Assembly: GCA_030390025.1 (NCBI GenBank)
Contig: CM059447.1
Coordinates: 45,818,001 to 45,882,000, forward strand
Direction: 5' to 3'
DNA: 64,000 nt
DNA from: Squalus acanthias
Lineage: Eukaryota
Below, one piece after another: positions 1 through 64,000 of the stretch. Under the pieces are notes generated by a model, which had not been told where the DNA came from, did not search any database, and worked only from the letters and a program-made list of their open reading frames with translations. Each line of letters begins with the position of its first letter. The first letter of the stretch is position 1. Position numbers and translations under genes: made by a program.

Positions 1-210
1 TTCACCTTAGAACAGAGAAGGTTAATGGGAGCTTTAATAGAGGTATTCAAAATTATGAGGGGTTTTGATAGAGTAGATAGGGAGGAATTGTTTCCACTGG
101 CAGGAGGGTCGGTAACCAGAGGACGCAGATTTACAATAATTGGCAAAAAATCCAGGGTGGAAATGAGAAGCAATTTTTTTCAAGTGGCCAGTTCTGATGA
201 TCTGGAATGC
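1..210 (+). mobile_element. CR1 LINE 3' fragment (window-truncated)
   Basis: Translates LIEVFKIMRGFDRVDREELFPLAGGSVTRG, typical of the CR1 ORF2 C-terminus. Confidence 0.8.
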
Positions 211-499
211 ACCAGCAGATTCTAGAAAGTGAGCTAGCTGAGGTGAGATGGAAAGAGGAATTACTCACAGGACTGTAAATCAGCACTGAGATATTTAAAA
301 CCGAGATTGCAAAGCTGCAGAATAAATATATATACATTAAAAAAAATACCATAAATTTCAGAATGAATAAATAGAGGTTATAAACAAGCTAAAATTGAAG
401 AGGCATTTGGGGGCTATAGATATAATTAAGAAAACATGAGAAAATAAGGAAATAGGTTAAGAAAGAGATGGGGAAAGCAAGCAAGGAAGGACATCTAAA

Positions 500-1010
500 C
501 AGAACACAAGTTGCAATGTAATGATGAAACTATATAAAACCTTAGAACACAGTAGGAGCGCTGTGTGCAATATTGGGCTCCACACTATAGGAAGGATATC
601 GAGGCTTTAGAGAGGGAGCAGCACAGATTGACTCGGAAATACAAAGAAAGGTGTGAAGAATTGGAACTGTTTCATTAAAACAAAGGAGATTAAGGGCTGG
701 TTTGATAGAAGTGTTTAAAATTATGAAATGATGGGACAGACTAGTGATTGAGGGGACATAGATACAGATTTAGGACAGAGAGCAGGGGAAACTTTCTTTA
801 CAGCGAGGGTTGTACAGCTGTGAAATGCACTACAAGAGTTGATGATTGAAGCAGAGACCATGTCAACAGGTTAGATCACTGGTTGAAGGAAAAAGGGGGT
901 AAAGGAATGTGGGAACAGGCCGGGCACATGGGATTGGGGCAACCTGTGTGGAGGATGAGCACCAGGCTGGTTGAGCTGACCGGCCTGTTCCCATGATCTA
1001 TTTCTGTGTA
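500..1010 (+). mobile_element. Old degraded CR1 3' fragment
   Basis: Remnants of VMMKLYKTL...CVQYWAPHYRKDIEALE and a CR1-like 3' UTR. Confidence 0.65.
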
Positions 1011-2267
1011 AAAACACATCTGAGATTGGCAATGTAATGATGAACCTATATAAAACCTTAGAACTCAATGCAGCACAAACCTATCCCAACATTCTGTGAC
1101 ACACCTGCATAGACTTCAGTTAGTTTAAAACCTGCAAGGTTCAGGTGGGCACCCTAGGATTTGAAACACAAAAGCGTACAACAGGTGAATTCAATGCGTA
1201 ATGTTTCTCCTGCTGTGTGTTGTAGCAATCTATGGGCGTGGAGTCCTCTTATACAAGTACCAATGGCGGGTTTGTTAACAGTGGCTCGGTGAGGGCTTAG
1301 TGACCTCTTGTTGAAAGCCTTAAGGATGTGGTGCAGAGCCACACATTCTTTCAGAACTGTCTCGGTAAAAAGCTCTCACTCTGACTCCTGCAGTCAGGCT
1401 CCAGATAGAGTTTCGTCATACACACAGTCAAATTGAATTTGGATACCTAAATCCTATTTGTCCACAAGCTTCATTTGGCAATGAATTCCAATACAAGATG
1501 AGTATGTTTTGTAACACTTTTTCCAGCAACTGTGCGTGGGATGTAGACTGGGTGTGAGAATGAAAAATGCTGTTCAAGGCAGTTAGCCAATATGCTGATT
1601 GTGGTAGGCCATTCTGCCCATGTTGTGTCACAGCTGGAATGAAATGTGGACACATTGAAGGTGCCTGAGCTTGTGGAGTGTGGACGGCCCGAGTCATTTC
1701 TGGTTATTTATGAAACGTCTGCACTTTGCAATTTTCACTTGGTGCCCGATATCAATCAGATTACTGTCTGTGGGACATGGGCAGCAAACTGGCTGAAAGG
1801 TCATTTGTTATCATTAAAAATTGGCATATTGATTCTGTGCTCAAAACCCTTCCTGGATGTATATAGGAGTGATGACAGATCATTCAGTACATTGTGTCAG
1901 AAGTGTTCATGGATTCTATCGCACAAGCTGACTGCTCGACCCATTTTGAAACAAGTGAAATATCAAATATTTGCACAAAGTGGTCGCTGGTCCTGTATAT
2001 CCCCATTTAACTGACTTTTTCTGATTTGTAGAAACTGACCCACATATAGTAAAAGCATGGCAGAGAGTTGAGGAAATTCATCCTGCCCCTGACCAGAAAA
2101 AAAACCCCATCTCTGGCCAAATCAACACCGAGCCTAAGAATGGGCGGCAGCCTCCCTGTGGCAGTTTCAATACTGCCCTCGGCTCCTGAGAATGCCAGGG
2201 CACCAGCTCTTTTCTCCTTCGCACGAGGCTGCTTGTGTTGCCCTCTCTAGCTCCCTTTATATTGGTT

Positions 2268-2965
2268 TATATTTCTCATCTACATGCTGCCCCTCGGTGA
2301 CATCATCTGAAAACACGTCGGGTTCTACATGTACGCTGACAACACCAGCTCTACCTCATCACCTCTCTTGACCCCTCCATCACCTCTCTTGACCCCTCCA
2401 ATGCCTCTGATTTGTGACGCTGCTTGTCCGACATCCAGTATTGGATGAGCAAAAATTTCCTCCAAATCCATGGAAAGACCGAAGCCATTGTCTTCGGTCC
2501 TCGCCACAAACTCCGTTCCCTGGCCACTGTCCAAGTCTGAACCAGACTGTTCACAAACTCGGAGTCCCATTTGACCCTGAGCTGAGCTTCCTACTGCATA
2601 TCTTCTCCGTCACCAAGACCGCCTAATTCCACCTTTGTAACATCACCTGTCTCCACCCCCGCCTCAGCCCATCTGCTGCTGAAACCCTCATCCATACCTT
2701 TACCACCACTAGACTCGAATATTCCAATGCTCTCCCGGCCGGCCTACCACCTTGCACCCTCCTTAAATTTTAGCTCATCCAAAACTCTGCTGCCTGTGTC
2801 CTAACTCGCACCAAGTCCCGTTCACCCATCACCCCTGTGCTCACTGACCTACACTGGCTCCCAGCCCAGCAGTGCCTCGATTTTAAAATTCTCATCCTTG
2901 TTCTCAAATCCCTCCATGGCCTCGCCCCTCCCTATCTCTGTGACCTCTTTCAGCTCCACAACCCT
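2268..2965 (+). mobile_element. L2 LINE, 5' part (interrupted by CR1)
   Basis: MYADNTQLY, TRLEYSNALL and LTDLHWLP...FKILILV motifs; resumes at ~5799. Confidence 0.85.
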
Positions 2966-5798
2966 GGGGAGGGTTCAGGAATGATAGAGAAGGAAAGAGA
3001 GGAGGGGGTGTGGCAGTATTGATGAAGGATGATACAGTTCTAAATAGAAACGATATATTAGATGGTTCTAGGACTGAATCTATTTGGCTTGAGTTGAGGA
3101 ACAGAGGGGGAGCTGTTACATTGGTGGGTGATTTTTATAGAGCTCCAAACAGTGAGGGGAAATAGCTGAGCAAACTTGTTGCCAAATATCAAAAGGCGTG
3201 TAACAAAAATAGAATAATAATATTAGGAGATTTTATTTACCCTAATATAGACGAGGAAAAACATAGTGCTAAGGGTAGGGAAGGAGAGGAATTACTGATA
3301 CGTACAGGACAACTTTCTCGATCAATACGTCTCCAGTCCAATAGAGGAAGGATCTGGTTCTGGGAAATGAAGTAGGGCTAGTGGAGTGTGTTACAGCAGG
3401 AGCTGGTCCAGCCAACAGTGACCACAACATAATTCGGTTTAGAGTAATTATTGGAAAGAGACCAGACAATATCAAAGGTAAAAATGCTAAACTGGGGAAG
3501 AGCTAATTTCAGTGATTTAAGAAGGGACCTGGCACAGGTAGATTAGAAAAGGTGATTGCAGGTAAAGCAGCAACGGAGGGCGTTCAGGGAAGAGATAGTT
3601 CAGGTACAAACTAGGCATGTTCCTTTTGAAGGGAAAAGGTAGAGCATCCAAAGCTAATGCGGCCTGGATGACAAAAAGTTAAAACAGGAAAAGGAGGCTT
3701 ATGACAAATGTCAGGAGCAAGATTCAGTTAATAACCAGGAAGATTATGGAAAGTACAGGAGGGAATTGAAAAAGTTAATACGGGAGGCAGAGAAAAGATT
3801 AGCAGGCAACATTAAATTGAACCCTAAAACATTTTATAAACATATAAAATGTAAGCTGTTAGCTGTGGAAAAAGTTGGGCCTATTGAGGACCCAAAGGGA
3901 AATCTTCATGTCGAGGCAGAGGACATGGCTAAAGTATTAAATGAGTGCTTTGCATCTGTCTTCACAAAGGAAGCGGATGATGAGGGTTACACTAAAAGAG
4001 GAGAGGGAAGTTATGGACAGGATAGTAATAGATAGAGAAGACGTACTAAAAAAATAGCATTACTGAAAGTCGGTAAGTCACCTGGTCCGGATGGAATGCA
4101 TCCTAAGTTGCTGAAAGAAACAAAGGTAGAAATAGCCGAGGCATTGGTCACAATTTTTCAATCCTCATTGGATACAGGAGCCATGCCGGAGGACTGGAGT
4201 GCTGCTCATGTTATACCTATTCAAGAAAGGGGGATGGATAAACCGGGAAACTACAGGCCAGTCAGCTTAACATCGGTGGTGGGGAAGTTATTGGAAACCA
4301 TTATCAGGGACAAAATAAACTTTCACTTGGAAAGGCATGGGTTAATCAAGGAGAGCCAGTATGGATTTGTTAAAGATAAATTGTGTCTGACTAACTTGAT
4401 TGAATTCGTTGACGAGGTACCAGAGAAGGTTGATCAAGGTAGTGCAGTAGATGTTGTGTATATGGACTTTCAGAAGGCATTTGACAAAGTGCCACACAGG
4501 AGGCTTATTAAGAAGATGGAATTAAGGGGAAAGTGGTGGAATGGATAAAATAATTGGCTCAGTGACAGGAAGTGGTGGTGGGTGGGTGTTTTTCAGACTG
4601 GGGGGTGGTTTACAGTGGTGGTCCCCAAGGGTCAGTTTTTGGGTCCATTACTCTGCAATTTTTATAAATGACCTAGACTCGGGTGTAGGGAGCAGCAATA
4701 TAAAGTTTGCAGATGACACGGAACTTGGTAAAGTAGTAGAGAGTGATGAGGATAGTTATAGACTCCTAGACTCGGGTGTAGGGAGCAGCAATATAAAGTT
4801 TGCAGATGATACGGAACTTGGTAAAGTAGTAGAGAGTGATGAGGATAGTTATAGACTCCTAGACTCGGGGGTAGGGAGCAGCAATATAAAGTTTGCAGAT
4901 GATACTGAACTTGGTAAAGTAGTAGAGAGTGATGAGGATAGTTCTAGGCTTCAGGCTGACGGGCAGGATGGTGAAATGAGCAGAAGCTCGGCCGATGGAG
5001 TTCAATGTGGAGAAGTGTGAAGTGATGCACTCTGGGAGGACTAATATGGAAAGTCAGTTTACTGTAAATGGCACGATTTTGAAAAGTGTCGATGAGCAGA
5101 GAGACCTTGGTGTCCATATACACAAATCCTTAAAGGTGGCAGGGCAAGTTGAGAAGGTGGTTAAAAAAGCGAATGGGTTACTTGGGTTTATAAATAGAGG
5201 AATAGAATATAAAAGCAAAGAGATCCTGCTCGAAGTTTATAAATCACTGGTTAGGCCTCAGCTGGAGTATTGTGGACAATTCTGGGCCCCACACTTCAGG
5301 AAAGATGTAAAGGCCTTAGAAAGGGTTCAGAGGAGGTTTACCAGGATGTTACCAGGGATGAGGGACTTCAGTTGTGAGGAGAGGTTGGAAAAGTTCGGAC
5401 TGTTCTCCTTGGAACAGAGAAGGTTAAGAGGTGACCTAATAGAGGTTTTCAAGATGATGAGAGGTTTTGATGGAGTAGATAGAAAAAAACTATTCCCTCT
5501 GGCGATTGACTCAATAACCAAAGGTCATAGATTTAAAATCATTGGAAAAAGATCTAGAGGAGAGATGAGAAAAAAGTTTCACTGCGTTGTCGGGATCTGG
5601 AGCGCTCTACCTGAAACGGTAGTGGAAGCTGATTTCATAAATAATTTTAAAAATGAGTTGGACAGGCACTGGAGGATGAGGAACTTACAGGGTTACAGAC
5701 AAAAAGCAGGACTAAGGATGACTGCTCTTTCTAAGAACCAGCACAGGCACGACGGGCCAAATGACGACCTTCTGTGCTGTAAGTTTCTATGTTTCTAA
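2966..5798 (+). mobile_element. CR1 LINE, near-complete decayed ORF2 (EN+RT), inserted into L2
   Basis: GNYRPVSLTSVVGK, DVVYMDFQKAFDKVPH, KFADDT, RPQLEYC; (TTTCTATG)-type tail. Confidence 0.92.
4673..4945 (+). repeat. In-frame 93-bp triplication of the CR1 RT catalytic segment
   Basis: CTAGACTCGGG...GATAGTTATAGACTC unit starts at 4673, 4766 and 4859; DSGVGSSNIKFADDTELGKVVESDEDS occurs three times. Confidence 0.95.
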
Positions 5799-6116
5799 GC
5801 CTCCGCGATCTCTGCACTCCTCCAACACTGGCCCTTGCGCATCCCCGATTTTCATCGCTCCACCATTGGCAGCCGTGGCTTCAGCTGCCTAGGCCCTAAG
5901 CTCTGGAATTCCCTTATTAAACCTCTCTGCCTTTCTAGCTCTCTCTCCTCCTTTAAGATGCTCCTTAAAACATACCTCTTTGACCAAGCATTTGGTCTCC
6001 TGTCCTAATATCTCCTTCTGTGGCTCGGTGTCAAAATTTGTTTGATAACGCTCCTGTGAAGTGCCTTGGGACACTCTTTATGTTGAAGAGCGCTATACAA
6101 ATCCATGTTGTTCTTG
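5799..6116 (+). mobile_element. L2 LINE 3' end (continuation of 2268-2965)
   Basis: CTCTGCACTCCTCCAAC...CTCTGGAATTCCC...GCGCTATACAAAT...GTTGTT tail, same as the L2 end at 22830-23120. Confidence 0.85.
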
Positions 6117-6244
6117 TTTTAGTGCCGTGTCCATCTCAGGCAGCTGGTGGCAACCTCAGAGTAAATTTCCCAAATTCGCTTAAGCCAGGTGCCAGGATAA
6201 CCCTGCTTCAAAAAAAATCTGCTCTTAAAGCAGCTGTTGTTACA

Positions 6245-8740
6245 TAGGAACTGTAGGCCATTCAGCCCCTCAAGCCTGTTCCGCCATTCAATTTAGATCA
6301 TGGCTGATCTGTATCTTAACTCCATTTACCCTGCTTTGCTGCATATCCCTTAATACCCTTACCCAACAAAAATCTATCAATCTCAGTCTTGAAAACTTCA
6401 ATTGACTCCCAGCATCCACAGCCTTTTGGGGGTGAGTTCCAGATTTTTACCACCTTTTGTGTGGAAAAAGTGCTTCCTATTTTCCAATTCAACAACACAA
6501 TTCCTGAGAAAGAGACCTTTTGAAAATGATGACTAAAGCATTTGCAATTGTTAATACCCTGGGTGGAAACCATCAGGTCCTGGAGATTTATCTATCTTAA
6601 GTCCCATTATTTTCTCTGTTACCGTTTCAAACATTTATATCGAATCCAATGCATTCCTCCCCTTAATTTATTTTCAGGTTCCCTTGTACCGCTGGTATTT
6701 TGTCATCTTCCTCTACTGTGAAGACCAATACAAAATATCAATTTAACAAGTCTGCCACTTCCTTATTGCTGATTGGAGTATCACCTTTGTCTGTCTTGAA
6801 TGGGCTCATATTTCCCAGAGCCACTCTTTCTCTCAATATATTTATAAAAGCTTTACTGTTAGCCTGATATCCCTTGCAAGTTTTTTTTTTCATTTTCCTA
6901 TTTTGCAGCTCTTAATGCTTTCGTTGTGTTTCTTTGTTGCTTTTTATAGCTCTCCCAGTCCACTGGATTTTCACTTTCCCTTGTATTTTTGTAAGCCTCT
7001 ACTTTTAGCTTGATACAGTCTCTTGTTGAGTTTATTGACCATGGTTGCCTAACTACACCATTGAGCTTTAGCCTTTTAAGAGTATGTTTTGTCCTGACCT
7101 GTTGAGTATTTCCAGCATTTTCTGTTTTTCCTTCTTTGAATACACTTTTACATAGAACTTGCAGCACAGAAGCAGGCCATTCGGCCCAACAGGTCTATGG
7201 TGGTGTTTATACTCCACACGAGCCTCCTCATACGTTACTTCATCTCGCCCTATCTATGCTATTCGCTTCAACCACTCCATGTGGTAGCGAGTTCCACATT
7301 CTCACCACGCTGAGTAAAGAAGTTTCATCTGAATTCCTTATTGGATTTATTAGTGACCGTCATGGCCCTGAGTGGAAACATCTTCTCTATGTCTACCCGA
7401 TCAAACCCCTTCATAATTTTAAAGACTTCTATTATGTCAGCTCTCAGTCCCTTTTCTAGAGAAAAGAGCCCCAGCCTGTTTGGTCTTTCCCGATGAGTAT
7501 AACCTCTCAGTTTTGGTATCGTCCTTGTAAATCTTTTTTTGTACTTTTTCCAGTGCTTTTAGATCCTTTTATAATATGGAGACAAGAACTGTTCACAGTA
7601 CTCTGAAGTGTGGTCCAACCAAGGTTCTATACATGTTTAACATAATTTCTCTGCTTTTCAATTCTATTCCTCTAGAAATGAATTTTGTTTGCTTTTTTTA
7701 TGGCCTTGTTGACCTGCGTTGCTACTTTTAATGATTTGTGTATCTGTACCCCTCCCCCCCCCCCCCACTCCCCAACCGTGTTCTCTCTTCCTCTACCCCA
7801 TTTAGACTTTTATTCCCCAGGAGTACATAGCCTCCTTATTCCTCCTGCTAAAATGCACCACCTTGTGCCTATCTATATTGAAATTAATTTTCCGTTTACA
7901 AGCCCATTCTGCAAGTTTGTTAATGTCTTGTACTTTTTCGCAGTCTTCCTCAGCATTAATGATAACCCCAATTGGGTCTCGTCCGTAGGTTAACAGTTCA
8001 GCCCAGTTTACTGTAGTCCGTTTGTCTCATTCCGTCGAAGTCGGCCTTACTTAAGATTAAAACCTTGGTTTGTGACTCCCCTACCTCCCTCTCAAACCTA
8101 ATATGGAATTCTGTCATGTTGTGGTCACTGTTCGCTAAGTGTTCCCTCACCGTCAGATTGTTGACTCATTCTGGCTCACTACTCATCCAATCTAGCATAG
8201 CCTGTTCCCTTGTTGGATCTAAAAACATACTGTTCCAGTAAACTGTTCAGAATAAACTCTCTAGAAATTGCTGCCTTTACAACTTGTGGTGTTCTGCTTC
8301 TCCCTGTCTTCGTGAAAATTAAAATCTCCCATTAAAACAGCTTTGCTTTTTCTACGTGCTTCTTTCATCTCCATTTTTATACATCCTCCTACATCATTAT
8401 TACTGCCAGACGGTCTGTAGACAACTCCCAGCAGAGTCTTGCATCCTTTACTGTTCCTTCGTTCTAATTGTTTCCACTGCCTGCTCACCCTTACTGACTT
8501 CCCTTTCCACTGCTGTAATTGTGTCTTTATCAATATTGCTACTCCTCATTTTCCAATTTCCCTGTCCTTTTTAAAGACCTTATAACCTGGAATATTTAGC
8601 TCCTAATCTTACTCAGCTTGTAGCCAAGTCTTTCTAATACCCACTAAGTCATACCCATTGAGCTGAATCTGGGCTTCTGATTGGCTTGTTTTATTCCTTA
8701 TGCTACGTGCATTAGTGTACATAACTCTGATTGGGTAACT
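6245..8740 (-). mobile_element. Nested decayed CR1 fragments (minus strand)
   Basis: Minus-strand MYTNARSIRNK, GVVYRPS, LMGDFNF (EN domain); a separate CR1 3' half at ~7152-7985. Confidence 0.8.
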
Positions 8741-10970
8741 GTCCCAATCTTGCTCAGGTGGTGGTGTTCTCACTTTTGACTTACCACTCTTCTTTTTCAT
8801 CACCCCTGCCCTGTTTTATTTATATAGATATTTTAGTATATGGAGTATTTATATTATCTTTATCACGTTTTGTAGTCTCACCTTTGCTCTCATCTCTTTT
8901 TCTCTTATCTTTAGGTTATTATAACTTTTATGATTCTTTCTACTCGGCCCTCCTACACCCAATCTCTCCCCCCCCTCCCCACCCCCGGCCCTCCTACACC
9001 CAATCTCTTTCCCCCCCCTCCCCCCCCCGGCCCTCCTACCGCACCCCTGCTTGATTTTTGTTCAAACTGCCTCACATCTGATTTAAATCTGCTTTTTACT
9101 CATTTCCATTTGGTCTTATTTTCCTGGCTTTACTTTGAAGTAATCTGACTTTACTTTACTTCCGTTTAATATTTTACACAACTAGATGGTCCCACAACCA
9201 CCTTCCTAGACCATAAAGCCTGAGTTTCTCTCATCTTTCCTCACTATTTGCGCCGTTTAAACATGCATCACACTTGCCCTTGTCTGTTTTATTTTTGTTG
9301 CAAGTTATCCTGTTTCCCCTGAATGACATTTTATTGAAAAACAATCCATGGGCTATTAGGGTGCTGGCTTGCTGAAATGTCCATGTCAAGCTCCCAATTT
9401 TGGTCAAACCCTGAGATTTGTGTAGTTATTGCTGCAAGTCACTACTCTCTGTGGCTGTGTCTTGCTTTTAGTCCTTGATGCAACTTTCACACAAATCACT
9501 GCCCAGCTCGGACAGTAGCTGAGAGAGCACCATCCCATCAGGTGTGGTCCAGTAAAAATCTATCCCTTTCTGAGTGATCAATGGTTGCAGTGTGGGCTGT
9601 ATCACTCGAGGGGCTCCATGTCGTAAGCTGAGTCGATGTGCAGGTATCTGAATTCCAAGGGTGTGTTCCAGCCGCGTGACCTGCTGGCCTCATCAAAGCT
9701 GTTCTTTCTGGACTTGGCATCCTCATTGCCAGGGTTTTCCATGTCACTTTTGGTTCATCTGAAGAGTTGAGGAGGTTTAGAAGCAAACCAATATTCCTGG
9801 AGGTATGACTCCTGCTATATACAGTGTCAACAGTTGTATCAATGGAGAGATTCCAATTCCAGGAGTGAATGGTGTTCGTGTTTGAACCATTCCCAGATTT
9901 ACCCTGAATTTCCATTGTCTTCAGATAGTCTGAAGCGTGCAGTACAGGCCACGGCTCAAATACTCCCTGTGGGAATCCGCAGAGCTGAAGCTGCTTGTAA
10001 ATTCCTTGGGTAAATTAGAGGTCAGAAATTGCTTGTAAATTGCTCCAGGTCAGATGCCTGGAGGAAATGCCTGGCTTTCTCCCTCTCTATTTTGCATATT
10101 TAACAAAGTTGATATCTGGAGTGTGGTGGAAATGTGCTTACATGCAAGAGTGATTTATAGATGTATATGGATTTTCATATTTCAGTTGAAAATTCTCATG
10201 CTCATTTTCTTGCCACCTGTAAAGTTTAATCGGCGACAATACATGGAACGCTCAGCAGTGCATGTACAGATAGGAGCAATGCCGCTTCCTGGCATGTGGC
10301 TACCGGCTAAACAAGGAAATGCAGAACTGAATGCACATAGCAGCTGTGGAATCTGTGCCTCATCTTTGGGCAGGTAGTGGCTGGGAGCTGTTGGCTCCAT
10401 CACTTTCTTGTGTATGTAGAGTCAGCTGGGTGCCTCTGCTGTTCTGGTGCACAGGGCCCACTCACTAATGGTGCAGGTGTTAATCCCATCACTGACACTG
10501 CTCCCAACCATGCTTTCTAAATAATGGACAGCTTTGTTCCGCAAGTGCTGGGAATGAACATGAGCGTTTTATCTTGTATTGCCTGCAGTGATTGGTTTTG
10601 TACCCCGTTGTCTTATGTAGACATTGCAGTATTTTACACTTGGATAGAGTGATAGAGAAAACAGCCTGTTGCATTGTTACTGAAAACAAAATCCACCCTG
10701 TAAAATATTTAATGTTATAATTGGAAAAGGTTTAAGACATTTGACAAAATGTAGTTCAACAGAAGTCAACGACTTTTAAGGAACCATCTTGAAAGAAAAT
10801 GCCCTGAAGGATTTGGAATTTTAATCTGAATTATTGAGCACGGCCTGTACTTTAACCCTCCCCTTTAAATCGTCTCATTCATGGAACATTTCATCTCTAT
10901 TGAGGCAAAAGTTTAGTTCCAACCCAGTGCATAAAGTTAACTTCTCTACAGGAGCTAATTTCCCCTCACT

Positions 10971-11172
10971 TAGGGGATAGAAATTCAACTTGTGCCGTAG
11001 CGCAAAACAGCCGGTGTCGCATCGGGCCCGTTATACACCCCGCCCAATAGTCACTTCAATTGACATCGGTGGGGCTGCGTAGCGGGCGGGACGTATAGCA
11101 GGGAGCCAATGTGACACCGTCTGTTTTGTGCTACTGCCCAACGCTACTTTCTAACGCTACTTTCTACCCCTA
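10971..11172. mobile_element. ~200-bp palindromic MITE
   Basis: Ends TAGGGGATAGAAA / TTTCTACCCCTA; inner arms GCCGTAGCGCAAAACAGCCGGTGTC vs revcomp of GACACCGTCTGTTTTGTGCTACTGC. Confidence 0.7.
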
Positions 11173-11189
11173 CCCCGGGCGGGTATATT

Positions 11190-11941
11190 GGCCCAGAAAT
11201 TTGACTCGGAGGCTTGCCGCGGGGGTAAGGATCGCGTGCGATATCACACTCCGCGCCGGCCGTTGTGTTTTGAGCCCACAGGAACTTCGGGTCCTGGGCC
11301 TCTCCCTAGTGCCGGCGCGCAGTGTGTGCGTGTCCCAGGGGCGCATTTAGTGCGATGCGACCTCTGGGATCACGTGGGCCATGGAGAGCCAATGGCAGCA
11401 GACTATCTTTCATTCATAGATTTGACAGGAGACTTGTCAAATCTGTGAATTGAAAGAGACCCCAAAAGAACAGCTAAACCTCAAATAAATTTTTAAAAAA
11501 ACCCATCCCATTAACAAAATAACTATAGTTAAATAAATTAACCACTTTAAACAAAAATTTAAATTTTTGAAAAAATTAAAAAAAATTTAAAGTTATAGAA
11601 ATAAACTTACCTTTCTTTAAAGTCTCTAAAAAAGATAAACCTGTTGAAAAAAATTAAAAATTATACTTAATTAACTACTTACCTTGTTCAAAAGGGGTCT
11701 TATGCCTCCTTTTTACATGTGTATAATCTTCCATACTTACCCTCGCGTTGAAACCTGAAAAAAAACCTAAGTGTGCTGCGTGCGCACAGCCTGTAGTGCG
11801 CACACGGTTCACCTAGGAACCGCCCCTTTCGCCATACCGGAAGTGCCGGTTTCCCGTGCATGCAGGAAACCGGCACTTCGGGTTTGAATACGGGTGAGTA
11901 CACAGTGCGTACTCACCCGGGAAGGGCCGAATTTTTGGGCC
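11190..11941 (+). mobile_element. Non-autonomous DNA transposon (PIF/Harbinger-like MITE), copy 1
   Basis: TIR GGCCCAGAAATT / AATTTTTGGGCC; 3-bp TSD ATT (11187-89, 11942-44); homologous throughout to 44143-44856. Confidence 0.85.
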
Positions 11942-12687
11942 ATTATTACACGTCAGTGACTGGAACACGTCTTGCAATGTATTTCCAATCATTTGCACCA
12001 TAGCGATGCTGAGTGCAAATGCCCCGTGTCCGTGGTTTCTAGAGTTATGGGTGGCATAGGGGAGATTAGAAAATTAAGGGGCCAGCAAACCCATGAAATT
12101 ACTTAAAGACTGATGCTTTTAAAAAGTAATTAAATTTTGAACACCTTTAGCCAGTGCATATAATACCCTTTGACAGGCCCCTAGCCAGTCAGGCCGGGGA
12201 GCCCGTCTACAAATTGCAAATGACCCTGACTGGAAACATCAACCAGGGTTGGGGGGGTGTCCCTGTGGTGAGCAGAGCTCTCCCCGCGCCCCCCCCCCTG
12301 GATGCCAGGAGCTGCAGAGATTGAAGAAATCTAAGATTCATGAGCTGTTAAATAATTCCAGTTGTAATACTTCGCCTTGTCTATGTTCCTCTATTTCTAA
12401 GTGGAAGTTTGTAGTTTATGTAGCGTTTTCAGTGACTTCAGCAAAGTATAGCACCATTTGAATTGTGAGCATCCACAAACAAAGGCAAATTTTGGTTGTA
12501 TCACAGCAAGGTGCTGCTCCCACCTTCGTAATGTCTGAGATTGTTGAACAGCTTAGGCCACGCACTGCTTCGCATCTATATCAAATTAAATTCACTTTTT
12601 TCAGTGTTAAAGCAGAAATGTTTTGCTTCTGATGTAACATTTAGTTTTTCTGGGATATGGATTTTTTTTTTTGGCCCCTGTAGTTGG

Positions 12688-13353
12688 ATGTGGTGAGGAG
12701 TTGAATCTGTTCAATGAGATTGTGGTGATAGGAGTTGAATCTGTTCAGTGAGATTGTGATGAGGGAGTTGAATCTGTTCAGTGAGATTGTGATGAGGGAG
12801 TTGAATCTGTTCAGTGAGATTGTGATGAGGGAGTTGAATCTGTTCAGTGAGATTGTGGTGATAGGAGTTGAATCTGTCCAGTGAGATTGTGATGAGTTGA
12901 ATCTGTTCAGTGAGATTGTGATGAGGAGTTGAATCTGTCCAGTGAGATTGTGATGAGGGAGTTGAATCTGTCCAGTGAGATTGTGATGAGGGAGTTGAAT
13001 CTGTCCAGTGAGATTGTGATGAGGGAGTTGAATCTGTCCAGTGAGATTGTGGTGAGGAGTTGAATCTGTTCAGTGAGATTGTGGTGAGGAGTTGAATCTG
13101 TTCAGTGAGATTGTGGTGAGGAGTTGAATCTGTTCAGTGAGATTGTGATGAGTTGAATCTGTTCAGTGAGATTGTGGTGAGGAGTTGAATCTGTCCAGTG
13201 AGATTGTGATGAGGGAGTTGAATCTGTTCAGTGAGATTGTGGTGAGTTGAATCTGTTCAATGAGGTTGTGATGAGTTGAATCTGTTCAGTGAGATTGTGG
13301 TGAGGAGTTGAATCTGTCCAGTGAGATTGTGGTGAGGAGTTGAACCTGTTCAA
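12688..13353. repeat. Minisatellite, ~30-33-bp unit GTGAGATTGTGRTGAGGGAGTTGAATCTGTYCA, ~20 copies
   Basis: Direct tandem array. Confidence 0.95.
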
Positions 13354-14840
13354 TGAATCTGTTATTGACCTTTCCATTGGTAAAGGAGGCCTCAAAGTTT
13401 GACTTTTTCTGGTAAAGTTCTGGTTGATTGTGAATAGCAAACACAACATCACAGTTGTCTAGCAGCATTGACCACAAGATATTTGTGACATTGCCATGGT
13501 AGATCCTGCTTTGAGGCTGTCTGTCTTGCAGGGTCAACCTAAACCGATTTATAAAGTGTGCTTTACTGTCTGTCTAATAGATAGCCAAAGGATTGTACAT
13601 TTACATTCAATGGTTAGGGTGTGTCAGAATATTGTAAGAGGGTCTTCTGTTCGTGTGGTAACTAAATGCTGCTTTGCACTAGTCGACACGGAGACTGGTC
13701 AAAGTAAAACCTGAGGATGTTAGTTAAAGCGGCAGAGACACTGAGTTACATGGGCTGTGGAGATGAGATGGTAGAGCTACATTTGGTCATTTAATGTTTT
13801 TAAGAGTTGGTTATGGCAATTACTGCATGCTTTTCTCTTTGGGATAGAAGGGAATTTGTGTGCTCTTAGATTAACTTGAATTTGTATTTGGAAATGTCGA
13901 TGCCCAGTCAACAGAGGTCTGAAGGTGACCGTGGGAGCTTGGGACTGATGGTGAAATGACTGAGCAGACAGCAGTGATAAGTGTACGGAAGAGCATTATG
14001 TTGCTGCCTGTCGCTGGTGCAGTTTTTCATCCACTACAGAGGGATTAAACGGCATTTGGAACTCTCCTACCTGTAGGGCTGTGTATCGGCTAATGGAAAC
14101 GAGTCCATCTGTGTAATTTGTGACTCAGTATATTGCAGTAGTTGTTTTGTGTCCCAATGTCTGTGACAGTAACACACATTGATGCAATCCCTGTAAAAAT
14201 GGAACGTGACACCCATCTAATTTCATTTCTTAAGTAAAAGTCATTCAATCAGCAGAGGGGCACTGACACTGAGTGAGCTGCCTTCACTTACTGCCCCTGC
14301 CCGCTTCCTTATTCATTTAGTTTCTTTCCCCTTGTTCTCCTCCCTGTTGCACCGTATTTGCTCTTGGACCAGATAAGTCTATTTCTGTTGCAATCAAATT
14401 CTTTCACATCAAGCTCTACAGCACCTCCCAGTTTTCTGTTTCGACAAAGTAATCTATATCCTTGTATGTTTTACCCAACCCGCGTCATCATTGAACCAGG
14501 TCTCTGTGATGTCTCTAATAACATAGCTTGCCTCTCCAGCCAGCACCTCCTCGGGTCTCCCATTTTATTCCTAGGATTCCCAGTATTCCTATATGAAACT
14601 GATGATCCATTTCCCCCCTTCAGAGAGATGATTTGTCATTATTTCCCCATGTGGTTATATCCTTACACTCTGCACACTTACCTGCTGCATCAATGTCTGC
14701 ATTTCAAAAAATATTGCTCTTGGGTAGGGGTGTTTGCTGATGATTCCACAGTGTTCAGCTCCATATATTGGCCATCCTTGAGTTCCATTTCTTAAGTAAA
14801 AGTCATTCAATCAGTAGAGGGATACTGACACTGGCCATCC

Positions 14841-15886
14841 GTCGCCTCCAGTCCAGATCCAAGGTCGTCCCATCCTCTGTCGTCGAATTACAGTATACGG
14901 ACGACGCTTGCGTCTGCGCTCACTCGGAGGTCAAACTCCAAACCATCGTCAACACCTTCACCGAAGCGTACGAGAGCATGGGCCTTACACTAAACATCCG
15001 TAAGACAAAGGTCCTCTACCAACCTGCCCCCGCCACACAGTACTGCCCCCCGATTATCAAAATCCACGACAAGGCCTTGGACAACGTGGACCACTTTCCA
15101 TACCTCGGGAGCCTACTGTCAACAAGGGCAGACGTCGATGACGAAGTCCAACACCGCCTTCAGTGTGCCAGTGCAGCCTTTGGTCGCCTGAGGAAGAGAG
15201 TGTTTGAAGACCAGGACCTCAAACCCGGCACTAAGCTCATGGTCTACAGAGCAGCAGTGATACCCGCCCTGCTGTATGCCTCAGAGACATGGACCATGTA
15301 CAGCAGGCACCTCAAAGCACTGGAGAGGTACCACCAACGCTGCCTCCGCAAGATCCTGCAAATTCATTGGCAGGATAGGCGCACCGACGTCAGTGTTCTT
15401 GCTCATGCCAACATCCCCAGCATCGAAAGCTTTGACCACGCTCGATCAGCTCCGATGGACGGGTCACATTGTCCGCATGCCCGATACGAGACTCCCAAAA
15501 CAAGCGCTCTACTCGGAGCTCCGGCACAGCAAGAGAGCCCCAGGTGGGCAGAGGAACCGCTTCAAGGACACCCTCAAAGCCTCCTTGGAAAAAGTGTAAC
15601 ATCCCCACCGACACCTGGGAATCCCTGGCCCAAGACCGTACAAAGTGGAGGAGAAGCATCCGGGAAGGCGTCGACCACCTCGAGCCTCTTTGCCGGGAGC
15701 AAGCGGAAGCCAAGCGCAAGGAGCGCACGTCAACCCAAGCACCCCACCCACCCGCCCCTTCAACCACCGTCTGCCCCACCTGTGACAGAGACTGTAGGTC
15801 CCGCATTGGACTCATCAGTCACCTGAGAACTCATTTTTAATGTGGAAGCAAGTCATCCTCGGTTCCGAGGGACTGCCTAAGAAGAT
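14841..15886 (+). mobile_element. 5'-truncated RTE-clade LINE, little decayed
   Basis: LQYTDDA, GLTLNIRKTKV, FPYLGS, LLYASETWT, QLRWTGHIVRMPDTRLPKQ; C-terminal CPTC...HLRTH finger; TSD ACTGGCCATCC (14830-40) / ATTGGCCATCC (15887-97). Confidence 0.9.
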
Positions 15887-15889
15887 ATT

Positions 15890-16862
15890 GGCCATCCCTA
15901 GTTGCCCCTGAGAAGGTGGTGGTGGGCGTTCTTGAACTGCTATAATCCGTGTGGTGAAGGTGCTCCCACAGTGCAATTAGTTCGGGAATTCCAGGATTCT
16001 GACCCAGTGACGATGAAGGAATGATTTTATGTCTAAGTCAGGATGTTGCATGACTCGGAGGGGAATTTGAAGATGATTGTCTTCCAGCTACATTGCTGCC
16101 CTGTTCTTCTTGGTATTTGGAGGGGGTGGTGGGGTTGCTGTCCAAGTGACTTTGGTGCATTGCTGCAGTGCATCCTGTAGATTGTACATACTGCAGCCGC
16201 AGTGTGCCGGGGGTGGGGGGGAGATATTGAGTCAGTCACAAGGGCAGCAATCAAGCTCTGTCCTGGATGGTATTGAGCTTAGAGTGTTGTTGTGGCTGCA
16301 CTCATCCAAATGAATGGTGAGTGTTCATCATACTTCTGAGTTGAGCCTTGTAGATGGTGAAGATGTTTTGAGGGATAAGGACATCAGCCACTCATAGCAC
16401 AATACCCAGCCTCTATCCTGTTCTTGTAGCCATGCAGTTGATATGGCTGGTCCAGTTCCGTTTCTGGTCAAAGGGTGTTAATGGTGTGGGGGACTTGGCG
16501 ATGTCGGTGCCATTGAAGGTCAAGGAGAAATGGTTGGGCTTTCTCTTGTTTGAGATGGTCATTATCTGGCACTTGTGTGGCATGAATGTTACCTTCCAGT
16601 TGTCAGCCTGGGTGTTATCCAGGTCCTGTTGTAGGCTGGCATGGGCTGCTTCATTATCGGCGGAGTTGTGAATGGAGCTGAACACCGTGGAATTATTAGC
16701 AAACAGCCCCATTTCTGACCTCGTGACGAGGGAAAGTCATTGATGAAGTAGCTGAAGATAGTTGGGTTGAGGCCACTTCCTTCCTGCATTGATGTCCTGG
16801 GGCTGTGACAACTGGCCTCCAACAACCACAGGTATATGTCAGGTATGGCTCCAGCAGTTGGA
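15890..16862 (-). mobile_element. CR1-group LINE 3' fragment (same family as 42572-43980)
   Basis: GLFANNSTVF, LQQDLDN, VCTIYRMHCSN; 3' end AGGGCAACTAGGGATGG. Confidence 0.8.
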
Positions 16863-16874
16863 GGGTATTGCAGA

Positions 16875-17895
16875 AGATTAATGGGTATGGAATTAGGAGG
16901 AGAATAGCAAACTGGATTAAAAATTAGTTGGGAAGAAAACAGCAAAGGGCAGTTTTTTGGTGTGGTTGGAAGTGGGTAGTGGTGTCCCACAGAGTTCAGT
17001 TCTGGGGCCGCTTCTGCTCACTGTGTCTATCAATGATTTGGATTCAGGCCTAGAGGGAATGGTGTTGATATTTGCTGCTGATAAAATAGGAGGGATGGTT
17101 AATTCATTAGCAGACCAAAGGAAGCTACAAAGACATATTGATCAATGGGGCATGCGCTAAAATGTGGCAGACTAATCTGGAAAGACAGTACACTATAAAT
17201 GGCACGATTTTGAAAAGTGTAGATCAGCAGAGAGACCTTGGTGCCCATATACACAAAACCTTAAAGGTGGTTAATAAAGCATGAGTTACTTGGGTTTATA
17301 AATAGAGGAATAGAATATAAAAGCAAAAAGATCCTGCTCGAACTTTATAAATCACTGGTTAGGCCTCAGCTGGAGTATTGTGGACAATTCTGGGCCCCAC
17401 ACTTCAGGAAAGATGCAAAGGCCTTAGAAAGGGTTCAGAGGAGGTTTACCAGGATGTTACCAGGGATGAGGGACTTCAGTTGTGAGGAGAGGTTAGAAAA
17501 GTTCGGACTGTTCTCCTTTGAACAGAGAAGGTTAAGAGGAGACCTAATGAGGTTTACAAGATGATGAGGTTTTGATAGAGTAGATAGAAAAAAACTATTC
17601 CCTCTGGCGAGTGGGTCAATAACCAGAGATCAGAGATTCAAAATCATTGGCAAAAATCTACAGGGGAGATTCAGAGAGTTGTGGGGATCTGGAACGCTCG
17701 AGCTGAAACAGTGGTGGAAGTGGATTCCATCAATAATTTTAAAAAGGGAGTTGGACGGTACTGGAGGATGAGGAGCTCACAGGGTTACGGACAAAAGGCG
17801 GGGATGTGGGACTGAGCACGACTGCTCTTTCAAAGAGCCGGCACAGGCACGATGGGCCGAATGGCCTCCTTCTGTGCTGTAAGTTTCTATGATTC
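16875..17895 (+). mobile_element. CR1 3' fragment, same subfamily as 5060-5798
   Basis: SGVPQSSVLGPLL; 17197-17890 is near-identical to 5067-5797. Confidence 0.9.
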
Positions 17896-19439
17896 TTTGG
17901 GATGGCACATGATACCTTCCAGTAGCCATTGTACAGAGTAAGGGTTCTCTGTTACAACCCAGGTCTCACTATCATTTAACTGGATATTGGACAGAAAGAG
18001 GCGCACTCTGGATCACTGGGGACATGGTCACTGGGGACATGGTCAGTTTGCAGGAGTAATGCTGAGAAAATATAAAGCGTAAAAATCCAAATCTATGGAA
18101 TTGTGCTACTGCTAGGTAACCGTGCATCGGAGACGGTGCAGAACAGGCAAACCAACGGATGCTGAGCTTCAGGTCTCCGAGGAGTAGTTGAGCAGCCTGG
18201 CGTAGTTCACTCTGGAAAAGCGAGGCTGAGGGGAGAGACTCGGGATTCTTAAGGGGTTGAGCAAATGGAACCTCACTGAGATGGACAACAACTCAACCTA
18301 GGGGAAATGGACTCGTGCTTGGAAGAGGGAAGGGTTCGGGACAGTGTGGATTGGACTACTTTACACAGAGGCTGGTGAACATGCGGAATGGACTGATTGG
18401 GGTGGGAGATCATGTAGAAAACTTTGCGGGAGAATTGGAGACAGATTTGAGGGAATGGGTGATTGAAAAATACTCCCCTTTGGGGACTGTGTGGATAGAC
18501 CGCCGATGCTGTTCTGATCCTGTACTTCCCCATGTTTCTTTTCATCTTAAAACACTTCTTCCCAAGGAAGCTGCATAAACTAATGAATTTGTGCAACAAA
18601 AAGGGAGGAATTTAGCAAACTTTTCTGAACAGTTGGGAATGGTGGGGTGTAAATTTAGAGAGAGAGAGAAAAAGTAGTGTTTTGTGCTCCTCGGTTTAAA
18701 ATGTAATGATGAAAAAATGCTGAAAATGAGTACTTTTATTGAAGGGCTAATAACTAGTGGAGCTGCCCTCCAGCCCTGACCAATTTAATATCCAGAATTC
18801 AGAAACTTATTGCAGCCTTGGGTAATGCAGATGGAAGGGCTCTTCATTAAAGGAGATTGCAATTTTGGTCTTAATCCTGGCTTTTCTTATTTCTTTTCAT
18901 GATGATCATAATAGAGCCCTGACTTTGTGATATTCTACACACTGTCTGATAGTGATCTGACTTTCAGTGATCTTCTACTTGGACATGACCAGGAAAAGCA
19001 TTTGATTGAAGCTGTGTATTGGATTGAAGGGTGCGTGGTACTCTGTGGGATGGGATAATGGCTCACAGAGAACAGTGTGGAAGAATTCTAAAGTACTGTG
19101 AACTTCTGAATAACTGAAACGAAAAGCAAGCATTGGTTTCAGGGCACTATTACATTTCCGTTGTGAACGTGCAACAAAGCACTCTGCACGTGAAACGGCC
19201 GGGAGGACCAATTGCACGTTCTGTCGGTTTATGCACCAGGAACAGTAAAGAAGGTTCTTGCTGTCCTACTTAACTGCAGTGTGCCCTGCTTGCCTTGGAT
19301 TTTGGCTTCTATAAGAACTTTTTCAGAAGAGGAAACAGCCATCAAGCCTGCTCCTTTTTTATTTTGGCAATCAAATGGACTAGTTATAAATGGGAAAAGA
19401 CTGACGTGAAAGTAGCTTAGACAAAAAAAAAGAGAAAGT

Positions 19440-20165
19440 AGTAATATTTTAGAAGGTTAAAATGAGTGTGGGAAATAAACTGGAAGCAATTATTTTACAG
19501 AAGATCTAAACTTAATAGCACTGACAGAAGCCTGGAATAGAAAAGATAAGAAAGGAGGCGGAGTGGCAATATTGGTAAAGGAAGGAACATGTTGTAGAGG
19601 GGGTGATGGAGACAAGGAAGGGGGCAGACAGACTCTATGGTTGGAGCTCAAAGATAAAAAGGGCTTGTTCCATTAGTCGGGGTGTATTACACATCTCCAA
19701 ATTGTGGGGAGGAAATGGAAGAGGAATCTGCAGTCAGATTAGAGAGATCAGTAGGAATAACAATGATTGTTCTGGGAGATTTTTTATTATCTGCTTATTG
19801 ATTGGGACAGAGAGGGAGTAAATGGAGAAAAGGGAATGGAATTCCTGCAATGTATACAGGACTCTTTTCTCAAGCAGTATGTTAGTCGGCCTACAGGGGC
19901 GGAGATGTTGCTCGATCTGGTTCCTAGTAATGAAATAGATCAGGTAGATGAGCTATATGTGGGTGAGCACCAAGGAAGCAGTGACCACAATATGATGAGA
20001 TTTAAGATTCAACTACTTCAGTTGTCTGGAGAAGCTGGGGTTGTTCTCCTTAGAGCAGAGAAGGTTAGGGGGAGATTTAATAGAAGTGTTCAAAATCATA
20101 AAATGGTTTTGATAGAGTAAATAAGGAGAAACTGTTTTCAGTGGCAGAAGGGTCAGTAACCAGAA
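19440..20165 (+). mobile_element. Decayed CR1 endonuclease and 3' fragments
   Basis: EFLQCIQDSFLKQYVSRPT...SDHNM; 3' CR1 piece at ~20025-20165. Confidence 0.7.
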
Positions 20166-21096
20166 GAAATGATTGGGGAGACAGGTAGCAGCGAGGTGTA
20201 TTCTGGGGCAGTGTGCTCAGGTGGTGGGGTGGGAGGAGGGTGGGCTGCACCTGAACCGGCTGGCCCTAGATCCCAGGGGAAAGGATGACTAGGAGTGTAG
20301 AAAGGACTTTAAACCAATAAAGCGGGGGTGGGGGCGCTCAGGCAGAAATAATAGTTAAAGTAGCCTAAAGGTAAGAAAAAGGGACGTAAGAAAAGTCCAG
20401 ATGATAATGTTAAAGATAATATAAATACGTCCGGTTCATTAAAAAAAAACAAATAATGGATAAAAATACAACAAGAGCGATGGAAAAACAAGGCGTGTGA
20501 TAAGTTAAAATGTGTGAGAAAACAGCATATGGGCAGAAGGGCAGAACAGGGTCTGTTACCCAAATAAGAGTTTTAGACACGAATGTACGTAACGTTAGGA
20601 ATAAAACAAGTGAATTGGAAGCGCAAATTCAGCTAAAAGGGTCTGACGTGGCCATCACTGAGACCAGGCTACAAACTGGTTATGACTGGGGGATAAATAT
20701 TCCAGGTTATAAGGTCTTTAGAAAGGGCAGGGACATTGGAAAAGGAGGAGTAGCGATATTGATAATGGACCACTATTACAGCATTAGAAAGAGTGGATAT
20801 CAGTAAGGGTGAGCAGGCAGTGGAAACATTCTGGGTAGAATTGAGGAATAGAGAAAGATTCAAGACGTTGCTGAGAGTTGTCCATAGACCTGAGAGCAGT
20901 GATAAAGTGGGCTGCATAAACACGGAGATCAGAGAAGCTCGTTGCAAAAACAGAGTAATTATAATGGGAGACTTTAATTTTCACACAGACTGGGAGAAGC
21001 AGAACAATTCGAGTCCCAAAGGCAGCGAATTTCTTGTGTAGTCGAGACAGTTTTCTGGAACAATATGTTTTTGAACTAACAAGACAACAGGCCATA

Positions 21097-21301
21097 AATA
21101 AAAACACAAAATGCTGGAAACACTCAGCAGGTCAGGCAGCATCTGCGGAGGGAAACAGAGTTAACGTTTCAGGTCGATGACCTTTCATCAGAACTCGCTC
21201 TCTCTCTCTCTCTCTCCCCACAAATGCTGCCTGACCTGATTAATTCCAGCATTTTCTGTTTTTATTTCTGATTTCCAGCATCCGCAGTATTTTGTTTTTG
21301 T
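21097..21301 (-). mobile_element. Short fold-back Penelope-derived insertion
   Basis: Inverted arms AAAATGCTGGAA..CAGGTCAGGCAGCAT / ATGCTGCCTGACCTG..TTCCAGCATTTT; matches the Penelope tail at 39219-39305; 16-bp TSD AAGACAACAGGCCATA (21081-96) / AAGAGAACAGACCATA (21302-17). Confidence 0.8.
21158..21196 (-). ncRNA. Minimal type-I hammerhead ribozyme motif
   Basis: Minus strand reads GAGUU-CUGAUGA-A-AGGUC-AUC-GACCU-GAA-ACGU-U-AACUC: intact core, 5-bp stems I and II, palindromic ACGU as stem III. Confidence 0.75.
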
Positions 21302-21424
21302 AAGAGAACAGACCATATTAGAATTATTGATGAGTAATGAGCCAGAATTAGTCAACAGTCTAACGGTAAGGGAAAACCTCACTCAGTGACCATGATATGA
21401 TAGAATTCGACATTGGGTTTGAGA

Positions 21425-23120
21425 CTGTCAAATCTGCTGTCATCACCTCCCCCCCCCCCCCCCCCCCCCCCCCCCCGTCAAAAACCCACCCATGAGCCCT
21501 CTGTCATTGCAAACTACCGCCCCAGCTCCAACCTCCCTTTCCTCTCCAAATTCCTTGAATGTGTTGTCACCTCCCAAATCCGTGCCCATTTTGCCTGCAA
21601 CTCCATGTTTGAACCCTTCTTCAGTCAGGTTTCCATCCCTGCCACAGCACTAAAACAGCCCTTATCAAAGTCACAAATGGCATCCTATGTGACTGTGACT
21701 GTGGCAAACTATTCCTCCTCATCCTTCTCGACCTGTCTGCAGACTTTGACACGGTTCACCACATCCTTCTCCAACGCCTCTCCTCCATTGTCCAGCTGGG
21801 TGGGACTGCCCTCGCCTGGTTACATTCCTATCTATTCAGTCGTAGCCAGAGAATCTCCTGAAATGACTTCTCTTCCCGCTCCCGCACCATTACGGCTGGA
21901 ATCCCCCAAGGATCTATCATTGGCCCCCTCTTATTTCTCATCTACATGCTGCCCCTCAGCAACATCATCTGAAACAACGTCAGGTTCCACATGTACACTA
22001 ACAACGCCCAGCTCTACCTCTCCACCACCTCTCTCGACCCCTCACTGCTTCTGATTTGTCATGCTGCTAGTCCGACATCCAGTATTGGATGTGCACAAAT
22101 TTCCTCCAATTAAATATTGGGAAGACCGAAGCCATTGTCTTCAGTCCCCACCACAAACTCCGTTCTCTGGCCACCAACTCCATGCCTGTACCCTGGCCAC
22201 TGTCTGAGGCTGAACCAGACTACCATTTGCAACCTTGCCATCCTATTTGACCTTGAGCAGAGCCTCCGACCCCATATTCTCTCCATCACTAAGACTACCT
22301 ACTTCCACCTCCATAACAACACCCATCTCTGCCCCTGCCTCAGCTCATCTGCTGCCGAAACCCTCATCCATGCCTTTGTTACCTCTAGACTTGACTATTC
22401 CAATGCTCTCCTGACAGGCCTCCCATCATGCACCCTCTGTAAAAGTGGACACATCCAAAATTCTGTTGCCTGTATCCTAACTCGAACCAAGTCTCATTCA
22501 CCCTTCACCAATGTTCCATCTAAGCTGCACGGCTGCGCAGTAATGGGAAAGGTCCCATGCAGGCTGCTCACCGGCTTTTACATTGTAAGTACCTTTAAAT
22601 TTCTGCATGCACAGAAAATTAAAGAGACGGCACAGTAAAAGAATCAGGCCGCTCAGACCAAAGCACAGCTTATAGGGAACATTGCCTATCACCCCTGCGC
22701 TCGCTGACCTACATTGTCTCGGGCCTGGCAGCGCCTCGATTTTAAAATTCTCATCCTTGTTCTCAAATCCCTCCATGGCCTCGCCCCTCCCTATCTCTAA
22801 ATCCTCCTCCAGCTCTACAACCCTCTGAAATCTCTGCACTCCTCCAATTCTGGTCTCTTGTGCATCCCTGATTTACATCACTCCATCATTGGCGGCTGTG
22901 CCTTCAGCTGCCTTTGTCCTGAGCTCTGGAATTCCCTCCCTAAACCTCTCCGCCTCTCTACCTTTCCCCTTATAAGATGCTCGTTTAAAACCTACTACTT
23001 TGACCAAGCTTTTGATCACCTGTCCCAATATCTCTGTGGCTCGGTGCCAAATTTTGTATGATAATTGCTCCTTTGGACGTTTTATTACATTAAAGGCGCT
23101 ATATAAATATAAATTGTTGT
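21425..23120 (+). mobile_element. L2 LINE inserted in CR1
   Basis: ANYRPSSNLPFLSKFLE, ETLIHAFVTSRLDYSNALL, tail GCGCTATATAAATATAAATTGTTGTTG. Confidence 0.9.
22509..22684. mobile_element. hAT-type MITE (176 bp) inside L2
   Basis: TIR CAATGTTCCATCTAAGCTG / CAGCTTATAGGGAACATTG; 8-bp TSD CCCTTCAC / CCTATCAC (the other L2 copy has CCCATCAC at 2825). Confidence 0.85.
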
Positions 23121-26100
23121 TGAGAGGGAGACAGGTGAGTCACGACCCCAGGTTTTAAATTTAGGTAAGGCTGACTTAGGAGGGATGAGGCAGAAATTGA
23201 CCACAGTAGACTGGGCAGAATTATTAGCGGGTAAAACTACAGATGAACAGTGAGAGGTGTTCAAAGTAGTATTTGGTAGAATACAAGACCTGTACATACC
23301 CCTAAAGGGCAAGAGCGCTGCTTGTGTAATTAAGCAACCTTGGTCAATAAGGCAAGTGGGAGATAGTATAAAACTAAAGGAAAGGGCTTATACAAATGCA
23401 AAGAACAGTAGAGATCCTGCAGACTGGGAGAGATATAAAGAACAGCAAAGAGATACAAAAAAAGTTGTAAGAACTGCAAAAAGGGAATACGATTAAAAAA
23501 AAACTTGAGGGATGTTAAGGATAGCACTAAAAGTTTTTTACAAGTATGTTAAGAGAAAGAGGGTGGCTAAGAGCAGGTGATATTGTAACTGAAAATAAGG
23601 AAATGGCAGACTTTGCTGTATAATTACTTTGTATCGGTCTTCACCGTAGAGGAAGAGGATAAAGTACCAGAGATACAAGGAAAACTACAAATAAATCAAG
23701 GGGAGGAACTTTCTAGATTTAATAAAAGTTTTAAAAGAATTGGTAATGGAGAAAATAATGAGACTAAAGATAGACAAATCTCCAGGACCCAATGGATTCC
23801 ACCCCAGGGTATTACAAGAAGTAGGTGAGGAAATTGTAGATGCTTTAGTCATGATCTTCCAAAACACTCTTGATTCAGGAATTGTCCCCTTGAATTGGAA
23901 GATTGCCAATGTCACTCCATTATTTTAAAAGGGGAGGAGCGATAAACTAGGAAATTGTAAGCCTATTATTCTAACGTCTGTTGTGGAAGTTACTAGAATC
24001 TGTTATTAGGGACAGAGTGGCTGAGCACTTGGACAAATATGAACTGATCAGAGGGTAAAGGACAAGTCATGTCTAACGAACCTAGTTGAATTTTTTGAGG
24101 TGGTAATTGAGGGATGTTGTTTATCTGGACTTCAGAAGGCATTTGACTATATTTATCAATGACTTGGATGAAAGAATAGAGAGCCATATATCCAAGTTTG
24201 CTGACAACACTGTTAGGTGGCACAGTAAATAGTGTCTGGAAGCAAAAAGTTGCAAAGGGGCATTAATAGATTAAGTGAGTGGGCAAAACTGGCAGATGGA
24301 GTTCAGTGTGGGAAGGTGAGGTCATCCACTTTAGACCTAAAAGATAGATCAGAGTATTTTCTAAATGGCGAGAAGCTGGGAACTGTGGAGGAGCCGAGAG
24401 AGTTAGGGGTCCAAGTACAAAAATCACTAAAAGCTGGTGGACAGCAACAAAAAATAATTATAAAGGCTAATGGAATGTTGGCCTTTATCTCAGAGGGCTG
24501 GAATACAAAGGGGAGGAAGTTATACCATGGTTATATAAAGCTCTGGTTAAACCCCATCTGGACCCTGCGTTCAGTTCTGGGCTCCGCCCCTCAGGAAGGA
24601 TATATTGGCCTTGGAGGGGGTGCAGCACAGATTGACCAGAATGATACCGGGCGGGCTAAAAGGGTTAAATTATGAGGACAGGTTGCATAGACTAGGCTTG
24701 TATTCCCTTGAATATAGAGGATTAAAAGCAGATCTAATTAATGTCTTAAAGATAAAAGGATTTGATAGGGTAGATAGAAATGAACTATTTCCTCTGGTGG
24801 GGGGAGTCCAGAACAAGGGAGCATAACTTTAGAATTAGAGCCAGGCCATTCAGGAAGCACTTCTTCACACGAAGGGTAGTGGAAATCTGGAAAACTCCCC
24901 CCCAAAAAAGCTGTTGAGGCTGGGGGCTCAGTTGAAAATTTCAAAACGGAGATTGATAGATTTTTGTTGGGAAGGGTATCAAGGGATATGGAACAAAAGC
25001 GGGTAAATGGCGTTGAGGTACAGATCAGCTGTGATCTAATTGAGTGGCAGAACAGGCTCGACTGGCTGACTGGTCTCATTCCGTTCATATGTTCCTATGT
25101 TTTCGCAGATTCTCTTAGTGAGATGAGAATTTTGATTTGAAAAGATCCTTTGCTGAATTGGTCCTTTTTCTGTGTCCAGTTCCATGTGTTTCTGGCTGTG
25201 TGTTTCATCTCCCCTAGTAACTGAACCTTACCCAGGGACAGCTGCTCCCACAGCAGAGCACACTGTTTGAACACCATGTGTTCGGAGTGCCGTCAGTGAT
25301 TAAAGCAAGAGCAGGTGGAACCGCGCTGAGATCCAGGAAGCGCTGACTGCCCAGTGATGCACGTTCCCCAGTTAGTATAGCTTTTGTAATCAGGGTGAAT
25401 GGGGCTTAATACTGTGGTTTAATGAGGCGTTTACAGGCATCCTGCGGTTCAGATACAAGGCTTCACAATCCTGTACAAACCACGTGAAGTACACTCACTA
25501 CATTCCTGGTCTCGGTACAAAGATGTTTACAATGAGGTAATTATCACTGAATTAGACCATTATCACTGAATTAGACCTGTATCGCTGCAGTTTATCACAT
25601 TGTTGCCCTGCTGCCCACCCAATGTGTGAGCACAGACACAGTAGTTTCTAACCCTCTCAGTGCTGAATGTTGGGGTTTGTGCGGGGAGTTATTGGGGGTG
25701 GGGGTCATATGTGGAATTGTGGAATACCATGGGAGGAAATGGCAGGCCTCGGCACACCTGGCCAACCTGTCAATCGGGAATGGAATGTGGTGCTGGAGAG
25801 CAGAAATACTGCTCATGTGTGGAAAGAGCTGAAGGGCCAATCCAGGATATGTCCACGGTTGGAGACAGTGGGAGAGAAGCCAAAATACATTTAAAATAGT
25901 GGTTGAATGATGCAAGTTTGGAACCTGGAGATTTTTGGAGGGAGGAAGGGATTGGGGAGTTTTGCAATTTTGAGGTCTGGACAAGACTCTGAGTAGGGCA
26001 CTGTGCTGAGTCATAATCTTCAACACAGTGAGGATGTAGGGAAGAAGAAGATTGTGTAGGAGACTTGCATATATCATGTTTCTCCCCTTAATATCTCAAA

Positions 26101-26324
26101 GCAGTTGTATCCAGTGAATTATTGTGAAATGCAGTAACTGCTATGTAGCACAGCAAGATTCAACAAGCAATAGAGAGACAAATGACGAATTAATCTTTTA
26201 GCCATGATCTAATTGAATGGCTGCATAGGTTCAAGGGGCTGAATGACCTACTCATTGAGGGAGGAATGTTAGCCAATACTCTTTGAACAGTACCATGAGA
26301 CCTATCCACTAATCCACCTGTTAC

Positions 26325-27005
26325 TGCAGCACTCCCTCAGTACTGCCCCTCCGACAATGCAGCACTCCCTCAGTACTGCCCATCCGACAGTGCGGCGCTC
26401 CCTCAGTACTGCCCCTCCGACAGTGCGGCGCTCCCTCAGTACTGCCCCTCCGACAGTGCGGCGCTCCCTCAGTACTGCCCCTCCGACAGTGCGGCGCTCC
26501 CTCAGTACTGCCCCTCCGACAGTGCGGCGCTCCCTCAGTACTGCCCTCCGACAGTGCGGCGCTCCCTCAGTACTGCCCCTCCGAAAGCGCGGAGCTCCCT
26601 CAGTACCGCCCCTCCGACAGCGCGGTGCTCCCTCAGTACCGCTCCTCCGACAGCGCAGCGCTCCCTCAGTACTGCCCTCCGACAGTGCGGAGCTCCCTCA
26701 GTACTGCCCCTCCGACAATGCGGCGCTCCCTCAGTACTGCTCGATCCCTCAGTACTGCCCCTCCGACAGTGCGGCGCTCCCTCAGTACTGCCCCTCCGAC
26801 AGTGCGGCGCTCCCTCAGTACTGCCCCTCCGACAGTGCATCGATCCCTCAGTACTGCCCCCTCCGACAGTGCGGCACTCCCTCAGTACTGCCCCTCCGAC
26901 AGTGCGGCGCTCCGTCAGTACTGCCCCTCCGACAGTGCGGCACTCCCTCAGTACTGCCCCTCCGACAGTGCGGCGCTCCGTCAGTACTGCCCCTCCGACA
27001 GTGCG
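26325..27005. repeat. 33-bp minisatellite CTCCCTCAGTACTGCCCCTCCGACAGTGCGGCG, ~20 copies, within a Deu-SINE relic
   Basis: Tandem array; unit matches the single-copy SINE segment at ~34578-34610; SINE remnants on both flanks. Confidence 0.95.
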
Positions 27006-28063
27006 GCTAGATTATGCCTTGGAGTGGGGCCCGAACCAGCAAGCTTCTGACTGTGAGGCGTGAGATCAATTAACTGTCAGACAACGAGCTTTTTCTTGTA
27101 CCCTGTCCAACAGTATGAGGTGTTACAGATTTATGAATTACGGAAGCAACTTAAATGGACATTAATCTTAAGAGTTGAGAGTAAAAGTGGTGGTACGCAC
27201 AATAGAAGGTACCAAGGTTCTTGGAGGCAGCTTTAGTGTGAGTTTCACTTGAAATTGGAAGAGACCAGCCAATATCAACAGATGAAGGATTTGGAGTAAG
27301 GACATTAATGGAAAGACTCTCAGCTGTTGGTTGGTCTTGCAAGAGACATGTAAAAGCTTTTTGAATGAGCACCTGAAAACCAGATTGCTATGCCGGTGGA
27401 AGAGTCTCCCATGCAGGGACTCAACCACGTAACTGAGAAGAAAATAAAAATATTATGCCCCAAGGGTATGCAAACTGTAGGAAGTTGATGAATAATGAGG
27501 GATGCACTTGGATGGTTAGAGGAAGGTCACTGGGGCTGAGATAGAACCCCTGAGATAATGAAAGAAGTTCAAGGATGAACCAGTAGCTGCAGCACAAATC
27601 GAGGAGCGGGTAGTCCCAGAGTGGCCTGAATTAAATCCAAAGAGACATTATCTTTCATTGAGTAATGGGTCCCTGGATAGAAGTCAGTAAGAGATCTGTG
27701 GGCCAGAGCATCCTTCCTTACCTTCTAAAGCATCTGTGTGGGATGAGAAAATTACCAAAATAGACCAAATAAGCTTCTATTTAAAAAAACACATGGATTT
27801 ACTTTCCCTGTATTGCCAGACAGGAAGAACTGTTCCTTAGAGATTCTCTGTGTTTCCGTGAAATCTGGGCAACATTTTGACTGAAGACTTGATGTCAGTG
27901 GCTTGTAGCCGCTGTGCTCTCCTGGTGATCTGGTTCGCACTCTCTCTAGTCCTGTAATGTTGGTAGCTTGTACTTGCTGTCCTGCTGATGCCAATGGTTT
28001 GCACTTTCTATGGTCTTATGATGCCTTGCATTTTCTTTCCCTGCAATGCCGGTGGCTTCGCTC

Positions 28064-28345
28064 ATAGAAACATAGAAACATAGAATCTAGGAGCAGGAGT
28101 AGGCCATTCGGCCCGTCGAGCCTGCTCCGCCATTCAATACGATCATGGCTGATCATCCAAATCCAGTACCCTGTCCCTGCTTTAATCCCCACAGTACACA
28201 TATCCCACCCTACCCCCGTAACCCCACGTATTTAATTCCCCCTAACATATCCCATCCTATCCCCATAACCCCACATATTTAATCCCCCCTAACACTAAGG
28301 GTCAATTTATCATAGCCAAATCAACCTAACCCACACATTTTTGGG
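28064..28345 (-). mobile_element. CR1 3' tail plus V-SINE/HE1-like fragment
   Basis: (ATAGAAAC)n tail with GGCCATTCGGCCC stem; CACTAAGGGTCAATTTA..GCCAA..ACCTAACC V-domain-like motif. Confidence 0.55.
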
Positions 28346-28415
28346 CTGCCCCCGACTGGTGATTCACATTTATGCTGTCATAGTAATGATGGGAGATTGA
28401 ACTTAGTGTCCCAGA

Positions 28416-28765
28416 AGTTTGCGGGCCCCGGGCCCTGGCGGTTTGCGGGCCCCTGGCGGTTTGCGGGCCCCTGGCGGTTTGCGGGCCCCTGGCGGTTTGC
28501 GGGCCCCGGGCCCCTGGCGGTTTGCGGGCCCCTGGCGGTTTGCGGGCCCCGGGCCCCTGGCGGTTTGCGGGCCCCGGGCGGTTTGCGGGCCCCGGGCCCC
28601 TGGCGGTTTGCGGGCCCCGGGCCCCTGGCGGTTTGCGGGCCCCGGGCCCCTGGCGGTTTGCGGGCCCCGGGCCCCTGGCGGTTTGCGGGCCCCGGGCGGT
28701 TTGCGGTTTCCGGGCCCCGGGCGGTTTGCGGGCCCCGGGCGGTTTGCGGGCCCCGGGCGGTTTGC
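28416..28765. repeat. GC/CpG-rich minisatellite, 18-bp unit GGCGGTTTGCGGGCCCCT with longer variants
   Basis: Direct tandem array. Confidence 0.95.
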
Positions 28766-28997
28766 ACTCTTTGTCCTGTCAGGATGTGCAGGGTTTATTT
28801 GCCCCCATGTGTTTTCTTTTGTTCATTTTTCATTAACTTTTTGATGAAATATTTTCAGGCCAGAGTCATCCATTGTGCTGCCTGAGATTTGCTGACTGTA
28901 GCAGTGCCTTGGTCTGGTGGAGGCATGTAGTGCATGTCCGATAGTGCTAACGGGAGCGAGGCAGTGCCTGAGGAAAGGAAACTCATCCACAATGGCA

Positions 28998-29930
28998 ACT
29001 CTGTATCTAACCCGTGCTGTACCTGCCCTGGGAGTGTTTGATTGGTCAGTGTAGAGGGAGCTTTACTCTGTATCTAACCCCGTGCTGTACCTGCCCTGGG
29101 AGTGTTTGATGGGACAGTGTAGAGGGAGCTTTACTCTGTATCTAACCCGTGCTGTACCTGCCCTGGGAGTGTTTGATGGGACTGTGTAGAGGGAGCTTTA
29201 CTCTGTATCTAACCCGTGCTGTACCTGCCCTGCCCTGGGAGTGTTTGATGGGACAGTGTAGAGGGAGCTTTACTCTGTATCTAACCCGTGCTGTACCTGC
29301 CCTGGGAGTGTTTGATGGGACAGTGTCGAGGGAGCTTTACTCTGTAACTAACCCGTGCTGTACCTGCCCTGGGAGTGTTTGATGGGACAGTGTAGAGGGA
29401 GCTTTACTCTGTATCTAACGCGTGCTGTACCTGCCCTGGGAGTGTTTGATGGGACTGTGTAGAGGGAGCTTTACTCTGTATCTAACCCGTGCTGTACCTG
29501 CCCTGGGAGTGTTTGATGGGACTGTGTAGAGGGAGCTTTACTCTGTATCTACCCCGTGCTGTACCTGCCCTGGGAGTGTTTGATGGGACAGTGTAGAGGG
29601 AGCTTTACTCTGTATCTAACCCGTGCTGTACCTGCCCTGGGAGTGTTTGATGGGACAGTGTAGAGGGAGCTTTACTCTGTATCTAACCCGTGCTGTACCT
29701 GCCCTGGGAGTGTTTGATGGGACAGTGTAGAGGGAGCTTTACTCTGTATCTAACCCGTGCTGTACCTGCCCTGGGAGTGTTTGATGGGACAGTGTAGAGG
29801 GAGCTTTACTCTGTATCTAACCCGTGCTGTACCTGCCCTGGGAGTGTTTGATGGGACAGTGTAGAGGGAGCTTTACTCTGTATCTAACCCGTGCTGTACC
29901 TGCCCTGGGAGTGTTTGATGGGACAGTTTA
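28998..29930. repeat. 67-bp tandem repeat, ~14 copies
   Basis: ACTCTGTATCTAACCCGTGCTGTACCTGCCCTGGGAGTGTTTGATGGGACAGTGTAGAGGGAGCTTT; period 67 (29581 vs 29648). Confidence 0.95.
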
Positions 29931-30009
29931 GAAGGTGGGAGGTGAAGGAGTGGAGTGGAAGAGTGATGTCGCTGGGGGTGAAGGAGTAATTTTAACACTC
30001 TGAATGTTA

Positions 30010-30630
30010 CCATCCGTTTTAATACCACCTCATTTTTATCCTATCCAATTTCTCTACACCCTCCTTTACTGCTACATTGACAGCATCCCCTTTTATAGTG
30101 AAGACCAATGCAAGGTATTCATTTAGTACCTCAGCCATGCCCTCTTCCTCCACAAGAAGATCTCCTTTTTGGTCCCTAATCAGCCCCACCCTTCCTTTGA
30201 CTATACGTTTATAAAAGACTTTAGTGTTCCCTTTTATGTTACCTGATCTTTTCTCATCCTCTCTTAACCCCTCTTATTCCCTTTTTCAGTTCTCCTCTGT
30301 ACTTTCTGTATTCAGCTTGGTTCTCCACTGTATTATGAACCTGGCATTTATCATAAGCCTCCTTTTCCTGTTTCATTTTAATCACAATTACTTTAGTCAT
30401 CCAGGAGCTCTATCCTTGAACACTCTTCCTTTCCCCTCATAGGAATGTGCTTAGTCTATACCTGAACTATCTCCTCCTTGAAGGCCTCCCATTGCTCATT
30501 TACCTGCCAATCTTTGATTCCAATCCACCTGGGCCAGATCTCTTTTCAACTCACTGAAATTAGCCCTCTTCCAATCGAGTGTCTTCACTTTGATTATTCC
30601 TCGTCCTTTTCCATAACTACGCTAAACCAA
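30010..30630 (-). mobile_element. Internal CR1 fragment
   Basis: Revcomp resembles the CR1 EN-RT linker (GAGGGCATGGCTGAGGTACTAAATGAATAC). Confidence 0.7.
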
Positions 30631-30969
30631 GGTTTTTCTAAAAAAAAAATCGAAGTGCGCTAGTTATTTGGATGCTGGTGAACAGAGCTTGCTCACCTGA
30701 GCAGAGCACGAACACCTGCCATGCGCTGCTTGTCTTGCTTTTTCCCCAGTGTTTGGCACAAGCGACCGTTCCGTTCTGCACCTGGACCTACCATCTGGCA
30801 CCAAGAGAAACCATTATCTGCCCTGCACTTGGTGTTCTGGTTAAATCCAGCCAGCAGGCCCCTTGGTGGCTGGCTTAGTGGGCAAAGTTGCCACCTGATG
30901 TGGCACTGAGCCAGGAAGATGCGTGTCTGTGTGTGAGTTAAGGACAGGATCATGCTCGGCTGTAGTAAC

Positions 30970-31052
30970 AACAGAAAATGTTGGAGATACGCAGCAGATC
31001 AGGCAGCATCTGTGGAGAGAGAACCAGTTAACGTTTCGGGTCAATGACCTTT
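30970..31052 (-). mobile_element. Penelope tail fragment with truncated hammerhead
   Basis: CAGGCAGCATCTGTGGAGAGAGAACCAGTTAACGTTTCGGGTCAATGACCTTT; CTGATGA box missing. Confidence 0.65.
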
Positions 31053-31705
31053 GCTTAACTGTGATGCCCCCATGGTCAAATATCCTGTTGAACTTGAATA
31101 TGATGAAGGCCAGCTGGGGGATGTATCGAAGTGCACCTGTCCCTTTGGGGACATACTGCAGCTTCAGGAGAGCAGGAAATAAAATTAGAAAAAAATCCAA
31201 AACTGCAGGCGTAATAATTAAATATAATAACTTGTGTAGAATTCATAACTTTTGTTGGTTAAGTAATCTGCAGCCAGTGCAATCGATCTTCCATTTCACT
31301 TGTAACTCTCTTAGGGGGAAAAAAAAGCAGATTACATTTCTGGCCATCTATTAATTTTTAAAGTTACTCTGAAGATATCCTATTTTGTGTACTTGCTCAT
31401 CTCATTACTGGAGTTAAATCCCATCCCATCCAGAGTCTTTGATGCAAATGGAATTTTCTTTTGACTGAGAAACTGTTAAGTGTGTGTGGCATTTGTCCTA
31501 CAAGTGGCAGGGTGTGCTGGCTCTCTGCCACTCTTACAAATGACTTACAGTTTTAGATAATGAGTGAAAAATGCCTTTGAGTTCCTTTGAAGATTAGAGC
31601 TATAAATCATTTTGCTAACTATGCTTACACAGTGCCATGACCCACTTCTGCAAGAGGCCGTGCGAGTGCAAGGTGTGAGCTTCATGTCTGGGAGGGCTGG
31701 CCCGC

Positions 31706-31920
31706 GGAGCATTCAGATCCTGTGATCCAGGGAAAACACGGAGCATTCAGATCCTGTGATCCAGGGAAAACACAGAGCATTCAGATCCTGTGATCCAGGG
31801 AAAACACGGAGCATTCAGATCCTGTGATCCAGGGAAAACACGGAGCATTCAGATCCTGTGATCCAGGGAAAACACGGAGCATTCAGATCCTGTGATCCAG
31901 GGAAAACACGGAGCATTCAG
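31706..31920. repeat. 34-bp tandem repeat GGAGCATTCAGATCCTGTGATCCAGGGAAAACAC, ~6 copies
   Basis: Near-perfect tandem array. Confidence 0.95.
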
Positions 31921-32147
31921 TACAGTGTTGGGTGACGAGCTTGAAGGAATGAACCTCCACAACTTCTAATTGAAAAGGGGGTTTTGGAAGGTGTCTCCAG
32001 CGCAGAGGTTTCTCGTGACTTGGGATTCACTCCAGCCCAGACTGTTGAGTGGAGTTCTCTCCTCTCTGTCAACTGGAAAGGATACTGCATAAAACCTCTC
32101 TGTGCAGCATCAATCTGATACCCAAGGGCTAGTGTTCACCAAGCGAA

Positions 32148-33788
32148 ACAACAATTTGCACTTATATAGTGCCCTTAGCATAGTAAAACATCCCACGGTG
32201 CTTCACAGGAGCACAATCAGACAAAATTGACACCAAGCCAAAGGAGACATTCGGACAGGCTCTTGGTCAAAGAAGTCGTCTTAAAGGAGGAGAGGCGGAG
32301 AGGTTTAGAGGGGGAATTTCAGAGCTTAAGGCCTAGACGGTTGAAGGCGCGGCTGTCAGTGGTGGTGCGAAGGAAGTACAGGATGCACAAGAGGCGTGAG
32401 TTGGAAAAAAGGAGAGTTCTAGGAGGGTTGTAGGGTTTCGAGATGGGGATAGCAGAGCTTTGGATGAGCTGAAGTTTATTGAGGGTGGAAGATGGGAGGC
32501 CAGCCAGGAGAGCATTTGGCATGAGGTAACAAAAGCATGAATGAGGGTTTCAGCAGCAGATGGTCTGAGGCAGGGGCGGAGATGGGCGATGTTATGAAGG
32601 TGGAAGTAGGCGGTCTTCGTGATGGAGAGGATATGTGGTGGGAAGCTCAGCTCGGTCAAATAGGACGCCCAGATTGTAAACAGTCTCGTTCAGCCTGAGA
32701 CAGTGGCCAGGTAGGGGGATGGAATCGGTGGCTAGTGAACAGTTTTTCCAAATCAGTCTTCCCAGTGTTTAATTGTAGATAATTTCAGCTCATCCAGGAC
32801 TAGATGCCAGACAAGCAGTCTGACAACACTGAGGCAGTGGAGGGGTTGAGAGAGGTGGTGGTGAGGTAGAGCTGGGTGTGCTCAGCGTACATGTGGAATC
32901 TACATCGTGTCATAGGATGATGTCGCCGAGGGCCAGCATGTAGATGAGAAATCGGAGGGGGCCAAGGATCGATCCTTGGGGGACTCCAGAGTTAACGGTG
33001 TGGGAGCAGGAAAAGAAGCCGTTGCAGGAGATTCTCTGGCTATGACTGGATAGATAAGAATGGAACCAGGCGAGTGCAGTTCCTCCCCGCTGGACGATGG
33101 AGGAGAGGCGTTGGAGGAGGATGGAGTGGTCAACCGTGTCAAAGGCTGCAGACAGGTCGAGAAGGGTGGGGAGGGATAGTTTACCACAGTCATAGGATGC
33201 CGTTTGCAACTTTGATGAGGGCCGTTTCAGTGCTGAGGTTCAAACATGGAGTTGCAGGAAAGATCGGCACGGATTTGGGAGGCAACAACATGTTCAAGGA
33301 CTTTGGAGAGGAAAGGGAGGTTGGAGATGAGGCGATAGTTTGCAAGGATGTTTTTTTTGAGGAGGGGTTGATGCCGGCAGATTTGACGGAGGGGGACAGT
33401 ACCTGAGGAGAGGGAACTGTTAACAATATCAGCTAGTATGAGGGCCAGAAAGAGAACTTGGGTGGTCAGCAGTTTAGTGGGAATAGGGTCGAGGGAGCAT
33501 GGACGAGATGAGCTTGGAGCAGGCATATGGGGAGATGGGAGAGAAACTAGAGAAAGATGCGAGTTCAGGGCTAGGGCAGAGAGGAATGTTGGAAGCTTGG
33601 CTTGGTGGGCTAGAGGAAGGGAGGGAAGCAGCAGAAACCGCTAGACAGATGGTCTCAATCTCAGTGACAAAGAAGTCCTTGAGCTCCTCGCACTTGTTGG
33701 AGGTGAGGGTGGAGGGGGCAGTGGAGAGGGGTTTAAGGAGACTGTTGGTAGTGGAGAAAAGAACCTGGGGGTTATCTTTGCATTCAAG
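32148..33788 (-). mobile_element. L2 LINE
   Basis: CSLDPIPTKLL, NYRLISNLPFLSKVLE, LLDLSAAFDTVDH, GVPQGSILGP. Confidence 0.9.
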
Positions 33789-34266
33789 GATAGGAACATC
33801 GGAACAGCTTATTCCCCCATTCAGTTAGATCATGGCTGGTCTGTACTTCAACCCCATTTGCCCACCTTTGATCCATGTTCCTTGATGCCCTTACCCAACA
33901 ATATCTGTCGATCTCGGTCTTGAAGGTTTCATGCGGCCCAGGATGATCCTGGAGTAGTGAGCAGTTTTTGGCAGTGGAAAGCTGCCATAATCTATCATCA
34001 GAGGTCAAGTTATGGAAGGCTAGATGTTGATGTGGGGATATGTAAATGCAATACACTGGATGACAGTTTGAGTTTTTTCAGTGAGGAGTATTGGGCAGTC
34101 AGTGTAATCTGAGCTATGAGGGCTTGGTGGGTGTCCAACATTGGAAATCTATTCATTCTTTTCTTTCTTCAGCATTGAGCTGCCTTATGGGTTTTTATGA
34201 AGGTGCAGAGAACAGCTCCCTTTACACAGTCAACCCCAACACTAATATTCCACCAAATTATAAGGG

Positions 34267-34710
34267 AAAACTTGCATTTGTATATCTTTCATGTTGTCAG
34301 GACGTCCCAAAGTACTTCTCAGCCAATGAAGTACTTTTTGAAGTGCAGTCACTGTTCGAATATAGGAAATGCGGCAACCAATTTGTGCATGGCAAGATCC
34401 CACAAACAGCAATGAGATAAATGACCAGATAATGTATTTTGATTGTGTCTGAGGGATAAATATATTGATCAGGACACCGAGAGGAACTCTGCTGCTCTTC
34501 TTCGAATAGCGCCCTGGGATCTGTTGCATTTACCTTAGCAGACAAACTCGGTTTAATGGCTTAAATGAAAAATGGCACCTCCGACAGTGCAGCACTTCCT
34601 CAGTACTGCACTGAAGTGTCAGCCTGGATTATGGGCTCAAGACCTGTTGTGCAACCTGAACCGACAACCTTCTTGCCCAAAGGCGAGAGTGCTACCCACT
34701 GCGCCACTAA
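34267..34710 (-). mobile_element. tRNA-derived Deu-SINE (SacSINE1-like)
   Basis: Minus-strand head AGTGGCGCAGTGGGTAGCAC (A box) ... GGTTCAGG (B-box-like); Deu-domain-like core; L2-like tail. Confidence 0.75.
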
Positions 34711-34750
34711 GAATCTTCCCCTTTACACTTATTTCCCCCCAATTTTTCTG

Positions 34751-35005
34751 ATCCCTCTGGTTACAGTGTCCTGGGATCGGATCCCTCTGGTTACAGTGTC
34801 CTGGGATCGGATCCCTCTGGTTCCAGTGTCCTGGGATCGGATCCCTCGGGTTCCAGTGTCCTGGGATCGGATCCCTCGGGTTCCAGTGTCCTGGGATCGG
34901 ATCCCTCGGGTTCCAGTGTCCTGGGATCGGATCCCTCGGGTTCCAGTGTCCTGGGATCGGATCCCTCGGGTTCCAGTGTCCTGGGATCGGATCCCTCGGG
35001 TTACA
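34751..35005. repeat. 30-bp tandem repeat ATCCCTCGGGTTCCAGTGTCCTGGGATCGG, ~8.5 copies, abutting a CR1 RT fragment
   Basis: Tandem array; the adjacent minus strand reads MFVDDTKLG...LQEDID. Confidence 0.92.
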
Positions 35006-35877
35006 TCTGCCATGTGTCCGCCCATTTCCGGTCTGTCTATGTCCTCTTGAAGTCTGTTACTCTCCTCCTTATTGTTTACTACATTTCCGAGCTTTGTATC
35101 ATCCACAAACATTGAAATTGCACCCTGTATACCCAAGCCTAGGCCATTGATTGATACATATCAAAAAGAGCAGTGGTCCTAACACCGACCCCTGGGAAAC
35201 ACCACTGTATACCTCACTCCAGTCTGAAAAACAACCCTTCACCACTACTCCTCTGCTTTCTGTCCTTTAGCCAATTTTGTATCCACGCTGCCATTGGCTT
35301 TACTTTTGCTAACTGCATAAACTAGAAGGCATAAATTTAAGATCGTCAAACGAAAGGTTAGGAAAATGGTTTTTGATCAGAGGACATGGCATTCCCGATC
35401 AGAAACAGTTGGAGCAGCAGAAACCAGAATAGCTTTTGAGTGGTGGATAAATATTTTGAAAAATAAAAATTTGAAGGAGTATATGGAAAAGCAGGGACTG
35501 GGACTCTTTCAGCGAGCCAGCGTGGGCACGATGGGCCGAATGGCCTCATTCTGTACGGTAAAATTCCATGAAAAGCAAAGCTACAAATGCTGGTAATAAA
35601 CAGGTCAGGCAGCATCAGAGTTTGGTTAGTGCCCATTCATCAGTCCTGTGTGTATGACTGGCTGCTTTCACCCTGACTGACCAACTTCCTTATTCTGCTT
35701 GACTGTAGCAGGCCATTCTCCAAAGAGAATGCCATCACAGAGTGGGGATTGAATCGGAGACCCTGCTGCTCTGTGGCTGAGCTCCACAGTGGACAAGCTC
35801 ACTGGGCCATCAGGGAATCACGCCAGATGCTTACAAATGTGTCCTATTCCCTGGAATGTGTTTGTTGCTGGTAAGAG

Positions 35878-36115
35878 GGTATGGTAGTGCAGTGGTTATG
35901 TTACTGGACCAGTAATCCAGAGAATGAGAGTTAAAATCTCACCATTGCAGTTTGAGAATTTAAATTCAGTTTTAAAAAAACCAATGGAAATAAAATCTGG
36001 TGTCATGAAGATGTTGGATTATCATAAAACCCAACCGGTTCACTAATGACCTTTAGTAATCTACTGTCCTTACCTGGTCTGGCCTGTATGCGACTCCATG
36101 CCATGGATGACTCTT
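35878..36115 (+). mobile_element. tRNA-derived SINE
   Basis: TGGTAGTGCAGTGG A box, degenerate B box GAGTTAAAATC, SINE-like body. Confidence 0.55.
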
Positions 36116-36904
36116 AACTCGCTCCCCCAAAAGGCTGTGGATGCTGGGGGACAATTGGAGCTTTCCAGACGGAGATCGATAGATTTTTGTTAGGCAAGCA
36201 AGGGTTATGGGGTACCTGCTGAACATGGGTGTGGATTGGAGTCCTGGGACTGATGGCGCTGCTTCTAGGAGAATGTGTCTGAGACCTCGAGTGACATGCT
36301 CTCTGATTTTGTCCTCTTTCCCCCCAATGTGCGGGGAGCGTCTCATTCAAGATATTTGCAAAATTTGTGAAAGGAAGTGAGTGGAGCGATGCACTGAGCA
36401 AAGGACAGCGACCATCGGAATTCAGAATGTACAATAGATTCCAATTTGGTGGTGGTTCTTCATCTGTGCTGGAAGTTGCTGAACGTGAGGGACCTGTACC
36501 CTCGAGCTGCTGTGTGCTCCAAACCTCCAGCTTCAACACTATTGCCCAAAGGGAGAAGCAGCCATCGGCATCGCTTCATAGGAGGGGAGGGAAGGAGGTC
36601 CCACCACAAAATCCCACATCTTTTGGTGGGGGCAGGAGGTAGAAGACAGAAATAAATTAGCATAGGACCATAGGAATTGTTAGATGAGAAAACCCAGGTC
36701 CATCTAGTTCGCCTTCTACCATCCTGGTTGTCGTACGATACAATAATAAGAGTTGTTGACTAATCATAACAGCTGCTGTAGAGAGCAAGTAGTTCACATC
36801 TCGATCAGTTTGATGTGAGTTTGGGTTTGATCAGCATCAGCTTGGATCCAGACCGACTGCCGATTTCCATGTCATTAATGAAGGAATGAGGATGTAGATT
36901 ACCA

Positions 36905-39310
36905 AACATTATCATTAAACCTGCTGACAAGGGTGGCGCTGTTGTTATCTGGCGAACAGATCTCTACCTTGTGGAGGCTGAATGGCAACTCTCTGACACC
37001 TCCTTCTACCTCCCCCTGGACCATGACCCCACCACCGAACATCAAGCCATCATTTCCCAAGCTATCACTGACCTCATCTCCTCTGGAGATCTTCCCTCCA
37101 CGACCTCCAACCTCATAGTCCCCGCACTTCTACCTCCTTCCCAAGATCCACAAACAGGACTGCCCTGGTAGACCCATCGTTTCAGCCTGTTCTTGCCCCA
37201 CAGAACTAATTTCTTCCTATCTTGACTCTCTTTCTCCCCTTGTCCAGTCTCTTCCCACCTACATCCGCAACTCTTTCGACGCCCTCAGTCATTTTAACAG
37301 TTTCCAGTTTCTTGGCCCTAACCGTGTCCTTTTCACCATGGGCATCCAATCCCTCTACACCTCCATCCCCACCAGGACGGCCTGAGGGCACTTCGCTTCT
37401 TTCTTGAAAGGTGGCCCAACCACCACCACCACCCTCCGCCTGGCTAAACTTGTTCTTACATTGAACTACTTCTCCTTTGACTCCACTCACTTCCTCCAAA
37501 TAAAAGGTGTTGCTATAGGAACCCGTATGGAACCTAGCTATGCCTGCCTTTTCGTGGGATACGTGGGACATTTTGTTCCAGTCCTACTCAGGCCCCCTTC
37601 CCCACCTCTTTTTCCGGTACATTGATGACTGTATTGGTGCAGCTTCCTGCTCTCGCCCCAAACTGGAAAATTTCATCAACTTTGCTTCCAATTTCCACCC
37701 TTCCCTCGCCTTCTCCAGTCCATCTCCGACTCTTCCCTTCCCTTCCTCGACTTTTCTATCTTCATTTCTGGGATAGGCTGTTGACCAATATCTACTATAA
37801 GCCCACTGACTCCCACAGCTACCTGGACTACACCTCCTCCCACCCTGCTTCCTGTAAGGATTCTATTCCATTCTCCCATTTTCTCTGTCTCCTCCGCATC
37901 TGTTCTGACGATGCCACCTTCTACACCAAATGCGTCCGATATGTCTTCCTTTTTTCCTCAACCGATGATCCCTGATCCCCCCCCCCCCCCCCACCACCAC
38001 CATGGTTGACAGGGCCCTCGAAAGTGTCCGTCCCATTTCCTGCCCTTCTGCTCTCACCTCTTCTCCTCCCTCCCAGAACCACGACAGGGTTCCCCTTGTC
38101 CTCGCCTTCCACCCCACCAGCCTCCGCATTCAACGGATAATCCTGCGCCACCTCCAGCGTGAACCCACCACCAAACACATCTTCCCCTCCCCTCCCCTTT
38201 CAGCATTCCGAAGAGACCACTCCCTCCGCAACACCCTGATCCACTCCTCAATCACCCCCAACAGTCCCTCCCCGTCCCATGGCACCTTCCTGTGCAAGTG
38301 CAGGAGATGCAACACTTGCCCTTTTGCCTCCTTCCTTCCTACCGTCCAGGGCCCCAAACACTCCTTCCAGGTGAAACAGCGATTTACTTGTACTACTTTC
38401 AATTTAATATACTGTATTCGCTGCTCACAATATGGTCTCCTATACCAAACTGGACACCAAACGCAGATTTGGGTGACTGCTTTGCAGACACCTCCGATTA
38501 GTCCGCAAGCATGACCCTGAGCTCCCAGTCGCTCCACTCCCACTCAGACCTCTCTGTTTTTGGCCTCCTACAATGTTCTAATGAAACTCGAGGAACAGCA
38601 CCTCATCTTTCCATTAGGCACTTTACAGCCTTCCAGACTCAACATCGAGTTCAACAATTTCAGACCATAACCACGGCTCCCATTTTTCTAGACAGCAGTT
38701 GCTGGTAATGATGCTGCTGTTACCATTTACACCTCCTCTGGGCCCATCTTTTGTTTCTTTACTTGTCTCATTGCCGCCCCCTTTACGTTGCACCATCATC
38801 CCATCAAAAAATATGATCCACTTCACTTTTGCCATTTAATAAGAAATCAAATAGGGAATTCAGAAGAAACTTCTTTACCCAGAGAGTGGTGAGAATGTGG
38901 AACTCGCTACCACAGGGAGTGGTCGAGGCGAATAGTATAGATGCATTTAAGGGGAAGCTGGATAAACATGAGGGAGAAGGGAATAGAGGGTTATGCTGAC
39001 AGAGTTAGATGAGGAAAGACGGGAGGAGGCTCGAGTGGAGCATAAACGCCGGCATGGACTGGTTGGGCCAAATGTGTTTCTGTGCTGTATATTCTATGTA
39101 ATTTAATTTCTAATGCCTTCCACCTTATCACAGACCTTCCCTTTTGTTCTTTCCTCTCCTTCCCCCCTTTCCCTGCCTCTGGAGTTGTTTAAAAACCTGT
39201 TGCATCTCTGACGTTTGCCAGTTCTGATGAAAAGTCATCAACCTGAAGCATTTATTTCTCTCCAGAGGCTGCCTGACCTGCTGAGTATTCCCAGCATTTT
39301 CTGCCTTTAT
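36905..39310 (+). mobile_element. Penelope-like element (RT + GIY-YIG, Cys-rich linker), decayed; CR1 tail inserted at ~38840-39100
   Basis: IKPADKGGAVVIW, PKIHK..GRPIVS, QSLYTSIP, GVAIGTRM, RYIDD, YYKPTDSHSYL, CKCRRCNTC, NLIYCIRCS; tail with degenerate CTGATGA...GAA. Confidence 0.9.
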
Positions 39311-39396
39311 TATGTAGATTACCTGTGGCTCCTTTTGTTTACAATGTGTTAAATTGGTGTTTTATTTTCTGACTGATCTCTTCCCTTGCCTTGCAG

Positions 39397-40154
39397 CTTT
39401 TATAATCATGATCATTCTGGCTTTGATCAGGATCAGTAAGGGCAAAGGAGAGGGCCACCCCCCTGTCGCCAACTTCTCTGGTATCCCCAATTTGTTTGGT
39501 GTGTGCGTCTACTCCTTCATGTGTCAGCATTCCCTGCCCTCGCTCATTACCCCCATCAGTAAGAAGAAGCACATGATCAAGCTGGTCCTGGTCGACTATG
39601 TGCTCATCCTGGCCTTCTACAGCCTCCTGGCCTTCACCGCCATCTTCTGCTTCAGTAACCTGAAGGACATGTACACCCTCAACTTCACCAGCAACTGCGA
39701 TGTCGTCAGTGTGCCCTTCATCCGCTACTTCCTGGGACTCTTCCCAGTTTTCACAATCAGCACAAACTTCCCAATAATTGCAGTTACGTTACGCAATAAC
39801 TGGAAAACGGTCTTCCACAGAGACGGAGGAATGTACCCATGGCTAATTGATCGAATCGTCTTTCCCCTAATCACCATCATTCCTGCCATAATAGTGGCGT
39901 TCTGCACCCATGACCTGGAGACTCTGGTGGGCATCACTGGTTCTTATGCAGGCACTGGTATTCAGTACATCGTCCCTGCATGCTTGGTCTACTTCAGCAG
40001 AAAGGACATTGGGCTTGTGCTTGGTAATGACGTTCAGAATAAGTACAGATCTCCCTTCAAGCATACCTTCTGGGTCCTCTTTGTGTTGGTGTGGTCAGTG
40101 TCCTGCTTCATCTTTGTAACAACCAACATTGTGCTGATGGAAACCAAGTCCTGA
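39397..40154 (+). CDS. TMEM104: TMEM104 (amino-acid transporter-like) terminal coding exon
   Basis: FIIMIILALIRI..EGHPP..NLFGVCVYSFMCQHSLPSLITP..FPVFTISTNFPIIAVTLRNNWKT..FCTHDLE..ETKS*; polypyrimidine tract + CAG acceptor ending at 39396 (phase 1); stop TGA 40152-54. Confidence 0.95.
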
Positions 40155-40399
40155 GCCCTTGCCCTGCCCACGAGGAGGTCTTACCCTGTTCGTCAGACTC
40201 AAACCCCTGATTTGCTCCCATAATATCACCAACTGCCTTCACCGTGGCAAAATGTGATAAATTCAGTGAACTGGTTTAAGTAGGTCACCATACCATGCTA
40301 TACGGTTGCAGTTTCCAAAATCTACATCTGAATCCTTTTTTCCCCTCCCCACCCCGCTCCCGATCAAAAATGATGATCCGCTTCACTTTTCAATTTGAC

Positions 40400-40405
40400 A
40401 ATAAA
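40400..40405 (+). terminator. Candidate proximal poly(A) signal AATAAA for TMEM104
   Basis: AATAAA ~245 nt after the stop, followed by a T-rich stretch; usage unproven. Confidence 0.4.
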
Positions 40406-40974
40406 TGGTGTCAGATTTTTTTTTAACTTGGGCAGTTTATAAATGAAATGAGCTGCGCCTCAGCATTGTGTAACACACCCAGACACTGGAGAGATTCTCC
40501 ACCCGTCCTGTTCACCTGGCACAGCCTTGAATGTGGGTCAGTTAAAGGTGCCTGTCCCTCACTGTCCTGTCCAAGGAATATTCTTGTAAACCAAAATGGT
40601 TTCTTTCTATAGTTTAAAACTATTGGTGACAATCAAATAAGGAGATGACTGCAAACATTAAGGCCATAAAACTTTGGATTGTAAAAGCTGCTGGAAATGC
40701 CGGAGTCTGTGAAGGCACTTGGTGGAATTCTGCAGGATGAATCGGCTTGTAACTGGAGTGAGGACAGCCTGAGTGATGCTGCTGGATACACCCTGGCACC
40801 TGTGGACTTGCCTGAGTCTGGTTTGGACATAATGGGAAAATGTTTGTTGTTCAAAGTATGTACACACTCCTGTATCCCTCAGTTGCTGACCAGACAGGCT
40901 GTACAGGCTACTCCTGGTGCAGTTCTGCTTGGGTGAACTATATAGGTACAATTTTAACCCTGCCCGCCCGGCAT

Positions 40975-41341
40975 AGCCTGCAGCCTCCAATAACCCAAGG
41001 CCTGGGCCCCCAGAGCCTGCGTCCCAATAACCCAGGGGTCTGGGCCCACAGGCCCTGCGTCCCAATAACCCTGGGCCCGCAGAGCCTGTGTCCCAATAAC
41101 CCAGGGCCTGGGCCCGCAGAGCCTGTGTCCCAATATCCCAGGGGTCTGGGCCCCCAATAACCCAGAGGCCTGGGCCCACAGAGCATGCTCCCCCAATAAC
41201 CCTGGGCCCACAGAGCCTACATCCCAATAACCCAGAGCCTGGGCCCACAGAGCATGCTCCCCCAATAACCCTGGGCCCACAGAGCCTACATCCCAATAAC
41301 CCAGAGCCTGGGCCCACAGAGCCTCTGCCCCCAATAACCCA
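40975..41341. repeat. Variable 31-39-bp minisatellite (CCCAATAACCC..CTGGGCCCACAGAGC)
   Basis: About 10 diverged tandem units. Confidence 0.9.
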
Positions 41342-42571
41342 ATGCTTACCTTCTCACCAGTGCCTTGTACTCTATTTGTGAGGAGCCTTGTGCTTCATGT
41401 TTACTCGGCCCGTGCAGCCGTGCCTGTTTTTAAACTCTCTCTCCCCCTTCAGGGACACATGGATGTATGTGAAGGGGATGGGATGGTGATCTTGTTGGTT
41501 TGCTCCTCTCTCAGCTGCCCGGACTGGGCTGTACCACGAGCAGTGGAGGCAGCGATGGGATCCCGGTCCAGTCACCAGCCTCTGCTCTCGATCATGTGCA
41601 ATATTGTCTCGTCCTTCACACACTAACTGGTCCCAGAATGCATCATGTTTTGTGTGGGAAGGGTATAAGAAGCTGTAAATGCTGCAGGTGGGTGTGTGAA
41701 GGGGAGACGGGTTACGGTTTTGGGTGCGGATAGACGCGCTGTATATTTCTGCATCCTCTGTTATAATTGTATAGTAAAGTGTTTGAATCCAAGTACACCG
41801 AGTGAACTCTAATCTCTTTCCTGCGTCTTCCACCAATCATTTTGGACATCACCGGAACTGACAATCCTGATTCAGTGAACTGGCTATTTTTCATCTTCAC
41901 CAGCCCTGTGAGTGTCCCAGGATTTTCTGGAGCCCAGTAATACACAGGTTGACTCATTTAAGGATAACGAGCAGCCACATGAGGTCATTGATGACGGGCC
42001 CAAAAAAACCACTGAGAGTTGAGGGTCCTTAACACGGTGACACATCCATCAGTTGGGTACCAAGGCATACAAACTGGGGAAGCCCAGATACAATCATGAT
42101 CTGTGCTGCATTAGCTGATTTCAGACAAGGTGGCACTGAGGTATTACAGCTGGCCTCAGAACCACTGCGCTAGGGGAAGGAGGAAGATCCAATCGGTTAC
42201 GGTTCCTGCTCCTGATCTCTGACCAGTTTCTTCCCCCCCCCCCCTTCTGTAAAATGTGTATGTAGCCCATTGGGCAAAGCACAAATTACAGTGAAGGTAG
42301 GAGAGTGGTTGGTGGGCCGGTCTGTGTACTGAGGGCAGGGCAGCACTGGGAGTGATATGTATATTGAGGGGTGGCAGCGCTGAGACTGGTCGGGTGGGGT
42401 GGTGTCTGTATATCAAGGGTTGCCAGAACTCAGTGGCTGTAGTGGGGTTGGGGGGTGGAGTCAGTATATTGAAGGTTTAGCGGCACTGAGAATGGTGGGG
42501 GGTGGGGTTCTGTGCATTGAGGGTTGGGCAGCAATGAGTAGTCAGGGGTGGGGAGGTAGTCTGTATATTTT

Positions 42572-43535
42572 AAAAAAAATTATATTCATTCATGGGATGT
42601 GGGCATCGCTGGCAAGGCCAGCATTTATTGCCCATCCCTAGTTGCCCTTAAGAAGGTGGTGGTGAGCCGCCGCCTTGAACCGCTGCAGTCCGTGTGGTGA
42701 AGGTGCTCCCACAGTGCTGCTAGGGAGGGAGTTCCAGGATTTTGACCCAGCGACGATGAAGGAACGGCGATATACTTCCAAGTCAGGATGTGTGTGACTT
42801 GGAGGGGAACTTGGAGGTGGTGGTCTTGCTGCCCTTGTCTTTCTAGGTGGTAGAGGTCGCGGGTTTGGGAGGTGTTGCCGAAGAAGCCTTGGCGAGTTGC
42901 TGCAGTGCATCTTGTAGATGGTACACACTGCAGCCACAGTACGCCGGTGGTGGAGGGAGTGAATGTTTAAGGTGGTGGATGGGGTGCCAATCAAATTGGC
43001 TACTTTGTTTTGGATGGGGGTCGAGCTTCTTGAGTGTTGTTGGAGCTGCACTCATCCAGGAAAGTGGAAAGTATTCCATCACACTCCTTACTTGTGCCTT
43101 GTAGATGGTGGGAAGGCTTTGGGGAGTCGGGAGGTGAGACACTCGCCGTAGAATACCCAGCCTCTGATCTCTTGTTGCCACAGTATTTATGTGACTGGTC
43201 CAGTTAAGTTTCTGGTCAATGGTAACCCCCAGGATATTGATGGTGGGGGATTCAGCGATGGTAATGCTGCTGAATGTCATGGGGCGGTGGTTAGACTCTC
43301 GCTTGTTGGAGATAGTCATAGCCCGGCACTTCTGTGGCGCAAATGTTACCTGCCACTTATCCACCCAAGCCTGAATGTTGTCCAGGTCTTGTTGCAAGCG
43401 GGCATGGACTGCTTCATTAACTGAGGAGTTGCGAATGGCACTGAACACTGTGCAGTCATCAGCGAACATCCCCACTTCTGACCTTATGATGGAGGGAAGG
43501 TCATTGATGAAGCAGGTGAAGATGGTTGGGCCTAG
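42572..43535 (-). mobile_element. CR1-group LINE 3' portion, left arm of an inverted pair
   Basis: FINDLPSIIRSEVGMFADDC, LQQDLDNI, YKAQVRSVMEY. Confidence 0.9.
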
Positions 43536-43980
43536 GATGAGTACAGCTCCAACAACACTCAAGAAGCTCGACACCATCCAGGACAAAGCAGCCCACTTGA
43601 TTGGCACCCCATCCACCACCTTAAACATTCACTCCCTCCACCACCAGGGTACCATGGCTGCAGTGTGTACCATCTACAAGATGCACTGCAGCAACTCGCC
43701 AAGGCTTCTTCGGCAGCACCTCCCAAACCCACGACCTCTACCACCTAGAAGGGCAAGGGCAGCAGGCGCATGGGAACGCCACCACCTCCAAGTCGCACAC
43801 CATCCTGACTTGGAAGTATATCGCCGTTCCTTCATCGTTGCTGGGTCAAAATCCTGGAACTCCCTCCCTGACAGCACTGTGGGAGTACCTTCAAGAAGGC
43901 GGCTCACCACCACCTTCTCAAGGGCAACAAATGCTGGCCTTGCCAGTGACGCACGCCTACATCCCAGGAACGAATAAAAA
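43536..43980 (+). mobile_element. Same-family LINE 3' portion, right arm in opposite orientation
   Basis: Revcomp of ~42590-43060 with indels; ends CCCAGGAACGAATAAAAA. Confidence 0.9.
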
Positions 43981-43990
43981 ATGTTTTTTT

Positions 43991-44080
43991 TTAAATAGTG
44001 ACAAACTCCAGTAAGCATAGCCAAAGGATATCCTCCATCTTCACTGCAGTTATGATCAAGCACATCACTCTTTCACATAG
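43991..44080 (-). pseudogene. MROH-family retrocopy, 3' piece
   Basis: LCERVMCLIITAVKMEDILWLCLLEFVTI* continues in frame from 49774; followed by A9 on the minus strand. Confidence 0.75.
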
Positions 44081-44919
44081 TGTAGAGATTTGCGTATCTC
44101 TGGTAAACGGGATCGAGTGCAAACCAATATGGTGGGTATATTGGCCCAGAAATTGATCTCGCTCTGTTCCCGCGGGGGTAAGGCTTCCCTGCGATCTCTC
44201 ACTCCGCTTGTGCTTTTTCAGATCCAGCTCGCACGAACTTGATGTTCCAGACATTAGCTGGGCAGTGCTTGCGTATCCCACCGGCGTAGTGAATTCGTGC
44301 GAGCTGTGGGATCACGTGACTCAGTTGGAGCCAATGGCAGCACACCATCTTCCATTCATAAGTTTCACATATGTGCTGTGAAATCTATGAATCTTACACC
44401 CCCCCAAAATAACAGCTAAACCTCAATTAAATTAAAAATAAACCATCACATTAATAAAATAAGTATAGTTAAATAAATTAACCATTTTAAATAAAAAATT
44501 AAATTTTTGAAAAATTTTTAAATCTTTTAAAAAGTTATAAAAATAAACTTACCTGTCTTTAAAGTCTCTAAAAAAGATATACCTGTTAAAAATTCAAAAA
44601 AATACTTAATTCACTACTTACCTTGTTAAAAATGTGTCTTACTCCTCCTTTTTCCATTTCTAAAATCTTCCGTACTTACCTGCGCGTCCAAAGCATGAAG
44701 TGCACAGCGTGCGCGCAGCCTGTAGCGCGCACGCGATGCACCGAGGAACCGCCCCCTTTTCAAAAGACCAAGTGCCGGTTTTCAGCGCATGCGCAGGGCA
44801 TGCAGAAAACCGGCAATTGGAGAGCGAATACGCGTCGCGGGATGAATTTTTGGCCCATTGTGTTTAATCGGAGTTTAGGACAGAATATAACACACTAGTA
44901 ATACAGCAAAAACATATGA
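44081..44919 (-). repeat. 3' LTR remnant (~122 bp of R/U5, split by MITE)
   Basis: 44081-44142 + 44860-44919 match 48660-48781 with ~7 substitutions. Confidence 0.9.
44143..44856 (+). mobile_element. Harbinger-like MITE, copy 2, inside the 3' LTR
   Basis: TIR GGCCCAGAAATT / AATTTTTGGCCC; TSD ATT; empty site visible in the 5' LTR at 48713-48727. Confidence 0.9.
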
Positions 44920-44924
44920 TGATG

Positions 44925-47212
44925 TCCCCACCTTGGATACTCGAGACTGATCTTAAGGGAGGGGTAGGGGCTTGCCAGAGGTCACCGTTAACGGCGGCGA
45001 CCTTGGCAGCACGATCTGCCTGTGAGTTACCCTGGGTATGTACGTCCGAAGAACGTGAGTGGGACTGCACTTTACCAACATAGACGGGCTGATCGTGAAT
45101 TTAAAGAGTCCCAAAGGGAAGCAAAGAGGTCTGCAATGGAGCAGGGTCTTACTATCGACAGTACCAAAATTATTCCGAGCATACAGCGGTAAAGATAACA
45201 GTGTTACTCGCATAGACACTAACAGGTATGTCATGGGTAATTTGGATCGCTGTCACCGGGGCTGCAACTTCAGCCTATTGGGCAGAGTGGGGAATGCATT
45301 TATACATGAGTTTTCGGTCATGCAAAACTACCGCAAATCCAGTAAGGCGCTTTCCATCCCTATGGTAGGATGATCCATCAATATAGACGTCCTGGGCATC
45401 ACTTAGGCGAGACGGGGTGACGGTCGATCTCCAGTGGTGGAAGGGGGTATTCATAGCTTCCCCCCCCTCGTATAGTAGGAGCTGGGGTAGCAGAGTTGTC
45501 TGCTTTGGCGTTATTTCCAAATCTCTCTGAGTTAACAGGAGAATCCAATGACTGAGTCGAGCGGAGGAGACTAAAGTACCCCCTGGTTTGAGTAGAAGAT
45601 TCAAAGGAGTGTGGGGATTGTGGATAATCATTTTGTTCAATCCGGTAATAAACGTGAAGTGTTTGACCGCCCAAAAAGTGGCCAGCAGATGTCGCTCACA
45701 CACAGTGTAATTCTTCAGCACGCCATTCAAAATGCGAGAGGCGTACGCAATTGGCATAAGTTTATCATATACGTCTTGGCACAGAATGGCAGCAAGACTC
45801 TGATCGGTGGATCCTACCTCCAGGTGGAAAGGCTTGTCCCGGTCAGGACTTCTCAGGCATGTGGCTTGTATAACGGCAGTCTTAAGGAGGGACACAGCCA
45901 TGGTATGTTCGGTGGTCTAGTCACGGGCCACAGAATCCTCTTCGCCCTTTAATAGTTCATATAAGGGTTTGGCCAGCTCCGCAAATCTGGGAATAAACGA
46001 GCATTGGTCTCCCACCAGACCCAAGAAGGAACGAAGTGCGGTTTTTGGATGCGGGCAATGATAAATGCTGAATCACGTCAATCTTATGCTGGTCGGGGCT
46101 GAGCCCCTTCGGTCCCACATTAACCCCTAAAAATGTCACTTCTGGTTATAACAATTGTGCTGCCTTTGGATTAATTTTTAGTCTGGCCTTCAGAAGGAGG
46201 TCTGGTAACTCTTCCATTAGTTCAATGAGTTTGTTTGTCAGGTGTAGTAAGCAAAAGGTCATCGACATACTGCAGCAGGCAGTCAGGTCTCGAGAAAGGT
46301 TTCAGTGCCTGAGCCATCCGTTTGTGGAATATAGTCGGGGCGTTGTGAAAGCCTCGAGGCAAACATGTCCATGCCCAAACAGGAATACTCCAGAACCCAT
46401 TTGAAATGTCAAAGGTGGGGAAGTAGCAGCTACCTGGTGGAATCTGGGACAGGAGAGTGGGGGTCTCCTGAACAACAGGGGCGCAAGGTGGGGTTATCGA
46501 ATTAAGCTTACGATAATCAATTGTTAGACGCCAGCTATCGTCTGGTTTCTTAATTGGCCAGGTTGGAGAATTAGTGGTAAAAGTGCCAATTCGGATAACA
46601 CCCTGCTTTAAAAATGAATCGATAGTAGACCGAACATAAGCTTTACTCTCAGCCGGAATGGAATACTGCTTAACAGGAGGGTGGGAGGGTTCATTAACCT
46701 CCTCATCTCCCGACATCCTACCACAGTCATGTTTGGACTTAGCAAAAACCTCTGAAAAGGGCGAAGTCCTCGGGTTTTTTAATCGCATATACCGAATGGG
46801 CATCCGAAATAGGTGTCGGTGGTCCCTCATTAAAGTGCCACCAAAGACAATCATTAACGTAGTCGAGGACAGCACAGTGTTTATGCAGCGCGTCACTTCC
46901 AAGGATACCTTTCTGGTCATGGGTGGCAATATGTACAGGAGAGGGGACATCGACGGAATTCCCATCGATGGACAAGACTGTGGAGCTCAATCCCTGATTA
47001 GCTAACTGAGTAGAAGCATTAAAGCCGGAAAGGTTTAGGGTGGTGCCAGAATGGGAAAAGGGAGCGGGGTCATGTAAAATAGTCACGGCAGAACCGGAAT
47101 CCACAAGCATAACCTGGCGGCAGCCTCCATGATCAGTGGCCCAGACAATGGGTCGTCTGTCCTCCCCGTACCAGACAGGAGAAGACGTGGTCACTGCAGA
47201 GGCCGGTGACCG
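44925..47212 (-). pseudogene. pol: Retroviral-like pol (protease, RT, tether, RNase H), frameshifted
   Basis: LVDSGSAVTIL..GILGSD; WRLTIDYRKLN, FDISNGFWSIP, LPRGFHNAP, QYVDDLL; PIAYASRIL..ERHLLA; VYIDGSS..SAQ*AE..KVQSH..GNSQADRAAK. Confidence 0.9.
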
Positions 47213-48545
47213 TCACTGGGGACGTGAGTCTGGGAGCGCATCTCCACTACGAGGAACAGCCGAAACGTTTTGCCCCTCTGACTGTTTCATGGTCTGGACT
47301 ACCGCCGAAAGGCGTTCTAGCTGCTGCTGTGCAGAGTTCAAATCAGACCAGTTACCTTCACGGATTGGGGGTTGGTAGCGTGGGCCATTATTTGGACGTT
47401 GACTATCGCGGCAGTCGCGAGCTTATAACAGCTATAACAAATTACGTGGTGTTTGACGCCACAAACCCCTCCCCAGTTGGGAGACAGAGGACTCTCCACC
47501 GCTGACACTTTGGACTTAGTAGGGGTGAGGGACGATTTAACTCGGTCCCAAGCTTGATTGCAAGTGTCCATCAAATAAGCCCACGGGGTTCCCTGATGAA
47601 CGGTAATACCAAGAGCGTCGATGAGTGTCCAAAAACCCTTGACCATTACGGTTTTTCTGGGACTGGTTGTACAAATCATGCAATCGGTTTGCAAAGGCCA
47701 CGGGATGTTCGTTAGCCTCTTGCCGGGCATCCCCAACCGCGTGGGTGAAATTAACTGCGTCCATGCCCAAACGGGAACAAACTGAATCCATGACATGCCA
47801 CCACCCCTTACTTTTATCATAGATTTCCCGTGAGAGTGATAACTTGAGTTCCCGTGAAATGCATAACTACAGAACTTGTTTTAAGTCTGTCTACTCTAAC
47901 TCAGGGTGACAGCAACGGAACGTACCCCAATCACTTGTTAGGACGACTGGGTTCGTTCCCCAGTTTATTGGCCCCAATTCTTCGGCCACTCCGCCGGGGT
48001 CAAACTGTTTGTCTCCCCAGCTTTCCCTTCAATTCCATAATTTTTAATTCGCAGTGAATATGGTCAGTGCTCACCAGAGGGGGTTTCTCCAGTAATTCTC
48101 TCAAGGCCCCCCTGGCGTCACCAAGTTGTGAGATCAGGGATTCATTTTTGATTTTTAAAGCTTAGTTATCTTCATATACCTGATGGTGGTGTCTTGAGGC
48201 AAGTCATGCTTCAACTGCCAAGGCTTGGTCTTGACGGAGAAGGGCACAGACTGTGGCGTGTCGGCCTTGCCAGTCCTGTAAGTCCCTTTCAAGTTGTGCA
48301 TTTTTCTCCTTCAGGAGTACAACTTCGCCACACAAGTGGGCCGCGTAAGCCAGCCTATTTCTGGCTTCCTTAACTTTACATTTCTTCGCACCCACCTGGG
48401 ATGCTATCTCGCCCCAAATCTCAGAGAAACTCTTCTCGCTCTTCTCATCACCCTGCACTATTCCGATTACCGCTTGGGCCCCCGGGGCCCCTAACATATC
48501 CGAGAGACTGTTCGCAAACTTTTCTCTAAAATACGCATCCGCCAT
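47213..48545 (-). pseudogene. gag: gag, decayed
   Basis: ATG at 48545 after the PBS; coiled-coil N-terminus; capsid-like QEANEHPVAFANRL; CYSCYK..RDC frameshifted CCHC knuckle; ends CAG-TGA. Confidence 0.7.
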
Positions 48546-48638
48546 TTTGTTTTTGCTTTACATCCCGATAGCAGCACCTAGTACCTTTATAGACCGAACC
48601 CGTCCTCAACTCGTTTCGACCACAACAACCCTTTTGCA

Positions 48639-48656
48639 CTCCTGCCTGACTCACTA
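48639..48656 (-). promoter_or_regulatory. Primer-binding site, tRNA-Arg(ACG)-like
   Basis: TAGTGAGTCAGGCAGGAG, 3 nt after the LTR CA; 14/18 match to TGGCGAGCCAGCCAGGAG (tRNA sequence recalled, not searched). Confidence 0.65.
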
Positions 48657-48659
48657 CTT

Positions 48660-49773
48660 TGAAGAGATTTGCGTATCTCTGGTAAACAGGATCGAGTGCA
48701 AACCAATATGGCGGGTATATCGTGTTTAATCGGAGTTTAGGACGGAATATAACACACTAGTAATACAGCAGAAACATACGACCGTGACAAGCAGCTGGTA
48801 CCAGACCTGATCGGACAGACGGCTGGCGTGCGTGAACAGTTCTCTGGCTTACGGCCTCTCTTCCTCTCATCTAGAACCTCCGAGTTGGTGAGCATGGGCT
48901 CACTCTCGAAAGAGCACGCGAGCAGCCCAACTTTTGTTTAGCTCTTTCCTCCACCGTCTGTGTGGGCAAGCCCTCAGGGTATTGTTTTTATTCCCTTTTT
49001 AGGGGTGGGCCTGAGGCCAGATTATTGACAAGACCAGTTAACCTATAGAGATTCCCCCAAAACCTCAGTACCCAATTGGGCATTGAGTTCTTTGTCTCAA
49101 TTCTTGGATGAAAGCCCTCCCCTAAAGGGGTGTCATGATCTCAGCCAATTTATCTTGTTTTTACATTTTGAAGATTCCTCTATTGGAATGCATCCTATCT
49201 CCCTGGTCCCTCTCCTCCCTGTTACAATTGGTACTCGGCCTGGCCTTGTCCCCTTTTAACCGTGAGACCCAAGCCAGAGCTGTCCCCCTTCAGTCAGTCA
49301 TTGTCTCACTTTCATTAGCAAGCTGCTCCATCTTGGATACTTTAACTCCCCTAAATTCCTTTTATTTTATGTCTTTCTATACTAATTAACTTTTAATTAT
49401 CTTCACAAGTAGTTCTGCTAAACAAACTCCAAATTCTACCTGAGCATTATAATATGGTTATTCGTAATAATGGAAGAAACATAGGTTGGGCCTTCATTGG
49501 CCAAATTAAAGATACATTAACAAAGTCAAAACCCTAACTTACAAACCACAGATATGGCAGGCAAGGCCATCCTATGGGCCATTTGTGGAATGTTTATGCC
49601 TCATCTAATCTAACTAACTGAAGACATTTTGCCTCACAGTCTAATACAGGCCTCCAGGAAAACGAAACTTATACATTAACCCCTTACTTGTCTCGAGCAG
49701 AAACATACAATCATTTAAATACAGTATTATTCGCGTAACCAGATACATTTTTAGGCACCCCTAGTTTCTAATA
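48660..49773 (-). repeat. 5' LTR (~1.1 kb)
   Basis: Minus strand TATTAGAAA (TG presumably mutated) ... TCTCTTCA; AATAAA at 48992-87; ATTAAA at 48730-25; bounded by TSD and PBS. Confidence 0.8.
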
Positions 49774-50258
49774 ATAGTGTGACTACTTCTTCATCTGTTA
49801 CTGGGTCTGACTGATGATTGGGTGGTACCAGGGTCCCTGAACCGACGGGTGCCGCACACTGTTGGATGAGGAATTGCACCATTGCCTTTCCTCCCTCGGG
49901 CTCAAGGTAACCTTGCTCGGCCATGACACATATTACCTGGGCAATGAGCTTCTTCTCCTGATTGCTGCTCTTGTCGAGAAGGATTGGTTTTATTGCAGCG
50001 ACAATCTGAGCCGCCTTCCTCTCCAAGTGCGATGAGACCAATGTGATGAGATGCTTCAGTACAGTCAGTGTTCCTACTCTCATTCGTTGGTCAGCGTTCT
50101 CTAACTGAGACAGGAGAAATTTGACCATTTTGTCTGCATAAGCTGGAGCCAGAACTCTGAAAGAGCGAAGGATCTCAGTCTGGTTCTTCACAGCAAGATC
50201 ATCAGTAGACTCCAGCGAAACACAAATCTGCTGGTGGAGCTTGTTAAGAAGGATGTTT
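49774..50258 (-). pseudogene. MROH1-like (maestro HEAT-like repeat) intronless fragment, 5' piece
   Basis: LHQQICV..KNQTEILRSF..RVGTLTVLKHLI..AMAEQGYLEPEGGKAMVQFLIQQCA-like sequence resembles MROH1 (HSQICV..EVLRCF..RVGTL..HHGYLEQPGG..QQCALP, recalled). Confidence 0.8.
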
Positions 50259-50367
50259 CAGCCCGATACACTTTATCTCTGTTACAACATCCAGCTCAAG
50301 CACAAATCCACAGTTTGTAGCACTTTGCTGCATTTTGTCCAGCCCGGGGTTTCTGTGTTGTCATATT

Positions 50368-53300
50368 TAGGAAGAACAGGCAAAAAGGAAAAGGAGGCGG
50401 GGTGGCGTTGTTAGTAACGGATGACATCAGAGCAATAGTGAGAAAAGATATTGGCTCAGAAAATCAAGATATAGAATGAGTCTGGGTGGAGCTAAGAAGC
50501 ACCAAGGGGCAGAAAACATTGGTGGGAGTTGTCTATAGGCCTTCAAACAGTAGTGGTAATGTACGGGATGGCATAAAACAGGCAATTAGAGATGCATATA
50601 ACAAGGGTACTACAGTAATCATGGGTGACTTTAACCTACATATAGACTGGCCAAACCAAATTAGCAATAATACTGTGGAGGATGAATTCCTGGAGTGTGT
50701 ACGAGATGGTTTTTTAGACCAGTACGTTGAGGAGCCAACTAGGGAACAGGCTATCCTAGATTGGGTATTGTGCAATGAGAAGGGGTTAATTAATAATCTT
50801 GTTGTGCAGGGTCCTTTAGGGAAGAGTGACCATAACATGATAGAATTCTTCATTAAGATGGAAAGTGAAGAAGTCCAATCTGAAACTAGGGTTCTAAATC
50901 TAAACAAAGGAAACTACGAAGGTATGAGGAGTGAGTTGGTTATGATAGATTGGGGAACGTCATGATGGTGGATAGGCAATGGCTAACATTTAAGGAACGA
51001 ATGCATGAATTGCAACAGTTATACATTACTTTCTGGCGCAAAAACACAAAAGGAAAAGCGGCTCAACCATGGCTAATAAAAGAAATTAAGGATAGTATTA
51101 GATCCAAAGAGGAGTCATATAAAGTTGCTGGAAAAAGAAGCAAGCCTGAGGATTGGGAGCAGTCTAGAATTCAGCAAAAAAGGACCAATAGATTGATTAA
51201 GAGGGGAAAAATAGAGTATGAGAGTAAACGTGCAAAGAACATAAAAGCGGACTGTAAAAGCTTCTACAAGTATGTAAAAAGAAAAAGATTAGTGAAGACA
51301 AATATAGGTCCCTTACAGTCAGAAATGGGAGAATTTATAATGGGGAACAAGGAAATGGCCGAGCAATTAAAAAAATACTTTGGTTCTGTCTTCACGGAAG
51401 AGGACACAAATAACTTCCCAGAAATGCTAGGGAACCAAGGGTCTAGTGAGAAGGAGGAATTAAAGGAAATTAGTATTAGTAAAAAAAATAGTGTTGGAGA
51501 AATTAATGGGACTGAAAGCCGATAAATCCCCAGGGCCTGATGATCTGCATCAGAGTACTAAAAGAGGTAGCCATGGAAATAGTGGATGCATTGGTGGTCA
51601 TCTTCCAAAATGCTATAGATTATGGAACAGTCCCTGCAGATTGGAGGGTGGCAAATGTAACCCCACTATTTAAAAAAGGAGGGAGAGAGAAAACAGGGAA
51701 CTACAGACCGGTTAGCCTAACATCAGTAGTAGGGAAAATGCTAGAGTCTATTATAAAGGATGTGATAACAGGACACTTAGAAAATATCAACGGGATTAGA
51801 CAAAGTCAACATGGATTTATGAAAGGAAAATCATGTTTGACAAACCTACTGGAGTTTTTTGAGGATATAACTGGTAGAATAGATAAGGGAGAACCAGTGG
51901 ATGTGGTGTATTTGGATTTTCAGAAGGCCTTTGATAAAGTCCCACATAAGAGGTTAGTGTGCAAAATTAAAGCACATGGGATTGGGGGTAATATACTGAC
52001 ATGGATTGAAAATTGGTTTAACAGAGAGTAGGAATAAATGGGTCTTTATCGGGGTGGCAGGCGGTGACTAGTGGGGTACCACAGGGATCAGTGCTTGGGC
52101 CCCAGCTATTCACAATATATATCAATGATTTGGATGAGGGAACCAAATGTAATATTTCCAAGTTTGCTGACGTCATGAAATTAGGTGGGATTGTGAGTTG
52201 TGAGGAGGATGCAAAGAGGCTTCAAGGTGATTTAGACAAGTTGAGTGAGTAGGTAAATACATGGCAGTGTGAAGGAATAAGCCATATTCAGAAAAATACA
52301 CCATTCTATGAAAGAATTCTGGCCTTATTAAAACATGACAAACTGGGCTTGAAAATCTAAAAAAAGCCAGCAATGGAGAAGCTGTATTGTTCACAGCATT
52401 CAGGCTATTGGGATAAGATAAGTTGTTGACACTGAATCAATAACCTTATTGAAACAGGAGGTTGGAGGCTCCTGAAGTCTGAAGCTTTGGAAAGAACACA
52501 ATGGTACACCCTGTTAAGGTGTTCTAAATTACACTTCGGAAAGAAACACATAAAATTAAGAAACATATGCCTTTGTAAAAATGACATCAAATGAAACACA
52601 GGAGACACGATTCTGTGTTGCAACCAGCTGAGGTAACTAAGAATTGCATAAATCACCCTGGTTGAGGTGTTTTAATTTATACTTCGTAAACAGACAAACA
52701 GAAGACCTTGGTAAAAATGACATCAAATAGATGCACTTGCTGTTACACCGTTTTTTATGATAAGCTTCGAACACCTAAAGGAGAGACACGAGTCTGCATT
52801 GCTACCAGCTGAGGTGACTGTAATAGCAGGGGTCAGCAACAAATGACTAGCGATAATTAGCTTACATCAGCAGAAAACTTCAAAGGAAATACCACTAAAA
52901 AAGGATATAAATATTGAACTTTCAAATGGGATGATAGTCTCGCTGTAAAGGGGCAAAGCGATTCTCAGGCTTCAGAGGCGGCTCTGTAAGTCTACAACTC
53001 TTTGTACCTCGGGGATCAAGGTATTGTACTGTATTTGATTTTGGTGGATATCCTGGAATAAAGACTAAGAACTGTAAAACTGTAGCGAAGTTAAGATTTG
53101 AGAATAAGGATCTCTGATAAGAATTGTAAGCTTTCTCTTTTTGGAACTGTTAATGTTGCGATTGAAACACCTACTGTAATTACATGTCCGTTCTTTAATA
53201 AATCTATATATTTTTAGAATTGTCTCACATAATACTTCTGTATCAAACTCGCAAACTCAATCTCTGTACACTCTTTGGTGAGGAGTTGCAGAATTCTGGG

Positions 53301-54385
53301 GGAGTTTTCCGGACCCTCATAATATCCAGAACGTTACAGTCTAGCTAAACTTATTAAAAGCGCTATCTGGAGCACGGTAACATCTTCAGGTTGTTCCTTT
53401 CCTTTAGGGAGAGATGGTCCGGACCTTTAGACCCAATTAAGCGTCTTTAGGATTCAGCTACCTCAAACTTTAGTTGAAAGTGAACGTCTGGGGAATACGC
53501 CTGATCTGGGGTAGCCCTAAAGGGTCTAGGACTAGTAATTATCCCTTCAGTAGATGCAGTATAACGTGGATAAATGTGAAGTTATCCACTTCGGTAGGAA
53601 AAACAGAAAGGCAGCGTATTATTTAAATGGTGATAGATTGGGAAATGTTGATGTACAGAGGGACCTGGGTGTCCTTGTACACCAGTCACTGAAAGCAAAC
53701 ATGCAGGTGCAGCAAGCAGTTAGGAAGGCAAATGGTATGTTGGCCTTCATTGCAAGAGGATTTGAGTACAGGAGCAAGGATGTCTTACTACAGTTATACA
53801 GGGCCTTGGTGAGACCACACCTGGAGTACTGTGTGCAGTTTTTGTCTCTTTACCTAAGAAAGGATATACTTGCCATAGAGGGAGTGCACCAAAGGTTCAC
53901 CAGACTGATTCCTGGGATGGCAGGACTGTCGTATGAGGAGAGATTGGGTCGACTAGGCCTGTATTCACTAGAGTTTAGAAGAATGAGAGAGGATCTCATT
54001 GAAGCATATAAAATTCTGACAGGGCTAGACAGACTAGATGCAGGGAGGATGTTTCCCCTGGCTGGGGGATCTAGAACGAGGGGTCACAGTCTCAGGATAC
54101 GGGGTAGGATATTTAGGACTGAGATGAGGAGAAATTTCTTCACTCAGAGGGTGGTGAACCTGTGGAATTTTCTACCACAGAAGGCTGTGGAGGCCAAGTC
54201 ACTGAATATATTTAAGAAGGAGATAGATAGATTTCTAGACACAAAAGGCCTCAAGGGGTATGGGGAGAGAGTGGGAATATGGTATTGAGATAGCGGATCA
54301 GCCATGATCATATTGAATGGCGGAGCAGGCTCGAAGGGCCGAATGGCCGACTCCTGCTCCTATTTTTCTATGTTTTCTATGTTTC
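50368..54385 (+). mobile_element. CR1 LINE, near-complete ORF2, split by a solo LTR
   Basis: [58 protein letters not shown]; (TTTTCTATG) tail. Confidence 0.95.
52268..53549 (+). mobile_element. Solo LTR (~1.28 kb)
   Basis: TGTGAAGGAATAA...TTATCCCTTCA; TSD GCAG/GTAG; removal restores CR1 TGGCAG|ATGCAG; TATAAA near 52905 and AATAAA near 53057 and 53197. Confidence 0.85.
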
Positions 54386-54388
54386 CAT

Positions 54389-57300
54389 TGTGAGGCCAGG
54401 TTACATAAGCCCTCAGTTGTGATGTTGCCCTGGGCCATGTGCCCATATAAGTCCTGCCAGCTCTCTGTGTAATAAGTAAGACTTGACTGAAAAAATCAGT
54501 TAAAGAGTGAAGCCAGGCGGATAAGGGAAGTCTACGGGCAAGAGAAACATGGGCTTCAGGCCTGGTGGAAAAGTCCTGACAGGGAAGAGCCATGTTAATT
54601 CAGGTGGCAGAAGGAAGCCAATCAAGGGGAAAGGAGCAGATTCAAGCTTACTCGGGGGAAAAACATAGAAAAGAGATTTTGTGCTCAGAAAGTTTAGTGC
54701 AGCGAGGGAGTGCATGTCTACATATTCGGCACTCTGTCTGTTTAATCTACTTTGCTTGTAAAGTGTTTTGCATGCTGATTGAAGTAATAAAGGTATTGAA
54801 CCTGAAGCAATGACTAATTTCATTACTAGTCAAGTTAGAGGACAAGGTGGGTCTTTTTACCAACATCTGGCTCGCCAGCCGTGACCTGAACTTGCAGTTT
54901 GTTTTTTTTGGAAAACCGGTGGCGGGGCTGGGGGGTGGAGGAGGAGGGACAAGAAGGGGGTCGATGTCGGACTGAAGTGAAGCCTGACTCACTAAGGACT
55001 CAATCTAGATGCGCTCTGTGACAGGAGGCAGACTACTTCCACAGTCGGCAACCCACGGCAACAGATTCGCTGCAAGACCCAGGATAAAGAAGTTCTATGT
55101 ATGAGTAGTACACTTTGTATAGGGGGAGCAGATACACAAGCGTACGGTGCTTTGACATAACACTGGAGGAGCCATTGCACTAGTCACACAGACCTCAACC
55201 TCCATAGGCATCACAGAAAGGGGAGGTTGTTGAAAGGGAAAATAGGGGAGACTGATCACCTCCAATAGGGGCCAAATCCAGACAGGAAAGTGGCCAAATA
55301 AATAGGGGCCAAATCCAAAGGGGAAACCAGCCCAACGAGGTCATAAAATAGTAAAATAGATAACAGTAATAAAATGGATAAAAATAATAATGAAGTACCC
55401 TCATTGAGGGTGTGGGCAGAAGATTATAAAGGAAGGCAGTTACACTGTGCAGCCCACGTTTGTACACAACATGGCAACATAAGGGTTAACAACTATCAGA
55501 GAAATGAAATCGGGAGGGAAGAAGAATGCCAGCAGCTAGAAGCCAGGAATGGTGATCTAAGCTGTGCGCTAACCCATCGGAGAAGTCAGCAAATGAAGGA
55601 AAAGAACAGGGAGTTAGAGAACCAAAACCAGTTGCTGGGACGACACTTCTCGAGGGCAACTAGGGATGGGCAATAAATGCTGGCCGTGCCAGCGATTACC
55701 AGATCCCATAAGCGAATAAAAAAAAAAGTTCAAAAAGGCAGAAAAAAGGAAGTTAAAGTTGAAAGCAGCACAGAAGCTGAAGGTAAATGCTGCTGGCCCC
55801 TGTGGCGAGAAAAATTAAACACAAGAATTACTGAATGAAAGGAAGCTTAAAGGTGCTGGAATTTCCGTTTGTATGGAAGTGTGGGAGTTTTCCTGACTCT
55901 GAATGTTTAAGAAGTTACAGCGTTTCTTTAGTCTGAAAGTCTGTCTTTAGAAAGTGACCATTATGTTTGTTTTCGGTGTCAACGCCACCTATGGCTCTGT
56001 GCACAGAAGTAAAAGCCGTTTAACCCTTTGTAGTCTTGCCTTGCGTGATGTCTTTCCTCCAGACTTGTGCTGTTTTAAGTTTGTTAATTGATTTCTGTAG
56101 GTATACACATGTGTATTATTTGTGAGAAAGTTGAGCCACGTTTTTGGTTTTTGAACTGATTTAAACTGTGTGAACAGGCTCGCACCCAAGGGATATCACA
56201 CAAACTTTGGCACTTTGAGTTCATAACCCATCACAGGGATCAATATTTTTAAGTTGCATGAAAGTGTGAATATTGTTGATTGAGTTTGTTCATTTCAATT
56301 TAAGGTTGTGCACCCAGAATTGGGGAAAACTTTCTGATTTACATTTTAAGTTAAAGCCGCTGGTGTGGATTTATTTTGACTGAAGTTTACTTGTGCAACT
56401 GTGAAAAACAGAGGGATTTAAATTAAAGATGCATCCTGTTCTAAATCAATTTGAACATTTGACCTGCTATGTGATTGACTCCTCCCCCACCCTCTAAGAT
56501 TTTGACAAGCAAGAAATAATCAGAAATTATAAATCTGACTGACAGAAAAAGCACTAAATTAATCTAGGATGGAATAAAGAAGGAGAGAGGGAAAGATTCT
56601 GTCCCTTTTCTACTGTTAACAGCTGCAGGAGATCTTTTGCTGTCAGCGTAATGTTTCTTTCAGAGACTGTGAATGTTTCGGAGCCCACAAGCTGTGGGAG
56701 GCTCCACCACCATCTCTTCTGTGTAAGAGTCTTAAAGGTTTTGTTTAACTGTGAAAGCTAACCTTTTCTTCAATTACATTAGTCATTTGGAAAGGCACCC
56801 GAAGAACGATGACATATTTTACTGGGTTTTTGTAAGCATGTGCTATTTTGATCATTTTATCTGTTCTGTATTGTGTTTAGTTTACGATATTGGTCTGAAT
56901 TATATTGGAATTAATGAGTTAACTAGCCTATTAAACTATGAATATTAGACTTTCATTGTGGCCACAGTGAAATTCTGGTTATTGTAATTATGTGGAGACT
57001 TCACATATAAAGAAAATTCTGCTGTTTTAATGGATTTTTAATTCCTAAGGAAAAAAAAAGGTTTGGTAGAATCTTTGTGCAAGTTTTAAAAGCTACAAAG
57101 ATTTTGGGTAAAAAAAGTAAAATGGAATTTGGTTATTTGTTCGGCAAAGTTTCTTAAAAAAAAATGTATGTGAAGTGGTGCAATTGCTGGCGTCTGACAA
57201 TATCTTATAAACATGCAAAGGAATTAACCCTTTCTGCTGACAGCTGTTTTTAATTCACCAAGCCACAACTTATGTATTCATTTAAGTGGATATTTTACCA

Positions 57301-58450
57301 CAGTGACTGAAAGAAATCATGAATTGACAAATTAACCCACTGGGCTCTCAAGAAGAGCCACAATAGATTCTCTGTTTTTCTTTCAAACAGGAGACCATGG
57401 TTTTCCGCACCACATGAATATTGATGGCGCAGCAAGAGATCCAGTAGTTTTAAGAATTTAAGACCTTATCGGCAGACTTCAAGTGTCACAGCGTGGTGAA
57501 GATTTGGACTTAAGATTTTGCCTTTCAAATGGCCTTAACCTATTCAGGGTCATTTGTTCTCTTCTGAGGTTATGTGCTCGAGGAGGAGAGATATGGGAGT
57601 TACTGCCAGAAGAAATTGCAAACACTTCTGTCTCTAATGTAAAACCACCAAGCCTGGCTATCATTTGTTTCTGTAATTGGAATTGATAAGATAAATTGAT
57701 ATGAGTTGCTGGTTCAAGCACTTGGGAACGGGAAAATTTACCTGCATGTTAAGGGGATAATCAAATTTTCATTATAAGAGAGGATTGCAGTCTAGGTGGT
57801 TCCTGACCAAGGCTGTGTATCATCAAAAAAAGCTTTTGGGGAAATAAAATTGAACATCAACAAGTCCTGTCCATCCAACAATGCTGCTCTATGGATTTGC
57901 GATAATTTTGAAATGATAAACTGGACTCGGGCACAATATAGCGGGTTATTTTGGGAAGTAAAAGGTCCAAGAAGAGGTTCGGTTAAGTAAAATACACAAA
58001 CAATAGGTGTTGATAACTTGGACTAAGTGGGAACGTTTGATTGTTGCTTTAAAGATATTACGATAATATTGTATTGGACAGTAAAGTTCCTCCAGGGCTC
58101 ATGAATGAGATGAAAAGGTAATTAATGTGTAAAATTGAATGAGAAGAAGTGATTGAGGATATAAGATAGAAACAGGAAAATTACACCACCAAATGAGAAT
58201 TTTTCTAAAATCATTTTCTTAGGTGAATTGGAATAAATCACCTGGGCACAATCTATATTCTAGTGAAAGTCAGGAAACTGTGGGTGAGAATAGTGAATTG
58301 ATAGCTTTCTCTTGGAGATGTTTGCATCCTTGCCTATACTGAACAATAAGAAAACTGCATTTGCTAGCCTGGCCACTACCCAAGACATCGGGACCATAAA
58401 GGAGCAACAATCCCCAGATCCCCCGCCCACCCACCATTGTTCAGATCATC
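54389..58450 (+). mobile_element. Putative second LTR element (LTR 54389-54865, PBS-like site, decayed gag-like leader, AT-rich internal region)
   Basis: TGTGAGG...CCAACA with AATAAA near 54786; TGGCTCGCCAGCC at 54868; no second LTR or pol recognised; right boundary uncertain. Confidence 0.45.
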
Positions 58451-58504
58451 TGAAAGCCCAGGAATGGCTTGTATTTGATGTCACGTGACACTTCTCTACA
58501 TCTA

Positions 58505-58794
58505 CACAATCAAACCCTTTCTTAATCTAAAATATCTCTATCAGGCCATCTCTCAGTCTTCTCTTTTCTAGAGAAAAGCGCCCCAGCCTGTCTAGACTTT
58601 ACTGATAAATATGGCCTCTCAGTTCTGGTATTATTTGAGTAAATCTTTTTTGTACCTTTGCCGGTGCCTCTATATCATTTTTATAATATAGACCAGAACT
58701 GTTCACTGAACTCCAAGTGTGGTCTAATCAAGATTTTATAAAAGATTAACATAACTTCTCTGCTTTTCAATTCTATCCCTCTGAATATTAATAC
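58505..58794 (-). mobile_element. CR1 fragment cut by the satellite
   Basis: IFRGIELKSREVMLIFYKILIRPHLEFSEQFWS. Confidence 0.8.
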
Positions 58795-61700
58795 GGTGAC
58801 CTCCCGTGTCCTGGTAACTGTGACCTCCCGTGTCCTGGTAACTGTGACCTCCCGTGTCCTGGTTACTGTGACCTCCCGTGTCCTGGTTACTGTGACCTCC
58901 CGTGTCCTGGTTACTGTGACCTCCCGTGTCCTGGTTACTGTGACCTCCCGTGTCCTGGTTACTGTGACCTCCCGTGTCCAGGTTACTGTGACCTCCCGTG
59001 TCCTGGTAACTGTGACCTCCCGTGTCCTGGTTACTGTGACCTCCCGTGTCCTGGTTACTGTGACCTCCCGTGTCCTGGTTACTGTGACCTCCCGTGTCCT
59101 GGTTACTGTGACCTCCCGTGTCCTGGTTACTGTGACCTCCCGTGTCCTGGTTACTGTGACCTCCCGTGTCCTGGTTACTGTGACTGTGACCTCCCGTATC
59201 CAGGTTACTGTGACCTCCCGTGTCCAGGTTACTGTGACCTCCGTGTCCAGGTTACTGTGACCCGTGTCCTGGTTACTGTGACCCGTGTCCAGGTTACTGT
59301 GACCCGTGTCCAGGTTACTGTGACCTCCCGTGTCCTGGTTACTGTGACCCGTGTCCAGGTTACTGTGACCCATGTCCTGGTTACTGTGACCTCCCGTGTC
59401 CTGGTTACTGTGACCTCCCGTGTCCAGGTTACTGTGACCTCCCGTGTCCAGGTTACTGTGACCTCCCGTGTCCAGGTTACTGTGACCTCACGTGTCCAGG
59501 TTACTGTGACCTCCCGTGTCCAGGTTAGTGACCTCCCGTGTCCAGGTTACTGTGACCTCCCGTATCCAGGTTACTGTGACCTCCCGTGTCCAGGTTAATG
59601 TGACCTCCCGTGTCCAGGTTACTGTGACCTCCCATGTCCAGGTTACTGTGACCTCCCGTGTCCTGGTTACTGTGACCTCCCGTGTCCAGGTTAATGTGAC
59701 CTCCCGTGTCCAGGTTAGTGACCTCCCGTGTCCAGGTTACTGTGACCTCCCGTGTCCAGGTTACTGTGACCTCCCGTGTCCTGGTTACTGTGACCTCCTG
59801 TGTCCTGGTTACTGTGACCTCCCGTGTCCTGGTTACTGTGACCCGTGTCCTGGTTACTGTGACCTCCCGTGTCCAGGTTACTGTGACCTCCCGTGTCCTG
59901 GTTACTGTGACCCGTGTCCAGGTTACTGTGACCTCCCGTGTCCAGGTTACTGTGACCTCCCGTGTCCTGGTTACTGTGACCTCCCGTGTCCAGGTTACTG
60001 TGACCTCCCGTGTCCAGGTTACTGTGACCTCCCGTGTCCAGGTTACTGTGACCTCCCGTGTCCAGGTTACTGTGACCCGTGTCCAGGTTACTGTGACCTC
60101 CCGTGTCCAGGTTACTGTGACCTCCCGTGTCCTGGTTACTGTGACCTCCCGTGTCCAGGTTACTGTGACCTCCCGTGTCCAGGTTACTGTGACCTCCCGT
60201 GTCCTGGTTACTGTGACCTCCCGTGTCCAGGTTACTGTGACCTCCCGTGTCCTGGTTACTGTGACCTCCCGTGTCCAGGTTACTGTGACCTCCCGTGTCC
60301 TGGTTACTGTGACCTCCCGTGTCCAGGTTACTGTGACCTCCCGTGTCCAGGTTACTGTGACCTCCCGTGTCCAGGTTACTGTGACCCGTGTCCAGGTTAC
60401 TGTGACCTCCCGTGTCCAGGTTACTGTGACCTCCCGTGTCCAGGTTACTGTGACCCATGTCCAGGTTACTGTGACCTCTCGTGTCCAGGTTACTGTGACC
60501 TCCCGTGTCCAGGTTACTGTGACCTCCCGTGTCCAGGTTACTGTGACCTCCCCCAGGTTACTGTGACCTCCCGTGTCCAGGTTACTGTGACCTCCCGTGT
60601 CCAGGTTACTGTGACCTCCCGTGTCCAGGTTACTGTGACCTCCCGTGTCCAGGTTACTGTGACCTCCCCCAGGTTACTGTGACCTCCCGTGTCCTGGTTA
60701 CTGTGACCTCCCGTGTCCAGGCTGTGACCTCCCGAATCCTGGTTACTGTGACCTCCCGTGTCCAGGCTGTGACCTCCCGTGTCCAGGTTACTGTGACCTC
60801 CCGTGTCCAGGTTACTGTGACCTCCCGAATCCTGGTTACTGTGACCTCCCGTGTCCAGGCTGTGACCTCCCGTGTCCAGGTTACTGTGACCTCCCGTGTC
60901 CAGGTTACTGTGACCTCCCGTGTCCAGGTTACTGTGACCTCCCCCAGGTTACTGTGACCTCCCGTGTCCAGGTTACTGTGACCTCCCGTGTCCAGGTTAC
61001 TGTGACCTCCCGTGTCCAGGTTACTGTGACCTCCCGTGTCCAGGTTACTGTGACCTCCCGTGTCCAGGTTACTGTGACCTCCCCCAGGTTACTGTGACCT
61101 CCCGTGTCCTGGTTACTGTGACCTCCCGTGTCCAGGCTGTGACCTCCCGAATCCTGGTTACTGTGACCTCCCGTGTCCAGGCTGTGACCTCCCGTGTCCA
61201 GGTTACTGTGACCTCCCGTGTCCAGGTTACTGTGACCTCCCGAATCCTGGTTACTGTGACCTCCCGTGTCCAGGCTGTGACCTCCCGTGTCCAGGTTACT
61301 GTGACCTCCCGTGTCCTGGTTACTGTGACCTCCCGTGTCCTGGTTACTGTGACCCGTGTCCAGGTTACTGTTACCTCCCGTGTCCAGGTTACTGTGACCT
61401 CCCGTGTCCAGGCTGTGACCTCCTGTGTACAGGTTACTGTGACCTCCCGTGTCCAGGCTGTGACCTCCCGTGTCCTGGTTACTGTGACCTCCTGTGTCCT
61501 GGTTACTGTGACCCGTGTCCTGGTTACTGTGACCTCCCGTGAACTGGTTACTGTGACCTCCCGTGTCCAGGTTACTGTGACCCGTGTCCTGGTTACTGTG
61601 ACCTCCCGTGAACTGGTTACTGTGACCTCCCGTGTCCTGGTTACTGTGACCCGTGTCCAGGTTACTGTGACCTCCCGTGTCCAGGTTACTGTGACCTCCC

Positions 61701-64000
61701 GTGTCCAGGTTACTGTGACCTCCCGTGTCCAGGTTACTGTGACCTCCCGTGTCCAGGTTACTGTGACCTCCCGTGTCCAGGTTACTGTGATCTCCCGTGT
61801 CCTGGTTACTGTGACCCGTGTCCAGGTTACTGTGACCTCCCCCAGGTTACTGTGACCTCCCGTGTCCTGGTTACTGTGACCTCCCGTGTCCAGGCTGTGA
61901 CCTCCCGTGTCCTGGTTACTGTGACCTCCCGTGTCCTGGTTACTGTGACCTCCCGTGTCCAGGCTGTGACCTCCCGTGTCCAGGTTACTGTGACCTCCCG
62001 TGTCCAGGTTACTGTGACCTCCCCCAGGTTACTGTGACCTCCCGTGTCCTGGTTACTGTGACCTCCCGTGTCCAGGCTGTGACCTCCCGTGTCCTGGTTA
62101 CTGTGACCTCCCGTGTCCAGGCTGTGAACTCCCGTGTCCAGGTTACTGTGACCTCCCGTGTCCAGGTTACTGTGATCTCCCGTGTCCAGGTTACTGTGAC
62201 CTCCCCCAGGTTACTGTGACCTCCCGTGTCCTGGTTACTGTGACCTCCCGTGTCCAGGCTGTGACCTCCCGTGTCCTGGTTACTGTGACCTCCCGTGTCA
62301 AGGTTACTGTGACCTCCCGTGTCCTGGTTACTGTGACCCGTGTCCAGGTTACTGTGACCTCCCGTGTCCTGGTTACTGTGACCTCCCGTGTCCAGGTTAC
62401 TGTGACCTCCTGTGTCCAGGTTACTGTGACCTCCCGTGTCCAGGTTACTGTGACCTCCTGTGTCCAGGTTACTGTGACCTCCCGTGTCCAGGTTACTGTG
62501 ACCTCCCGTGTCCAGGTTACTGTGACCTCCCGTGTCCTGGTTACTGAGACCTCCCATGTCCAGGTTACTGTGACCTCCCGTGTCCTGGTTACTGAGACCT
62601 CCCATGTCCAGGTTACTGTGACCTCCCGTGTCCAGGTTACTGTGACCTCCCGTGTCCAGGCTGTGACCTCCTGTGTACAGGTTACTGTGACCTCCCGTGT
62701 CCAGGCTGTGACCTCCCGTTTCCTGGTTACTGTGACCTCCCGTGTCCTGGTTACTGTGACCTCCCGTGTCCAGGTTACTGTGACCTCCCGTGTCCAGGTT
62801 ACTGTGACCTCCTGTGTCCAGGTTACTGTGACCTCCCCCAGGTTACTGTGACCTCCCGTGTCCTGGTTACTGTGACCTCCCGTGTCCTGGTTACTGTGAC
62901 CTCCCGTGTCCAGGCTGTGACCTCCCGTGTCCAGGTTACTGTGACCTCCCGTGTCCAGGTTACTGTGACCTCCCCCAGGTTACTGTGACCTCCCGTGTCC
63001 AGGTTACTGTTACCTCCCGTGTCCAGGTTACTGTGACCTCCTGTGTCCAGGTTACTGTGACCTCCTGTGTCCAGGTTACTGTGACCTCCTGTGTCCAGGT
63101 TACTGTGACCCGTGTCCTGGTTACTGTGACCTCCCGTGTCCAGGTTACTGTGACCTCCCGTGTCCAGGTTACTGTGACCTCCCGTGTCCTGGTTACTGTG
63201 ACCTCCCGTGTCCTGGTTACTGTGACCTCCCGTGTCCTGGTTACTGTGACCCGTGTCCAGGTTACTGTGACCTCCCGTGTCCTGGTTACTGTGACCCGTG
63301 TCCTGGTTACTGTGACCTCCTGTGTACAGGTTACTGAGACCTCCCATGTCCAGGTTACTGAGACCTCCCGTGTCCTGGTTACTGAGACCTCCCATGTCCA
63401 GGTTACTGAGACCTCCCGTGTCCTGGTTACTGAGACCTCCCATGTCCAGGTTACTGTGACCTCCCGTGTCCTGGTTACTGAGACCTCCCATGTCCAGGTT
63501 ACTGTGACCTCCCGTGTCCTGGTTACTGTGACCCGTGTCCAGGTTACTGAGACCTCCCGTGTCCAGGTTACTGTGACCTCCCGTGTCCTGGTTACTGTGA
63601 CCCGTGTCCTGGTTACTGTGACCTCCTGTGTACAGGTTACTGTGACCTCCCGTGTCCTGGTTACTGAGACCTCCCATGTCCAGGTTACTGTGACCTCCCG
63701 TGTCCTGGTTACTGTGACCCGTGTCCAGGTTACTGAGACCTCCCGTGTCCAGGTTACTGTGACCTCCCATGTCCTGGTTACTGTGACCTCCCGTGTCCTG
63801 GTTACTGTGACCCGTGTCCAGGTTACTGTGACCTCCCGTGTCCTGGTTACTGTGACCTGTGTCCAGGTTACTGTGACCTCCCGTGTCCTGGTTACTGTGA
63901 CCCGTGTCCTGGTTACTGAGACCTCCCGTGTCCAGGTTACTGTGACCTCCCATGTCCTGGTTACTGTGACCTCCCATGTCCTGGTTACTGTGACCCGTGT
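58795..64000. repeat. 24-bp satellite GGTTACTGTGACCTCCCGTGTCCW, >5 kb, runs off the window end
   Basis: >200 tandem units with 20- and 21-bp variants. Confidence 0.98.

Follow-up and report, generated by a model that had tools for sequence, protein, structure and literature searches.

The 64-kb stretch of Squalus acanthias DNA analyzed here (the window) contains a short fold-back with a hammerhead ribozyme motif. The question raised by this locus is whether such a fold-back is a unit that is copied as such or a product of a coding retroelement. The fold-back spans positions 21097-21301 (205 bp). Its inverted arms are 82-86% complementary, and its folding energy was -93.3 kcal/mol (z of -9.9), with 0 of 200 shuffled sequences being equally stable. 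Inverted-repeat pairs and folding thus confirmed the 205-bp fold-back that an earlier note had described. The 16-bp target-site duplication (TSD) ascribed to it was likewise found flanking the element (Table 1). In addition, the host repeat occurs elsewhere in the window as an empty paralogous site, which has the target once and lacks the insert. Since the target is single there, the TSD is supported as real.

Table 1. Positions of the fold-back, its hammerhead, and related sequences in the window
Feature	Position	Strand	Remarks
Target-site duplication, copy 1	21081..21096		16 bp, 14/16 identical to copy 2
Untailed arm	21097..21195	-	pLTR -32 to +66 from predicted cut; ~91% identical to L045
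Hammerhead GAAA, palindromic ACGU, and U	21170-21167, 21167-21164, and 21163	-	
Hammerhead stem II	21183-21171	-	AGGUC-auc-GACCU
Hammerhead core CUGAUGA	21191-21185	-	Bulged A at 21184
Hammerhead stem I	G21196-AGUU / AACU-C	-	Read from sequence
Head-to-head junction	21196..21219		Blurred by expanded GA microsatellite; tailed-arm end about +1 to +3
Tailed arm	21204..21301	+	pLTR about +3 to +102; holds no hammerhead core
Tail of tailed arm (~34 nt)	about 21268-21301	+	
Target-site duplication, copy 2	21302..21317		
Empty paralogous target site	8190..8215 (approximate)	+	Second copy of host repeat
Decayed 5'-truncated coding Penelope fragment	36906..38801	+	RT end, linker, GIY-YIG region, 3' UTR; 83% to family references
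3' end of coding fragment	39097..39311	+	Same arm, degenerate hammerhead; another repeat separates ORF
Solo pLTR stub, family 1	30960..31052	-	
Short pLTR stub, family 1	7093..7129	+	
Very short pLTR remnant	35585..35616		

On the minus strand, positions 21196-21158 read as a minimal type I hammerhead motif, in which the conserved core (CUGANGA, GAAA, and UH) and stems I and II are all present. The CUGAUGA, the GAAA, stem II (AGGUC/GACCU), and the palindromic ACGU followed by U that had been claimed for this strand were each found, and the predicted cut between 21163 and 21162 agreed with the motif read-out. The claim of a GAGUU/AACUC stem I held for the window copy, which has 5 pairs, but not for the native element, whose stem I has 4 bp because it carries C, not G, before AGUU. 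Among exact genomic matches to the 34-nt core of its family (here family 1), C precedes AGUU in 16,012, G in 625, A in 401, and T in 380. The excess of G over A and T might suggest an extra G derived from a cap, but many of the G cases are explained by the target or by an inverted arm. The fifth pair of the window copy, at G21196, is derived from the junction. The palindromic positions 15-16, which read ACGU in family 1 and AGCU in a second family (family 2), permit a dimeric stem III, and the motif proved to be, as had been suggested, a minimal hammerhead of the Penelope type whose stem III is palindromic.

To judge from sequence, the motif is not due to chance, because a hammerhead descriptor gave 26 matches in 800 kb of evenly spaced genomic sequence plus the window (864 kb in total) and 0 matches on the reversed sequences. 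An Rfam search of the 64-kb window gave no match at an E value of ≤1 with models that may or may not cover minimal variants. When the monomer and a 43- to 44-nt homodimer were folded to minimum energy, the core bases were paired and the active hammerhead was not formed; these folds were used as evidence neither for nor against activity. Minimal hammerheads are described as cleaving weakly, solely as dimers or with protein (PMC4209133, PMC11167929).

Stem covariation across copies, which the earlier note had set as a test of its reading, was present between two Penelope families of this genome. In an alignment of 8 hammerhead sequences from the two families, 8 of 11 stem pairs changed on both sides and 98.9% of the cells were paired, compared with 20-43% in slid-register controls. 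Double-sided changes between families 1 and 2 affected 4/4 stem I pairs, 3/5 stem II pairs, and the stem III palindrome, and the core was invariant. As the 8 sequences were picked as descriptor matches and in effect form one between-family contrast, the covariation counts as support and not as a statistic. As a structure, the hammerhead is real, and two families have it. Family 2 is a second Penelope-like family found genome-wide (L096, L141, and L359-L428), with 65,792 exact genomic occurrences of a 35-nt arm motif. It has a minimal hammerhead that covaries with that of family 1, a clear TATATA box, and an ORF sharing about 30% protein identity with the family-1 ORF. One family-2 two-armed element (L216) sits within a family-1 arm.

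In coding copies, the same hammerhead and arm follow, on the 3' side, an ORF with an RT domain (PF00078) and a weak GIY-YIG match (PF01541; E about 1e-3, below the Pfam cutoff). These domains were read in scanned long copies; sixteen long copies were chosen by open-frame length. A Cys-x4-Cys-x2-Cys linker motif was seen in both shark families, by motif alone. The hammerhead unit and the Penelope fragment of the window belong, as had been supposed, to one Penelope family, with arm and hammerhead in common. By extrapolation from 43 arms in 800 kb to a genome of 3.7 Gb, there are about 2x10^5 family-1 arms per genome. Some Penelope ends (L052-L060, contig C1 6.99-7.13 Mb) lie within tandem units of about 1.7 kb that also contain a short-period repeat, a satellite-like amplification; these C1 arrays include unrelated repeat DNA.

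Several other features were noted in the window. Directly after the Penelope end lies a 278-aa open frame (39318-40151, plus strand) of the amino-acid transporter family PF01490 (E of 6e-11), possibly a retrocopy or a large exon. A minus-strand frame at 49754-50257 matches MROH2B-like HEAT repeats (PF23210, E of 7e-38) and is likely a host exon. An LTR-type retroelement has left broken RT and RNase H-like frames at 45278-46986 (minus strand), and LINE fragments are found at 4036-5798, 14744-15826, 42846-43628, and 50480-54288. A long run of open frames on both strands with a strong base skew, at 58681-63337, is probably a minisatellite array.

The head-to-head, one-tailed layout of the fold-back also occurs in many long copies, such as L073 (5.7 kb) and L075 (5.1 kb), and forms a size continuum, from about 130 bp up to 5.7 kb, in which arms extend into the RT/endonuclease ORF. 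The tail corresponds to sequence that, in full copies, leads on to the beginning of the ORF; the likely start codon lies about 40 nt past the tail. In a set of 90 family-1 arms chosen by an internal 31-nt motif alone (the first 30 matches listed on C1 and 60 later ones), the arm 3' ends clustered at two places relative to the predicted cut, near +66-70 and near +102. Among 24 distinct two-armed insertions of family 1, 20 had exactly one tail, 3 had none, and 1 doubtful case had both; repeats of 10-17 nt resembling TSDs flanked 15 of the 24. In family 2, exactly one tail was present in 58/58 paired arms. Solo arms were tailed in 29/61 cases in family 1 and in 17/37 in family 2. Because of the shared arm and hammerhead, the same layout up to 5.7 kb, the clustered 3' ends, and the one-tail pairing, the sequences place the fold-back at the short end of this continuum of Penelope insertions. 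With a probability of roughly 0.87, the 205-bp element consists of two 5'-truncated 3' terminal repeats of an abundant coding Penelope-like retroelement, joined head to head inside a 16-bp TSD, one with a 34-nt tail and one without; it likely arose in a single insertion event and is likely dead. Its hammerhead would be inherited cargo, with a putative activity in the parent RNA that is dimeric or protein aided.

If the ribozyme had set the 5' ends of the arms, these would start at +1. A pile-up at the cut was looked for in both families and was not found, since only 2/90 family-1 arms, 1/54 in a set drawn separately, with the window included, and 1/95 in family 2 began there. Instead, 21/90 family-1 arms (21/63 of those reaching that far) began at -35 to -27, as did 8/54 in the separate set; for comparison, the 158-nt stretch between -43 and -200 had 12/37 ends. 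The arm 5' ends were called by local alignment, with a blur of several bases. In family 2, 19/95 arm 5' ends fell within 4 nt around an A seven bases above the core, deep ends in this family often being reference limits and some arms being duplicates or two arms of one insertion. In both families, the A at the peak has an initiator-like context and lies about 30 nt below a TATA-like box, as judged by the general promoter consensus. The box reads TATATA in 10/12 family-2 references and is TTAAAA-like in 11/12 family-1 references, which are hand-picked, related copies. A minor pile-up of 5' ends was seen at +20 to +23, beside an arm palindrome (L096, L100, L120, L128, L140, and L154). In contigs from two runs of another organism, loose ends occurred at both 3' ends and at -30/-31, in agreement with the peak, though contigs cannot show RNA starts. 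Two raw DNA runs yielded 17 reads and 0 reads, of no use here.

The 5' end of the untailed arm in the window copy is the A of AGUU (-32), which is where the ends pile up. At slightly less than even odds, this arm starts at the transcription start of the parent and is a run-off cDNA of an uncleaved transcript. More tentatively, the whole swarm of stubs of about 100-140 nt may record that start. In the first pLTR, RT would begin at a point 70 or 102 nt below the hammerhead, and it would run off the 5' end of the uncleaved transcript, which is set by the TATA box and initiator on the 5' edge of the hammerhead. ORF-bearing copies would need a tandem or hammerhead-circularized template, because PAc, the Poseidon element of Anolis carolinensis, is reported to require RNA downstream of its RT start sites (PMC11167929). 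The hammerhead might then act as a switch between abortive stubs and productive copies, one that could be read from genomes alone. The promoter described for fly Penelope is unlike this proposed layout: it has no TATA box, and transcription starts 46 nt above an intron of 75 nt (PMC2377424). The literature searched, from which most subscription papers were missing, did not contain the start-site explanation.

Alternatively, the short arms may end there because the hammerhead cut the RNA, or because RT stalls at the hammerhead structure or at the U-rich run above it. We consider this unlikely on the whole, with RT stalling as a live rival to a transcription start. 5' ends are also raised within the hammerhead (16/90 at -26 to -2), and a few arms begin at the cut (L177, L198, L266, and L281), as the tailed arm of the window copy may. 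However, arms at the cut are as rare as given above, and the peak is one that RT would reach only after passing the entire structure. Moreover, copies that span the ORF mostly read through the same spot: among 30 copies selected by the 5' end of the ORF, 24 retained the upstream arm and 22 reached the site, of which 1 stopped there (Fisher p=0.009), a comparison that sets one subfamily against another, 2 arms of the ORF-spanning subfamily being present in the unbiased set. Matched-subfamily motif counts gave 4,306 and 170 matches.

As for the joining of the arms, the element endonuclease would nick both target strands about 10-17 nt apart, and each nick would prime reverse transcription at one of two internal RNA start sites, at +66-70 and about +102. 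Both cDNAs would stop early, and their 3' ends would be joined via short complementarity, often provided by the hammerhead's own stems and palindromes. A comparable layout, an inverted pLTR with a one-sided tail and a TSD, has been published (PMC3846280, PMC8557442). In the account of PAc, there are two adjacent internal RT start sites, both strands are cut and extended, and hammerhead cleavage is dispensable in vitro (PMC11167929). Additional Penelope pieces at the head-to-head junction of three copies (L075:4563-4634, L036, and L039) suggest template jumps.

Instead of two nicks, fold-back self-priming with an antisense strand as template could have produced the inverted arms, a route suggested for the Adineta Penelopes (PMC3846280). 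The palindromes at the junctions would suit such an origin, as would five long copies whose two arms match each other at 94-98.7% identity, a value higher than or near that for the best other copy. Self-priming alone nevertheless seems improbable, as it does not explain why one arm ends at each of two defined RT start positions. It also gives no account of arms from different subfamilies or of the tail-only partner arms (L080, L118, L198, and L201), which would resemble twin priming on one RNA. The arms of L085 (3657-6530) are 72% identical and those of L086 87%, and L078 also falls in the 72-92% range. Such dissimilar arms suggest that two different templates can also serve a single event and that the arms need not share one RNA.

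The peak of 5' ends might also represent a 3' splice site, with an intron ending at helix I of the hammerhead as in fly Penelope (PMC4209133). Family 1 does have a pyrimidine run and a CAG just above the core, and a donor-like motif was seen by eye about 95 nt upstream of the hammerhead in the 3' UTR of the L081 subfamily. We regard splicing as a distinctly poor explanation, since the 14 unpartnered arms ending at the peak share no upstream exon, either mutually or with the element (L219 carries an inverted piece). Several arms also retain the CAG, and family 2 has the same peak without an AG at the site. Within the L081 subfamily itself, the donor-like motif and the end in a pyrimidine run plus CAG may mark an intron resembling that of fly Penelope.

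The reading proposed by the earlier note, a non-autonomous retrozyme-like fold-back family that is transcribed, self-cleaving, and re-mobilized by Penelope, is very improbable and already largely refuted by junction diversity. At least 40 scored copies are of similar size and have outer ends in common and long TSDs, a few centre junctions recur, and animal retrozymes have been argued to derive from pLTRs (bioRxiv 10.64898/2026.07.22.740005). The similar size is expected because the best matches were selected for resemblance to the query. The claim of genome-wide copies with the same boundaries stood for the outer ends but not for the inner junctions, since the centre came in 11 different lengths in the best 30 of 40 scored matches and the lengths grade into the ORF. 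Four of these 30 (L005, L007, L014, and L024) share both flanks and are not independent; they therefore represent one insertion multiplied inside another repeat or duplication. One inner junction is found in several copies, the tail being on one arm in L003, L013, and L016 and on the other in L025. As a few junctions recur, there may have been limited re-amplification, but overall each fold-back looks as if made anew at insertion. Neither a fixed unit copied as such nor head-to-tail repeats with one hammerhead per unit were found, the inner junctions being variable, the lengths continuous, and the locus a single inverted unit. The TSD has decayed. The window copy is likely inert, because it has one hammerhead, no tandem array, and no TATA-like box upstream of the hammerhead within the unit, and its arms are 7-10% diverged from a young copy.

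The locus itself is ordinary, a likely dead stub of published layout and one of about 10^5. The stub population is useful for its strict one-tail pairing and for a 5'-end peak at the predicted start in two families that are about 30% identical in protein. It yields sharp predictions about where capped ends lie and whether long copies derive from circles. Published accounts describe as open both what Penelope hammerheads do and how the inverted one-tailed structure arises (PMC8557442, PMC11167929). The features of EN+ Penelope-like elements, namely, an inverted 5'-truncated arm with a one-sided tail of 30-40 nt, a TSD, and a terminal sequence linked to RT and GIY-YIG, were all found. As described, Pen2a_Av of Adineta vaga (PMC3846280; scheme in PMC8557442, Fig. 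2) similarly has head-to-head arms, a one-sided tail of 30-40 bp, a TSD, and a hammerhead in the pLTR, which also contains a putative TATATATA plus a TCACT initiator (PMC3846280). Compared with Adineta, the shark arms are cut to about 100 nt, the copy number is about 10^5, and the TSDs are 10-17 nt instead of 8-10. The Cys-rich linker of both shark families is like that described for Neptune/Nematis (PMC8557442), a likeness by motif and not by tree.

PAc (Frangieh et al. 2024, PMC11167929) is alike in having two RT start positions about one tail length apart downstream of the hammerhead and in the scarcity, as reported there, of genomic or RNA ends at the cut. Its ORF begins inside the hammerhead, whereas the likely start codon in the shark lies past the tail. 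With published minimal hammerheads, the shark motif shares the type I core, a 4-bp helix I, a bulged base before helix II, G10.1-C11.1, palindromic positions 15-16, and the lack of a monomeric helix III; opposite-strand pairs 100-700 bp apart have already been noted for them. The shark helix II has 5 bp versus 7-8 in Schistosoma, and sharks are unlisted in the account of minimal hammerheads consulted. Finally, non-LTR animal retrozymes (PMC7229834; bioRxiv 10.64898/2026.07.22.740005) resemble the fold-back in being short, non-coding, and PLE related, with a type I hammerhead. They differ in that they are described as units of 170-400 nt repeated head to tail, each with its own hammerhead and expressed in circular form, whereas the window holds a single inverted unit with one minimal hammerhead. 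Annotators should not label such hairpins retrozymes.
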